A DNA stretch of 64,000 nucleotides from Squalus acanthias (Eukaryota): contig CM059451.1 in NCBI GenBank assembly GCA_030390025.1, positions 21,204,001 to 21,268,000 on the forward strand. The letters are read 5' to 3'. Under the pieces are notes generated by a model, which had not been told where the DNA came from, ran no database searches, and saw nothing but the letters and a program-made list of their open reading frames with translations. Position 1 is the stretch's first letter; each line of letters opens with the position of its first letter. This document shows positions 1-64,000 of the stretch, piece after piece. The translations under genes were made by a program, and so were the position numbers.

Positions 1-142
1 TTGGATATTAAGGGAATCAAGGGATATGGGGATAGTGCAGGAAAGTGGAGTTGAGGTCAAAGATCAGCCATGATCTTATTGAATGGCGGAGCAGGCTCGA
101 AGGGCCAAATGGCCGACTCCTGCTCCTATTTCTTATGTTCTT
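1..142 (+). mobile_element. CR1-type LINE 3' end
   Basis: Near-identical to the tail of the CR1 at 39120-39270. Confidence 0.85.
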
Positions 143-545
143 AAATAGCGCCTTTCTTGGCCTCAGGGCATCCAAAGCACTTCACAGCCAATAAAATAGT
201 TTTGAAGGGTAGTGACTATTGTAGTGTAGTGAAACACCGCAGCCAAATTGCACACAGCAAGCTCCCACAAACAGCAGTGAGATAAATGGCCAGATAATTT
301 GTTTCATTGATGTTGGTTGTGGGATAAATGGTCAGGACACCGGGGAGAACTCCCCTGCTCTTCTTCAAATAGTGCCATGGGATCTTTTATGTCAGTCTAA
401 CATCTTATCCGAAAGACGGCACCTCCAACAGTGCAGCACTCCCTCAAAGTGTCAGGCTAGATTATGTGCTCAAGTCTCTGGAGTGGGGCTTGAACCCACA
501 ACCTTCTGATGCAGAGGTGAAAGGACTAACACTGAGACACGGCCA
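143..545 (-). mobile_element. Deu-domain SINE (SacSINE1/AmnSINE1-like)
   Basis: Reverse complement of the family at 60104-60562. Confidence 0.8.
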
Positions 546-1284
546 TATCAATATTCACATTTATGCTAACAGGCTCATTATTATCAATGTATGCTACCTA
601 AATGTTGTGTAAAATCAACAGATGCACCAATATACAAACCAGTGGACATCTTAATATAAAAACACTTTGGAAAATAGCTGCAGTAAGCAATGTGTGTTAT
701 GTTAGCTTTGAGTGCATAAAGATTTCATGGTGTGAATTGCTTACATCATGTCAAGGACGATGTTCTCTTAAAGGGGAATGTTGATGTTTTGGGGGTGAAA
801 AGAAGTCAGAAAAACTGTGCGAGTTTCATCATGATGACACCACGTGGAAGTGATTCAAAGACTTTATTGCAATGTGGTAATTCCCGATGCAAATTATGTC
901 ATTGCGTCACATGTTTACAAATAGCAAAGAAAACCTCATATGATGAATTGTCAGGAGTGGAATTGTTCCTTTAAGTGTACACCTGATTGTACACTAATGA
1001 TCTACACTTATAACCAATGTATACACTTCATCTTAAGTACTCTTGTTCTCCCTTTTGGATGTATGCGCCTTCTGACAAGGGTCAATAGCTTGGCATCCAA
1101 GATACCTGTTGGACTACTAGGTTTTAAAATCCAACAGACTGCTGATTTTCACCGTTTTTCCTCAGATATCTGCTCCAGATTCCAAGGTAAAACACTGTTT
1201 AGATGTTTGCTTTTCAAGTTTGGAACAGAGAGCAGAACGGCTAATTGGGATGGCTTGCTTCAGGCTAAAAGCATTTTTTTTTAG

Positions 1285-2143
1285 GCTCTCAAACCTGGTA
1301 TTTTATGCTGCTTGACTTGTTACTATTAAAGGTAAGTTTCAATCCCCACTTTATTATGTTGTCACACAAAAAATGAATTTGCAGACCAATAGAAGTTACC
1401 CAGCTATAACAAAAACAGAATCTGATGGAAATTCACAGCACATATGGGCAGGTATTTCTTATGGGCATACCAGTCACTCTATGCTATTATCATGGACGAG
1501 GAACAGGAGCAGCACAGAATAGAGCTCAGGAGAGTCAAGCACCATTCAAGAAGGATGCAAGAGGGGTGACCAAATAGAGGTCTTTAAACTTATGAAGGGG
1601 TTTGTTAGGGTAGACATAGAGAAGATGTTTCCGCTTGTGAGGAAATCCAAAACTTGGGGTCATAAATATAAAATAATCACTAATAAATCCAATGGGGAAT
1701 TCAGGAGAAACTTCTTTACCCAGAGAGTGGTTAGAATGTGGAACTCGCTACCACAGGGAGTGGTTGAGGCGAATAGCACAGATGCATTTAAGGGGAAGCT
1801 AGATAAACACGAGGGAGAAAGGAATAGAAGGATATGCTGATTGAGATAGATAAAGTAGAGTGGGAGGAGGCTTGTGTGGAGCATAGACCAGTTGGGCTGA
1901 ATGGCCTGTTTCAATGCTGTAAATTCTATGTAATTCTATGTATCCTATCCCTTGTGACCAACCACATTGGAGCTCGAGGGCTCTGCAGTCTGCTGCTGGT
2001 TTAAGTCTAATTTTAACAAGCGTTTCCCCTCCCCACCCCCACAGTTCTTCCTGATAAAGCTGCAGCTAGTGGAGGAAGCCACTGAGAAAAAAAGTGTCAG
2101 TGTGAGTGAGCGGCTTTTACCAAAACAGAACATTGAACTTTAA
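1285..2143 (+). other. Candidate last two exons (1285-1331; 2045 onward) of an unidentified upstream gene
   Basis: T-tract ag...AAG|GTAAGT, and pyrimidine tract + cag at 2044; downstream AATAAA motifs; protein not recognised. Confidence 0.3.
1573..1940 (+). mobile_element. CR1-type LINE 3' fragment
   Basis: [20 protein letters not shown]2 C-terminus; (aattctatgt)n tail. Confidence 0.85.
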
Positions 2144-2794
2144 TGGGGCACTGTCTTCTGGTCATGTCTTGTGACACTTTATCAGGTTTGTGAACAGGGG
2201 AATGGCACACAAGGACATCAGCACATCACCAATCACATCTGCTGCTACAAATCTGTAAAGGTTAATAAAGACTAACACTTGAAAGCCCCCAGAAAGCACG
2301 TACAATATCTACTATAAGGCAAGCTGGTGCCCGAGTGGAGTGTTTTTCTTTGAGTAAGTTATGCTTGATTGTTTCAAGAATTTGGCTCTCTAAACCCACC
2401 CCCGCCCCTTCTTAAAGAGGGCATCTTGCCACAGAAATCCCTTCTTGAAAATCAAAGAATTAACTTTCTGTTAATTGTTTTTGAAAGTAATTTTCTCCTC
2501 TCTCTTTCCCTTGGTCTCCCTGCAGCGCACACTAACTGCGGCTAAGCAGGCAGGTCACATGCTCCTAATTTTCTGCTAAGGGTGAGCACAAACTCATACC
2601 TTCGTGCTCTGTAGCAACCAATGACGGCCCAAGGTGTTGTGTTGCATTTCTTCATTTAAAAAATTGGTTAAGAGCTCTCATCGGAAGTTCTGGCTTGTGC
2701 TCACGGTGCGTAGAAATTAAATCAACATCAGCAGATACAATAATCAGGGCCAGGGGTCTCAACACTTTTCACCATTTGAACCCTGTGTTAATAT

Positions 2795-3100
2795 GGGGTA
2801 TGGTAGCATAGTGACTTATGTTATGGACTAGTAATCCAGAGGCTTATGATCCGGAGACATGAGTTCAAATCCCACCACGGCAATTAAATAAATCTGGAAT
2901 AAAAAGCTAGTATCAGTCATGGTGACTGCTGGATTGTTGTAAAAACCCATTTGGTTCACTGGAAGGAAATCTGCTGTCCTTATCCGGTCGGGCCTATATG
3001 TGACTCCAGACCCGTTGAAATGTGGCTCACCACTACCTTCTCAAGGGCAATAAATGCTGGCCTTGCCAGTGACGCCCACATCCCGTGAATGATTTTTTTT
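2795..3100 (+). mobile_element. tRNA-headed SINE sharing its tail with the 46.3-47.7 kb LINE
   Basis: B-box gagttcaaatccc; tail ctcaccactaccttctcaagggcaataaatgctggccttgccag..cacatccc. Confidence 0.75.
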
Positions 3101-5145
3101 AAATTCAGTCACTGCTCATTTTGATGGAATAACCAGTGTTAACTATATTTAAATAAAATATCAACACAGAAAAAACTCAACCAGGATGCTAGGGCTCACA
3201 AAATGACGGAGCAACTCGAAGAGGTAAATGACCTGCCCCTCCTATGTCATGAAGTTAAGCTCTTTAATGTTGTGATTTTTAAAAGGGATTGGGGGGAGGG
3301 GTGGGTGGACTAATGAGGAGACTCCTTCTTTAAGATTGATTTTTTTTTCTGGCAAGTTACAATTGATGTTAGAAGGACTGTACTGCAATTTAAATTATTG
3401 ACCAAAAGATGGGGTTCGAACGATTTGTCACTTAGCTTCTTTCTTTTTCGTTCCCAAATGCAAAGGAATTATGCATTTATACTACGAGGTGTGTGCGCAA
3501 TAAATGATTATTACAGAACCACATTCGTTCCTTATTAGAGACCCCCAGAATCTGCTGAATTTTATAAAGTTGAAAGCCAGCATTTTGCCCCTTTATCTGC
3601 ACCAACAATCGTACTAAAGATGGGAGACCTAAATTAGGCACTTAAAATAGTCCCAGCAATCGCAGCGCAACAGTTACTATAGTTTACTGCTAAACTACGA
3701 AATGCCAGTTCGCATCCTGAGTTTTATTAACATTTTCTCATCAAATTCACAATTTCTGTTTACATGCGAGGGAGATATCTAATGGGCAGACATCATAAAT
3801 ATCCAACATCATATTGTATTCCGTGGGTCTCCAGCAGGTCCCTAACATGTACTAGGCACTAAATGTTCTCTGTCATAAATGCTGTCGCGTTTTGAGGAAC
3901 ATGTATGAATGCCTTACTGTGCAACAGCAGCCAGCAGTGGGATCTGAAGAGAATGATTTTCACCCAGTGTCTGAGGAGTAGGCAAGAAGCTGTCAAAAGA
4001 CTGTGCTGATCCCTGGTTCAGCCCCCTTTTTTTTTTAAGCGGCAACTCATTTGTATTTCAGTTGTGCTCCCTGTCCCTGCTGTTGAAATAAATTGATAGA
4101 TTCTATTTTACATGGGCTGCGTGTCAGGCCATCCTGGGATCTTATTAAAAAGTGCACAGGTTTGACTGACGACTCACATTTCTTCATCCACATCCTTGCT
4201 GGGCGAGTGTCTGAGGAATAACTTTATGGAATTATTCAGAAAAAAAAATCAATGTGCAGGCTTGTCACACACAGGTCAATCCTCCCTGCAAGTAGGAGTC
4301 TCTTACCAAACTGTCAATATTTTTCAAATCCGCTGCATAAATCATTTTTGTAACAAAATGTGTGCAGCTGTCTGTTTCCTTGCATCTGGATTTAATACTT
4401 CCTTTCATCTCTATTTGACTGAATGGAAACAAATTCAATGCATTTTATTTTCTTCAAAGTTGCACCAGAAATATTTTACAAACTAACCGGCCCTTTTTCT
4501 TCAAATGTACATTTTCCCCTTTATTTTCTGTCTGTCTGACTACCCCTCCCTATACTTACCTCTCCAGATCTATTTTTTTTATTATCCTTGGTCAAGGTGA
4601 GATGTCCTAACCAGCTTTTCACTCCACAGAAGATGTCTGTGCTGCTCTTATACGATCCACTAGGAGGTGCTCATGAGCTGGAAGCAGTGGGGAAGAGGAG
4701 GCCAGGGGCCCATCTTCCGCACCTCACCGGTCAAAATCCCACCCTGCTGCGCACGACTAATTTCACTTTCAAAACCCATGTTCTACAGAAGCTCATGCAT
4801 GAATGCTCTGAAGATGTTGCAGTGATATTTTCTCAGTATATAAACAAGAACTTTGAAGTGGGAGAGAGAACAGGGCAGCGGGAATCACTTTTGGACTGTT
4901 CCAGCAAAGACCAGTCACGGACATGATGCGCCAAATGGCCTCCTTCTGTGCTGCTGTGGCTCAATGATTCTAACTTCCAATTGTTCAAAAAAAATCTGTG
5001 GTGGGGTGAGATCTCCCTGCAATACCTCTTACAAACTGAGTTCCCACTCTCAGCGTGGTAACCAAGTGAAGGCCAAAAGGTAGATTTTCGCAGTCCTTGA
5101 CCATGGTGACATGGTCAGTTGTGAGTGTGCACCGAGAACTCAGAG

Positions 5146-5303
5146 GGGCATGAATTTGTGTTGGGCGTTAATGTAAAATGGTCGATAACGAATCGGCACT
5201 CTGCCCGATTTTCTTTGCAAAGGGATTCCAGGCGGGGTGTAAAACGGGTAGCTGATTCACCATCGCCCGTTTTGTGCTACTGCCCAAGACCAATTTATAT
5301 CCC
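5146..5303. mobile_element. Short MITE (related copy at 56016-56166)
   Basis: Imperfect TIRs ggggcatgaatt / aatttatatccc; internal inverted aaaacggg motifs. Confidence 0.55.
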
Positions 5304-5772
5304 AGAAATTCTATCCTCAGAGGTTTCATACAAGGAGGTAGAGGAAGACAGTCCTTTCACACACCTCCTGTCATCTGCTTTCAGGACAGAATTGGTGGAG
5401 GCCTTGGACACAATCACCCACCGGCCCTTTCAGTCACAGATTGTGAGTGGGGTAAGGAGGCGATGGCATGGAGAGAAAAATATCCCCTTAAAGAGGGAGA
5501 CTTGCCCTCCACAAAAGAAAAAAGTTTCTTCCAGGGCTGTCCGTTAAAATACTTGAGTTGCTTTTTAAACAGCAGAGGTCCATTTGCTGCAAGTTTTCCT
5601 TTGTGCATTCATTGGAACTGACCTCTCCTGTTCTTTCCTATGTCCCTGACAATCACAGCACTAGAACCTAGGAGACAAGCACAGATGACAGTGACAGGAG
5701 TACACAAAGCACATGTTCCTGAAATCCAGCCTCCACTGCAAATACTTGAATGGCACTATAAGAAAATGTTGT

Positions 5773-6207
5773 CAGCTGTGGCTCAGTTGGTAGCACTCTT
5801 GCCTGAAGATCGTCCCACTCCAAAGACTTTGAGCACGCACAAAATCTAGGCTGACACTCCAGTGCTGTACTGAGGGAGTGCTGCACTGTCAGAGGTGCCG
5901 TTTTTCGGATGAGACATTAAACCGAGGCCCCGTCTGCTCTCTCAGGTGGATGTAAAAGATCCCACGGCCACTATTTCGAAGAAGAGCAACATTTTCTTCT
6001 AGTGCCATTCAAGCTATCCTGGCCAATATTTATCCCGCAACCAACACCACCAAAAACAGACTATCACATTGCTGCTTGTGGGAACTTGCTGTGCACAAAT
6101 TGCCTGCTGCATTGACATTACAACAGCGACTACACTTCAAAAGTACTTCATTGGCTGTAAAACGCTTTGGGACGTCCTGAAAGGTGCTATATAAATGCAA
6201 GTCTTTC
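5773..6207 (+). mobile_element. Deu-domain SINE
   Basis: tRNA-like head gctgtggctcagttggtagc; core gtaaaagatccc..ggccaatatttatccc; tail gctatataaatgcaagtc. Confidence 0.85.
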
Positions 6208-6239
6208 TATGTGAATACTTCAGTATTTGAAAAGATGGT

Positions 6240-6371
6240 GGGGGTGAATTTCCTCAGGGCTTCTCCAACTGTGCTGCTGTAACTTCAGCAGAAACCCCGT
6301 TTACACGTGCGTACAGGGTTTCTGCTGAAGTTAGGGCGGTGGAACGGGCAAAGCCCCGAGGAAATTCACCT
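6240..6371. mobile_element. ~130-bp hairpin MITE
   Basis: ggtgaatttcctc..aacttcagcagaaaccc / gggtttctgctgaagtt..gaggaaattcacc. Confidence 0.7.
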
Positions 6372-7091
6372 TTTACTCATCAAGCCTATTTGTTCCACAG
6401 ACTGTGTTTTTTCACCGACTCTGTCCAACTTATTTCATCTCCTGAGGGAGGTAAATAACTATGGGTGAAACAAGCAACAAGAACATTTCTGTCTGACCCC
6501 TGAGGCTTCTTGTTCAGCTCGTGTATGAGTTGTATTGGAGAAGCATCAGAATGGTGACAAAAAGAAAGGAGGAAGTAGAGATAGCGAGATGGCTGGCTAG
6601 GCGAAGCATTGTTACAGAAAATCAGCCTGACAGGCATTGCATGAATGAAAAGAGATGTGCCCTTTGAAAATTGAGATGCCTTTTCAGTACTCAAAGGGTT
6701 AGGAGAGGAATTGTGAAATGGCTATAAAGAAAGGTTTCTACTGCCCCCTAATGGTAAAATCTGCCAGGCACAATCCTCACAACATTTTAATTTCAATAGA
6801 AAAATCATCAGATTCAGGGGACAAAGTGTTGAGGTGCAAAAAAACTAAAGGCTTAGAACAAATGCTGATATATAGTATAAAGACACAAAGACGGAATTTG
6901 TGACGCAGCGATGGCAATGCGAAATCAATCTCTCCTGGTGCTACAAATTCTTTTTACGTAGAATGTACAGAAACAGGCCATTCGGCCCAACTGGTCCATG
7001 CCGGTGTTTATGCTCCACACCAACCTCCTCCCACCCCTCTTCATCTCACCCTATCAGCATATCCTTCTATTCCTTTCTCCCTCATGGAAAA

Positions 7092-7495
7092 TAGGGTTGC
7101 CAAGTTTGGATGGACGTATTCTTGGAAGTTTTATCACATGACCTCCCGACTCCAACTGCCCCCCCCCTCCCCCCCCCCCCCCCCCCCACTCCTGCCATTG
7201 GTCACCCAACACGTGCATCCTCACGGTGCCCCACCTTCCCACGGCCAATCAGAAAGCAATCAGAATCTTTGTTGTCTGATTGGATGATTCTTGACTGTGA
7301 AACGGTCTTTTTCCCCCCCAATCTGCAACATTTTTATAACTAATAAATGAAAAAGTGTTCAAACAAAATGAAAAAACACACTAAACACCATTTTCTTTCA
7401 ACGCCCCTATGATTTTTCTCCGGGTTGTTTGTGTCTGGGAAATCAATCTTTAATTCCTGAAGACTCCAGGGCAATCCTGGACAGTTGGCAACCTG
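7092..7495. mobile_element. hAT-like non-autonomous transposon abutting a CR1 tail (6960-7085, minus strand)
   Basis: TIRs TAGGGTTGCCAA / TTGGCAACC; no clear TSD. Confidence 0.65.
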
Positions 7496-8086
7496 TAACT
7501 GGGAAAACATGCAAAGTTTCTGAGTTGGACAGCTGTGCGTGCTTTGGAGAGGGCGTACATTCAAGCGACAACGTCCAGAATAGCAGGTCCTGCATCAAAT
7601 CAATGTTGCATGCTGATTGACGTCACAATATGACTCATTACCATTTTTCCAACGGCCGCGCTGCTGACCTGCCCAAAATGTCGGCCGCCGCAGTTGGTGA
7701 CAGAAGTGGGCGGAAGCGAATCCACACACCCTTATCCCAATGCCAGAATCATAGACCCATTTTTAATGATAAGAGACACATAGTAGTGTAAAGAAGGGGA
7801 ACTGGCTCACAGTTGCAGATCACTTGGACCAGCAGTATAAACCCAGCTCAAGTCATTAAAATCCTGTTAGATGCTCTGCTGGGAAGGCTGCAAGTTTTTT
7901 TTTCTTTCTGGATGAATGAGCGAAGATGGGCAGAACTACCTCCCTCATCAGTCTTGTGTGAATCTGAACAATTGTACTCTAAATGGGGGGAAAAAATACT
8001 GTAAAACATCGAGATAAAAGACCAGGGCAGATGACTACAAATGGTTGCTCTGCAGCAGACTCCTCCTCTCTGCTTAGTGCCAACTA

Positions 8087-8515
8087 GAAAAGAAAAGACT
8101 TGCATTTCTATAGCGCCTTTTACATGACCACCGGACGTCTCAAAGCGCTTTACAGCCAATGAAATACTTTTTGAAGTGGAGTCGCTGTTGTAATGTGGGA
8201 AACGCAGCAGCCAATTTGCGCACAGCAAGCTCCCACAAACAGCAATGAGATAATGATCGGATAATCTGTTTTTCAGTGATGTTGATTGAGGGATAAATAT
8301 TGGCCAGGACACCGGGGAGAACTCCCTGCTCTTCTTCAAACTAGTGCCGTGGGATCTTTTACGCCCACCAGAGAGAGCAGACGGGTCTATGGTTTAACAC
8401 GGCAGCACTCCCTCAGTACTACACTGGGAGTGTCTGCCTAGATTTTTGTGCTCAAGTCTCTGGAACAGGACTTGAACCCACAACCTTCTGACTCAGAGGC
8501 ACTGAGCCACGGCTG
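8087..8515 (-). mobile_element. Deu-domain SINE adjoining the TROAP promoter
   Basis: Reverse-complement family copy with head and tail. Confidence 0.85.
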
Positions 8516-8619
8516 GCACTAGGATGGCTTTTGTCATTAATCAGCAATCAAATTAACAACAACAATCCATATCGTAATTAAAACAAAAAGAAAAACTTAT
8601 CGAATTCAATCAGGATATT

Positions 8620-8965
8620 ACTGCCTGTGTCGACTGCGGCAGTGGGCCTCCAGCATCCCGCGCATACTCCGCCTTTCTCTCGGTAGAGCTGGCTCGAGCT
8701 CACAAGAAGTCTCGCGAGAACTGATGAGACCTTGCGGGTTGTCTTGGTGATGTTTTTGCTCGGCGGCAGTGGATTGGACAGTTCGGCGGAGGAACGGGCC
8801 AATCGAAGGTTTGCTATCTTTTTACGAACTGGACGGGGAAAATTCAACATCCCCGCGGCCAGAGAGAACCGTCCGGAGCGAGCGATTGAGGCAAAGCCTG
8901 AGGAGAAGCTGCGCGGAGATCGAAAGGCAACTGGGTCTCGCTTGCAAAGGAAAACTTCACCGAGA
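8620..8965 (+). promoter_or_regulatory. TROAP CpG-rich promoter/5'UTR with CGCG element and CCAAT boxes
   Basis: High CpG density; palindrome TCTCGCGAGA at 8710-8719; GATTGG (~8772) and GCCAATC (~8798). Confidence 0.7.
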
Positions 8966-9021
8966 ATGGCAGCCGCCGAGAGGGGAGCGAACCCACGGGG
9001 TTCGGTTGCCACAGCCCCCAG
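8966..9021 (+). CDS. TROAP: TROAP exon 1 ([19 protein letters not shown])
   Basis: AGAATGG start in a CpG-rich region; donor CAG|GTGAGG; phase 2 matches exon 2. Confidence 0.8.
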
Positions 9022-12000
9022 GTGAGGATCTCCGATGGGCCGACGGGGCAGGAGGGTGACCCAGCTCTATATTCAGATAGCTCCAGGCCAAAGACGGCCA
9101 CTACAACATCCCACCGTTCAGGTCAACCGTTGGGGGTGTGACTAGGGAGCATATGGAGAATAATCGAGCCTGGGGAGACCCAGCCGGGAAGTATTGGCAC
9201 CAAGGTGGCCATTTAAACAGTAAGCACATTGTGCCTTCCCTCTGCAAAATATAATAGAATTCCTGCTTCATTATAATGAAGTTCTGACTAAGACATTGTG
9301 ATCTGTGCACAATGATACACAAATAATGTGTGCTGGGGGGTAGCTCTTAAGCTCAAGTACCCAGGGAGATGCTGACTGGGGTGTTGGGTCAATAGGGAGC
9401 CTCCATCAGGGTGCTGACTCATGTACCTTTTGCAGTCAATTTGAGAGCAGCATTGGCAGAAGCTTGGGATTGGGCCACCCTTTCTTGCAGGAGTTAAGGG
9501 TTACTTTGTTTAAGTAAAGTAAGACAACCAACTGATGTGGGGAAGCACAGCGTATTCATTATTTTGTATCACTACACAAATGCTATATAAATGTAAGTTG
9601 TTGAGTTTCCTGAGGGAGGGTGGGAGATGGTGAAGCGAATGAGAATCTGTAAGGCAAGAAACAGAAAAGGCTGGAAACACAGCAGGCTAGTCAGCATTTG
9701 TGGAGAGAACAGACAGTTGATGTTTTGGGTTTGCACCTTTCTGTGCAACTCAAAAATATGAGATGAGCAAGCCTATTAATAGAATCAGAAAAGGGGGAAG
9801 TGTTGTGGAGTGATTGCTGGATGATGAAACAAATCGTATCAGTCAACTAATGGAAATAAGCTGTTAAGAAAATACCTGGTAAGATGGGGCTAGTAACCTA
9901 GTTAATTAAACTGCTTTATTTCACAGCAAATGAATGTACAAAGCAATATTTATGATCAAACTCACTAAATTCAATCAGCACAACCTTTGTGTAGTGATAC
10001 AAAATAATGACTATGCTATGCTTCCCCACATCAGTTGGTTGTCTTGCTCTACTTATACAAAGTAACTCTGAACTACCCTGCTGCATTCTAAACTTCTAAG
10101 CCTAGCAAAAATCTTACCCTCTCAGCTTTCTGCTTAAAAACTGCAAAAGGAGAAAGAACAGTGTTCTTTCTTTTGGCGATGATGGACCTGCTGCGCTTTG
10201 CCAGTATCTTCTGTTTTAATTTCTAACCTGATCCCCAGGTTCTCTCTGTTTTCCATCTCTCCTATTTGCTCACCTTTTTCTTAGGCCTTCCACTGCCTTA
10301 GCCTTTCACACTTCCTTGGTTTCTTTAATGCTTCTTTCTATTATTTGACTGAGATGATCTGTGTTATAATCCAACAATCCTTCCACTGATACTTGCTCTC
10401 TGCTTTTGTTTTTTTCATCCCTGTCCCCTTTGATTGTATTAGTATGCTTGTTCATCTTGTATTTTTCAGTTCTGAAGACTGGTGTGAACCTGAAAAGTTG
10501 ACTGTTCTCTCCATAGATACTGACTGACCTGCTGTGTTTCCAGCTTTTTCTGTTTTTGTGTAATTTGCATTATTTTGCTTTTTTATGGGTGAATAACACT
10601 TTATAAAAATCTTGTATGGACAATCCAGTTGTAGGTAATTAGATTATCTGGTTAAATTAAAAATGTGATCTGGCCAGATAGCTTGCTTTTCTTTTGGATG
10701 TATCACTGTTTAGATCTGAAATGTAACAGCATAGACAAGCTGTGGACGGTCATCCCTTGTACAGAGAAATGATGTGTTGTAGTGACTGCTGTTGGAAGCG
10801 GGGTCTCTCTGGTTGGTGAGGTGCCGTACCGCAGGTTGTTTGAGGTAGCCAGGTCATGTGCTCTTGAGTGGTCTCGTTCTGAGACTTCCTCTGATGCATT
10901 GTGCCTGACCTGGCCTTTCCTGACCTTGGACCTCTCCATTCTTTCTCCCTCTCCCAAAGTATAGATCTATCCTAATGTGTATGGTTGGGAAATTACATAA
11001 AGACAATGCTGGTCGTGTGTAATCTAACTTTACTTGATGTACTGAAATGATGCTGGGTTAGTATGGGTAGCAGCTTACAAATGACCTATCCTGTTCTGCA
11101 TCACACATACAAAGTGAATATTGGTGAACTCTTAACCTGACATACTTGACTCAATTTAATGACCTACATGGAATGACCACAGTGTTTTTAAAGCTATTAG
11201 TACCAGTTATCACTTTTGGTTTAAGGGGTACTTTAAGCAAGCAGGTAGGAGATAGTGGACAAATGGGTTGCAGGCTAAGCGGGGCCAGCCAGGGATTGAG
11301 CGTGATATTTACTGGGAGCAGGCAGTGGTGCGAGAGGGGACTTGGATATTTAGTAGAATGTGGGATGGTGTTTGGCAACTTCCTGTTCCTTCTGTGGTCT
11401 TGGCCAATTTGGTTTGGACAGGGCAGTGGAGGGGTGGCAGGAAAGAGACCGGTGGAATTGATGCAGAAAAGACCCAGATGCTTTGTTGGCTTTCCAGGCA
11501 AAAACCTGTGCAACTCCAATCATCAACCTCCACCTTGATTAAACATCCATGAATGCTGTAGGCACACACTCACATGGTGATCAGTTTCAGTATGCTATTT
11601 GTTACCTGATAGAAGAGTAACCTGCCATCGTTTTGCTTTGGTATTGTGTGCAATATCATGCACCACAAAACATGGGGCTCAAAATAACTGACTATTTGGT
11701 TTCTTGGCAGAAATGCGTGTCTCGCTCACAAGGCTCGACCTGTGAAGCCAGCTGTGGCCAACAAAGAAAACTGTCCAAGACCAGTTAGGCCAGAGAAAGG
11801 AGCTGCTGTATGTGGAAGTAAACTACCTGTGCCAGTGAAAAAGCTAAAAGTAAAATCTGTTCCGGACTTCAAAAAGTTGCATCAAAATTGGGATCAGAAC
11901 TTCCAGAAGGTAAAGGTGTTATCCAGTACATGTGGCATTGCTAGGCAGTTGAGAACTTGCTGATCTGTAATGTGAGTTTGAGCAAAGTTTTGTATCCCAA

Positions 12001-14999
12001 TATCAGGACAGTGGGAGACATTTCTGTGGATTTTAAATTCTAGGGCATCTAAAGGAAAAGGAACCTCTTGGTAAATTACAACTTAGTCCCTCAATTATAC
12101 CTGAGGAGAAAGCTTGAATGGTTTAATCTTCATCTCCTGAACTTGAGACACTAGTTTTAAAAGGGATCTTGCAATTTTGGCAAGGAAATTCCAATCAGTC
12201 ACTCACTGAGGGGTTCCGGTGGCACTATTACTGTAGTAGCAAAGCTTGTACAATTTCTTGATGTTGGCCCAACCTTCAGGTGCTTCAATGTTCATCTTGT
12301 ATAAAAATGCGGGGTCATTTCTGACTTGGTGCTCCTGGTGTGGAGCCTTGTTTGCTTGTCAGCTGTGGCTCAGTGGGCAGCACTCTCGCCTCGGAGTCAG
12401 AAGGTTGTGGGTTCAAGTCCCACTCCAGAGATTTGAGCACAAAAATCTAGGCTGACACGCCAGTGCAATGCCAAGGTGCCATCTTTCGGATGAGACCCTC
12501 TAAGGTGGACGTAAAAGATCCCATGGCACTATTTCGAAGAAGAGCAGGTGTGCTGGCCAATATTTATCCCTCAATCAACGTAACAAAAACAGATTATCTG
12601 GTCATTATATCATTGCTGTTTGTGGGAGCTTGCTGTGCGCAATTGGCTGCCACGTTTCTTACATTACAACAGTGACTACACTTAGCACTTCATTGGCTGT
12701 AAAGTGCTTTGGGACGTCCTGAGGTCATGAAAGACACTATAGAAATCCAAGTCTTTCTTTTTAAGAACACATATCAAAAGAACTGTATGTGCCCGGATTT
12801 CCAAATATGTACTTTTGGTAGGTGTAGATCCCCACCACGAAGGCAATATCAGGAAAACTACTCCAATGAAGCACGAAAGGGCAGCTGCTTTTATTCTCCT
12901 TTCAGCAAGCTTTTTTTTGGCAGTGGTGGGTGTCATGGCTGTTCCTATAATTGAACCATGTGGTCAAACCAGCAATGATAGTTTATTTCACTCCATGTTG
13001 TACAGAAATGGCATATCCAGAATACATTTCCCAGGATGTGTGTGTATTTTTGTGCTCGACATGAGGGCTATCTGAGCTGGGGAATGAAAATTATAATTCC
13101 ACATTTGGTACGGAGTGTTGTGATTGAGCACACCCAGGCCAGATGCAGAATGAAGTACCCCTTGAGCACCCGTGTGGAGATTTTCCATTGCTCACACCAA
13201 TCCTACTTCTGGTTGTGAAAGCTTAGTGAGACTGCTACCATTTTAGACCTTTTTGTGCTACGAGTCCATATCCGCTGGGGACTAGGTGCACATTGCCTCA
13301 ACCTCCCTTACAACTTTAGGTGGATTGTCATCTCTAAGCCAGGCTGGGGTCTGAGGTGAGCAGGCAGTCTGCTAACCCACTATGTCACTCAGCCTCCATA
13401 AATAAAAAGAATGTTACTGCACTTCAAATCATGTAATTTGATTGCACAAGTCAAATGTCAGCAGAAATTGGACTTGAGGTGCTGCAGACTTCTACAGGCG
13501 CTGGCTATAATATTTCCAGTGGCTCTCTAAACTGCAAGATATTCTAAATCACACATCAGTTTATTGAACACCATACCATGGGATTAAGTGCTATGTTTTG
13601 ACATCAGTTCAATGTTAAATTGTACTAATCTTGTGTGTTGGGCAAATCTTTTTCATTTTCCTAGTTGGGTAACCACAAGACACTTCTTTTATACATATTA
13701 CATGGAAGCAATGTGAATGAATTCAGATTATTCATAATTGCAAACTGTAAAGATCTTCTAAGGGACTTCACTCATTAATAAAACTACCTATAGAATTTAA
13801 TCTCCCCCCTCCGAACAATTGCCTCACTTCTGTTGCGATCAGAAGAGAATTGTTGTAAAAATCCAGTGTATTGTTCACACCTGTGACTTGCATCAAGCGT
13901 TCAGGAAAAGCTTCCTTTTCTCCAATTCTATCCTCAAGGTGTTGGCTCGAGGTTCCATGACTGCCACTATCCTTCTGATAAGTAACTAAGTAGCCCATTC
14001 AAGTGTGAATCTAAGTAGCACTGGGAAGTTGTTTGGCCATAGGGGAGGGAAAAACAATTCTAGCTGACCCTGCCCTGGCGTCGATCCCTTCACTCACACT
14101 TTCCAGCAGGAGTGGGGGGTCCTGTCTGGCTCTTCCTCCTCCACCCCAGACACAGGAGGTGCAATGTAGCACTCCCACCGCTATCCTAGCTAGGTTAACT
14201 AACTCAGCAAAGACGACAACGGATCTCATTTAGGACCTTTTTATTGATTTGTAAGCTGCTGCACCCCAAGCTTTTCAGGTAACTTTTAAAAACATGCAAT
14301 GTGTTTTACAGTGACTAAGTTGAGATGGAGCTGGCTAGTGTTCATTGCTCAGTCCATACCACTTATTTGATTTCTAGATTTCGAGACGATTGCAGAGAAT
14401 ATCACGGTCCATTTAAGATGGGAAATTCCTCAAATTTAATTTTAACCAATTTTGATTGTTTAACATGTGCCTGACTGAGTCTGAAATTGACTAATTTAAT
14501 CTTTCATTTCTTGCTAAACGGCACTGAATTTAGTAAACTTGTGTTGCCAGTATCTTTGCTTGTCATGTTTTGATTTGAATATTTTTATTCTAAAGACAGT
14601 TGATCACTTGGATGTTTTTGTGTCTCGTTTATCATTTTAGAAACAAACAGCTGCCAAAAAGGCCTGCACCCAGCCAGTTCCATTTAACTTTGCAACATCC
14701 AGAGGAGCCAAGTCAACTAGGCTCGTGAGCACAGATCAAACAGTTGGTGAGAATACACTGGCAATATCATGCGTAGTAACCAAGATAGAGTCAGCCGAAT
14801 CCGAGGAAAGTGATCCAGTTGATGCCAAGTGTGCGATGGTAGCTACAGATCAGGCTGCAGTTGAAACAAAACCAATCCAGAACCAAGGCTGTGGGCTAGC
14901 AGCTCACCAAGAGGGCAGAGACTTGGGTCCAAGAGTTGCAACCCTGAAACTTGACCAGAGTGAGGTGGCAAAGAAAGAAAAGCAGTAAGTATAAAATTC

Positions 15000-15063
<64 letters not shown>

Positions 15064-18000
15064 GTCCCCACTTGTAAAAGAATGAAAAGGGCTGATAAAG
15101 TAATCAAAATACAGTTGGATAACCAATCAGAGTTTTGTAAGATTTTTTTTTAATTAATTACATTCACTTTTTTTTAAGTGAGGTTGATGTGTAAAATGAT
15201 GTCAAAGGCTGGTTGGTGATGACATGGCTAGAATGGTTCTGTGATGGTTCTACTTGCCACACAGGCTAGCTGAAATGACACAAAACAAAACCATTTCTGT
15301 GGTTAACATGGCACAAAGTGCCAATTCACAAACCATTAGATCAATATAATTTTGTGAAAATACATATAGTAACTGTCATCCGCTGTAAAAAATCTTAGAG
15401 GCTGATCATGATTGGCGACCATTTCACAGCTTGTCACTTTGTTGCCTGCAGGATTTACATCCAAGTCCAGCATTTCTTTTCTTTATTTATTGACTGTGAA
15501 GCATTAATCAATTGACCTCTTTATTTTTACAAGTGGGCCTGAGCAGATAACTTGTGCACCTATTCCTGAACTAATCGCTGAAGAATGGTGTCCATTGTTT
15601 TCCAATAATTGGGGAGGGGGTGATGTATATATCAAATTTTCTTGACTCTGTTTTAAACAGCCAGCATCATGCATTAATTAAGACCATGTTTACTCAACAC
15701 TGAAATCGTTCTAAATTTCTAGTGCAAACTCTTTCCATCCTCATCTCCCCTAGTTGGTTGGTGTATGAAAAGTATTTTTAGCAGGGTTGAGTCCTCAAAT
15801 CATCAATGGCATTCAATGATCTTGAACTTCTGGTCGGTCTTGTGTCTCCCTTGTGGTTCAGTGCTATGGTGACGATGTAGTTTTACTGTTCTTGTCTGTC
15901 TCTAGCTTTGGTCCTTGGCAGACAAACGCCACTCCAAGTAAAACCAAGAGCTCCTATGTCCAGAATTCAGCACGTGAGATCAAGCCGCCTTCGCCGGCAA
16001 AAGCAAAAATGGAGATCCTACGGAATGAGACCATTAAACCAAATACAGGTACTTGGAGTAAATCCTTCGATGCAATCTTGAAGAGGGCAGAATACACGTG
16101 GTGGCATGTGCATTCAACCTTCTGTTTTAAATGGGTGAATGTACCCATGGGCGCCAGTTGACCTAATTGCCCCAAATATACAAAACCAAAGGCAGTTTGA
16201 CTAAAACATGTGCAGATTGCTGGTCTGTAGCTGTTAAAACATTACCAACAGCTGTGATTTTGGTAATGTGGAGAGAAGAACTATGGAAGGAACTTGCTTT
16301 GCCCTATCTTTGTCTGTGACCACCCCTTAGTCACAAAACACATGTTCAGTAAAAGAGAGAGAAATGACGTCACCATGCTAGCTGCCTTTAGGAAAAGCGG
16401 AACTCCTGCTCTGTGGTAATTCTGTGTCGTTCCCCCCCCCCCCCCCCCTCGCTTGATGGAAGGCGTGGCAATTTGTTCTTTCTGCTTTGCAGGGGAAAAC
16501 GGTGCTCAAGGTTAATGGTGAGTTTAGGCATAAGATCCATTCTTGTGGTAAAGATGGAGCAAGATTCTAAAGTTGTAAGCTGTAAACTAGTATTTGTGTG
16601 TAATTGATTAAAATGCAGGGGGTGTCAACACTTTGGGGGAAATTTTAACCCCCAAAAAATGGGCGGGTTGGGGTCGTGTGGGAGGCTAATGTGTTAAAAA
16701 AACAGAATCCCGACCAGAACCTGCCTCCAACCCGTCCACTTCCAGTTTTAACGGAGGCGGGTCACCCATTTAAATATTATAATGAGGCTGACGTGCCTCA
16801 GATTTAACCAGCATTTCAAATTTGACTGTGGCTGGTCGGGTTTCGCAGGCCTCGGGGGAACCCGCCAGCTAAAGTAAGGATAGGACTGATGGATCCAGGA
16901 GGTAAGTGCCTTTACACTTGCCTCCTGGATCCAGTGTCCCTTTTTCACCCACCCACCATGATTGGAGAACCCCCACACGGCCTCCGATATTTTTTTTTTA
17001 ATTCCCCCCCCCCCCCCCCCCCGGCCGATGTTCCAGCCCCCATCTGATCCCTCCTCTTTGCGGTCTAGTGTCTCAGGCCTACCTGCCTGCAGCCAGCCCG
17101 CCTCTCCATCTGGCTGGCTGTGGGTGGGAAACAGACCTTTGAAATGCAACTCAGGCCCTACCGTTAAATTCGGCAGGGCCTCCCGGGTTTCCCAACCGCT
17201 TCCAACTCGCCTCCTGATTAAAATTCCGGCCTATATTTCAGATCCAGGTCAGAGATTGACTTCAATTGTCAGGTCTATCCCATTTCGAGTCTTTCAGTCT
17301 CATAGAATGCAATGTAGCCTTGGGATCTAGATGACTTGAACATTGTTTGAATCTTGAAATCTGGGTTTAACCTTGTGACTCATTCACTTCAATCTCTTCT
17401 GTATTTCTAATAAATAGTAAAATGTCCCCAAAATGAATGCAGTACTATAGGTTTGGCATATTCACTTGAAAGCTTGGAATTCAAGATGTAATCGGCATGC
17501 TTTGCACAGATAACTAACCAGAGAGAACACAATAAAACCAGTTGTACAGTGAGTAAAGAAATCCGGATAGTAAAAGTTCTCGTGGAGAATTACCATGCCG
17601 TTTTTTGGCAAAATTACAGCGCATAATCGGGGCAAGTAACTTTTTGTGGCAGGAAAATGGGGCAAGAGCTGTTCACGCCAGATTTCCACCTCAAACTTGA
17701 TCTTTTACCCCGCACCCAAATTCCCATGGGCTTTTTGACCCTTCCCACGATTTGCCAGCCAAATCCCAATTGACCTCATTTGCGTATATTATAATGAGCC
17801 ATTGGCACTGCAGCTCCCAGTTTCCTGCTTTTACACTTGTGGTAAGTTAAACCGAGAATTATAAGGCACACCAGTTGACAGTCTGAAGCGAGGAGCTTCT
17901 GAGACTGAAGTGTGTGGAGCGTTTCACTAGCGATTTCTGCAGTTGATAAACACTTTTTTGCACCTTTTTTTGCCATTGTGCTGACACACCTGAACTTGCT

Positions 18001-21000
18001 TCTGATAGGATGAGACCACCAAGAGATTATCAACCCCCTACCCACAGTGAGGGCTTCTCGGGAGCAGATATGGCATATACTTGTATGTCATTATCATGGA
18101 GGAGCAGCACAGGATGGAGCAAAGGAGAGTTGGGCAGCATTTACTGCAAGGGCTATCAGCAATGTTCCCTGTAATTTTTTTGGCGCCGCGTGGTCCCTTT
18201 AAGGGGCTGCGCAGGCCATTCAAAATACCGCGCATGCGCGTTTTTACATTGAAAAGCCGGCTGTGTGGAAACCCTGGAACACTGCACGGCCGCGGTGCTT
18301 AAAGGGAACGTTGGCCATCAGGGCACATCTTGTCACTGAAATCTTCTCTTCTATGTAACACAGTCTATCTTTGACACCAGTGCCATACCTCCTCTTCTCC
18401 CGCGTTCAAATAAAGGGACATTTCCTCAATCCTCTACTCATCCTGCAACGTGACAAAAAATCAGCCCTCTTTGCCCTATGTGACCATGCCAATAATCATC
18501 ACCTATGAATAAGTGCAGCCTTTCCTGTATGTCTAAATTCCATGAATAACAGAAGTGCGACATCAGTGCATGTTCTATTTTATTACAATAAAGCCCAAAG
18601 TGAACAGGAGCCAACCTACTCTTTCTTAGCACTGCTTCCCCTTTCTTTCTCCTATTCTAAGTGCTTCACCTAGGTTCAACCTGAGGGCAGGATCACGAGG
18701 TGGTTGGCTGCTCACCCTCTTCAAAAGAGTCATGGGACTGGGCTGGCCCTCCTTTCATGGCAGCTGACTCCTGGCTGCATCTATGGACCTTATTACTGGG
18801 CAGCCTGGTGTCACCGCTCACGTTCCACTGACCTGCTCTGCGGGAGTGGGGGGTGGGGGGAAGGCCTGGCATGTGCTGCTGTGCCAGTATCGGGTAGGTG
18901 GACTCCAGCTGTCGCCATTCCACTGGGCCCAGGATCTGTGTCCCCACTGATCAGTGGGATGATTGAGTTAATGGCAGCTATCAGATCCTGAAAGCCCTGA
19001 GACAGCAGCCTGCATCGCAGCCGCCATGGTCTGGAAGCCAGTCTGCAGTGTGCTATCTTTTCTCTCCCCTATTGCCACCAGAGCGGCAGTCTGTGTTCCT
19101 GTGGAGGTGGAAGCACCCACTGGTCTCTGGCCACTGTTTAGGTGGGAGTCTGCAGTAGATTGCAGTGAAGCTGCCACACGGTCCATTGGTGCCTGAAATG
19201 AAGACAAAGCTTCCAAGTTATTGCTGCAAATGAGAGCTGTAGACTCGAGTCACACCTGTTTGTGCCGCACATCCTTCGTTACTGACCTTGGAGCCTTCAT
19301 GTAGGTATGGTAGCTGCCGTGGCTCAATGGGCAGCACTCCCGCCTCTGAGTCAAAAGGTTGTGGGTTCAAGTCCCACTCCAGAGACTTGAGCACAAAATC
19401 TAGGCTGATACTCCAGTGTAGTGCTGAGGGAGTGTTGTACTGTCTGAGGTGATGTCTTTTGGTGAGATGTTAAAGCGAGGCCCCGTCTGCCCTCTCAGGT
19501 GGACGTAAAAGAGCCCATGGCACTATTTTGAAGAAGCGCGGGGGAGTTCTTCCCGCTGTCCTGGCCAATATTTATCCCTCAACCAACATCACTTTTATAA
19601 AAAAAAAAATAACATTATCTGGTCATTATCACATTGCTGTTTATGGGACCTTGCTGTGTGCAAATTGGCTGCCGCATTTCTTGCATTGCAACAGTGACTA
19701 CAAAAGTGCTTCATTCATTCACCTCCCTCCAGGTAGCACGACTGCGATTTGTGGCAGGTTTGCTGCCACGGACACCAAGCCGTCTGTGTATCCTGATCTC
19801 AATCTCCTCGGAGGGCTTGCTGGTGAAATTGCGGCATTTTCTTCTCTGCCTGTGTGCCATGCCCTGCTGCTTTGTTTGGCTGCATGTGCCAGATGCTCCC
19901 ATGGTAGACATTCTTGAAAAGTGGCGCAAGAAGATTCATGAGACATGAGTCAAGTGGTCTCTAGGGTCAGATTTTCACAAAGGTGGAGCACCATGTTAGC
20001 TTGGACTTTCTCTGCATTCACAGATGGATGGCAGTTTCCATGTGCAAGCAATGTCCTGTGAACCAAAATGTGCCCAATTCACTGCCATGTATGGGGTATC
20101 ATGTCTTGGCTAACAATGAATCCATAATCACAGTATATTTCTCACTGGAGAATAGGTGGGATGTCCATTGTGTCCTCCCATTACTTCCAAAGGTGGAAAA
20201 TTATATTGACCAATGTGTACAGACTAAAACTATTTTGGATGAAACAATCAGCCTTGGTAGACCCTCCAAAAGAGAGAGTGTGCATGGATGACACAAATTC
20301 CAGTTTGCCCATGGAGTTTGGATGCACTGTCAGGACTAGAGCTTAACCGTCTGAGTTGTGCTATATGCCATTGGACGTCTTTCATGTTCTTTTAAACTTC
20401 TTTTAAACACTTAATAGTTCACAAGATGTAAGAAAGATCTGTTGATATCATCTGGATTCTGCTGTTTCCCACATCCATTTCCCTTTACTGGGGTTTCACA
20501 TTTATTATGGAATTTCTTCTTCTCTCTGAATAGTGAGAGTTTAGGAGCAGCTCCACCATTATCTGTCCAGCTGTTAATATCAACACCCGCAGATTTGTTC
20601 GCAGCAAGGATATTTTGTATGTCTCTTCCCACATGCTGAATCTGCCATTTTGTAACTTCGAATGGGATCAATTTCCATTTTAACTCTAGCTATTTTAAAA
20701 AACTAAAAATCTTCCCATTTCTCACACTGGTCAACTGTAGCTTCATATGTTCAGTAATCCTTTACAATGGAAGCTAATGCACACTGGAATTCTCCCAACA
20801 AAGGGACAAAATGTGTTTCTAACTTTTATATTATGTATATATGTAGGCAGTGAGTTTTAAGGGTTTAATAATTTGATCTTCTTTTGAGCCTCTTGAATTG
20901 CAACATGTAATGTAGTGCTAGTATTCTACATTTTAAAGTGATTTAAAATTGAGAGTAGTGTTTCCATCTGGAGGGATCTAAAATAACTGTTTTTCTGTAC

Positions 21001-24000
21001 AATTGTAGGCAATAGTGACGGAGATTTTGTGGGTAATCCAATGGCACTACAGAGCATCCTATCGAATGCTGGAGTTAATGCTTTTAATATTATCAGTGGC
21101 AAACTCAGCCTGGCACACGGAGTGTCTATGAAAAAGAATATCCAAAATCATGAGCCGCCTAACCTAAATTCAGGTATTTTCCCTATAGTGCATTTTTAAC
21201 AATTTTGAAATGATTTCAAACTGGGAGCATTGTTTAGACTGGAGGCTGTAAAGAGACCATGGCTGTAGGTTTTATTTTATTGTGTGGATTTTCTTGGTGT
21301 AGGTAATAACCATGGTATGGCACTGGGGAATGCCCCATCGACTCTTGATGACGGGAATACTTTCAGCATCCTCTGTGGCAAACCTAGCATGGCAATGCGA
21401 GCCCCTGTGAAGGACAGTGCACTCCATTGCAAGTATCCTGCGCAAAACCCATATGTGGTAGGTCACTTTGAAAAGCATGCAAGAAATATTTGCTGCAAGA
21501 AATCGCACAGCCTATGTTTGTAAGCAATTTAAGTGTTATGTTGGTTGTAGGTCTTTATCACAATTAACGCTTGCAATGATTTGCAAATACTGTCAGAACC
21601 AAGTCTTTTAAAAAAAAAAAAAAAAAAAACCACTTCTCTTTTGAACATTCACATTTTAGACCAGGGCTGCTCAAGTAATTTTATTGCGCAATTTTGGCAG
21701 AGGTGCACAACTGTTCTATATTACACCGTTGTTCAGAGTTCCTAGGCATGCTGATCCTTTCGGCCCATGTACAAGATCCAGGACCAAGCTGTGAAGTGGA
21801 TTTGTGGCAAAAAGGGGAAACTGGTACAAGGAACCAGGGCTCCCTGGAAAGACAGTCAGACTCATGGCAGGCATAACTCTTGCCCCTACATGAGCCTTGT
21901 GCTAAGGTGTTGGTGGATTAGGCCTGGTATACAGCACTGGACTTTGCCACATAGAACCTCGAAGTGGCTAGCACATCACAAGCTGTCGTGCGTCGTTCCT
22001 CCCGCCACAGAGGGAAGATGTCTGTCATATAGCTGATGAGGAAACTCTGAATCTTGGGATGACAGTTGCTGGAAGGCATTACCTAGGAGCTGGTATATTC
22101 AGGGTTCGGTGCCTACCTCGTTTGGGGTTGCAGAGAGGCAAGCACTTGCTCTGTGTCTCCAATTAGTGGAATTACCATTTCCTGGGGTATGAGTTGTCCC
22201 CATGCTGTGTTCAGGGACATGGTGTTAATGTCCACAAATTTTATGGTCCGTTGTGCTGATCAGGAGGAGTTTCTGGTACCTGCCGTCCACCTAGTAAGCT
22301 CCAACCCATACTTGCCACTAAAACAGATTATCTGGTCATTATCACATTGCTTTTTGTTGGGACCTCGCTGTGCGCAAATTGGCTGCCGTGTTTCCTACAT
22401 TACAACCGGGACTACACTTCAAAAGTACTTAATTGGCTGTAAAGCGCTTTAGGACGTCCTGAGATCGTGAAAGGCGCTATATAAATGCAAGTTCTTCTTT
22501 TTGTCGGTGTCTAATGATCAGCTGGCTACTAGAATCCTTGGAAAAAAAATCTGATGCCTGAGCCAGGCAGCTCATATGACTCCAACACATTGGTGATGAT
22601 TGATCAGCCAACTTGGCTCATTGATGAGATCTTTAGGTCTAGACAGCTTGAGGCATAGGATGTCACTGTGGGCTGGTGTTCTTCCCAGTTGGCTCCCGAT
22701 AACTCTGAAAGTGAACAGCTTAACTAGTATGGTGGTCCTGGTTGGATATGCAACGTGAAGCTTTTACTGGTGGTTTGTGCGAGAACGCTGCAGTTTTAGC
22801 TAGCTAAATTCCAGCAGTACCCCACCTAAGCCGTGGCTTTTCCCACCTTTTATTCAAGTTAACTAAGAGGGGTGTGTGCCGAATGGGGGAGGAGAGTGAG
22901 TGATTCATATCCAGCAAATAAACTACTTGTGTGGATTTCTTGGTAGTTTGGAGACTCTTGAGCAAGATGCTGGGTGGGTTTCCAGGCATGTTAGACTCCT
23001 GACTGAACCTCAAAAATCAACTTGTCACAGGAGCATTTAGTAATTGGATAAATGCAATGCTATTACACTTTAGGAGAAGTTCGCAACTTTCTATCTCATT
23101 TAAATTGATATTTAAATGGTCCTGGTATCTCCAGGACTTTGAAAGGAGAAAATAAATTTCATTTACACAGCATCTTTCAGAGTCTCAAGATGTCCCAAGT
23201 CTTTCAGAGCCCATGAGCTACTTCTGAAGTCTAGTTATCATTACATAGGCAAATGTCTCATGAATCATAATCTTCCCTTGCTGATAAGAGCCCAGTGTCA
23301 CTAAGATTTCTGTAAAACATCATGTTGGACGTGTGAAATTTTTGTTCTGTGTCCACTCGAGTTGTGGAAAACATCTAGCATTAGAATTAGTTTTTGTCCT
23401 CCTAAACTTGAGTTGTCTGCAGAAAGCATTTTGAATTATAGAGTGATGGTTACATTTCTAGTCACTAGTGATACAGTGAATTACATTTAACCTAAAATTG
23501 CTCACACTGCTATCAAAATTGTGTGTATGTTCTTTTTTATCTTTTCCTTTAACCTCCACCCCACGTATATTGGTGCTAATATGTCAAATACTGGAGCCCT
23601 ACCTGCATTCTGGACCATTCCGGGAACAGCCCCCAAGCAGTAGTTGTCTGTCTGAACCTGCAGATCCTGCCTTGAGAAGCCAGAATAAAAGATATTTGTA
23701 TGGAGCAAATAAGTGCTGCTGCTGAACTGAAACAAATAATGTACGTTAGTAGACAACAATTTACGTGTGGTCACTGGAAAGGTCTGTGACCAGGTGAGCA
23801 GATCTTGAAGCTGGGATACTTGCATTGACCAAAGCCAAGGATGAGTCGACCACAATTACAGAATCTACCAATTTGAATGTGAAAGTAGTTAAATGTATTT
23901 AAAAACCTATAGTAGATTTTCTAAATTTCAACTGAATGAGGCTAACTATTGACCCAGACAACTATGGGGTTCCCCCAGTGACCTGGCTTGTTGTAATACT

Positions 24001-27000
24001 GAGGTATACAGACCAAAAGACCCCAAGTTTTATTCCTGGTCTGTGCTGAGTTAACCAAGGCTGCAATTGTGATGCTACGAGTGGTCTTGGTGCTCCTGGC
24101 CTAGGGAGGGGAAAAATAAGCTAGAGTTATCCAGTGATTCTTGCTAGAAAGTGAGCACATGTGGATATTTCGTGTTGACAAAATCTTGCTTTGCTGTACT
24201 AGCCCCTATGGTCAAATTGCCTGCCAATGCTCGTCGTCTAGGATCACGTGAGTAGTGACCACTTGGGTAAGGTACCAGAGGGTGGACCAGCATCTGTGGA
24301 GCTGCATCTCGACAGCAGGGGAGAATTATCAAAATAAAAGCACAACCCTGTAGAAAGCCACGTATCTTCCTTAGGATAATCTGCTGCTAGTAATGGGAGG
24401 GCTAAAGAAAGAGATGAGCTTCCAGAATGAGTTCCTGGAGCTCGGGTGGCAAAGACCACATAGCCCAAATTAGAACGGTATCCCAGTTTGTTCCCCTGTT
24501 TTGGATGATGGCATATTCATTTATATGTAGAGACTGAACTGTTGAAATATTGATGCCTACTGTAAGTAGTACAGCATTCTGATCAATTTCCTTTGTTGTG
24601 TAAGCATAATTTACTGCAAATTGTCTGAAAAGCGCTGAACTGGCCTTTGGTGGGCCTCTTATCGCAGTGTAGGGAAAGTAATACAACTCAAACTGCAGAT
24701 CTTGAGGGACCATGTCTCAATGGCTTTCTCCCAATGGACAATAGATGCATTCCAAGCTGCGTGAACTACATTTGAAGAATCCTGTGGGAAAAATCTTGCC
24801 TCATAATTCTGAGATTGTGCAAATTGAGCATCCAAGTAGACCTAATATTCCAGCTAAAACTGTCAAAAACTTTCACCTTGCATGGCCATATTGAAACCTC
24901 TCTGGAGGTCTGGGTTTGGACCCAGGTCCACCCCTCTCAACTCCCATTGTGAGCCAAAATCATTTTTGTCTGACATCTTTGTACTGTAATTTCTAATTTG
25001 AATGTTGGGAGAATCTTGCCTCAACGGAGTGTTTTCTTGAGCCCCCCCCCCCCCCCCCCAAACTCCACATGAGTACTGCAAGGCTTCAAGTGGCAATTGA
25101 CAAACAGAATGTAAGTATGTTCCCCTACTAATAACCCTTTTAATAAACTTGTTACTTTTTTTTTTCCATTTTCCAGTTGGTTTTAAGATTCTTGCAAGAC
25201 ATTCCAACATTGTAGCAGATAAATTCTACAAAGGAGTCTGAAATATTTACTAGACTATTGAGACGCAATTCCTGTTTTTGCACAGCTGTTCATGTTTCAG
25301 TAAGGGTGCCGTGCAGTAACTGCATTGAGCATGCTAGCTGTCTATGGTACCTGCCACCAGTGAAGTTTACAAAAAGTTGAATTTGCCACAAAATTCTATT
25401 TTTCTGGATCCAGTAACTTTTTTTTCTACTGTCAATGTTTTTCTGTAAACGTGGCTGAGAATTTATGTAAGCCACCATCACATTTCCTTGTTTTATTTTC
25501 CCTTTCTTGTAGATGGGAAGGTCATCATACATGCCCTGTAATCGTCCCACTTTACCACTTACCTGGGGCCGTGCCTCCTGCATTGCTAATCTGGGTACCA
25601 AAGGTAAGCTGCTGTTCAGAATTGCTTCATTCCACGTGTAAAACTTGGTACTATGGGTGGGGAATGGCAAGGGAACTTTGGTGAGTGACTTCCCTCATTT
25701 TTCCCACTCTGTTGTATACATGGCCTTATTCTGAACCATATCCTTAGTTTTCTTCTCCCATTTTGTCAACAGTCTTAACTTGTCTATCTGCATAGGAGAA
25801 AGCCTGTGTACCAAACTCATCAGTGCTGTATAAAAATGTAGTTTGTATTCTTAGTTAAATTATTTTTTCAAAAATGACCAATGACACCATCTCATCTTAT
25901 CCTATTTATAAAAATGTCCAAACTCTTCTTTCAAATGGATAGTTTTGATTGTTCCAAGAAGTACACCTATATCGCCACATCAAAAATAATCTGATTCAGT
26001 TAGAGATTACTCTTGGGAGCAATCCAGAAAAAGAGGCATTAGTCGACCAGTGTTCCACACTGAGCCGTGGTTGGAGAGAAGGTGTCGAGGCCTGCATAAT
26101 CTCTGGTCGTGGAACTGCTGCGGTGCGGCCTGATGCTGGGACTGACTTGTGCATCAACGTCCTTGTGTAGATGGTGGTGTCAGTGACTTATGTTACTGTC
26201 TCCAACCTGGTAATTGTAAAGATTCCCATACTGCTCTACACCCAATAGGGGGCAGCTTTGACTGACAAACTTTCCAATTGATGCATCTTTTGCAAATGCA
26301 AGAGATGAGCTGTTGACTGGGGAATCTTCTCAGACTTTCTAAAGGACTCCTTAAGCATTATGTACACTGGCACATTGAGTCTTTAAGAACATGTGTGTAG
26401 TATGCAGATGGCTACTATAGACGTGCTGACTTTCTGATACTGACTCAAGGGGGGGTGATTTTGCCAATGGGGGCGCGTTGGAGGCGGGACTGCTGCTTGT
26501 CGGGTTTTAATCCAGCCTCCATCGACTTGTGGCCAACCCATGCTATTTTCCCTTGATTAACCTTGTTAAGCCCGCCCAGCGGGCTTAGCAGGCCAATTAT
26601 GGGGAAGCCGGTTACAGAGAACGTCAGCGTATGACGTTTCATCTGTCAAAAATTTTTGACAGATGAATTGTCATCGTTTGACAGCTCTGTGAAGCGGTCA
26701 AACACTGGCATTCTCTGTTGTTTGGTGAGTTCTTGTACTCAAGGCTCACCAAACCTATTTTCTGAGCAGAAAGCAGATGGCTGTTGCATCGGAGAATGTA
26801 GCAGCCATTCTGTCATCTCTGCCGTGGAGATGAGGAGCCTCCGGATCCCCAATGATTGAAGCCTGCAGGAAGAAACAAAGGTAAGGAAACTTTTTCTATC
26901 ACTTTTCACTCACCTCACATACTTACCTCTCCACACTTGCACCCATCACTCACCTCCATAGCGCACTTTTGGACCCCGCAGACCCACTGCTCACCTCGCT

Positions 27001-29524
27001 GACCCTGGCGGGGTTTCCCGACGTCGGGAAGCCCACACCTCTGATGGAAAAATGGGGATAATCCTCTTAACTACCTGTTAACAGGCAGTTAAGTGGCTGT
27101 AATCCCCTTCCCGCCTCCAGGAGACGGGACCCGGCGCGGGTCGGGTACCTGCCTCCTGGGAAGATGGCACAGAGGTGGGTTGGGGGCGGGATGGGTACCC
27201 GCCCCCAGATTCTGACATTTTCCCGGCAGTCCCACCTTCATACCCGCCTCCCCAGGGCTGGCAAAATCGCTCCCTTGACTTTGGTACAGGCATTCACAGC
27301 ATCACTGGTAGAGCACCACTTTGTGCTTAATCCTTCTGTTGCTAGCCCTTTGATACTGACTAACTTCCCAGACTGGAAGGATGAACATCCTAATTAGAAT
27401 TGACAGGAAGGGTGAACTCATTATTCTGCCACTTACGAATCTATTACCATTTTTGATGGCCAACTCCTGCATAGCCTCACAACAGAGGCTTATGTCACAA
27501 AAAAGCCAGGTGCCAGTAGGAATCTTTTCTGGACTTGGAGTTGTCCTCAGCGCAGATATTACTATGATTCTATAGCTCCTCCAATGTGATCTGCACTCAA
27601 AATAGTGAGAAAAATCGAGAGTAAAACAAGGTAGAGTGCTGGGCCTTGGAGGAAAGGAGTTGGATGCTGGAAAACTGCAGCAGATGATTGACATTCTCAA
27701 GGTACTTTGAGAATATATTGTACCAGATTCACTGAATCAATTGTACTGTGGCAAAGTACCTAATGGAAAGATTTTTTTCCCTTTCTGAATAGGGATCTAG
27801 TCTATTTTGGGGTATTTTTTTTTTTCCCCCCTGTGTAGGATTTGCTATCATGTGTAGATTAAACTTGTTTTGAACGAATGAAGACCACTCCTGTAATACA
27901 GAATGTAACCTTGATCCGTGCATTTATATTACAGTTCTGCTCCTTTTGAGTAGTTGCAGAACACCATTTAGGCAAGGTATCAGTCAGACCACCAGGTTCA
28001 AACTTTCACTAATTTTGACTTGACTGCAGATCAGAAGCCCAAATGATGTTGATGCAGAACTCGCTTTCTGCTATACCCCAGTCTTTTTTTTTCTTCCCTA
28101 GGTTGACCTTGTGTACCTGCTATATTTTTGGCCGACATACCTTTGTGCTTCTTAACTTTGTTCATCCTCTCTGATTTATGACACTGCAAATTATGAAGTG
28201 TTCAAAAATAATACTACTAAAGTACATTTCATTCTCTGTCTTTTCTGGTAATTACTATTTTAGCTTTGCATGAAAGAGGTTTAATACTTTGCCATTTGTT
28301 TTCCCTTTCAGGTACTGAAATAAGTTCTCCAAGCAGAGTTCTTCAGCCAATCAAACTATATAACCAATTGAGCAGTAGACATCATTTCTCATCCCAGAAA
28401 TCAGCCAGATGTAAACCTGATGGCCTGGACTTCAACTTGGTCTGTATATGCCTCTGGATAGTAGTGAAAGTGTACCAAGCACCTTGGTATTCTTTGCAAA
28501 TGAGCAGGACTATAGCTTGTGCAAACGTTTCTACCGCCTCCCCCTCCGCCCCCTCGCCCCAGGCTCACTAGAGTAATGTGCTGAGATTGTCTTGTGAATT
28601 ATAAATGTCTTTCCTTTACTTACTTCCTTCCCTTCTCCCTCTCGCGCCCCCCCCCCCCCCCCCCCCCCCCAAACACAGGGATATCAAGATGGTGGCTGGT
28701 TACAGTATAAAGTACTTTATTAAATGATACTGGACCCAATCTCAGTCAGACCATTGGGAAGGTTCCTAATGGAAACCAGGTATCTGCTCCCTCTTAAGAT
28801 GGAGTCAGTTAGAAGTGTTTTTCCCCTCCTAGCAGCTAATCACAAAGTGACCCTAGGAATAAGTTGACTATCTTGGCCGTTGAGTGGCACAGGAGCACCA
28901 AAAGAGGGAGAAATTATAGTCCCTTTTTTTCAATCCCATTGTTTCTACTTAATCTAACCTGCTCCTGCTGTGTTCTGTGGAAAAATGCTGTACTAGAGCA
29001 ACTGTTTTACTGCTGGCCTATATGATGAATCAGTTGTCTCTCAATGAAATTAACCTTCTACAAGTTTTTGGCAAACTTAGGTTGTGTGAAATCTCCTTTG
29101 TGCTAATAGTTCCTATTTATTGTATCAATCTTTTGTTCTGTGTCCTCACTTGTGATTTATGGGTCTTTTCACAAAAGAAAAACGAGACAGTATGATCCCC
29201 TCACTTTGCGTTAACCGCTGTGCTGTTCCGGGATTAGGTTTGAAGTGCAGTCCTGGGTCTACACACACCAGAACTTTGCATTCAAGGACTGCTCTAAGCG
29301 CTCCTATGGCAGGTGCAACGTGGGGGAAATACTGCATGGCATGTGTGAACAATCGATTGCAAAGTATACTGGCAATAGTCACCATGAGCAGGGAACTTGA
29401 TTTTGGCTTCCTAACTCTCAATATATTTTGGGATGCAGAAGAACTAAACTGGGCCTTTGTGAAGTATTTTTAAGGAGGCAGTTAGAGAAGGAAGGAAGAG
29501 CGTCATATATGGATTGTTTCTGCA

Positions 29525-29555
<31 letters not shown>

Positions 29556-32500
29556 CCCCGACCACTCCCCACTCCAGCTATTCTACAAATGAGTCTCTGA
29601 TTCAGTTCAGCCTGGTTCAGATTTTGTGCATTCTGTTGATGTTACCTAAGCTGTGAGCTGTGATCCCTTTTAGATTTAGTCATCCCTACACAGGAAGTGG
29701 TAATCCCAGCCTCCTATTTAAGTTATTTACTGATCTTTTTGTTGCAAATATTAAATATAGATGAAACAAGAAGTGTTGGTAGTCTTAAATGTTCAAAGCA
29801 ATATTTAGAAAAGTTGAAGCCATGGCAAACCTCAGACGTCCTCTGTCTGTAGAATCAATGCTTTCAGCTAACTACAAACTTTTGAGCATCCACTCGGTGT
29901 TTGAGCAAAGATTGAATTTTTTTTTCTAGACCTCTCCCGATTATTGGATTTCACGTTACTATAAATTAAGAGTGTAGATGTAAACTGGGATAGATTAATG
30001 ACAACTGAGCCAGTGAGGTCATTGGGGCCAAAATGGTGCGATTTCCCCCTTTCCCAAAATTACCCATTCCCATAATTTGGCCATTTTTTCTATCTTTTTG
30101 TGTCCCCACCTCTCTTTTCCCCCACCCATTGAAATCTGAATAATCTAGAACTACCTAACATTTTCTTCATCTCTCTCTCTCTCTCTCTCTCTCTTCAGAT
30201 GGAAAGAGCTTATGAATCTTCTAGCTGTGCTCCCCCCACGTTTGTTTCTGCTGGAGTTCCCGGCACTTGGAAACCAGATGCCAAAGGTAGGTAGAAAAAA
30301 AGACGTGCATTTAAATAACGCCTTTCACGACCTCTGGACGTCCCAAAGTGCTTTGCAGCCAATTAAATAGTTTTGAAGTGTAGTCACTATTGTAATGTTG
30401 GGAAATGCGGCAGCCATTTTGTGCACAGCAAACTCCCACAAACAGCAATGTGATACTGACAGGGCAGGGTGGGTGACCTGGTGATGGAAGGTGTCATCGA
30501 CAGTGTGAGTGTCTCACCTCCTGACTGCCTAAAGCCTTTCCACCATCTACAAGGCACAAGTAAGGAGTGTGATGGAATACTCTCCACTTGCCTGGATGAG
30601 TGCAGCTCCAACAACACTCAAGAAGCTCGACACCATCCAGGACAAAGCAGCCAGCTTGATTGGCACCCCATCCACCACCTTAAACATTCACTCCCTCCAC
30701 CACCGGCGTACCGTGGCTGCAGTGTGTACCATCTACAAGATGCACTGCAGCAACTCGCCAAGGCTTATTTGGCAGCACCTCCCAAACCCGTGATCTCTAC
30801 CGCCTAGAAGGACAAGGGCAGCAGGCGCATGGGAACACCACCACCTCCAAGTTCCCCTCCAAGTCACACACCATCCTGACTTGGAAATATATCGTCGATC
30901 CTTCATCGTCGCTGGGTCAAAATCCTGGAACTCCCTCCCTAACAGCACTGTGGGAGTACCTTCACCACATGGACTGCAGCGGTTCAAGAAGGCGGCTCAC
31001 CACCACCTTCTCAAGGGCAACTAGGGATGGGCAATAAATGCTGGCCTTGCCAGCGACGCCCACATCCCATGAACGAATTTTTAAAAAAAGCTCCACAAAC
31101 AGCAATGTGATAATGGTAGGGCAGGGTGGGTGACCTGGTCCCAGTGCTGTTCTCAGCTGAATGTCAGGAGGCAAATGAGTGGCCCAGTGGTGGCTCTCCA
31201 TTCACTTTTTCCCTTTTGCAGCATGGCCAAGAACTGCTCAGCAGAGTGAAGGTCGAACCTGCATCCTCCATTCTGTCTAATACCTACCAGTAATTCAACT
31301 CTTGGTAGAATAAACATCAAGATTCAAAGTAATTAAATTTTGCATGGGACTTGGTGCAAGTTAGGTTACGGGCAGCAGAGTTTTGGATGAGCTTAAGTTT
31401 ATTGAAGGCAGAAGATGGGAGGCCGGCCAGGAGAGCGTTGGAATAGTTGAGTCTGGAGATAACAAAAGCATGAATGAGGGTTTCAGCAACAGATTGGCTG
31501 AGGCAGGGGCGGAGACGGGCGATATTACAGAGGTGGAAGTAGGTGGTCTTGGTGATGGAGCGGATATGGGGATCGGAAGCTCAGCTTGGGGTCAAATAGG
31601 ACGCAGAGGTTGCGAACGGTCTGGTTCAGCCTGAGACAGTGGCCAGGGAGGGGGATGGAATCGGTGATTAGGGACCGGAGTTTGTGGTGGCGGACTGGAT
31701 GTCAGACAAGCAGTCTGACAACACAGGCAGTGGAGAGGTCAAGAAAGGTGGTGGTGAGGTAGAGCTGGGTACCGTCAGCGTATATGTGGAACAGAAAGTG
31801 AGAAACCCCTTCACACAGAGAATTGTGAGACAGTATTTATCTGCCAATTATGAGTTTTGCTATCAAGGTGGAGCATGGATTGGACTGAGACTGCTCAAAG
31901 TTTTCACCGAAGATCATTGATCTCCGTGTCAGAGGAGATGCCATCATCCTTTGTGCTAGCTTAAGACCAAAGTCCGAGCCATAAAATGAACACATTGTGC
32001 CATAGACTCGTTGTCACTCTGATGGTTTTGTAGGACTGAGGTGATGCTGATACTGTGAAAACCTCTCTTTCAGATCTAGAAAAGCAAACACCTGACAGAG
32101 TGTTACGACCATCTAACCATCACTTCAGCAGTACTCTGGCTCCATCATCACAAAACCTATGGCATCCGAGACGTATACCTGCTCCCCCTTCAAGTGTGGT
32201 CAGTATACATCTAGGGTTGGGTTTGAACTGGTGGTTTGTGTATTAGACTTCCGAGAAATCATTTTGAGTACCGATGATCAAAGGGTAGTAGATTGGTATA
32301 ATAAACTAGTAACTGAAAAATGTATTTGTAATGACTGTCCTATCCAAGGAAATTGGAAGCATTTTATATTGATCAGTACAAAAAGAAAATACTGCAGATG
32401 CTGGAAATCTGAAATAAAAACAGAAAATGCTGGAGATACTCAGCAGGTCAGGCAGCATCTGTGAAGAGAGAAACAGTTAACGTTTCAGGCTGATGACCTT

Positions 32501-35500
32501 TCGTCAGAACTGCTTTTTTTCCAGTTCTGACGAAAGGTCATCGGCCTGAAACGTTAACTCTCTTCACAGACCTGCTGAATATCTCCAGCATTTTCTGTTT
32601 TTATTTATATTAATCAGTGTTCAGTCTTAAGGTTAATGTGTAACTTTAAGGTTAAGGTATGTGGTTACTTTCCTTATCTTCCTGCCAATTTTCTTTCTTC
32701 GTCCTCACCCAGTGTCAGTTATTCAAGCCTTTTGTCAGTGGGCGGGGGGGGAGGAGGTCTTGCCACAGCCACACCCGTTCATTCTTCTTCCTTTCTCTAT
32801 TTTTCGTTTTCCTATCCAGGACACTGAGGCCAATTATAGTGCCTCTTTGAACGCTGTGGCTAAGATAAGCTAACCCAACACAGACTGGGTTAGAAGACAA
32901 CGTACATGTGCCCCCCTGCTCCCAAAAAAAAGGTGACTAGCCTGCTGACACTTGCAGTCTAGGATCACTTATAAAGAATCCTCGTTTAGGTGAGGTAGTA
33001 GAGAAGTGTAGAACAATACATCTGCATGAGTTACTATCTTTACAAGAAAGGGGAGGGGGAATTGAAGGGGGATATAAAGGAACTTGCTGGAAATAAAATA
33101 GAAATTCATGCTCAAATGTACTGTCTAGTACTTTAAGATTTTAACATTTGATTTTTTTTGAGAGTTACTTGTGTTGAGTAAAATAAGTGAACAGTAATTT
33201 TCCTTTAAACTCTGCATTAATTGTTTAGTTCAATTACATTTACAGCATAATTGCAAATTCAGTTCAAAACAAGTTTATTGAAGTAAAATGAGTTAAATTC
33301 TAAAATGCTGCGTACTCAAATGCTCCCACCAATCATGAACATTTAGTGACAATATGGGCTCAGCAATTTAATAAAGAACTTGTACACGTGTACTTTTAAT
33401 TGCCATTAGCGATACAAAAGGGGAGTTGAGAACTTTTTTCACCCAGAGGGTGGTGGGGGTCTGGAACTCCCTGTCTGGAAGGGTGGTAGAGGCAGAAACC
33501 CTCATCACATTTAAAAGTACTTGGATATGCACTTGAAGTGCCGTAACCTACAAGGCTACAAACCAAGAGCTGGAAAGTGAGATTAGACTGGATAGCTCTT
33601 TTTCTAAATCACTGGTTCAAAATCAGTGTTCACACTTAATGGAGTGACTGACAAACCCACAAAGCCAGTATGACTTCAGAATGAGCAGTTAAATGTGTTC
33701 CTATTGCTACTAATACTCTTAATAAATTCTTACTACCCTGTTCAATTTGTAGTGTTCCTTCTCCTGTATGTGTTGAGAATTTGAGATCCTGCATTTCTGC
33801 TTCCAAGCACTGTCCTTTTTCATTCACAGACATTCAGAAATTTGGTCTAGGTTCTTTTGTTAACCTACCTTTTTTCATTCCTACAGGTTGCAACTTACAA
33901 ATCTGTGAAATGGTCAGATGTTCACTCTGTTACGGGCAAGGCAGATGAGAGTAATGCCTCAGACCATGCAAAGGATGGTGACTATCTGCCAATGGTGGGT
34001 GAAGGATAGCGAGACCGTATTTGTGTCATGTAGCACATTGCAACTTTTTCTGTTGATTTAAGTTGGTAATGTTTGTTCGAAGACTACTGTATATACTCTT
34101 GTACAAGACAAGAATTTATGTCACTGGGGGTTGAAAGAGCGGTCATAAAACCCATCTTTTTGGCCAAGCTGTCAGTCACCTGTCCTAACTCTCCCCTTGT
34201 GGCTTGGAATCCATTCCTTTTTCTCTCCCTCTGTAAAGTGCCTCGGAAAGTTTTTTTCAGTTAACGTTGCCTTATAGACACAAGTTGTTGTTGAACGAGG
34301 CTGCTAAATATCGCACTAAACGAACATTGTCCAAATAGCTGGTCACTGCGCAAACAAAATGCAGAAATTGGCTTTCTCGAAATTAAAGGGGTGTGATCAC
34401 GTTGGTTACCTTTTTTTCAAATTAGATAGGCCTCCTGGTTTTAAAGAGTGTGTTAACTGTCTTAGTTACAAATTTTAAGCAGTTTTGTATACGCAAATGG
34501 ACAGAAATCAAAGCTGAGGCCTTCAGTGTTGTTCCATCAATTGTCACTAGGAGGTACACTCTCTAGGACCGCCACCAATGTTTCCCAATTTTCTGATAGG
34601 GTGCAAATGAAGTTCTGTAAAATAACATATCAAAGTGAAGGCGTGATGAGATTTTGCACTGCGTATGTAATGGGTTTGACACATTCTCTATTTTAGGATC
34701 GGATAGTACTTCGTCTTTTTAATGATTCAGAAGATCCAAATGAAGTCGAGAAAGCAACAGAGACCCCAAGCTTGAAGCAGCAATTGGAAAGACCAAAGTC
34801 CAAGCAGGGTCCGGGGCTGGTCGATCTAAAGCTGGAAAAGCTAAAGGTACAAGAACCGGCGTTTAATGGCTGTAATTTAAACACTAGTTAAAATACACTC
34901 GTACGGCTTCCAGTAATGTCGTTATTTGTTGACTTTGTATCACTTGGGTGTTCTAAAACTTTGCTCCTTTCACAGCCTCATTAATTTCCTTCCCTTTTCC
35001 CAACAATTTCATATGGTGGGAGGGTTGTGGGAAAGGGAGGAAAAAAGAGGATCTCTCTCTCTTTCCTCCCCTCCAGCATCCTTATTAAAAAAAAAGCTAA
35101 TGAATACAGTTTACATAATTAGCTTATGATTCTTTCAACCTAAGGTACTAAGACTAATGGGAGTGTTTTCCCTTTTTGGTTTTCGTGTTCTCTTGTTTCT
35201 CATTTCTAGTGCTAATTTTCCTCCCCGCCTGCTGTTCCCTGGCCAAAAGAAGAGTTGCTCAATTCTCTGCCAGTACTTCTGTTCTCCACTCCTCACAATG
35301 GCATAGCTGAGCATTCACCGTGTATGCATCAACGTTCCCGCCAAGCTACGCGGCTGCGCAGCTGTCTGGAGGTCCCGCGCAGGCCGCTTACCGGCTTTTG
35401 ACTGGGAGATTTTGCACATGCGTGACATTTTGAATGGGCCGCGCAGCCCGTTAAATGGACCACGCACCCAAAAGAAAAAATTAGGGGGAGCATTGGTATT

Positions 35501-38500
35501 CATCTTTCTTTGTGATCCATGATTTAAGAGTGGAGTACCAAGTGCTGTGTCATCATTTTCTTTGTTCTGTTTTCTCCAGGTTCTTGAGCTGTTGTGATTT
35601 TTATTTTACAGAAAATTGAACTTCTTGCACAACTTCTTCAGAAAGAGATGCAAGAGGTAAAGGTGATTGAAGAGACGCTCACAGAAAGCAACTGTGACGC
35701 AAGTGTACCCATCTTCCCAGAAGAACATCCCAATTTGGCTGGTGCCGTCTTGAAAAGCAGACCAATCACCACAGCCTTGAAGCAGCAAGAAGCTGAAAAA
35801 CATGCCCTGCCTTCCCACTGTACGGCCCTGACTTCTAATCAAACACCTATGCTTGTGGCCTGTTCAATACAGACTAACTGTGTTTCTGGAGCTGCAAATA
35901 GTCTTCCTACCATCGGCCGCCAGTCTGAGATGTTGCTTCCTTCTACTGACATGGCTTTGAATGTGATGGACACATTGCCCACACCCATTTCCCATAGCTC
36001 TTCACACTTGCACACAACTGTCCAGGGGTTAAAATCCCAATCTCTTTATTGCAGTGGAAACAGAGGTGAGCTACTTATCATTAGTATCATAGAATCATTT
36101 ATATATGTAGATTTAGGAAGTTAGATAGGTTGCTTTTATAATGAAAGGACTGTTCTACCAGGGCAACACGGTGGCATAGTGGTTAGCACTGTTGCCTCAC
36201 AGCGCCAGGGACCTGGGTTCGAATCCGGCCTCAGGTGACTGTCTGTGTGGAGTTTGCACATTCTCCCCGTGTCTGCGTGGGTTTCCTCCCGGGTGCTCCG
36301 GTTTCCTCCCACAGTCCAAAGATGTGCGGGTTAGGTTGATTTGGCTATGATAAATTGACCCTTCGTGTTAGGGGGATTAAAAACGTGGGGTTACGGGGAT
36401 AGGGTGGGATATGTGTCGGTGCAGGCTTGATGGGCCGAAATGGCCTCTATCTGCATTGTGGGGCTTCTGTGATTATTACAGCATAATATTCTGCTGCTAC
36501 AGTTAACCGGGCCAGTCCTTTTAAGGCCACAAATTCCTAATTGTTGTAAATGGGGATAATGAGGTTAATTTCTGTCGGTGAGGGAAGTTTTCAGATCGGC
36601 AGGTGCTTGTATGGCTCCAGGTCAATATAAAATGATTACCTATCTTTGTTTATTTAAATTTTGACACTTTCTGAAGTAATATCCTGACGTATTGTAAAGA
36701 TGAGAAATGCCATGATATTAAGGGTAGACAGTGTGAGATTCACAGCGCCCTTCTCGTGTTTTGAATCCCTGTTTAGTCTCGGAGCTAAAAGTATCCAACA
36801 GAAACTGGGAATGTTCATTCTCAGCACAGCAGCCAGATCTCTGAAGAGGAGTAAAAGTCCCTCCAGGTTACTGGAATTATTAAGAACATTCCATTCCCCC
36901 TACAAAAGCAACATTTCTTTTTAAAGGAAAAAGACTTGTATTTGTGCAGCACTTTATTGTATATCTCACCAAGATCTCAAAATGCTTCACATACAATGGA
37001 TGACTTTTGAAGTGCAAAGACTGCTGTTATGTCGGTAACCATAGCAGCCATTTTGTACAAAGTAAGATCCCATACTTAACAATAAGAAGAATGACCAGCT
37101 AATCTGTTTTAGTGGAGCTGGTTGAGGGTGAAAGTTTGGCCAGGACATTTAATGGGTCTTTAACCTCCACCCAAACAGCTGTGTCAGTACTGCACTCCAG
37201 TGTCGGCCTAGATTGAGTCCTGGAGTGGTGCTTGAACCCACAATCTTCTGACTTGGAGATGGAAGTGTTATCAACTGAGCAAAGCTGATCATTGATCAAT
37301 GAATAACTATTGCAGTTTGATCCCACTTTTTATTCTCAACTGGAGTATTGCATCCAGTTCTGGTCACCACACTTTAGGGAGGATGTGAAGGCCCTTGAGA
37401 GGGTGCAGAGGAGATTTACCAGAATGGTTCCGGGGATGGGGGTATCTTAGTTACAAGGACAGGTTGGAGAAGCTGGATGTGTTTTCATTAGAGCAAAGGA
37501 GGTTGAGGGGTGATTTGATAGAGGTGTACAAGATTATGACGGGTTTGGATAGGCTAGTTGATGGTACAAGGACTAGGGGACACAGATTTAAGGTTTTGGG
37601 CAAGAGATACAGGGGGATGTGAGGAAAAGCTTTTTTACGCAGTGAGTGGTGATGACCTGGAACTCGCTGCTGATGGAAGTGGTGGAAGCGGAGACACTCA
37701 ATGTTTTCAAGGGGAGACTGGATAGGCACTTGAGGGAAATAAACTTGCAGGGCTACGGGGATGGAGCGGGGGAATGGGACTGACTGGATTGCTCTACAGA
37801 GAGCCGGCACGGACTCTGGGCCGAATGGCCTCCTTCTGTGACATTATGACTCTGACTCTATTCATGAATTGTAAAGTTCACAGGTGCAATTTAGAAATGC
37901 TTCTTTTTTCCGGAGAAGTATAAAAAGGACAAGTTCTGGGTTTGGATACTACAATTGAAAACAAAAAAAATGGCCCACTTAGTTACAAGTATTCACCAAA
38001 AGACAGTTGATCCTAGTTTTTTGGAAATTATTTGAGTACCATTAGAATTGCACTGTGAACTTTAAAAGCTGCCTGTTCTGACCTCCAGGCAGAGCTACCC
38101 TGCTCTCGACCGGCATCAAGCAAAGGTTTGGTGAGATTCTTCCTGGATGCCGAAAACGTTTCCAGGAGGCACTTTTAGACGACGAGGTTTCCTGTTGGCT
38201 CGCTCGTGCCATCCAGTCACCTGATGGGAGGATAAAGAGGGAAAGAAACTGCACCAATCCAGTAGCCAAAATACTTGAGCAACAAGAAGTTATGGTGAGT
38301 AATACCACCACCAAAGAAGAACTTCCGGGGTATTGTCCCTTGATCTAGTGTGAATTTTGTTCCTGGGAAGGGAAAGGAGCAAACAAGGTCAATCTTCCTT
38401 ACAGTAGCATTTGTGATTTACAGCATGCCAATCTAGGTTTGTGACTTGCACAAGTGTACTTCAGCAACAGTTACAAGTTGACCTAAACATTTGTAAAAGC

Positions 38501-40354
38501 TTTTGTCTCACTTTCTGCATGGCTTTCAGAAAGTGAGACGAAAGCCCTCATGGGGAACGGGAGAGTTTTGCCATCTCCAAAGAGGGACCTGGGTGTCCTT
38601 GTACACAAATTACTGAAAGTTAATATGCAGATACAGCAAGCAATTAGGAAAGCAAATGGTATGTTAGCCTTTATTACAAAAGGATTGGAGTAGAAGAATA
38701 AACAAGTCTTACTGCAATTATACAGGGCCTTGGTGAGACCACACCTGGAGTACTGTGTACAGTTTTGGTCTCCTTACCTAAGGAAGGATATACTTGCCTT
38801 AGAAGGGAGTGCAACAAAGGTTCACCAGACTGATTCCTGGGATAGGGGTATTGTCCTATGAGGATAGATTTGAGTAGACTAGGCCTATATTCTCTAGAGT
38901 TTAGAAGAATGAGAGGTGATCTCATTGAAACAGACAAAATTCTTAAGGGGCTTGAAGGGGTAGATGCTGGGAGGATGTTTCCCCTGGCTGGGGAGCCTAG
39001 AACCAGGGGCCATTTAGGACTGATGAAGAGAAATTTCTTCACTCAAAGGGTTATGAATCTACCCCAGAGGGCTGTGGACGGCCAGTCGTTGAGTATATTC
39101 AAGACAGAGATTAATAGATTTTTGAATATTAAGGGAATCAAGGGATATGGGGATAGTGCAGGAAAGTGGAGTTGAGGTAGAAGATCAGCCATGATCTTAT
39201 TGAATGGCGGAGCAGGCTCAAAGGACCGAATGGCCGACTTCTGCTCCTATTTCTTATTCTTGTGTTCTTAAAATGCAGACTCCATTTTAATCTTTTTCAA
39301 ATGACCATAATGAGTGAAACAAACATGCTAGCTTTGGTTCTAACTTTTTAGCTGGTTTCCAGTTTTGGACTATATGTTCAGTTAGTTGTGTTGTCACCGT
39401 TCAACAATAATCTGTACATGCCTCATCAAAGTATTTTTGTATTTTTTTTTCCACAGAGCCTGCATAACTGGCCCAAATTAAAATCTGTTTCTGGTGCTAA
39501 AGGAGCCACCCTTGGTTCTGGGCACAAACCTGTGTCACCACTTCTTTAAAACAGGGCTGCCTTTCATCCTTCTTTAAAATTTGGATAGCTTTGCAAAACT
39601 TTCCAGTTATGTACACCATCACCCATTGGACAGATGGGTGTGTTGCAAGAGTCTAACTGGAGGGGGCAGTTGATTTTTGTTCCGAGCCTTTTTTATTTTA
39701 TTCGTTCCTGGGATGTGGGCGTCGCTGGCAAGGCCAGCATTTATTGCCCATCCCAAGTTGCCCTTGAGAAGGTGGTGGTGAGCCTCCTTCTTGAACCGCT
39801 GCAGTCCGTGTGGTGAAGGTACTCCCACAGTGCTGTTAGGGAGGGAGTTCCAGGATTTGGACCCAGCGACGAAGGAATGGCGATATATTTCCAAGTCAGG
39901 ATGGTGTTCCCATGCGCCTGCTGCCCTTGTCCTTCTAGGTGGAAGAGGTCGCGGGTTTGAGAGCTGCTGTCGAAGAATCCTTGGCGAGTTGCTGCAGTGC
40001 ATCTCGTAGATGGTACACACTGCAGCCACGGTACGCCAATGGTGGAGGGAGTGAATGTTTAAGGTGGTGGATGGGGTGCTAGTCAAGCGAGCTGCTTTGT
40101 CCTGGATGGTGTTGAGCTTCTTGAGTGTTGTTGGAGCTGCACTCATCCTTTCAGATTTGTTTGCAGCCCTAAAACTGATCGCAGAAACTTTTAAATTGGT
40201 ATTATCTTGGATTCTAACTCTGCATATTTCTGCCCCACAGCACTTTGTCCCAATCGAGCTGGCCCCTTGCATAACCAGCCAGAAGTGTCTCCAACAATTT
40301 CTGGTGTCGGTTCATGAGCAAACAAGTCCTGCCCTGTGGGTGGCGCAATTATGA
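8966..40354 (+). CDS. TROAP: Tastin (trophinin-associated protein) ortholog, 14 coding exons, about 794 aa
   Basis: GT-AG exons join in phase except at exon 5/6. Blocks match recalled human tastin: [18 protein letters not shown] ~ EFVADPAALATILSGEGV; [10 protein letters not shown] ~ EQVAVRLFDQ; [13 protein letters not shown] ~ RIGILQQLLRQEV; [22 protein letters not shown] ~ CFHEARLDDE..CTNPVATLLEWQ; HFVPI ~ CFIPV. Confidence 0.9.
9500..10066. repeat. ~80-bp inverted repeat (9500-9580 and 9986-10066)
   Basis: aagacaaccaactgatgtggggaagca..tcattattttgtatcactacacaaa and its reverse complement. Confidence 0.8.
9657..10558. mobile_element. Old inverted pair of Penelope-like termini (9657-9800 and 10420-10558)
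   Basis: Arms related to the 32.4-kb element (gacctgctg..tttccagc..ttttctgtttt); degenerate hammerhead CAGTT-CTGAAGA..GAAAAGTT-GACTG at 10467-10504. Confidence 0.55.
11711..11909 (+). CDS. TROAP: TROAP exon 2 (KEN box, [15 protein letters not shown])
   Basis: Acceptor ttcttggcag, donor AAG|GTAAAG, open frame, phase 2 to 0. Confidence 0.85.
12360..12760 (+). mobile_element. Deu-domain SINE
   Basis: Family head, core and tail, with internal deletions. Confidence 0.85.
14010..14230 (-). mobile_element. Old SINE-like repeat (related copies ~23965-24330 +, ~42590-42850 -, ~47735-48010 -)
   Basis: Shared degenerate motifs (tagggaggggaaaa, ttccagcagg, gctgagttagc). Confidence 0.45.
14641..14984 (+). 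CDS. TROAP: TROAP exon 3 ([17 protein letters not shown]...)
   Basis: Acceptor cattttag, donor GCA|GTAAGT, 344 nt open, phase 0 to 2. Confidence 0.85.
15003..15060 (+). repeat. (TC)n microsatellite
   Basis: About 29 perfect TC units, 18 nt downstream of exon 3. Confidence 0.95.
15906..16048 (+). CDS. TROAP: TROAP exon 4
   Basis: Acceptor ctgtctctag, donor CAG|GTACTT, phase 2 to 1. Confidence 0.8.
16634..17232. mobile_element. MITE, probably Harbinger-derived
   Basis: Termini GGGGGAAATTTTAA / TTAAAATTCCGGCC; GC-rich subterminal repeats. Confidence 0.6.
18160..18313. mobile_element. hAT MITE with 8-bp TSD
   Basis: TIRs CAATGTTCCCT / AGGGAACGTTG; TSD GCTATCAG / GCCATCAG. Confidence 0.8.
19312..19707 (+). 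mobile_element. Deu-domain SINE (3'-truncated)
   Basis: Family head and core. Confidence 0.85.
21009..21173 (+). CDS. TROAP: TROAP exon 5 ([18 protein letters not shown]...GKLSLA); 3' end is 21173 or 21187
   Basis: Acceptor ttgtag; conserved tastin block; donor ambiguous (see findings). Confidence 0.85.
22320..22497 (+). mobile_element. Deu-domain SINE 3' half
   Basis: cagattatctggtcattatcacattgc...ggcgctatataaatgcaagt. Confidence 0.8.
25513..25603 (+). CDS. TROAP: TROAP exon 6 (MGRSSYMPC...WGRASCI)
   Basis: Long pyrimidine tract + tag; donor AAG|GTAAGC; resembles human RASAYL..PARASCF. Confidence 0.8.
26449..27274. mobile_element. MITE, probably Harbinger-derived
   Basis: TIRs GGGGGTGATTTTGCCA / TGGCAAAATCGCTCCC. 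Confidence 0.65.
28312..28439 (+). CDS. TROAP: TROAP exon 7
   Basis: Acceptor ttccctttcag, donor TTG|GTCTGT, phase 1 to 0. Confidence 0.7.
30199..30286 (+). CDS. TROAP: TROAP exon 8
   Basis: Acceptor (ct)n-tcag, donor AAG|GTAGGT, phase 0 to 1. Confidence 0.75.
30295..30455 (-). mobile_element. Deu-domain SINE 3' part
   Basis: Reverse-complement tail starting 9 nt after the exon 8 end. Confidence 0.8.
30483..31088 (+). mobile_element. 5'-truncated, internally deleted CR1-group LINE
   Basis: [27 protein letters not shown]; same family as 46342-47710. Confidence 0.9.
31345..31790 (-). mobile_element. L2-type LINE fragment
   Basis: Overlaps the L2 at 50700-50826 in sequence (gagttttggat..ggaggccggccaggagagcgttggaatag). 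Confidence 0.7.
32074..32198 (+). CDS. TROAP: TROAP exon 9 (..[13 protein letters not shown])
   Basis: Acceptor ctctttcag, donor GTG|GTCAGT; resembles human GRAQRVPSPGPP. Confidence 0.75.
32475..32511 (-). ncRNA. Minimal hammerhead ribozyme motif (mirror copy)
   Basis: Reverse complement AGUU-CUGACGA-A-AGGU..GCCU-GAAA-CG-UU-AACU. Confidence 0.6.
32523..32559 (+). ncRNA. Minimal hammerhead ribozyme motif
   Basis: AGUU-CUGACGA-A-AGGUC(AUC)GGCCU-GAAA-CG-UU-AACU; palindromic AACGUU stem III. Confidence 0.65.
33420..33605 (+). mobile_element. CR1 3' fragment
   Basis: [13 protein letters not shown] and tail. Confidence 0.75.
33887..33994 (+). CDS. TROAP: TROAP exon 10 (..DGDYLPM)
   Basis: Acceptor ttcctacag, donor ATG|GTGGGT, 108 nt, phase 0 to 0; end resembles human DPALPW. 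Confidence 0.75.
34697..34846 (+). CDS. TROAP: TROAP exon 11 ([13 protein letters not shown]...)
   Basis: Acceptor ctattttag, donor AAG|GTACAA, 150 nt. Confidence 0.85.
35330..35495. mobile_element. hAT MITE, same family as 18160-18313, opposite orientation
   Basis: TIRs CAACGTTCCC / GGGAGCATTG; TSD GTATGCAT / GTATTCAT. Confidence 0.8.
35612..36065 (+). CDS. TROAP: TROAP exon 12 ([16 protein letters not shown]...)
   Basis: Acceptor ttttacag, donor GAG|GTGAGC; coincides with ORF 35594-36124. Confidence 0.9.
36161..36472 (+). mobile_element. HE1-like V-SINE
   Basis: tRNA head, V-domain tgtgtggagtttgcacattctccccgtgtctgcgtgggtttcc..ctccggtttcctcccacagtccaaaga, CR1-like tail. Confidence 0.85.
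36928..37280 (-). mobile_element. Degenerate Deu-domain SINE
   Basis: Diverged reverse-complement copy. Confidence 0.6.
37335..37860 (+). mobile_element. CR1 LINE 3' fragment
   Basis: [22 protein letters not shown] motif. Confidence 0.85.
38089..38294 (+). CDS. TROAP: TROAP exon 13 ([25 protein letters not shown])
   Basis: Acceptor cctccag, donor ATG|GTGAGT; conserved tastin C-terminal block. Confidence 0.92.
38578..39270 (+). mobile_element. CR1 LINE 3' fragment
   Basis: [32 protein letters not shown] motifs. Confidence 0.9.
39690..40147 (-). mobile_element. CR1-group LINE 3' fragment, ~95 nt before the last TROAP exon
   Basis: [21 protein letters not shown] on the minus strand. Confidence 0.9.
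40241..40354 (+). CDS. TROAP: TROAP terminal coding exon (HFVPIELAP...AQL*)
   Basis: Acceptor tgccccacag, phase 0, TGA at 40352-40354, followed by a repeat-poor AT-rich 3'UTR. Confidence 0.85.
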   Translation, partial: HFVPIELAPCITSQKCLQQFLVSVHEQTSPALWVAQL

Positions 40355-42106
40355 AGTTTGGTATTTTCTTTCTTTTTCATCATCTGTATCACTGCCTCTA
40401 ATTCTGGTGAGGAGACTGGTTTAGTTGCAGAAATGTGAAGTTGTGGACACTTCAAGAGCTTGATTGACTATGCTTGTTGGGTACATTAACAGTAAATGTC
40501 CATGGCGATTCCTTACTAAAACAGAAAATCCATGCCGTCTATGTAATACGCAAGCTGTTGCACATTTTGTGATCAATCAACTATATAAACTACCTAATTA
40601 GCACAAGTATCCTAGTGGCATAACACTTTTCCTGTTGTCTTATAAACAATCTCTTTCATCACTGTAAATTGTCTAATATTCAAAATACATTCTCCATTTC
40701 ATCAGAAATGATGCCCTCTCTGTCATGAAGACTTTCATTTTTGATCGTGTGAGTTCCAGCATCAATTTCTTTTTGTCCTGCTATCCCTTTAAAGGTCTCC
40801 AGCTTAAAAACTACAGAATTGACTTTACTCCAAGTGCCTGAGCTCTTGTACTTAACACTAACACTCTTTAACCAGTTGGTTCAGATCTTTTTGTGGGGCT
40901 TTGCTTTCTAAAATTTGTAATATGAAAAGGACATGATTATAAATGTTGCTGTAATTTTTTTTGGAGTTGCTTGTTTTAATATCACAGGGCTCCTGCAGTT
41001 TCACAATCTTTACATCAGTTAATTGAAATGTTCCCTGTAAACAGAAGGCAGAGGTGGCAGGAACTTTACTGTCACGTAATAGATATTGCCAGTTTTCTAA
41101 CTGAAGACCTGAAGCATATATTGGATCATGTGACTGGTCCTGCAGTATAAGGACAAGCTTTTTTTTTCTAACTGTCCCAAAGATGTAGGTATTTATCTGT
41201 TGTAAGCTGGATTGTTGGCCAAGTGTAAAATAACCTGTTGACAGTAGAGTTCCCAAAATCATTTAAAGATTTGATTCAGATTCTACCAGGAGTGTTCAAC
41301 TTTTAAGATCTAACCAGAGTTCATCTGCAATAATTTGTCTTTAATGGCACCACCAAACCATGTTTTCAAATTTAAAAGAATACAGCACCCGTTCTACATT
41401 GTTTGGTGTAGCTGCAAGCTTCTACAGGGCATCATATTTGCATCAGTGCTAATCCTCATTATGGAAATGTGGCCTGATACAAATCTAGTGATGTCTTCTT
41501 GGTTTCCTGTTCCCATTGAAAGAAACATCAAAACACTCTCTCTTGTCTGCCGGGATTCAGTTTTAATACTTCTGACAGAATTTCAGTTATCAGTTTACTG
41601 ATGAGCAAGTGACCTGGTAATTTGGATGTCAGTAAAACTGTTCCAGTACACTTTTTAAATGGAAAATATTCAGGTCTTGACTCTGAGTGCCCGGCTAGGA
41701 GCTTAATTTAAATTGTTTTCTTTTGTCCCTGTTTTAGAACCATACAAGTTACAAAACAAATTGAAGCTTCGCTTAATTATTTTAAACTTTAAATACTTTC
41801 TGTAAATTAACCATTCCAATCTCTTATCTTCTGCTTTTGACTTTAATCTTTGCCTTACAGGGGAAACTACACCGTAGCCTGACTATTGTAGGATTTTTTT
41901 TCATTTCTTAATTGAAAAATTCAGATTTTCCATTAAAGTTATAATACCTTACTGTAAATGTCTCAACTAAATCCGGCAAAGTCTCTTAAAAGTTTATCCT
42001 TTCATCTTTAAACACCTCATGACTGCCTTTAGTCCATTATGGTTACACTAGTCCCTTAAGCGTTTTTGTATGTCTTGTACATTTTTGTATATGTATGTAC
42101 GATGCA

Positions 42107-42150
42107 AATAAAGCTTTACTGCAACTATCTTTGAGTGTTTATTTTGAAAT
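42107..42150 (+). terminator. TROAP polyadenylation signal
   Basis: AATAAA at 42107-42112, several upstream TGTA motifs, downstream T/GT-rich tract. Confidence 0.65.
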
Positions 42151-42855
42151 GGATGTATTTAACAAAGAACACAAAGTGAAACCTGATTTACATTCTTGCC
42201 CCTGTACCCATCAACAGTCACCCAGACAATCACACCTCATTAACCATTTACACAGAAGCATTGCCACTGGCTGAGAGATGGTTATTCTCTGCTCCTCTCA
42301 GTGGGGAGGAGGCCTAAAGAGAAATAGCTTTAATATGGGTCCAAAAAAACCCCAAAAGAACAGAGCAGAGCACAGCAAAATCAGTCAATCTATGCAAACT
42401 AACAGCAAATGAGCACCACTCCACACTGAACTAACTGTAGCCACCAAAAAATGAACATAAACATCAGACTTTTCAGAAGTTCAATCTTTTCAGGAACAGA
42501 AATAAAATTCACTCAAAATACTGATATTGGGCCCACTCAAATAAATGGGGAAATTCTAATATTCTCTCCAGAAGGTGCTGACTTTTGCTGGGGATCCCTG
42601 GCATTCAGCACCTCGCCCAAGTGGTCATTGTTGAAGTGTGACTCTCGACAGTAAATGTTGGTGGGTTATTTGGCTATGGGAGGTTTCACAGCTGAACCCA
42701 GTTGCACTCTCGCCTGAACTCCACACGTGCTCTTTCCAGCAAGAGTCAATGGCTAGTAATCACGGAACGGTAACACTGGCTGGGGGACAACACAGGCCAA
42801 TATGGTGGTCCCAGCTGCAACTAATTCAACACAAAACAGCAATCAAGCCTGGGTG

Positions 42856-43043
42856 AATCTTTTATTCAAACCAATAATACAAATTACATAGTAAAACCAT
42901 TACATTCATCCATCAAAATACAGTACAAATACCCCCAAACAATACCACACTTTTTTTTTATATTAAAATAATACATCTCACTTAACTCCACATAAAACAA
43001 CCCATTTCAACACCACAGTGTACAAACACATAGCACCATCATA
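42856..43043 (-). mobile_element. Short retro-insertion with 11-bp TSD
   Basis: AAGCCTGGGTG at 42845-42855 and 43044-43054; minus strand GT-rich, ending near AATAAA. Confidence 0.55.
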
Positions 43044-45464
43044 AAGCCTGGGTGTAGGACTCCGTTCAAACTGGGTCATCAGGGAGCCCGGATTAAACGG
43101 AACTCCTTAACTCGCATCAGTTCAAGCAAAACCCCTCATTACTGCACCGACAGGACAGAGTTCCATTGTATAACACGATATATGTTTACAGTATGGCTCA
43201 TGTGGAGCATAGACCTGTTGGGCTGACTGCCCTGTTTCTGTGCTGTAAATGCTATGTAATCCTGTCTCCTGGCTCTCTGACCTACTGCATCTTAGGGTAA
43301 ATTCTTGTGTGCATTGCTTGTGCTGTAATTTCAAGTCCCTTTGGTAAAAGCAGGAAAACTAAAGAAAGATACCCAATCAGTGACAGCCCAAGGGTATGAA
43401 TTTCAAACAGATGGTATCCTTGGCCGTTTCCAAGGTCATGAATGATTGTTAAATCCTTTTTGCGTAGGTAGATTGTATTTCAAGAATGAGGAAGACCAAT
43501 CATCAGTAGATGGCTAACATTCCCCCTCTTGCCTGTGCAACATGCATTAGGGTTTCATTTAACCTCCAACCAATTTTTTCCCCTCCTAAATAAACAAAAT
43601 TTTATAGTAGTTCTCGACCTAAATTAATTGTAATTCTAAATCATGTGCTGCCGGGACTTGTCTCTTCATCTTGGTGAGGTCTGTCGACGCTTTGTATCTA
43701 GTAAACGTGGATCATTTTACATAGGAATCGTCCACGCACTAATTACGATCTCTACACGTTTTGAAATGAAACGGGAAGCTGGGTTGCCAGAAGATGGTGC
43801 TGTTCACAATCTCTTTTTTACTCTCTGGTCTCTGCCCTGCTTCTGTCTTTTTTTACAACCTGGATGTTGCCAACATCCAAGCTTTTTCAATGTTCAATAA
43901 TTGGTATAAGTGGTGTGTGTATATAATCCGAGAAACTGTCTAACAGAAACTTGCTTTAATTATTCACATGAGAATATGATTGTAAAGGGTGGCTAATATT
44001 TTAATGATTCACTTTTAAATGATTAGATTAAAACATTTTTAAAAGGTGTATCTATCTATCTCAACATTACCGCCTTATGGCTTTGTGCGCCTGGGAAGAG
44101 GATTAGCCATTTACTGCAGAATAACTTCTGCTTTGTGTTGTAGATTAGAGATTTATAATCCCCTGGGTCCATCGTACGAATTTGTGCAGATATGCTTCTA
44201 CAGTCCAGAAACCTGATGCTGGAATACACTGACAACTCACGGCCATTTGTTGCACATTTTATCATTAACCGTTTGCAGTAACATTATATGGGGCTTGAAA
44301 TTGTACTGTGAGGTCATGGGTGTGACACCATTAAACTGTTTGTTTTAGCAGAGGCATTTACCAATTTTTGAGAGATTTCAGACTAACACATTATCCCACA
44401 GTGTCATTTCAACTACCATGGTGTATTAATTACACAAATAATCTTTGCACCCAAGAATAAGGTTGAAAAAGAAACACAAAAGTAACTATGCCTGTATTAA
44501 GCTGCAATATATGCACTGGATTTTATGATTAAGATATTTAATAAATAGAATGTTAGACCATTAACTTCTGTAACAAGACTTTCACATTTGTGAAAACTTC
44601 CTTCTATTTGTTATGACACTAACGATGGTGCTTAATACTGTACCTTAGTGTCTGTCTTACTTTACCAGCAAAGCAACAATAGAACTACTGTTGAGGTGAC
44701 TGTGACCATCCAGGACTACACTTTTTTCTGCAACACACGGTCCAAATATTCTGGAGAGGTTGGATCAACTGCGTTGTCCCATAAATGCTCTGGAATCCCA
44801 TCACAGCTACATTGTGAATCCATATCGTTGGTAGGAAAATATTGGTCGCGTTCAGTGAGAAATGAGTGGTTGTGTTGCAATGCTGGGTTCTAACTCCTCC
44901 ACTTGTTGCCTGTGGTGTATTATTTATAGCCAGCCAGTACCAATGGAACGTCTGTATACAACAGGTGTCCTGTGTTGCTGGGGCCACCAGAGGCCTTTTT
45001 AAAAAAAAATGAAAGATGCACCTCTGAGGGGCGATCAATTTGCCTTCGCCTACTGACACCTTGTGGCAGACCTGGCAGAGTCCAGATGTTTTTTGCTGGT
45101 TTAGAGGAAGATGGTCCTTTTAAGCAACTTTAGGTGCCAGAGTCCTGCAGCAGCAGAGATTTTCCACCCCCAGCACAGGCAGAAACCCTCCAAACTATTT
45201 AAATTAAGATTACTCCAGGAAATTTGGGGTCAGCAGCACGACTATGGATTTTTCCATTTGTTGTTTGGTGATGGGGTTTACCTAAAGTTTCAGTAGGAGA
45301 TAATTGCTTAGACTGGAAAATTGGTTCTGTCGATGTAGAAAGTAGCATCTATGCAGGGGAAGCATGCTTGATTTCACTCAGATTTTTGTCTTTAACAGTT
45401 ATCTAGTGGATGTCCTCAAGAGTTTTGTTCTTCTTGATGATGACACCACCTTCTACAGTGCAAT

Positions 45465-45795
45465 TAGAATCATAGAACAGTACAGCACAGAAGGAGGCCA
45501 TTCAGCCCATCGAGTCTGTGCCGGCTCTTTAGAAGAGCAATCCAGTCAGTCCCACGCTCTTGCTCTTTCTCCATATCCCTGCAATTGTTTCTCCTTCAAG
45601 TATTTATCCAACTCCCTTTTGAAGGCTGCTATTGAATCTGTTTCCACCGCCCTATCAAGCAGTACATTCCAAATCCTCTGGTTCTTTTGCCAATCACCTT
45701 AAATCTGTGCCCTCTGGTTAATGACCCTTCAGCCATTGGAAACAGTTTCTCTTTATTTATTTACTCTATCTAAACCCTTCATGATTTTAAACACT
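45465..45795 (-). mobile_element. CR1 3' fragment
   Basis: tagaatcatagaacagtacagcacagaaggaggccattc tail in reverse. Confidence 0.75.
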
Positions 45796-46341
45796 TAACT
45801 CCTCATCAGAAAGAAAAGTGAGAACCTTTTTTGAGTGTAGACCCTTTGTCAAAAACCAGTCATGGCCATAGTTGACCGGAAATAGTGGCAGAAAACTAGG
45901 AAATCTTAAGCAAGCTTGGCCCTACTTGTCACTGTTGGTAACTTAAGTGTTCTACAAAACCCTCCCACAGCTCTAAAGCACCACTCCCAGATTCTCTCCA
46001 CTGCCCCCTCAAAGCATTGCTCCCAGTTTCTGCCCTCTTCTCCTCCATTGCCATCCCTATCCCCTCAGCACTGCTTTTACCTCAGTCTTGCTGGGAAGTG
46101 ATTCCAGCTGCTGCATAGGCAGGAACTCCTGTTCTCATGAGAACTCTAGCCCACGGTATACAGTGGCCAGATCCACTTCCAGTAGCAGCAGAACTTCCAT
46201 ACGAGTGGCACGCTGATTCTTGTCCGCAAATTCTGAAACACTGACTAGACCCCCCAGTCAAAGAAGTGGGGAGAGAATCCAGAATGAGATCATGTGGCCT
46301 GTAAGGAATAGTACCAATCACAAACCCAATTTTTGTAGTTA

Positions 46342-47710
46342 CAATGTGGAAAACTGCCCAGGTATGTCCTGGCCACAAAAAGCAGGACAAATCCAATCCG
46401 GCCAATTACCGCCCCATCAGTCTACTCTCAATCATCAGCAAAGTGATGGAAGGTGTCATCGACACTGCTATCAAGCGGCACTTACTCACCAATAATCTGC
46501 TCACTGATGCCCAGTTTGGGTTCCGCCAAGACCACTCGGCTGCCGACCTCATTACAGCCTTGGTCCAAACATGGACAAAGGAGCTGAATTCCAGAGGTGA
46601 GGTGAGAGTGACTGCGCTTGACATCAAGGCAGCATTTGACCAAGTGTGGCATCAAGGAGCCCTAGTAAAACTGAAGTCAATGGGAATCGGGGGGAAAACT
46701 CTCCACTGGTTGGAGTCATACCTAGCACAAAGGAAGATGGTTGTGGAGATTGAAGGTCAATCATCACAGCCCCAGGACATCGCTGCAGGAGTTCCTCAGG
46801 GCAGTGTCCTAGGCCCAACCATCTTCAGCTGCTTCATCAATGACCTTCCCTCCAACATAGATAATGAAGCATTCCATGCCCGCATGCAACAAGACCTGGA
46901 CGACGTTCAGGCTTAGGCTGATAAGTGGCAGGTAACTTTCGCGCCACAGACGTGCCAGGCAATGACTATCTCCAACAAGCGAGAGTCTAAACACCGCCCC
47001 TTGACATTCAATGGCATTACCATCGCCGAATCCCCCACCATCAACATCCTGGGGGGTCACCATTGACCAGAAACTGAACTGGACCAGCCACATAAATACT
47101 GTGGCAACAAGAGCAGGTCAGAGGCTGGGTATTCTGCAGCGAGTGTCTCACCTCCTGACTCTCCAAAGCCTTTCCACCATCTACAAGGCACAAGTAAGGA
47201 GTGTGATGGAATACTCTCCACTTGCCTGGATGAGTGCAGCTCCAACAATACTCAAGAAGCTCGATACCATCCAGGACAAAGCAGCCCGCTTGATTGGCAC
47301 CCCCTCTACCACCTTAAACATTCACTCACTCCACCACCGGCATAATGTGGCTGCAGTGTGTACCATCTACAAGATGCACTGCAGCAACTCGCCAAGGCTT
47401 CTTTGGCAGCACCTCCCAAACCCGCGACCTCTTCCACCTAGAAGGACAAGGGCAGCAGACTCATGGGAACACCACCACTTCCAAGTTCCCCTCCAAGTCA
47501 CACATCATCCTGACTTAGAAGTATATTGCCGATCCTTCATCGTCGCTGGGTCAAAATCCTGGAACTCCCTACCTAACAGCACTGTGGGAGTACCTTCACC
47601 ACACGGACTGCAGCGGTTCAAGGCAGCAGCTCACCACCACCTTCTCAAGGGCAACTAGGGATGGGCAATAAATGCTGGCCTTGCCAGCAACACCCACATC
47701 CCATAAAAAA
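46342..47710 (+). mobile_element. CR1-group LINE ORF2 (RT) 3' part, inactive
   Basis: NYRPISLLS, QFGFR, LDIKAAFD, GVPQGSVLGP; the xADD segment is missing near 46858; stop at 46914; frameshift near 47051. Confidence 0.92.
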
Positions 47711-49671
47711 CAATTTTTTTTTAAAAAAGTGCATATTCAGGAATAGGCTGCCAACAATCACTGGACAGTGAGTGCTGGCAAATGATTTAACCATGGAGAT
47801 TTCACAGCCGTGTCCAATTCTATTCTTGCCCAACATCCACACATGGACTTCCCAGCAGGGTCACTGGATAGGGATCAGGAATAGGAATTATAGCTGACGT
47901 TTCCCTTGGGGCACAGAAGCCACTTGTACACTTTCACTGCAGATCAGATGAGATGAGCTATCTCAGCACAGAGCAGGATCAAATGTGAGACTTCCCTGGT
48001 CGGTATTACTGAGGGACACAGATTACAGAGGCTGATTTCAGTTCCAAGTTGAGCTTACTTTGGGAAGCAATTTGGAATTAAATAAATCAAATTTTGCAGT
48101 CACGCGTAAATTGAGAAAATGTCTGGCGGTTGGGAATCTGTAGAGCAGCACTGTCACATGTCTGGAACACATGCTGCTCGTTAATTCTCTTCCTGTCTCT
48201 GACAAGTGGTTCATGACAGAAACAGCTGTTAATCGAATAATGAATAAATAAAACAAATGTAAAGAAAGTGAAGCCAGGCTTTCCATAGAAATCAGGTCCT
48301 TAGATAAACACTCATATTTGTGAGTAATTATCTGGAGAACCTGCATAATGTTGAAAATGAATGCGAGTGCCTGGGGAACAATGCGATTTTTCTCTCCTCT
48401 CCCACCATTTCATTGCTTCTCATGCACTTCCCCATGTCATCTGTTACATTTTCCTCCCAGTTTTCTCCCCGCTGTACTGACTCTTGCTGGGTATGGTTCA
48501 ATAGATGCTAGTGTCTCACCCAAGTGGCCATTCTTTATGCGTGGGACTAGTCAGTGAATTCAACGAGTCCAACGCCAAACTACCTCCTCTAGGCATCTCA
48601 TGCTATGTGCCTAAATTTCATTGACACCTCAGTGTCGATGCAAAGTTGAAACAGCTTTGAATTGATGCAAAATGTGTAATATAACTCAGCCTATATGCTA
48701 GGTGTGTTTCATAACGGAAGCCTATGAAACAGTCCTAGTGTTGAGGGTTTGACTATCCCTCACTGTTAACACGTTGACTTTGGCAGCAATTTTGTGCAAC
48801 CTAGGAGTGCTCCAATGACATGGAGGTCAGCACACTGGACAAAATGTTGATTTTGATACAATGTGACAAGTGGCACATGGCACGATTTGGGAAACATTCT
48901 CTGAGTCCTTTCTTTTGTTCGAATCTGTTTGAACACGCAGCTTATCAATTGTTTGATTTTTCTCTGGCAGTCAGCAAACTAGATTGAAAAAAAATTAAAA
49001 TGCAGTGGACTTTCAGCAAAGAGAGAGAAAAAAAATTCCAGAATTCAGAGCTGTCAGAACAATGGGGATGAGCCACAGTGTCAGGGGAGAGTGGATGTGT
49101 CAGGATTTAGCTGATGTGTTACTTATTTTGCTTTTCTTTTTGTTCTGTTTGCAAAAGGGGGATAAACACAGAGTTTATCAAGAGGTGGTCAAAAACAGTG
49201 GGATTTTGCTGATCTTGTTCATGCTGGAACTCAAAGCCCAGCCAGCACAGCAGATCTGGGAGTGATAGCTTCTGTTCATTGTTCATATTGGTAGCCTTGC
49301 ATTTCAGATGCTGATGCTGAGAATCACAGCTCCATGACAACAGTCAGCACATCACGTAACTATGGAAGCAGCATAGGCATCAGTAAAGACGCAGCTTTAT
49401 ATTATAGCCACCTTTAGAAGATTGTAAAGTACGGCCCCATCTCTTTTAAGGTGAACAAATCTTGGCTTCTGCATTTTTCAGGTCCTGCGTCACGAGGCAA
49501 TCACGGTAGCCAATGCACAAAATGCTAGACTCCTGCGGTCTGTGTTCTAAGGGCGAGTGTAGTTTTAGATACAACCCATGAAGGTAGGTAGTTCCACCCC
49601 GAGAGCTTGTTCTCGAGGTTTCCTTCTGCACTTCAGAACCATAAAAACATGAGTCGAGAGGAGGATCGAGA

Positions 49672-49904
49672 GAACATAAGAACATAAGACGTAGGAGCAG
49701 GAGTCGGTCATTCGGCCCCTCGAGCCTGCTCCGCCATTCAATAAGATCATGGCTGATCTGATCTTGGCCTCAACTCCACTTCCCTGCCCGCTCCCCATAA
49801 CCCTTGACTCCCTTATCATTCAAAAATCTGTCTATCTCCACCTTAAATATATTCAATGACCCAGCCTACCACAGCTCTCTGGGGAAGAGAATTCCAAAGA
49901 TTCA
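49672..49904 (-). mobile_element. CR1 3' fragment
   Basis: Reverse complement of the tail family at 1-142. Confidence 0.85.
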
Positions 49905-50050
49905 CAAAGGGATGATGGTGCAAGGTAAAAGGGGGTGGTAATTGACAAATAAAGAAACAAAAGATGGCTCTGAAATGTTAACTCTGTTTCTCTCTCCACA
50001 GATGCTGCCTGACCTGCTGAGTATTTCCAGCATTTTCTGTTTATACTTTA
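49905..50050. mobile_element. Penelope-like terminal fragment (same family as 32.4 kb)
   Basis: gaaatgttaactctgtttctctctccacagatgctgcctgacctgctgagtatttccagcattttctgttt. Confidence 0.6.
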
Positions 50051-50231
50051 ATATAGAAACCTGATTTTTCCACTTCTGTGTGTTGTGATGTGGGGGGGAG
50101 GGGGAGGGGGTATTTGTTAAGACTGGTAATGTTTTCAACGACTTTTCCTCAGCAACAAAGCAAACCTCAGAACTTAAGCTAAGATCCCACTCTGCCCCCT
50201 TCCTGTTTATTCGTTTTTGGGCGCGGCAAAC

Positions 50232-50826
50232 CAACAACAACAACAACTTGTATTTATATCGCGTCTTTAACGTAGTAAAATGTCCCAAGGCGCTTCACAG
50301 GAGTATAAGGCAAAAAATTGACACTGAGCCACATAAGAAATTAGGGCAGGTGACCAAAAACTTGGTCAAAGAGGTAGGTTTTAAGGAGCGTCTTAAAGGA
50401 AGAAAGAGAGGTAGAGGCAGAGAGGTTTAGGCAGGGAATTCCAGAGCTTAGGGCCTCGGCAACAGAAGGCACGGCCACCAATGGTTGAGCGATTATAATC
50501 AGGGATGCTCAAGAGGGCAGAATTAGAGGAGCGCAGATATCTCGGGGGGTTGTGGGGCTGAAGGGGATTACAGAGATAGGAAGGGGCGAGGCCATGGAGG
50601 GATTTGAAAACAAGGATGAGAATTTTGAAATCGAGGCGTTGCTTAACCAGGAGCCAATGTAGGTCAGCGAGCACAGGGGTGATGGGTGAACGGGACTTGG
50701 TGCGAGTTAGGACACGGGCAGCCGAGTTTTGGATCACCTCAGGTTTACGTAGGGTAGAACATGGGAGGCCAGCCAGGAGTGCGTTGGAATAGTCAAGTCT
50801 AGAGGTAACAAAGGCATGGATGAGGG
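50232..50826 (-). mobile_element. L2-clade LINE 3' fragment
   Basis: LIHAFVTSRLDYSNALL..QNSAARVL..LHWL..GGRAF..WNSLP; (TTG)n tail. Confidence 0.9.
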
Positions 50827-52429
50827 TAATTCTAGTGGATACTAATTCATGTGTTTGCATGTTTTCGAACTGTTGTACTTTCAGTGGATAGTTTAATCTA
50901 GTAATGAGGTGTGGCTCACCCTTGCTCGCCTAATGAGGATTCATGGAGACAAATGGCATTAAGTGGAGTGATCATGAGAAACACGAAGGAGAAACAGCTG
51001 ACTGGGCCCTGATTTGGAATAGAAGTCCAAAACCGCTCACAGATCTTTAATGAAATGGATGAGTGTCAGACAGTGAAGGACACAACAAGGGAACTCATCT
51101 TCCCTGCGGTTGCCAAGATGTAGTTCGTGTCTAATTATCACTCTCAAGTGATAGAAGGGACCTCAGTTGGCTGAATGTTAAACCTAATCACACCTTTTGA
51201 TACCACGATACTTCAAATCTTTATTTGATGCTCATGTTTATTAAATGAGCTTGCGATTTGAGGTTGCTATTCATAAAGCAGTCCTTTCCCTCCCTTGTAA
51301 ATTAAGTGGCTACTTCTCCAAATCTCAGCAAAAGAAGGTGGACAACAGTTGCCAGGGTAACTGCAGTTTGTGGGGGAAGGAGCTTCTCCCGTGCTTGGAA
51401 ATGAAAAAACCTTGTTACCATGACGACATGACGTTCAATGGTACTTCAGAAAGCTACGAACAGAGCGAAAACAATTTGTACAGACCTTTATTTCCTTTTG
51501 CTTTGCCCTCAAATGCTTTTATTCCTGCCTTTCGACCCCGACCCCCACCAACAACGAGCATCTCCCCTCATGGACCAGTAACAGTGATAACACAAACAAG
51601 TCTGATCCTCTTCTGTGATTGTCACATGGCTGGCTCACCTCAACACAGTATCCTGGCCCCAAAGTTATAAACTGAAAGTGGAATGAAAGTCTACAGGGGA
51701 GATGCTTCAGTTTGAGAAACTATCCCAATTTGTCTCAATATGGTTAGGAACAGGTGGGTACATACACAGTTCTAGTTAGGGCCAGAATTAGTTTCTCCCT
51801 CGTGTTACGTGAAATTTGTTTGTAAAGCGGACTAAATAATTAATACTCGATAATAATCAGGAACCTTAATTAGATCAGCCATTTTGTAGGGGGAAAGAGA
51901 TTTAAAGTGAATGGTTACTAGCAAACTCATTTAAATTGGCAACTAAAGGTTAGAAAAACATTTTGAATGGCATTAGGTTTGCTGAAAGGTAGTGTCAAAC
52001 TACACAGCTAATATACACAGAGTTTTTAGACATATACAAATTCATATCATTGGAATTAAAAAGAGCTTCTAGGACAGTACCTGATCCCTGCAATGTAAGC
52101 CTTTATTTCTGAGCTCCATTAACGTTGCAGGCTTTGTTGTGCTTTATTAGAACCACGTGACTTCAGCACAGGGCAGATCAAACACTGATCATGTATTTGT
52201 GCACATCAAAGGAGGCGATGGCTGCTTGTTGCTTGCTTTTAGTGGAAGAAAACAGAGCATTAATTCAATATTTATCTTTAAATCTACATTTTAGCATAAT
52301 TTTCCCAGTTTAAGGGCTCTCATCTTATCCATGACTCACTCAGCCATCTCGAACTGAGAAGCTTGGGGAATGAGTGAGCCTTTAAGTTCCATTTTCCAAG
52401 TATTGCCAGTACCATAAACATCTTAGCCC

Positions 52430-53100
52430 TCACTTTGCAATCACGGCAAAATTGGGGCTGTATGCCTCTGTGGCTGGGGGGAGGGACCAAACTTTGCAAT
52501 CTAAGGCCTGTCCCCTATTTTGAATAGACCACAAGGAAAGGCTTGCCCAAAGAACTCGTAGCACATTTGACTGGAGAACACAAAACCTTGTAATGCAGGC
52601 ATCATGGAATGCCACACAATAAAGTTATCATGGCTGCTTCCTGGATAATAGCCACTAACGTGCAAAATGATGAACATTGATTGTGTAAACCCTTCTTCTT
52701 CATGAAAGCTGTGGGGTTGACATGAAGAGCCCTGATGCCCACTGGAGTACCAAGTGCAACTCTTTGCACTCAAGGGAACCCTGCCATTCTGTCCAGCTGA
52801 TCCCTCCTTTGCACAGGACAACTGATGAAGGAGTTGCTCCTTGCAAACATAGCAGTTGTCAATTCCCTGATACAGATGTGTACGGCAGACTGCCTGATGT
52901 GACAGCTGTCTTCCTGGGGTGGCTTGGATGGAAGCTTCATGACCTTCTGTGGTGACCTTCACATCTATGGGAAGAGCTGTCGCTGTCATCATGCAGCATC
53001 TTTCACAACTCTGTGACAGCCTGCGTTCTGGCATGTCTAGCTACATGTGAAGGGGTCTACAAACACAGGTCCTGGGGTAGTGAGGGGTGTGACCAAAGCA
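52430..53100 (-). mobile_element. PIF/Harbinger transposase remnant
   Basis: TALPIDVKVT and YPGSSHDNFI motifs in ORF 52501-53034. Confidence 0.65.
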
Positions 53101-53122
53101 CTTCAGGGGTCATTACACCTCT

Positions 53123-53486
53123 CACTCCAGGGACTTGAGCACATAATCTCGGCTGACACTCCAGTACAGAACTGAGTGCACTGTCGGAAGGTGCTGTCTT
53201 TCAGATAAGGTGATAAACCGAGGCCCCATCTGCCCTCTCAGGTGGACGTAAAAGATTCCGTGCACTATTCGAAGAAGAGCTGGGGAGTTATCCCTGGTGT
53301 CCTGGGGCCAATATTTATCCCTCAACCAACATCACTAAACAGATTATCTGGTCATTATCACATTGCTTTTTGTGGGACCTTGCTGTGTGCAAATTGGCTG
53401 CCGTGTTTCCTACATTATAACAGTGACTACACTTCAAAAGTAATTGATTGGCTGTGAAAGGCGCTATATAAATGCAAGTTCTTTCT
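53123..53486 (+). mobile_element. Deu-domain SINE (5'-truncated)
   Basis: Family core and tail. Confidence 0.85.
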
Positions 53487-54633
53487 TTTTTTAAGCTTCT
53501 GCCATGTTGCACAGACTTCTGCCATAGAGGCTTTGTTGGCCAGATTGCAGAGTGCTGTCTCTTCCCACCTCCAAGCGTGTGGGGACGGAATATGGACAAG
53601 TATCTCCTCAGGCTTCACTCATCTGCTTGGTATCATTGGGTCTGCTTTCCTGCAGATCAGGCCCCATGCAGAACCAGGGCCCAGTACTAGTGGCACGGCA
53701 AGAATTTGCTCACTGTCTTTCAAGATGGCAGCACATGTGTGACCTCCTGCCAGCCCCCTCACAGGACCAGGGTGCCCATGTAACAGGAGAAGAGGAGCAG
53801 CCTACAGCAAATCCATCACAGGAGTTATAATACAAGGGCCACCCACGAGACGCATATTGGAATGCAGTAGCCAGGTACCTCATGCACTCCTGGCACTCAG
53901 GTAACATCTAGGAAGGGCACTAGATTAAGTCAAGCATCATCCACCTGCACCAAGGGGAAACACTGTGGTAAGAAGTGGGCACATGCACACCGTATGATGG
54001 TAGCGCTAAAGTTGTTGTATGTACAGACACTGTTCTTGGCAAGGTTTGGAAGTTGCTTTGATGGGGTGGCATGACTGGGAGTTGACGCAGACAGTGACGG
54101 AACTGTAGATTGTGGCATCTTTTTGGTGGGAAAAGGAGAGATGTGAAAAGGACTGTTCAGTGGGAGAGCGAAGGGATGAGAAGGAAGTTACTCCAGTCTT
54201 GTCCTTTCGAGTTTCTAACAGTGGATTTGTGAACCAGGACTTTTTTCATTACATTGTTTCTCACCTAGTTCCGGATAATAAATGTTGCCAAAGTTATTGT
54301 GTGCTCGCTGTATAAAATTTCTGCTACACCAATGTTACCCTAAGCATTAAAGGGTTATTAAGAGTATTGAGTTGATCTACCAGTGCCCTGCAATCTTTTC
54401 TATCCTCTTCAGATTAACGCAGTTTGAGGGAGGTGGCAAAGGAGGAGGAGGTTGATTGTAGAATTAAATGGATTCATTTGTTTCTTTTGCGAGTGATAGG
54501 TCTGCCAGTTGGCTTGTGTCTCCTACTCTTGAGCTCTTTGGGGGTCCCTTGTGGTTCTGTTGAAAGACACAGCTGAGGAAAAATATTCTGGAGTGAGATC
54601 AGTCACCAGAAGCATCTCCCCTTGGCAGTCAGC

Positions 54634-54648
54634 ATGTCCTTCCGAGAG
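54634..54648 (+). CDS. aqp14: aqp14 exon 1 coding part (MSFRE)
   Basis: AGCATG TCC TTC CGA GAG|GTAAGG; phase 0 joins ELKS; similar to recalled fish Aqp14 start MAxREELRS. Confidence 0.7.
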
Positions 54649-57600
54649 GTAAGGAAAGGGGTTTAATTCTCCCCTCCCCAATCAATCAGGGAATATTCTC
54701 AGCTTGAAGGCAATTAACGTCCGATTGTAGTTTGTTCATCATAGGATGCTAAATGATCTCGTTCAAGCGTGCTTTAACAAGTGGTTTGAAGTGCTCGCTG
54801 CTTTTCTGCAGATTACGGCTTTAAAACTTGTATTTTTGAACTATCCAGAGATTTGTCTTAGCGTGGCAAGATAAAAAAAAGAGGGAAAAATAGATGGATA
54901 GAGGGTAATGGAGGGACATGACTAGGTGAATCAAAAAACAAAAATTAGACACTGTAGCTTGAAAGACAGAATGATGGATAAATACAGGCAGATGGGTACA
55001 CAGGAGAGAGAGGTAGCAAGGTATGTAGCATTGCGAGGGGGTGATAGATAAACAAAAAGGCAATGGATGGATGTCGAAACTTACATAAAGTCTGACTATC
55101 AATGAAGAGGATAAATACCAGGCGATGAAATAAATGGGTAGGAAGAAAAAAAATCAGAGGCAGAAAAAACACAAAGGAGTTGGCAGACCTGATAGATGTG
55201 TAAATGAATACGGCGCACATAAATTTAATGGTTAACAATTCATACATATCTGTTCGTTTATATGAGTCTTTATATAAGATTAATATACTGTATATCTCAT
55301 CCATTTGTACTGTGTATAGTACCCACTGGGTAAAACAACTCAATTTGATTTGGTATTGTATGGCTGTTATATGCAATGTTCTCTCCTGTATGCAGCTGAT
55401 GTAAATAGATTAAGTGACATGTCCAGCTCAGCAGAGCTGATATTTAATTGCTGAATGAGATATTTCGGTGATGGAGAGGCTGGTATTTATCTTCAAGTTC
55501 TCGGATGGATGCAGAAGTGGCATAAATGGTGCCCATCTCCTGTACAAATGCTGTAGGCGCAATGTACAGATAGTATGTAGCTCCTGTCGGATAGCTGGGG
55601 AGGTTTACTTTCCATTGTTTATGCTCGACCCCCATCGTCGCTGCTGAGCTGACGGGCGGGAATTTAGTGGTAATCGTATTCGGTATACATTGTAAGTTAC
55701 ATAAACCTCAGCATGGGGACAGTGTTTCAGAACCTGAAGGTCTGTATTGATAATGGAGAATCTGTCATTTCCCTGTGTAGTGCTTAAAGTGGGAATAGAA
55801 GCTGCCGAATCAATCCATGTATGTCCCCTGTGTTACATGTGTAATGGTGTTACCTTTCATGATGTTTGTAATGTAGATAGAAAGAAGTGAGAGGTATTTA
55901 GAGAGAGAAATAGAAAGATGGAGAGAACAAATCAAGTCTGTAGCGATGTGGAGAGAAAGATAGACAGAACAAGAGAGCAATGAAGAGAACGAAGTAAAAG
56001 GAAAGTAGAGACACAGGGATATAAATTCATTTTAGGTGGTAGCGCAAAACGGGCGATAGCGAATCGACTGCCTGTTTTACACTTGACTCCGCCCAATTTT
56101 CTTTACCCTTGACCAATGGAAAAGAAAGTCGGGCGGTGTGCAGAACAGGTGGACGATTTATACCCCACAAACTTTACGATATGCCCTGGTGACGATAAAT
56201 CACAACAGCATAACCACGAGTGTCTGCTGGGATGGAGGGCAAGTCACCTCGCCACTGGTGCAGACTTGCAGAATTTAGGGTAGAGAGGGAGAGAAGGACA
56301 GAAAGAGTGACAGAGAAAGAGAAAAAGAAAAAGAGAGAAACAGAACATCACTGGCTGATGTGAATTGCTTAAGCACCTAAACACACTGGGGTGAGCAGAG
56401 AACCGAACCAAAATGTTGGATTGTACAAGACCAGGCTTGCAGTGTTTCCCTGTAAACTTGTGTCTGGCATCTTTAAACCATTTTTTAACTGAAATATCAA
56501 CTATCCCGGGATCTCACTTACGTTGCAAGATAACATCAACAGTGTACTGATGAAAAACATGCATGTTCAGGCAGAAAGGTATGAACAGGAAGCCTGGAGT
56601 TGAGATCAGTCTGAGGGAATCCAGGATTTGTCCACTCGGGCCTGTGGGACATCTGCTGGAGTCTATGGAACATTCATGTGTGGATCTAGGGTCTGTGATG
56701 GGTTCTTGTGGAAAACTTCAGGCTTCACTTGAGATATGTAAAATATTTTTTGTGCGGAAGGACGGAGTCCTCATCCAGAAGTCAAAATCATCCTTGTGAG
56801 GAAGTGTGAAGCCTGGTAATAACAGAGTTTTTTTTTGGGGGGGGGACGGGGAAGGAAGATTATCGAAGTAGTGATCACAATAGGAGTGAACAATGGGATG
56901 AGTGTTGAGAATAGCTGTGGAACAGTGCACAGAGACGATAATTTCATCCGTGTTGCTAAATGAAGATCAATTTGCTTTTAAGGGGAAGCTAGATAAGCTA
57001 GATAAGGAGAAAGGAATGGAAGGATATGCTGATAGGGTGAGATGAAGTAAGGTGGGAGGAGGCTCGTGTGGAGCATGGACCAGTTGGGCAGAATGGCCTG
57101 TTTCTGTGCTGTGCATGTTATGTAATTCTATGTGAAGTTTGCAAGGAAATACAATCTAAAAGGGAAAAGAATCTCCATAGTGACGCTGTCTTTCTTTGTC
57201 TTAGGAGTTGAAGAGTCGCAGGTTCTGGCGCTCGGTCTTAGCAGAGCTGGTTGGTTCCCTGGTCTTGGTTTCGGTTATTTTGGGCGCCTCTGCCCCTGGA
57301 CAGGAAGATGGAGTTCCAGTGCTGATGCAGGTGGCTGTAGCTGCTGGGTTTTCTGCTGTCAGCCTGATCCACTGTTTTGGAGAGATTAGCGGTGCTCAGG
57401 TAAACCCGGCTGTCACACTCGCATTCCTGTGCACCAGGAAACTGGATTTTCTCCAGTTTGTGTCCTATCTTTTGGCTCAGTGTCTTGGAGCTGTGATTGG
57501 ATCGGGGATAATCTACATGTCACTGCCGATCAAGTCAACATCAAGGCATTTAGTCAACATGGTGAGTCCATTTACTATAATATTTTCCCTGTTGATTTAT

Positions 57601-60600
57601 AATAGAGATGCATTTTCCCCAAAATGGAGAATGGAGCCCAAACAAAAAACAAAAGAAAACAAAAAAAATCAATTCACCAGGGGTGTTGCAGACAAAACTT
57701 TGTTTTTTGGGAGGTGGCTGCATTTAATGCCTATCCCTATTTGCCCTGAGAAGATGGTGAGTTTGCTAGGCCACTTCAGAGGGCATTAAGAGTCTTGTGG
57801 ACTAGAGTCACATGCAAGCCAGACCAGGTTCCCTTCTCTGAAAGACATTCGTGAACCACATGGATTGTTACAACAACCTGGCAGCTTTCATAGTCATTTT
57901 CCCACAAATTACCAGATTTATACAACTCACAACTTACCACAGTGGGATTTGAACTACGCAACCTCTGGGTTAGGTGGTCTAGTACCATAACCACTGTACT
58001 ACTGTACCCTTGTAAACTGCATTAACAGTCAAGGTCTTGGGTCCCTTGATAGCTACCATGCTAGAGAACTAGACCCTTTCACATTACACACATGTTTACT
58101 GTTCGTGGTTCCTGTATGCATTACCCTACATCTATATCCACATTAAAACCCATCTGCCATATTTCAGCCCATCTACACAATTGATTCAGTCCATTCATCT
58201 GTTGTCAGCCCTTCTTTGCCTGATGAATAAAACTGTATCAAAAGTTGACCTAGTAATATCTATGTTACAGCCACGCCAACCGTTAACCTTTAAACGTTTG
58301 ATTGACTGACAAAATTGCTGTTGGAACTTGTTTTCAGCCAAATTGGGCACTGGCACCAGGAAGAAGAAGAAAACAAGTTAAGTGTTGGCATAGGGGGAGG
58401 GAGTGGCCCAAAAGACTGCTCTTGTAGGGGCTGCAGGACTGCTTTCGACTAAAAGTCTTGTCAATCAGTTCTTGTTTTAGCAGTCTGCCTGGTCATGCAT
58501 CCACCAGGACCACTTCTCTTTCTTCCTCTGCTTCCTTCTAATCAGGCATGGGTGCAGGCTCCCTCTGACTGCCTGGGTCCCCCTCTTCTAATGGCAAAAT
58601 TGTGGAGAACACAGAAGACTCGAATGATCTTTGAGACTTTCTCAGAGTAAGGCCTCGCCTGATCTGTCCAGACATCAGAGATGCAGCTTCAACATCCCGA
58701 TAGCATATCCTACAAGAATTCAGGTGGAGGCACAAGTCTCACTATATTTTCTTTTGGTGCCAGTGTGGAGGTTCCAGACTGATGCTAAATAGCTAGGGAT
58801 TATCTCTAGCCCCCATCCTGCTCCTTCAAAGAGTTGTGGCACTGTTGACTGTCGCAAGATGAAAGCATCATGGCTGTTGCCAGGGTATCTTGCAGTCACC
58901 CTCATTATTCAGTTATGAAGGTCCAAGACCACCTGCATGTAGATCGAATGAAATCCTTTTCTATTCCTGTATGGCATGGAGTTGTTGTCTGGCACCCTGA
59001 TAGCAACATGGGCGCCATCAATGACACTTTACACTCTTAGGAACTCAGTCACCTGATAGAAGTGTGGGGCCTTCTCCAGTTGTTGTCTCCTTTCCATTGG
59101 GAAAGTGGGAAATGTGTTGCCCCTGGCGGGCAAGGCTGCAGTGACCTGTCGAATACATCAATGATTAATTTGGTAAATAGCACTGGCACTGACTTGAAAT
59201 GAGCCAGTAGCATAAACATTCAATGTGGTGGTGACTTTAACTGCAACAGGCAGGGCTGTCCCTGGGCCGGATGCTGTCTGAAGGTCATGCTCCAGTAGAC
59301 AGCACAACCTGCTGACTGCATCCCTGTTGTGTTGCAGGTAATCTCTTCCAATATACGTAAGTAGTTGCCCCTGGGTCGTATGATGTGATTCCTGGGCCAT
59401 CTGTGGGGGGTGCCAGGTGCCTGCTTTGCCAGTGCACCTGCCTCTCCTCCCTCCTCAAGAGTTCCTTGTCTTTCTCCAAATCCAACACTACCATTAGCAG
59501 GCCCAATGCAATGCGCATGGTCAATGCTGCTTGCCGCTGCAGGGGTGAACTGGTGTGCACCAAAGGAATGCTGAACTGAAGCAAAATAGCAGCAAGCAGC
59601 AGGAAAAAAACCTCTAATGCACAAATTTCAGTTACTCTAGTCAGAAACAGCGGTCAGAATGCGAGTCCCAATAACATGGCAGCCTAGCTTTGAGTGGTGG
59701 AGTTCTTCAACGAACAGCTTGCAGGTCTCCCAGTGTCTGTTTTATACAGGTGCTCAAGGGGGGAGTTGGGTTGGAGAGAAATGCCAGGCAAAAATCAACT
59801 GAAAAGAAAACAATGTGAAGACACGAAACAGATTCCAGCAGCCAGGCCCACTACATGTAGCACCATAGAGCCCTAGCTTTCCTCCTGCCATTTCCATGAC
59901 TTTCTCTCCATTGAACCTTCTTCCTCATTGCTTTTTCCACTCATTCCCGTTGTCTCCTTAATTTCCTTCCATTAAACTCCCAGTGCTTTCTCTACTCATT
60001 CCCCCTCAGCCCCAAACTCCCCTTTACTTCAATTAAACCTTTTCCTGTGGTGTTTTCTCTACTCATCGCCCCTCCTCCCCTCTTTACTTTCTTTACTGTG
60101 TTTCAGCCGTGGCTCAGTGGGCGGCACACTCGCCTCTGAGTCAGAAGGTTGTGGGTTCATAGTCCCATTCCAGAGACTTGAGCACAAAAATCCAGGTTGA
60201 CACTCCAGTGCAGTGCTGAGGGAGTGCTGCACTGTCGGAGGTGCCGTCTTTCGGATGAGATGTTAAACCGAGACCCCGTCTGCTCTCTCAGGTGGATGTA
60301 AAAGATCCCATGGCACCATTTCAAAGAAGAGCAGGGGAGTTATCCCTGGTGTCCTGGCCAATATTTATCCCTCGACCAACATCACAAAAAAACAGATTAT
60401 CTGGTCATTATCACATTGCTGTTTGTGGGAGCTTGCTGTGCGCAAACTGGCTGCCGCGTTTCCCACATTACAACAGTGACTACACACCAAAAAAGTACTT
60501 CATTGGCTGTAAAGCGCTTTGAGATGTCCAGTGGTCGTGAAAGGCGCTATAGAAATGTAAGTCATTTAAAAAAAATCAGTGTTTCCTATGGCACTACCTC

Positions 60601-62830
60601 TCATCGACTCTCCTCTACGCTATAGCATTCTCTAAATTGAATCGCTCTGATTTGCTGCCCTCACTAATGCTCATGCTGCACATTTAACCAGCAACAAGAG
60701 CAGGTACGCTCCAGAGAAACCCCCTGGAAAATAAGCCCTCAATCTTCAATTAGACAAATAAAATCTACCAACAATACCACTCCTCGGTGACACTAAACAA
60801 CAACTTAAAAATACTCATTTAACATGAATTTACCCAAGTGAGGAGCAATAGAGGGAGAATGACTTACATAGGATTACATAGGATATACGGCACAGAAACA
60901 GGCCATTCGGCCCAACCAGTCCATGCCAGCGTTTATGCTCCACTCGAGCCTCCTCCCGTCTTTCCTCATCTAAATCTATCAGCATAACTCTCCAATCCCT
61001 TCTCCCTCATATGCTTGTCTAGCCTCCCCTTAAATGCATCTATACTATTCGCTTCAACCACTCCCTGTGGTAGCGAGTTCCACATTCTCACCACTCTCTG
61101 GGTAAAGAAGTTTCTCCTGAATTCCCGATTGGATTTCTTGGTGACTATCTTATATTTATGGCCCCTAGTTTTGCTCTTCCCCACAAGTGCAAACACTCTC
61201 TCTGTATCTACTCTATCAATGACTTAATGAGGGAGTTTGGTTTTAAACAGGAATTCAGTGGTAGATATTGATTAACTTTCAGTTGTTGATTCACAGAAAC
61301 TAGCAACTGGTTTAAACCTGTAAGTGCTGAACTTGGGACTGAGTGACTGGTGGTTAGTTGTTAATTGTTAACTGCATAGTTACAGCTGATTAAGCTGGGA
61401 AAGGGCGAATCGAACACTGGCATTTGGCTACATCTTAAGCGGGATACGAAGCGGTAAACTAGTGAGAGCCACTTGAGCTGTGAGAGCACCCAAGTAACAG
61501 GAAATCGGAGTGTATAGATCAAGGGAATGCAGTGGGTGTTGTATATATATGGATTTTCAGAAAGCATTAAATAAGGTGCCACATAAGGGACACATGGCAG
61601 ACTCAATAAAGAGCAGGTGACCCGCCCTACCAGATTACCACCCAGACGGTGAAGACGAAAATCGACACCTTGGTATTAAAGGGAATGTAGCCACATGAAT
61701 CAATAAATGTCATGGGGAGAGAGCAAAGATTTGGAGTCAGTTCATGTTTTTCAGGTTATTGGGATGTGGGTAGTGGTGTGCCCCAGGGATCTGTGCTGGG
61801 ACTTCTTTTATTTTGAAACCATGGAAGTATACAGCACAGAAAGAGGCCATTCAGCCCATCGTGCCTGTGCCAGCTCTTGGCTACAGAAACCGAAAAATAA
61901 TCCCCTTGCCCACTTTCTCCCCATTGCCCTGTATCTTCTTCTGTTTCAAATGTTATCTACCTTTCGCTTAAGAGATCCAATGGTCTCTGCCTCGACTACT
62001 CCGTGTGGCAAAGCATTCAATGCCCCAGTAACTCTCTACATAAAGAAATTTCTCCCAACCTCTCTCCTCACTGTCTTAGTGACTATTTTAAATTGACAGC
62101 CCCTCAACACTGACTCCCCAAGCAGAGGAAATAATCTTTCCCTATTCACTGTATCAAAACCCTTCATAGTTTAAAAAACTTCTATTAAATCTCCTCTTCA
62201 CCTTCTCTGCTCCAGAGGAAATAGTCCCATTACCTCAAGTCTCTCCTCATAATGTTCGTCTCTCAACCCGTCGTCATCCTGGTGAATCTTCGCTGAACGC
62301 TCGCTATGGCTTTAATGTCCTTTCTATTATGGGGCGTCCAAAACCTCACACAGTACTCTCAACTATGGCCTAACCAATGCGTTGTGCAAACTTATCATAA
62401 CCTCTTTACTCTTTGTGCTCTACGCCATATTTATAAAACCCAAAATACTAATTCACTTTTTTATGGCTTTATCTACATACACGAGCACTTTCAGGGCATT
62501 ATGCATTTCTCTGTTATGACTCTATAACATACAAGATCTATGCAAAGCATTTAAATACACCGTCTCAATCAGTAGTTAGAAATTCTTCCCTCTTCATACA
62601 GCCATGGTTTCATTTATGTATCCCGGGAGTCTCAATCTTAGATGATTTCATGTGTTTCCGAGCAGATCAACAAAGATGGAAATGCTGGCCAAGCACTTGC
62701 GATGGAGATAATTGCCACATTCCAGTTGGTTTTCACTATATTTGCTGTGGATGATCATCGGCGTAGGGAAGTGGGAGAACCTGGCAGTCTAGCAATAGCC
62801 TTCAGCCTGTCAGCAGGAATCCTGGCATCG
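54634..62830 (+). CDS. aqp14: Aquaporin-14-type channel, first three coding exons (3' part outside window)
   Basis: Spliced product MSFRE|ELKSRRFWRSVLAELVGSL...CFGEISGAQVNPAVT...LVNM|INKDGNAGQALAMEIIATF..DDHRRREVGEPGSLAI. FGEISGAQVNPAVT and RRRE.xEPG match recalled fish Aqp14 rather than AQP0/2/4/5. Confidence 0.85.
56016..56166. mobile_element. Short MITE (family of 5146-5303)
   Basis: TIRs gggatataaat / atttatacccc. Confidence 0.55.
56975..57132 (+). mobile_element. CR1 3' tail ~70 nt before aqp14 exon 2
   Basis: Matches the tail at 1787-1940. Confidence 0.8.
57205..57561 (+). CDS. aqp14: aqp14 exon 2 (TM1-TM3, first NPA)
   Basis: Acceptor tttgtcttag, donor ATG|GTGAGT, 357 nt; MIP-family NPA motif. 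Confidence 0.93.
57700..58010 (-). mobile_element. tRNA-headed SINE (family of 2795-3100)
   Basis: Reverse complement with gtgggatttgaact B-box and gccctgagaagatggtgag tail. Confidence 0.6.
58690..59400 (-). mobile_element. PIF/Harbinger (HARBI1-like) DDE transposase remnant in aqp14 intron 2
   Basis: ALPVAVKVT..YATGSFQ, VIDGAHVAI, YRNRKGFHSIYMQVV, ARYPGNSHDAFILRQS; frameshifted. Confidence 0.85.
60104..60562 (+). mobile_element. Full-length Deu-domain SINE
   Basis: Most complete copy: tRNA head, Deu core, L2-like tail. Confidence 0.9.
60865..61218 (-). mobile_element. CR1 3' fragment
   Basis: ORF 60966-61196 [25 protein letters not shown]. Confidence 0.88.
61510..62500. mobile_element. 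Old CR1 fragments (61510-61810 +, 61820-62500 -)
   Basis: Decayed DQGNAV..MDFQKA..KVPH and PQGSVLG on the plus strand; CR1 tail on the minus strand. Confidence 0.65.
62666..62830 (+). CDS. aqp14: aqp14 exon 3 (TM4-TM5)
   Basis: Acceptor gagcag, donor TCG|GTAAGA, 165 nt; GQALAMEIIATFQLV motif. Confidence 0.9.
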
Positions 62831-62982
62831 GTAAGAACCACAAATGTCTGCTGCTTAAACCAGTGGTACTGTGCATGGCACAAAAAAGCTTCCTCTACAT
62901 CAAAGAGACATGCTTCCTCTATAGTGAATAAAAATGAGAAGTCGCACAACACCAGGTTATAGTCCAACAGTTTTATTTGAAA

Positions 62983-63020
62983 TCACAAGCTTTCGGAGCT
63001 GCTGCTCCTTCGTCAGGTGA
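62983..63020 (-). ncRNA. Minimal hammerhead ribozyme motif (mirror copy)
   Basis: Reverse complement UCAC-CUGACGA-A-GGAGC(AGCA)GCUCC-GAAA-GC-UU-GUGA. Confidence 0.7.
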
Positions 63021-63028
63021 AGTCGACT

Positions 63029-63065
63029 TCACCTGACGAAGGAGCAGCGCTCCGAAAGCTTGTGA
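63029..63065 (+). ncRNA. Minimal hammerhead ribozyme motif
   Basis: UCAC-CUGACGA-A-GGAGC(AGC)GCUCC-GAAA-GC-UU-GUGA: core, stem I, stem II and palindromic AAGCUU stem III. Confidence 0.7.
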
Positions 63066-64000
63066 TTTCAAATAAAACTGTTGGACTATAACCTGGTGTT
63101 GTGCGACTTCTCACTTTTGTCCACCCCAGTCCAACACCGGCATCTCCGCATCTATAGTGAATGGCAGAGGGATATGAATTCTCACGACACACTGGGCCAA
63201 TTAGTGCAATAAGAAGGTCCCATTGTTTTGTGCTTTTGAAGACCAACTCTTATCTAGGTTTAGCACATAAGCTATGAGTTCTAGGCTTTTGAACTGTAAG
63301 TGTCCATTGGAACCAGAGGACAATTCAACATGGAGCAGATAGAAGATATGGTTTGAGACCTCATTCTGAATTCAGGGGGACTGTGTGGTGCAAGAGGTTA
63401 GCGCACTGTCCTTTCACCTAGTTCACTCCTAGCTCAGCAGCAAGGGCCAACATGAAATCAGTTTGGGCAATGTCAATCCAGGTCCGAGTACGCATGGGCC
63501 CACAACACAAAATTGCCTCTAAGTTAGCAACGTCACGCAGAGATGTCACGAGAATGGGCTGGCGTAGGAAATGAAAAGTGTCACAGTGGTGTGGTTGCAG
63601 CTGTCCTTCTGATGCTTGGCAAGAGTGACAAAAAATGTTAACCAACAGTTTTAAAGCATAAAACAGGGTAGTGAGGGATGATTGAGAGCACCAGTAACCA
63701 GATACTTTCCTTTATAATATTTAGGGTTCTTCAGCAGACTATGTTTGCCCTTTAAGTATGGGAGCAGTGCTGGGATTGGTCTGTGTTTCCTGCTCAGTCA
63801 CTAAAATCAGATCACATTTAATGGGTTATTTTACTAATTCGTGCTCCCACCATGGAGCTCTGGAGAGCGAGAGTGCGTGTCGGGAATTCAGGCAGGCAGG
63901 CAGTCCCCAAGACTGCCCATTCTAGATAGACGGTGCTGGGGAACGGGCGTCTGGATTCCCGCGACACACTGGGGCCAGGCGAAGCGCCATGATGGGAGCA

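Follow-up and report, generated by a model that had tools for sequence, protein, structure and literature searches.

A loop-free Penelope-type hairpin insertion in an aquaporin gene of Squalus acanthias with arms from two family variants: a possible two-template origin

Genomic context and layout of the locus

The window analysed in this study is a stretch of 64,000 nucleotides from Squalus acanthias (assembly GCA_030390025.1, contig CM059451.1, positions 21,204,001 to 21,268,000 of the forward strand). Near its right end it carries two aquaporin exons, followed by a short palindromic unit with a hammerhead motif on each strand (Table 1). The closest solved structures to the exons are aquaporin-4 and aquaporin-0, i.e., of the water-channel type, and no third or later aquaporin exon was found in the window. 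The unit begins 99 bp behind the splice donor of the 165-bp exon of this plus-strand gene and is thus likely transcribed within the aquaporin pre-mRNA as a long duplex.

In search of the reading frame of a parent Penelope-like element (PLE), the 127 open reading frames of the window were compared with Pfam. No GIY-YIG domain was detected; one RVT_1 match lies 16 kb off in LINE-like debris, and two matches are aquaporins. Apart from the upstream aquaporin exon, no Pfam family was matched by the frames passing through the unit. The LINE-like fragments are located at 46305-47707 (RVT_1 at 46305-46913), 30507-31093 and 39684-40148 and comprise three related 3' pieces of 85-94% identity. Three further palindromes, short and imperfect, lack hammerhead motifs and are MITE-like or decayed; they occur at 6243-6370, 26631-26674 and 38499-38545. 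Two inverted pairs were also observed: 9487-9580 with 9986-10081 (about 400 bp apart, 90% complementary) and 63842-63891 with 63951-64000 (59 bp apart, 70% complementary).

Table 1. Positions of the aquaporin exons and of the parts of the hairpin unit in the window.
Feature	Position	Strand	Remarks
Aquaporin exon	57205-57561	+	Pfam MIP
Aquaporin exon, 165 bp, second exon seen	62666-62830	+	Pfam MIP
Target-site duplication, left	62918-62929		Exact repeat; single at the empty site (X7 record 17); 12 bp, 9/12 A/T
Inverted stub without tail, 94 bp	62930-63023	-	4-nt loop II (extra T63000) and A62934; outer end coincides with the first of the two common family ends
Minimal type I hammerhead motif	62983-63020	-	Descriptor and fold; cut predicted from the fold between 62987 and 62986
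Central CG linker	63024-63025		Not parent sequence (compared with upstream letters of the parent); presumably one untemplated C per cDNA opposite the cap G
Direct stub, 93 bp	63026-63118	+	3-nt loop II and C63114; starts at A63026, likely the parent transcription start
Minimal type I hammerhead motif	63029-63065	+	Descriptor and fold; cut predicted after U63061
One-sided tail, 32 bp (34 bp including 2 letters shared with the TSD)	63119-63150	+	Stops at the second of the two common family ends
Target-site duplication, right	63151-63162		Exact repeat

A first-pass annotation of this DNA had described a palindrome with no loop, arms of about 89 bp and a single bulge, and this description was borne out. 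The axis lies between 63024 and 63025, positions 62935-63024 pair with 63025-63113, and T63000 is the sole unpaired base. The RNA fold computed for the 221-nt unit (62930-63150) reaches -169.5 kcal/mol versus -52.2 +/- 4.3 kcal/mol for shuffled sequences (z = -27.6), and none of 200 shuffles was as good.

The hairpin is a genuine insertion

Positions 62760-63330 were compared with short contigs from three runs: X5, a further sample of organism A from another study, X6 from organism B, and X7 from organism C. The fraction of sampled words present was 0.96 in four runs of one sample and 0.94 in X5; the small shares in the RNA runs X9 and X16-X20 do not speak for expression. A raw-read run, X21, contributed only nine reads, 78% of them running on into unlike sequence, and was uninformative.

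The exact 12-mer that borders the unit on both sides had already been recognised as a perfect direct repeat. One X7 contig, record 17, passes directly from 62760-62917 to 63151-63330 and contains the 12-mer once, with flanks of about 97% identity. Since this contig carries the orthologous empty site with a single 12-mer, the repeat is a target-site duplication (TSD), short and at an AT-rich target. The 221-base hairpin is therefore a genuine insertion with an empty site in the related organism C. X6 record 16 reaches into the unit by only 10 letters, which suggests that organism B shares the insertion.

An artefact of assembly, or mere chance, is hardly credible as an explanation. Palindromes are difficult to assemble, and none of the contigs listed spans the whole unit, so that its centre rests on the window assembly and on both junctions in the second sample. 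However, the arms differ in length and at family alleles, and the TSD is exact and has an empty site. Both insertion junctions are letter-identical in X5 (records 1 and 8), in contigs that reach 23-24 letters into the unit and thus stay below the bridging rule of 31 letters.

An abundant repeat family of probable Penelope type

Contigs matching 62760-63330 numbered 12,819 in X5 (with 55% of this run covered), 1,410 in X6 and 3,220 in X7. The summed depth, which is not to be equated with copy number, amounts to 0.4-4 million in the arms versus 16-21 in the unique flank in X5. The arms thus belong to a very abundant repeat family. According to the loose ends of the contigs, other copies extend upstream of 63026, and copies stop at about 63111-63123 or at 63147-63152. 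Both outer ends of the unit coincide with these two common end positions of the family. Behind 63152, loose ends are provided by 136, 22 and 22 contigs of the three contig runs, and their consensus opens with ATG in all three. This ATG, from 63153 onward in the family consensus, may represent the parent start codon right after the tail.

In published descriptions, PLEs have an inverted, 5'-truncated copy next to their 5' end, and one of the two ends bears a tail of 30-40 bp (PMC8557442). The membership of the unit in this class is a structural assignment that rests on four features. These are a minimal hammerhead motif in the terminal repeat (recognised by descriptor and fold prediction, with no match to a curated model), an adjoining inverted, 5'-truncated head-to-head copy of a sequence that in other copies runs upstream of 63026, a tail of 32-34 bp on one end only, in good agreement with the PLE tail and with two family end positions, and the TSD. 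The unit is almost certainly a PLE-type stub insertion of known form, and the parent repeat is, judged from its sequence, likely the end module of a PLE. The first-pass reading of a young, ORF-less, TSD-flanked unit, inserted in a single event and made of hammerhead-bearing PLE-type termini, is thereby supported, the termini on structural grounds. Pattern scans of further collections gave zero and one loci in metagenome contigs, four in genome contigs and none in viral contigs; all five were rejected as chance matches of only 19-37 bases around the pattern.

Being short, palindromic, ORF-less and TSD-flanked, the unit also resembles a MITE-like DNA element, a retrozyme or a microRNA-like host hairpin, but each of these classes is highly improbable. 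A MITE would have uniform ends with symmetric terminal inverted repeats next to the TSD, whereas the ends found here are asymmetric, the 32-bp tail being confined to one of them, and there are two end positions and a variable centre. Non-LTR retrozymes are, like the unit, non-coding, hammerhead-bearing and PLE-derived, yet form head-to-tail tandem arrays (bioRxiv 10.64898/2026.07.22.740005); the unit is a single head-to-head pair, and no other copy of the arm occurs within the 64-kb window. The Rfam scores for microRNA hairpins are weak, 24-41 bits versus thresholds of 73-135. Furthermore, family copies stop at two positions and mostly continue upstream past the axis.

Hammerhead motifs are predicted to be masked in the hairpin

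The motif of the plus strand consists of stem I (63029-63032/63062-63065), the core (63033-63039), a bulged A63040, stem II (63041-63045/63049-63053), GAAA (63054-63057) and a self-complementary stretch (63056-63061). A minimal hammerhead descriptor matches 63033-63057 on the plus strand and 63016-62991 on the minus strand. With perfect stems required, the window yields four matches, two in the unit and two at 32.5 kb, versus a mean of 0.4 in 20 shuffled windows. Each arm folded alone forms stems I and II. Rfam reported nothing at gathering score over the window, hammerheads included, and no hammerhead among the eight matches up to E 10 over 62800-63300, all of which are generic hairpin models far under threshold.

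Minimal hammerheads are known from the pLTRs of metazoan PLEs, where opposite-strand pairs lie 100-700 bp apart (PMC4209133). The motifs found here share with them the core, the bulged base before stem II, G10.1-C11.1, a stem I of 4 bp and self-complementary positions in place of helix III. Unlike the published pairs, the cores of the unit are 16 bp apart in a perfect duplex, stem II has 5 bp and the triplet is CUU.

In the single arm, stems I and II are predicted to pair with a probability of 0.85-0.99; in the whole unit this value drops to 0.000, and forcing the hammerhead fold is predicted to cost about 62 kcal/mol. Both hammerhead motifs are probably silent in the whole hairpin, in which their fold is predicted to be fully masked. 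Minimal hammerheads are reported to be slow and to need a partner on the same strand (PMC4209133, PMC6765202). Working ribozymes on both strands are therefore unsupported, because of the predicted masking and because opposite-strand copies provide no same-strand partner. The earlier statement that either strand yields a hammerhead holds for the letters, but not for the predicted fold within the unit.

The predicted cleavage triplet CUU at 63061 has a CUC allele in the family, which makes up 32% of the depth in X5, 7% in X6 and 0 in X7. Among the head-to-head joints of other copies, 9 of 42 ends lie at most 3 nt from the predicted cut (63059-63065), with 3.5 expected (binomial p = 0.007 for a preset window, p = 0.08 after correction for scanning). 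This count derives from 24 of 108 joints (27 shown, minus one opposite-strand and two going-back rows), and six ends outside 63028-63110 were dropped. The joint ends may be a trace of cleavage in vivo, cut RNAs being sometimes copied, but the self-complementary hexamer at the predicted cut could also account for the enrichment.

The two arms correspond to two family variants

The left arm is family sequence outward to 62930, and the arms differ at two places only: the extra T63000 in loop II, and A62934 as opposed to C63114. Both differences recur in the family. The form with the extra T accounts for 53% of the depth of both loop forms in X5, 41% in X6 and 0.1% in X7. The T allele at 63114, to which A62934 corresponds in the left arm, reaches 23%, 40% and 0.01%, respectively, these shares being lower bounds as such contigs may also be placed on the left arm. 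Just 12 of 279 possible substitutions are listed as family alleles. Judged from these sequences, both arm differences are lineage-restricted family alleles, abundant in organisms A and B. The upstream consensuses of the two arms diverge beyond about 9 letters. X6 record 10 likewise combines the two arm variants in a palindrome, with the alleles in the same order and the junction shortened by 6 letters.

The match of the arms to two different variants of the family makes it likely that two RNAs served as templates. Gene conversion that acted on one arm once the unit was in place would give an identical picture.

Such conversion, from another subfamily, or mutation is also part of a rival account in which a single template was folded back, by self-priming on an antisense RNA or as a hairpin-capped cDNA, so that the arms were identical at birth. 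When a hairpin end is resolved by replication, a loop-free palindrome results, as is seen here. Palindromes at inverted PLE junctions have been explained by antisense self-priming (PMC3846280). Still, we regard the fold-back as rather unlikely at this locus. It is opposed by the two arm differences, both of which correspond to alleles that are abundant in the family and spread over the runs in the same manner, by the central CG, which is not parent sequence, and by the lack of an inverted repeat at this place in the parent on which priming could start. In addition, 21 of the 24 joints examined elsewhere are asymmetric, and each arm has the polarity and the outer end expected from its own nick.

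A second head-to-head hammerhead pair of the same form, from an unrelated family, is located at about 32371-32603. The arms of this palindrome at 32.4 kb share two states that are absent from three other copies in the window, which favours the fold-back, and one arm is about 9 nt longer upstream; both findings speak against two templates. The pair has its cores at 32507 (-) and 32527 (+), a T-rich spacer of 9 bp, a tail on the left arm only and an 8-bp direct repeat (32363-32370 and 32604-32611); its arm starts, too, fall within an initiator-like word. This family is further represented by three single copies in a more decayed state, at 10455-10575, 9640-9800 (-) and 49955-50065, of which the copy at 10472 matches the hammerhead descriptor with one mismatch.

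The axis marks a junction hot spot

The position of the axis, whose scoring over further copies had been proposed in order to separate a stand-alone hairpin family from a recurrent product, turned out to be variable. Within a few bases of it, seven other junction forms were found, in which 1, 2, 2, 3, 5 or 6 letters are omitted or G63025 is replaced by C; four of the seven occur in more than one organism. A further 108 joints (77, and 31 with letters between) lie elsewhere, and mapping of 24 head-to-head joints showed symmetry, about other axes, in 3 and asymmetry in 21. The axis is thus not fixed, the bulk of the family is not this hairpin, and junctions have a hot spot immediately 5' of the hammerhead. 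The depth at 63025 minus the listed variants is 4,429 in X5, 0 in X6 and 35 in X7. In X5 this corresponds to about 206-279 single-locus depths and to 70% of the near-axis depth, and in X7 to about 5 single-locus depths. The exact axis may therefore be multi-locus in organism A, and limited re-amplification may have occurred. Short contigs do not distinguish repeated formation from re-amplification, nor do they make the outer ends of the exact-axis loci readable.

These depths are also an argument for a self-propagating hairpin subfamily, in which an older palindrome with the same axis was read through and recopied as a whole by the PLE enzyme, the present locus being one copy. Single junction forms can indeed be multi-locus: the 6-letter-shorter junction forms one unbranched mixed-arm contig with a depth of 50 versus 3.3 for unique flank in X6, and of 482 versus 6.4 in X7. 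Moreover, pLTRs alone were described as sufficient for mobilisation in trans (PMC3846280). We nevertheless consider a subfamily unlikely. At most 0.1% of the peak arm depth crosses the exact axis in X5, next to the seven near-axis forms and the 108 joints, and the same forms are found in organism C, which lacks one arm allele, and hence arise repeatedly. Both outer ends lie on common start points of the family, and recopying would not recreate the far end. As a template, the hairpin would present a duplex of -169 kcal/mol. Of the two origins first considered, a recurrent insertion product hence fits better than a stand-alone family, in view of the widely varying junctions; the part of that proposal that invoked fold-back of a single template is unsupported, as the arms carry two alleles.

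A candidate capped start at the axis

The family-derived arms stop at 63023 and begin at 63026. The parent carries a C just before A63026, and the central CG is therefore not templated. In all eight near-axis forms one arm stops exactly at 63026, and none of the eight passes 63024. Untemplated letters occur in three of them, all of the type of a C after the cDNA end; with n = 8 forms and scoring against a reference that itself holds the CG, the reading of these letters is biased toward C or G.

A63026, the base at which both arms stop, is part of an initiator-like word (initiator consensus YYANWYY). TATAAG occupies position -28 in the upstream consensuses of runs X5 and X7, whereas a TATA-like word is absent from three of the five upstream consensuses (the right side in X6 and both of left-arm type); these consensuses derive from loose ends with an agreement of 0.5-0.75. 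A similar arrangement is known from a rotifer pLTR with a TATA box 20 bp ahead of an initiator-like TCACT (PMC3846280), and the Drosophila Penelope promoter lies in the corresponding repeat, yet is TATA-less (PMC2377424). An untemplated 5' G in L1 insertions was ascribed to copying of the cap (PMC9341517). Taken from these sequence features, A63026 is likely the capped start of the parent RNA.

Two other sources of the axis were rejected. In Drosophila virilis an intron end maps to helix I (PMC4209133), but the upstream consensus of the present family has no AG before 63026, which dismisses a splice acceptor. A ribozyme cut is dismissed as well, since cleavage at the predicted site, 36 nt downstream, would take away the core.

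A two-template, cap-to-cap model

From the insertion with its TSD, the limits of the arms, the one-sided tail, the arm differences that match family alleles and the non-parental CG, we infer the following course of events. A PLE enzyme would nick both target strands 12 bp apart. The top-strand end would then prime on one RNA at a first internal start (about 63119-63124), and the bottom-strand end on another RNA at the tail end (63150-63152); priming from opposite nicks would give each arm its cDNA polarity. Synthesis of the two cDNAs (94 and about 127 nt) would proceed through the uncut hammerhead to the RNA 5' end at A63026, where each cDNA would gain one C opposite the cap. Finally, the two cDNA 3' ends would be joined and the gaps filled, which would yield the loop-free centre.

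We hold the full two-template, cap-to-cap mechanism to be somewhat more probable than not at this locus. It is supported by the end clusters of the family, which resemble the two reverse transcription starts that delimit the tail in a characterised element (see below). The primer ends resemble the template in 4 of 6 letters on the left (0.04 by chance) and in 2 letters on the right. Joining from cap to cap, were it the usual outcome, would be expected to be frequent in each of the three runs, and the uneven depth at the exact axis speaks against this. The uneven junction spectrum across organisms suggests that some forms were amplified. As a general model, in which two capped RNAs are bound by a dimeric RT/GIY-YIG enzyme, one cDNA is begun from each target nick at the two internal starts and extended up to the cap, a C is added and the cDNA ends are joined, the mechanism is put forward with reservation and is rather doubtful. 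In the literature on Penelope twin priming and untemplated starts outside subscription papers, no proposal of cap-to-cap joining was found. The insertion product itself is predicted to be a dead end: its transcript would form a duplex of about 90 bp that masks the ribozyme and provides an ADAR-type substrate.

Comparison with known systems and implications

The architecture of the unit is already published (PMC8557442, PMC3846280), and the fresh hint is a mechanistic one. In Pen2a_Av of Adineta vaga, 31-bp tails, TSDs of 8-10 bp and palindromes at the junction were reported and tentatively attributed to antisense self-priming (PMC3846280). This element and the unit have in common the head-to-head inverted truncated copy, the junction palindrome, the one-sided tail and the short TSD, as well as a TATA word and an initiator-like TCACT. 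The unit differs in that it has no ORF and both copies are stubs of about 94 bp. Its two alleles and the CG linker are not predicted by the self-priming model of the Pen2a_Av study (PMC3846280).

The protein of the Poseidon element PAc from Anolis carolinensis cuts both target strands and extends each of them; it is a predicted dimer with uncut RNA as its substrate. Two internal starts of reverse transcription delimit the tail, a hammerhead lies shortly upstream, and the target is AT-rich (PMC11167929). Likened by description rather than by sequence comparison, PAc and the unit agree in a hammerhead shortly upstream of the two tail-delimiting starts and in the AT-rich target. The PAc ORF begins inside the hammerhead, whereas the first ATG of the present family follows just past the tail in the loose-end consensuses. 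No account of inverted pairs was found in the PAc paper (PMC11167929).

In a further system, the twin priming of mammalian L1 elements, both target nicks prime cDNA, and an inversion inside the TSD results. The likeness to the unit consists of the two-nick priming, the inversion within the TSD and an untemplated G at the RNA 5' end. L1 uses one RNA with a poly(A) tail, whereas the unit would stem from two internal starts on two RNAs meeting at their 5' ends.

From a biological point of view, nothing sets the unit itself apart from the great number of stub insertions that belong to this abundant repeat. In a lizard, A-to-I editing of Penelope repeats is heavy (PMC5625713), and a hairpin in an aquaporin intron would be a ready editing substrate. 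Its value is that of a probe of how PLEs build their tandem and inverted structures, the origin of which was described as still undefined (PMC8557442). The two arm alleles, at 40-50% in one host, provide a natural two-colour experiment that could separate one from two templates and capped run-off from fold-back. If the proposed mechanism is true, a single step would account for the TSD and the inverted copy as well as for the tail at one end only and the position of the axis just ahead of an intact hammerhead. Two-template joining would then supplant antisense self-priming as the general model, and each insertion would be born masking its own ribozyme.
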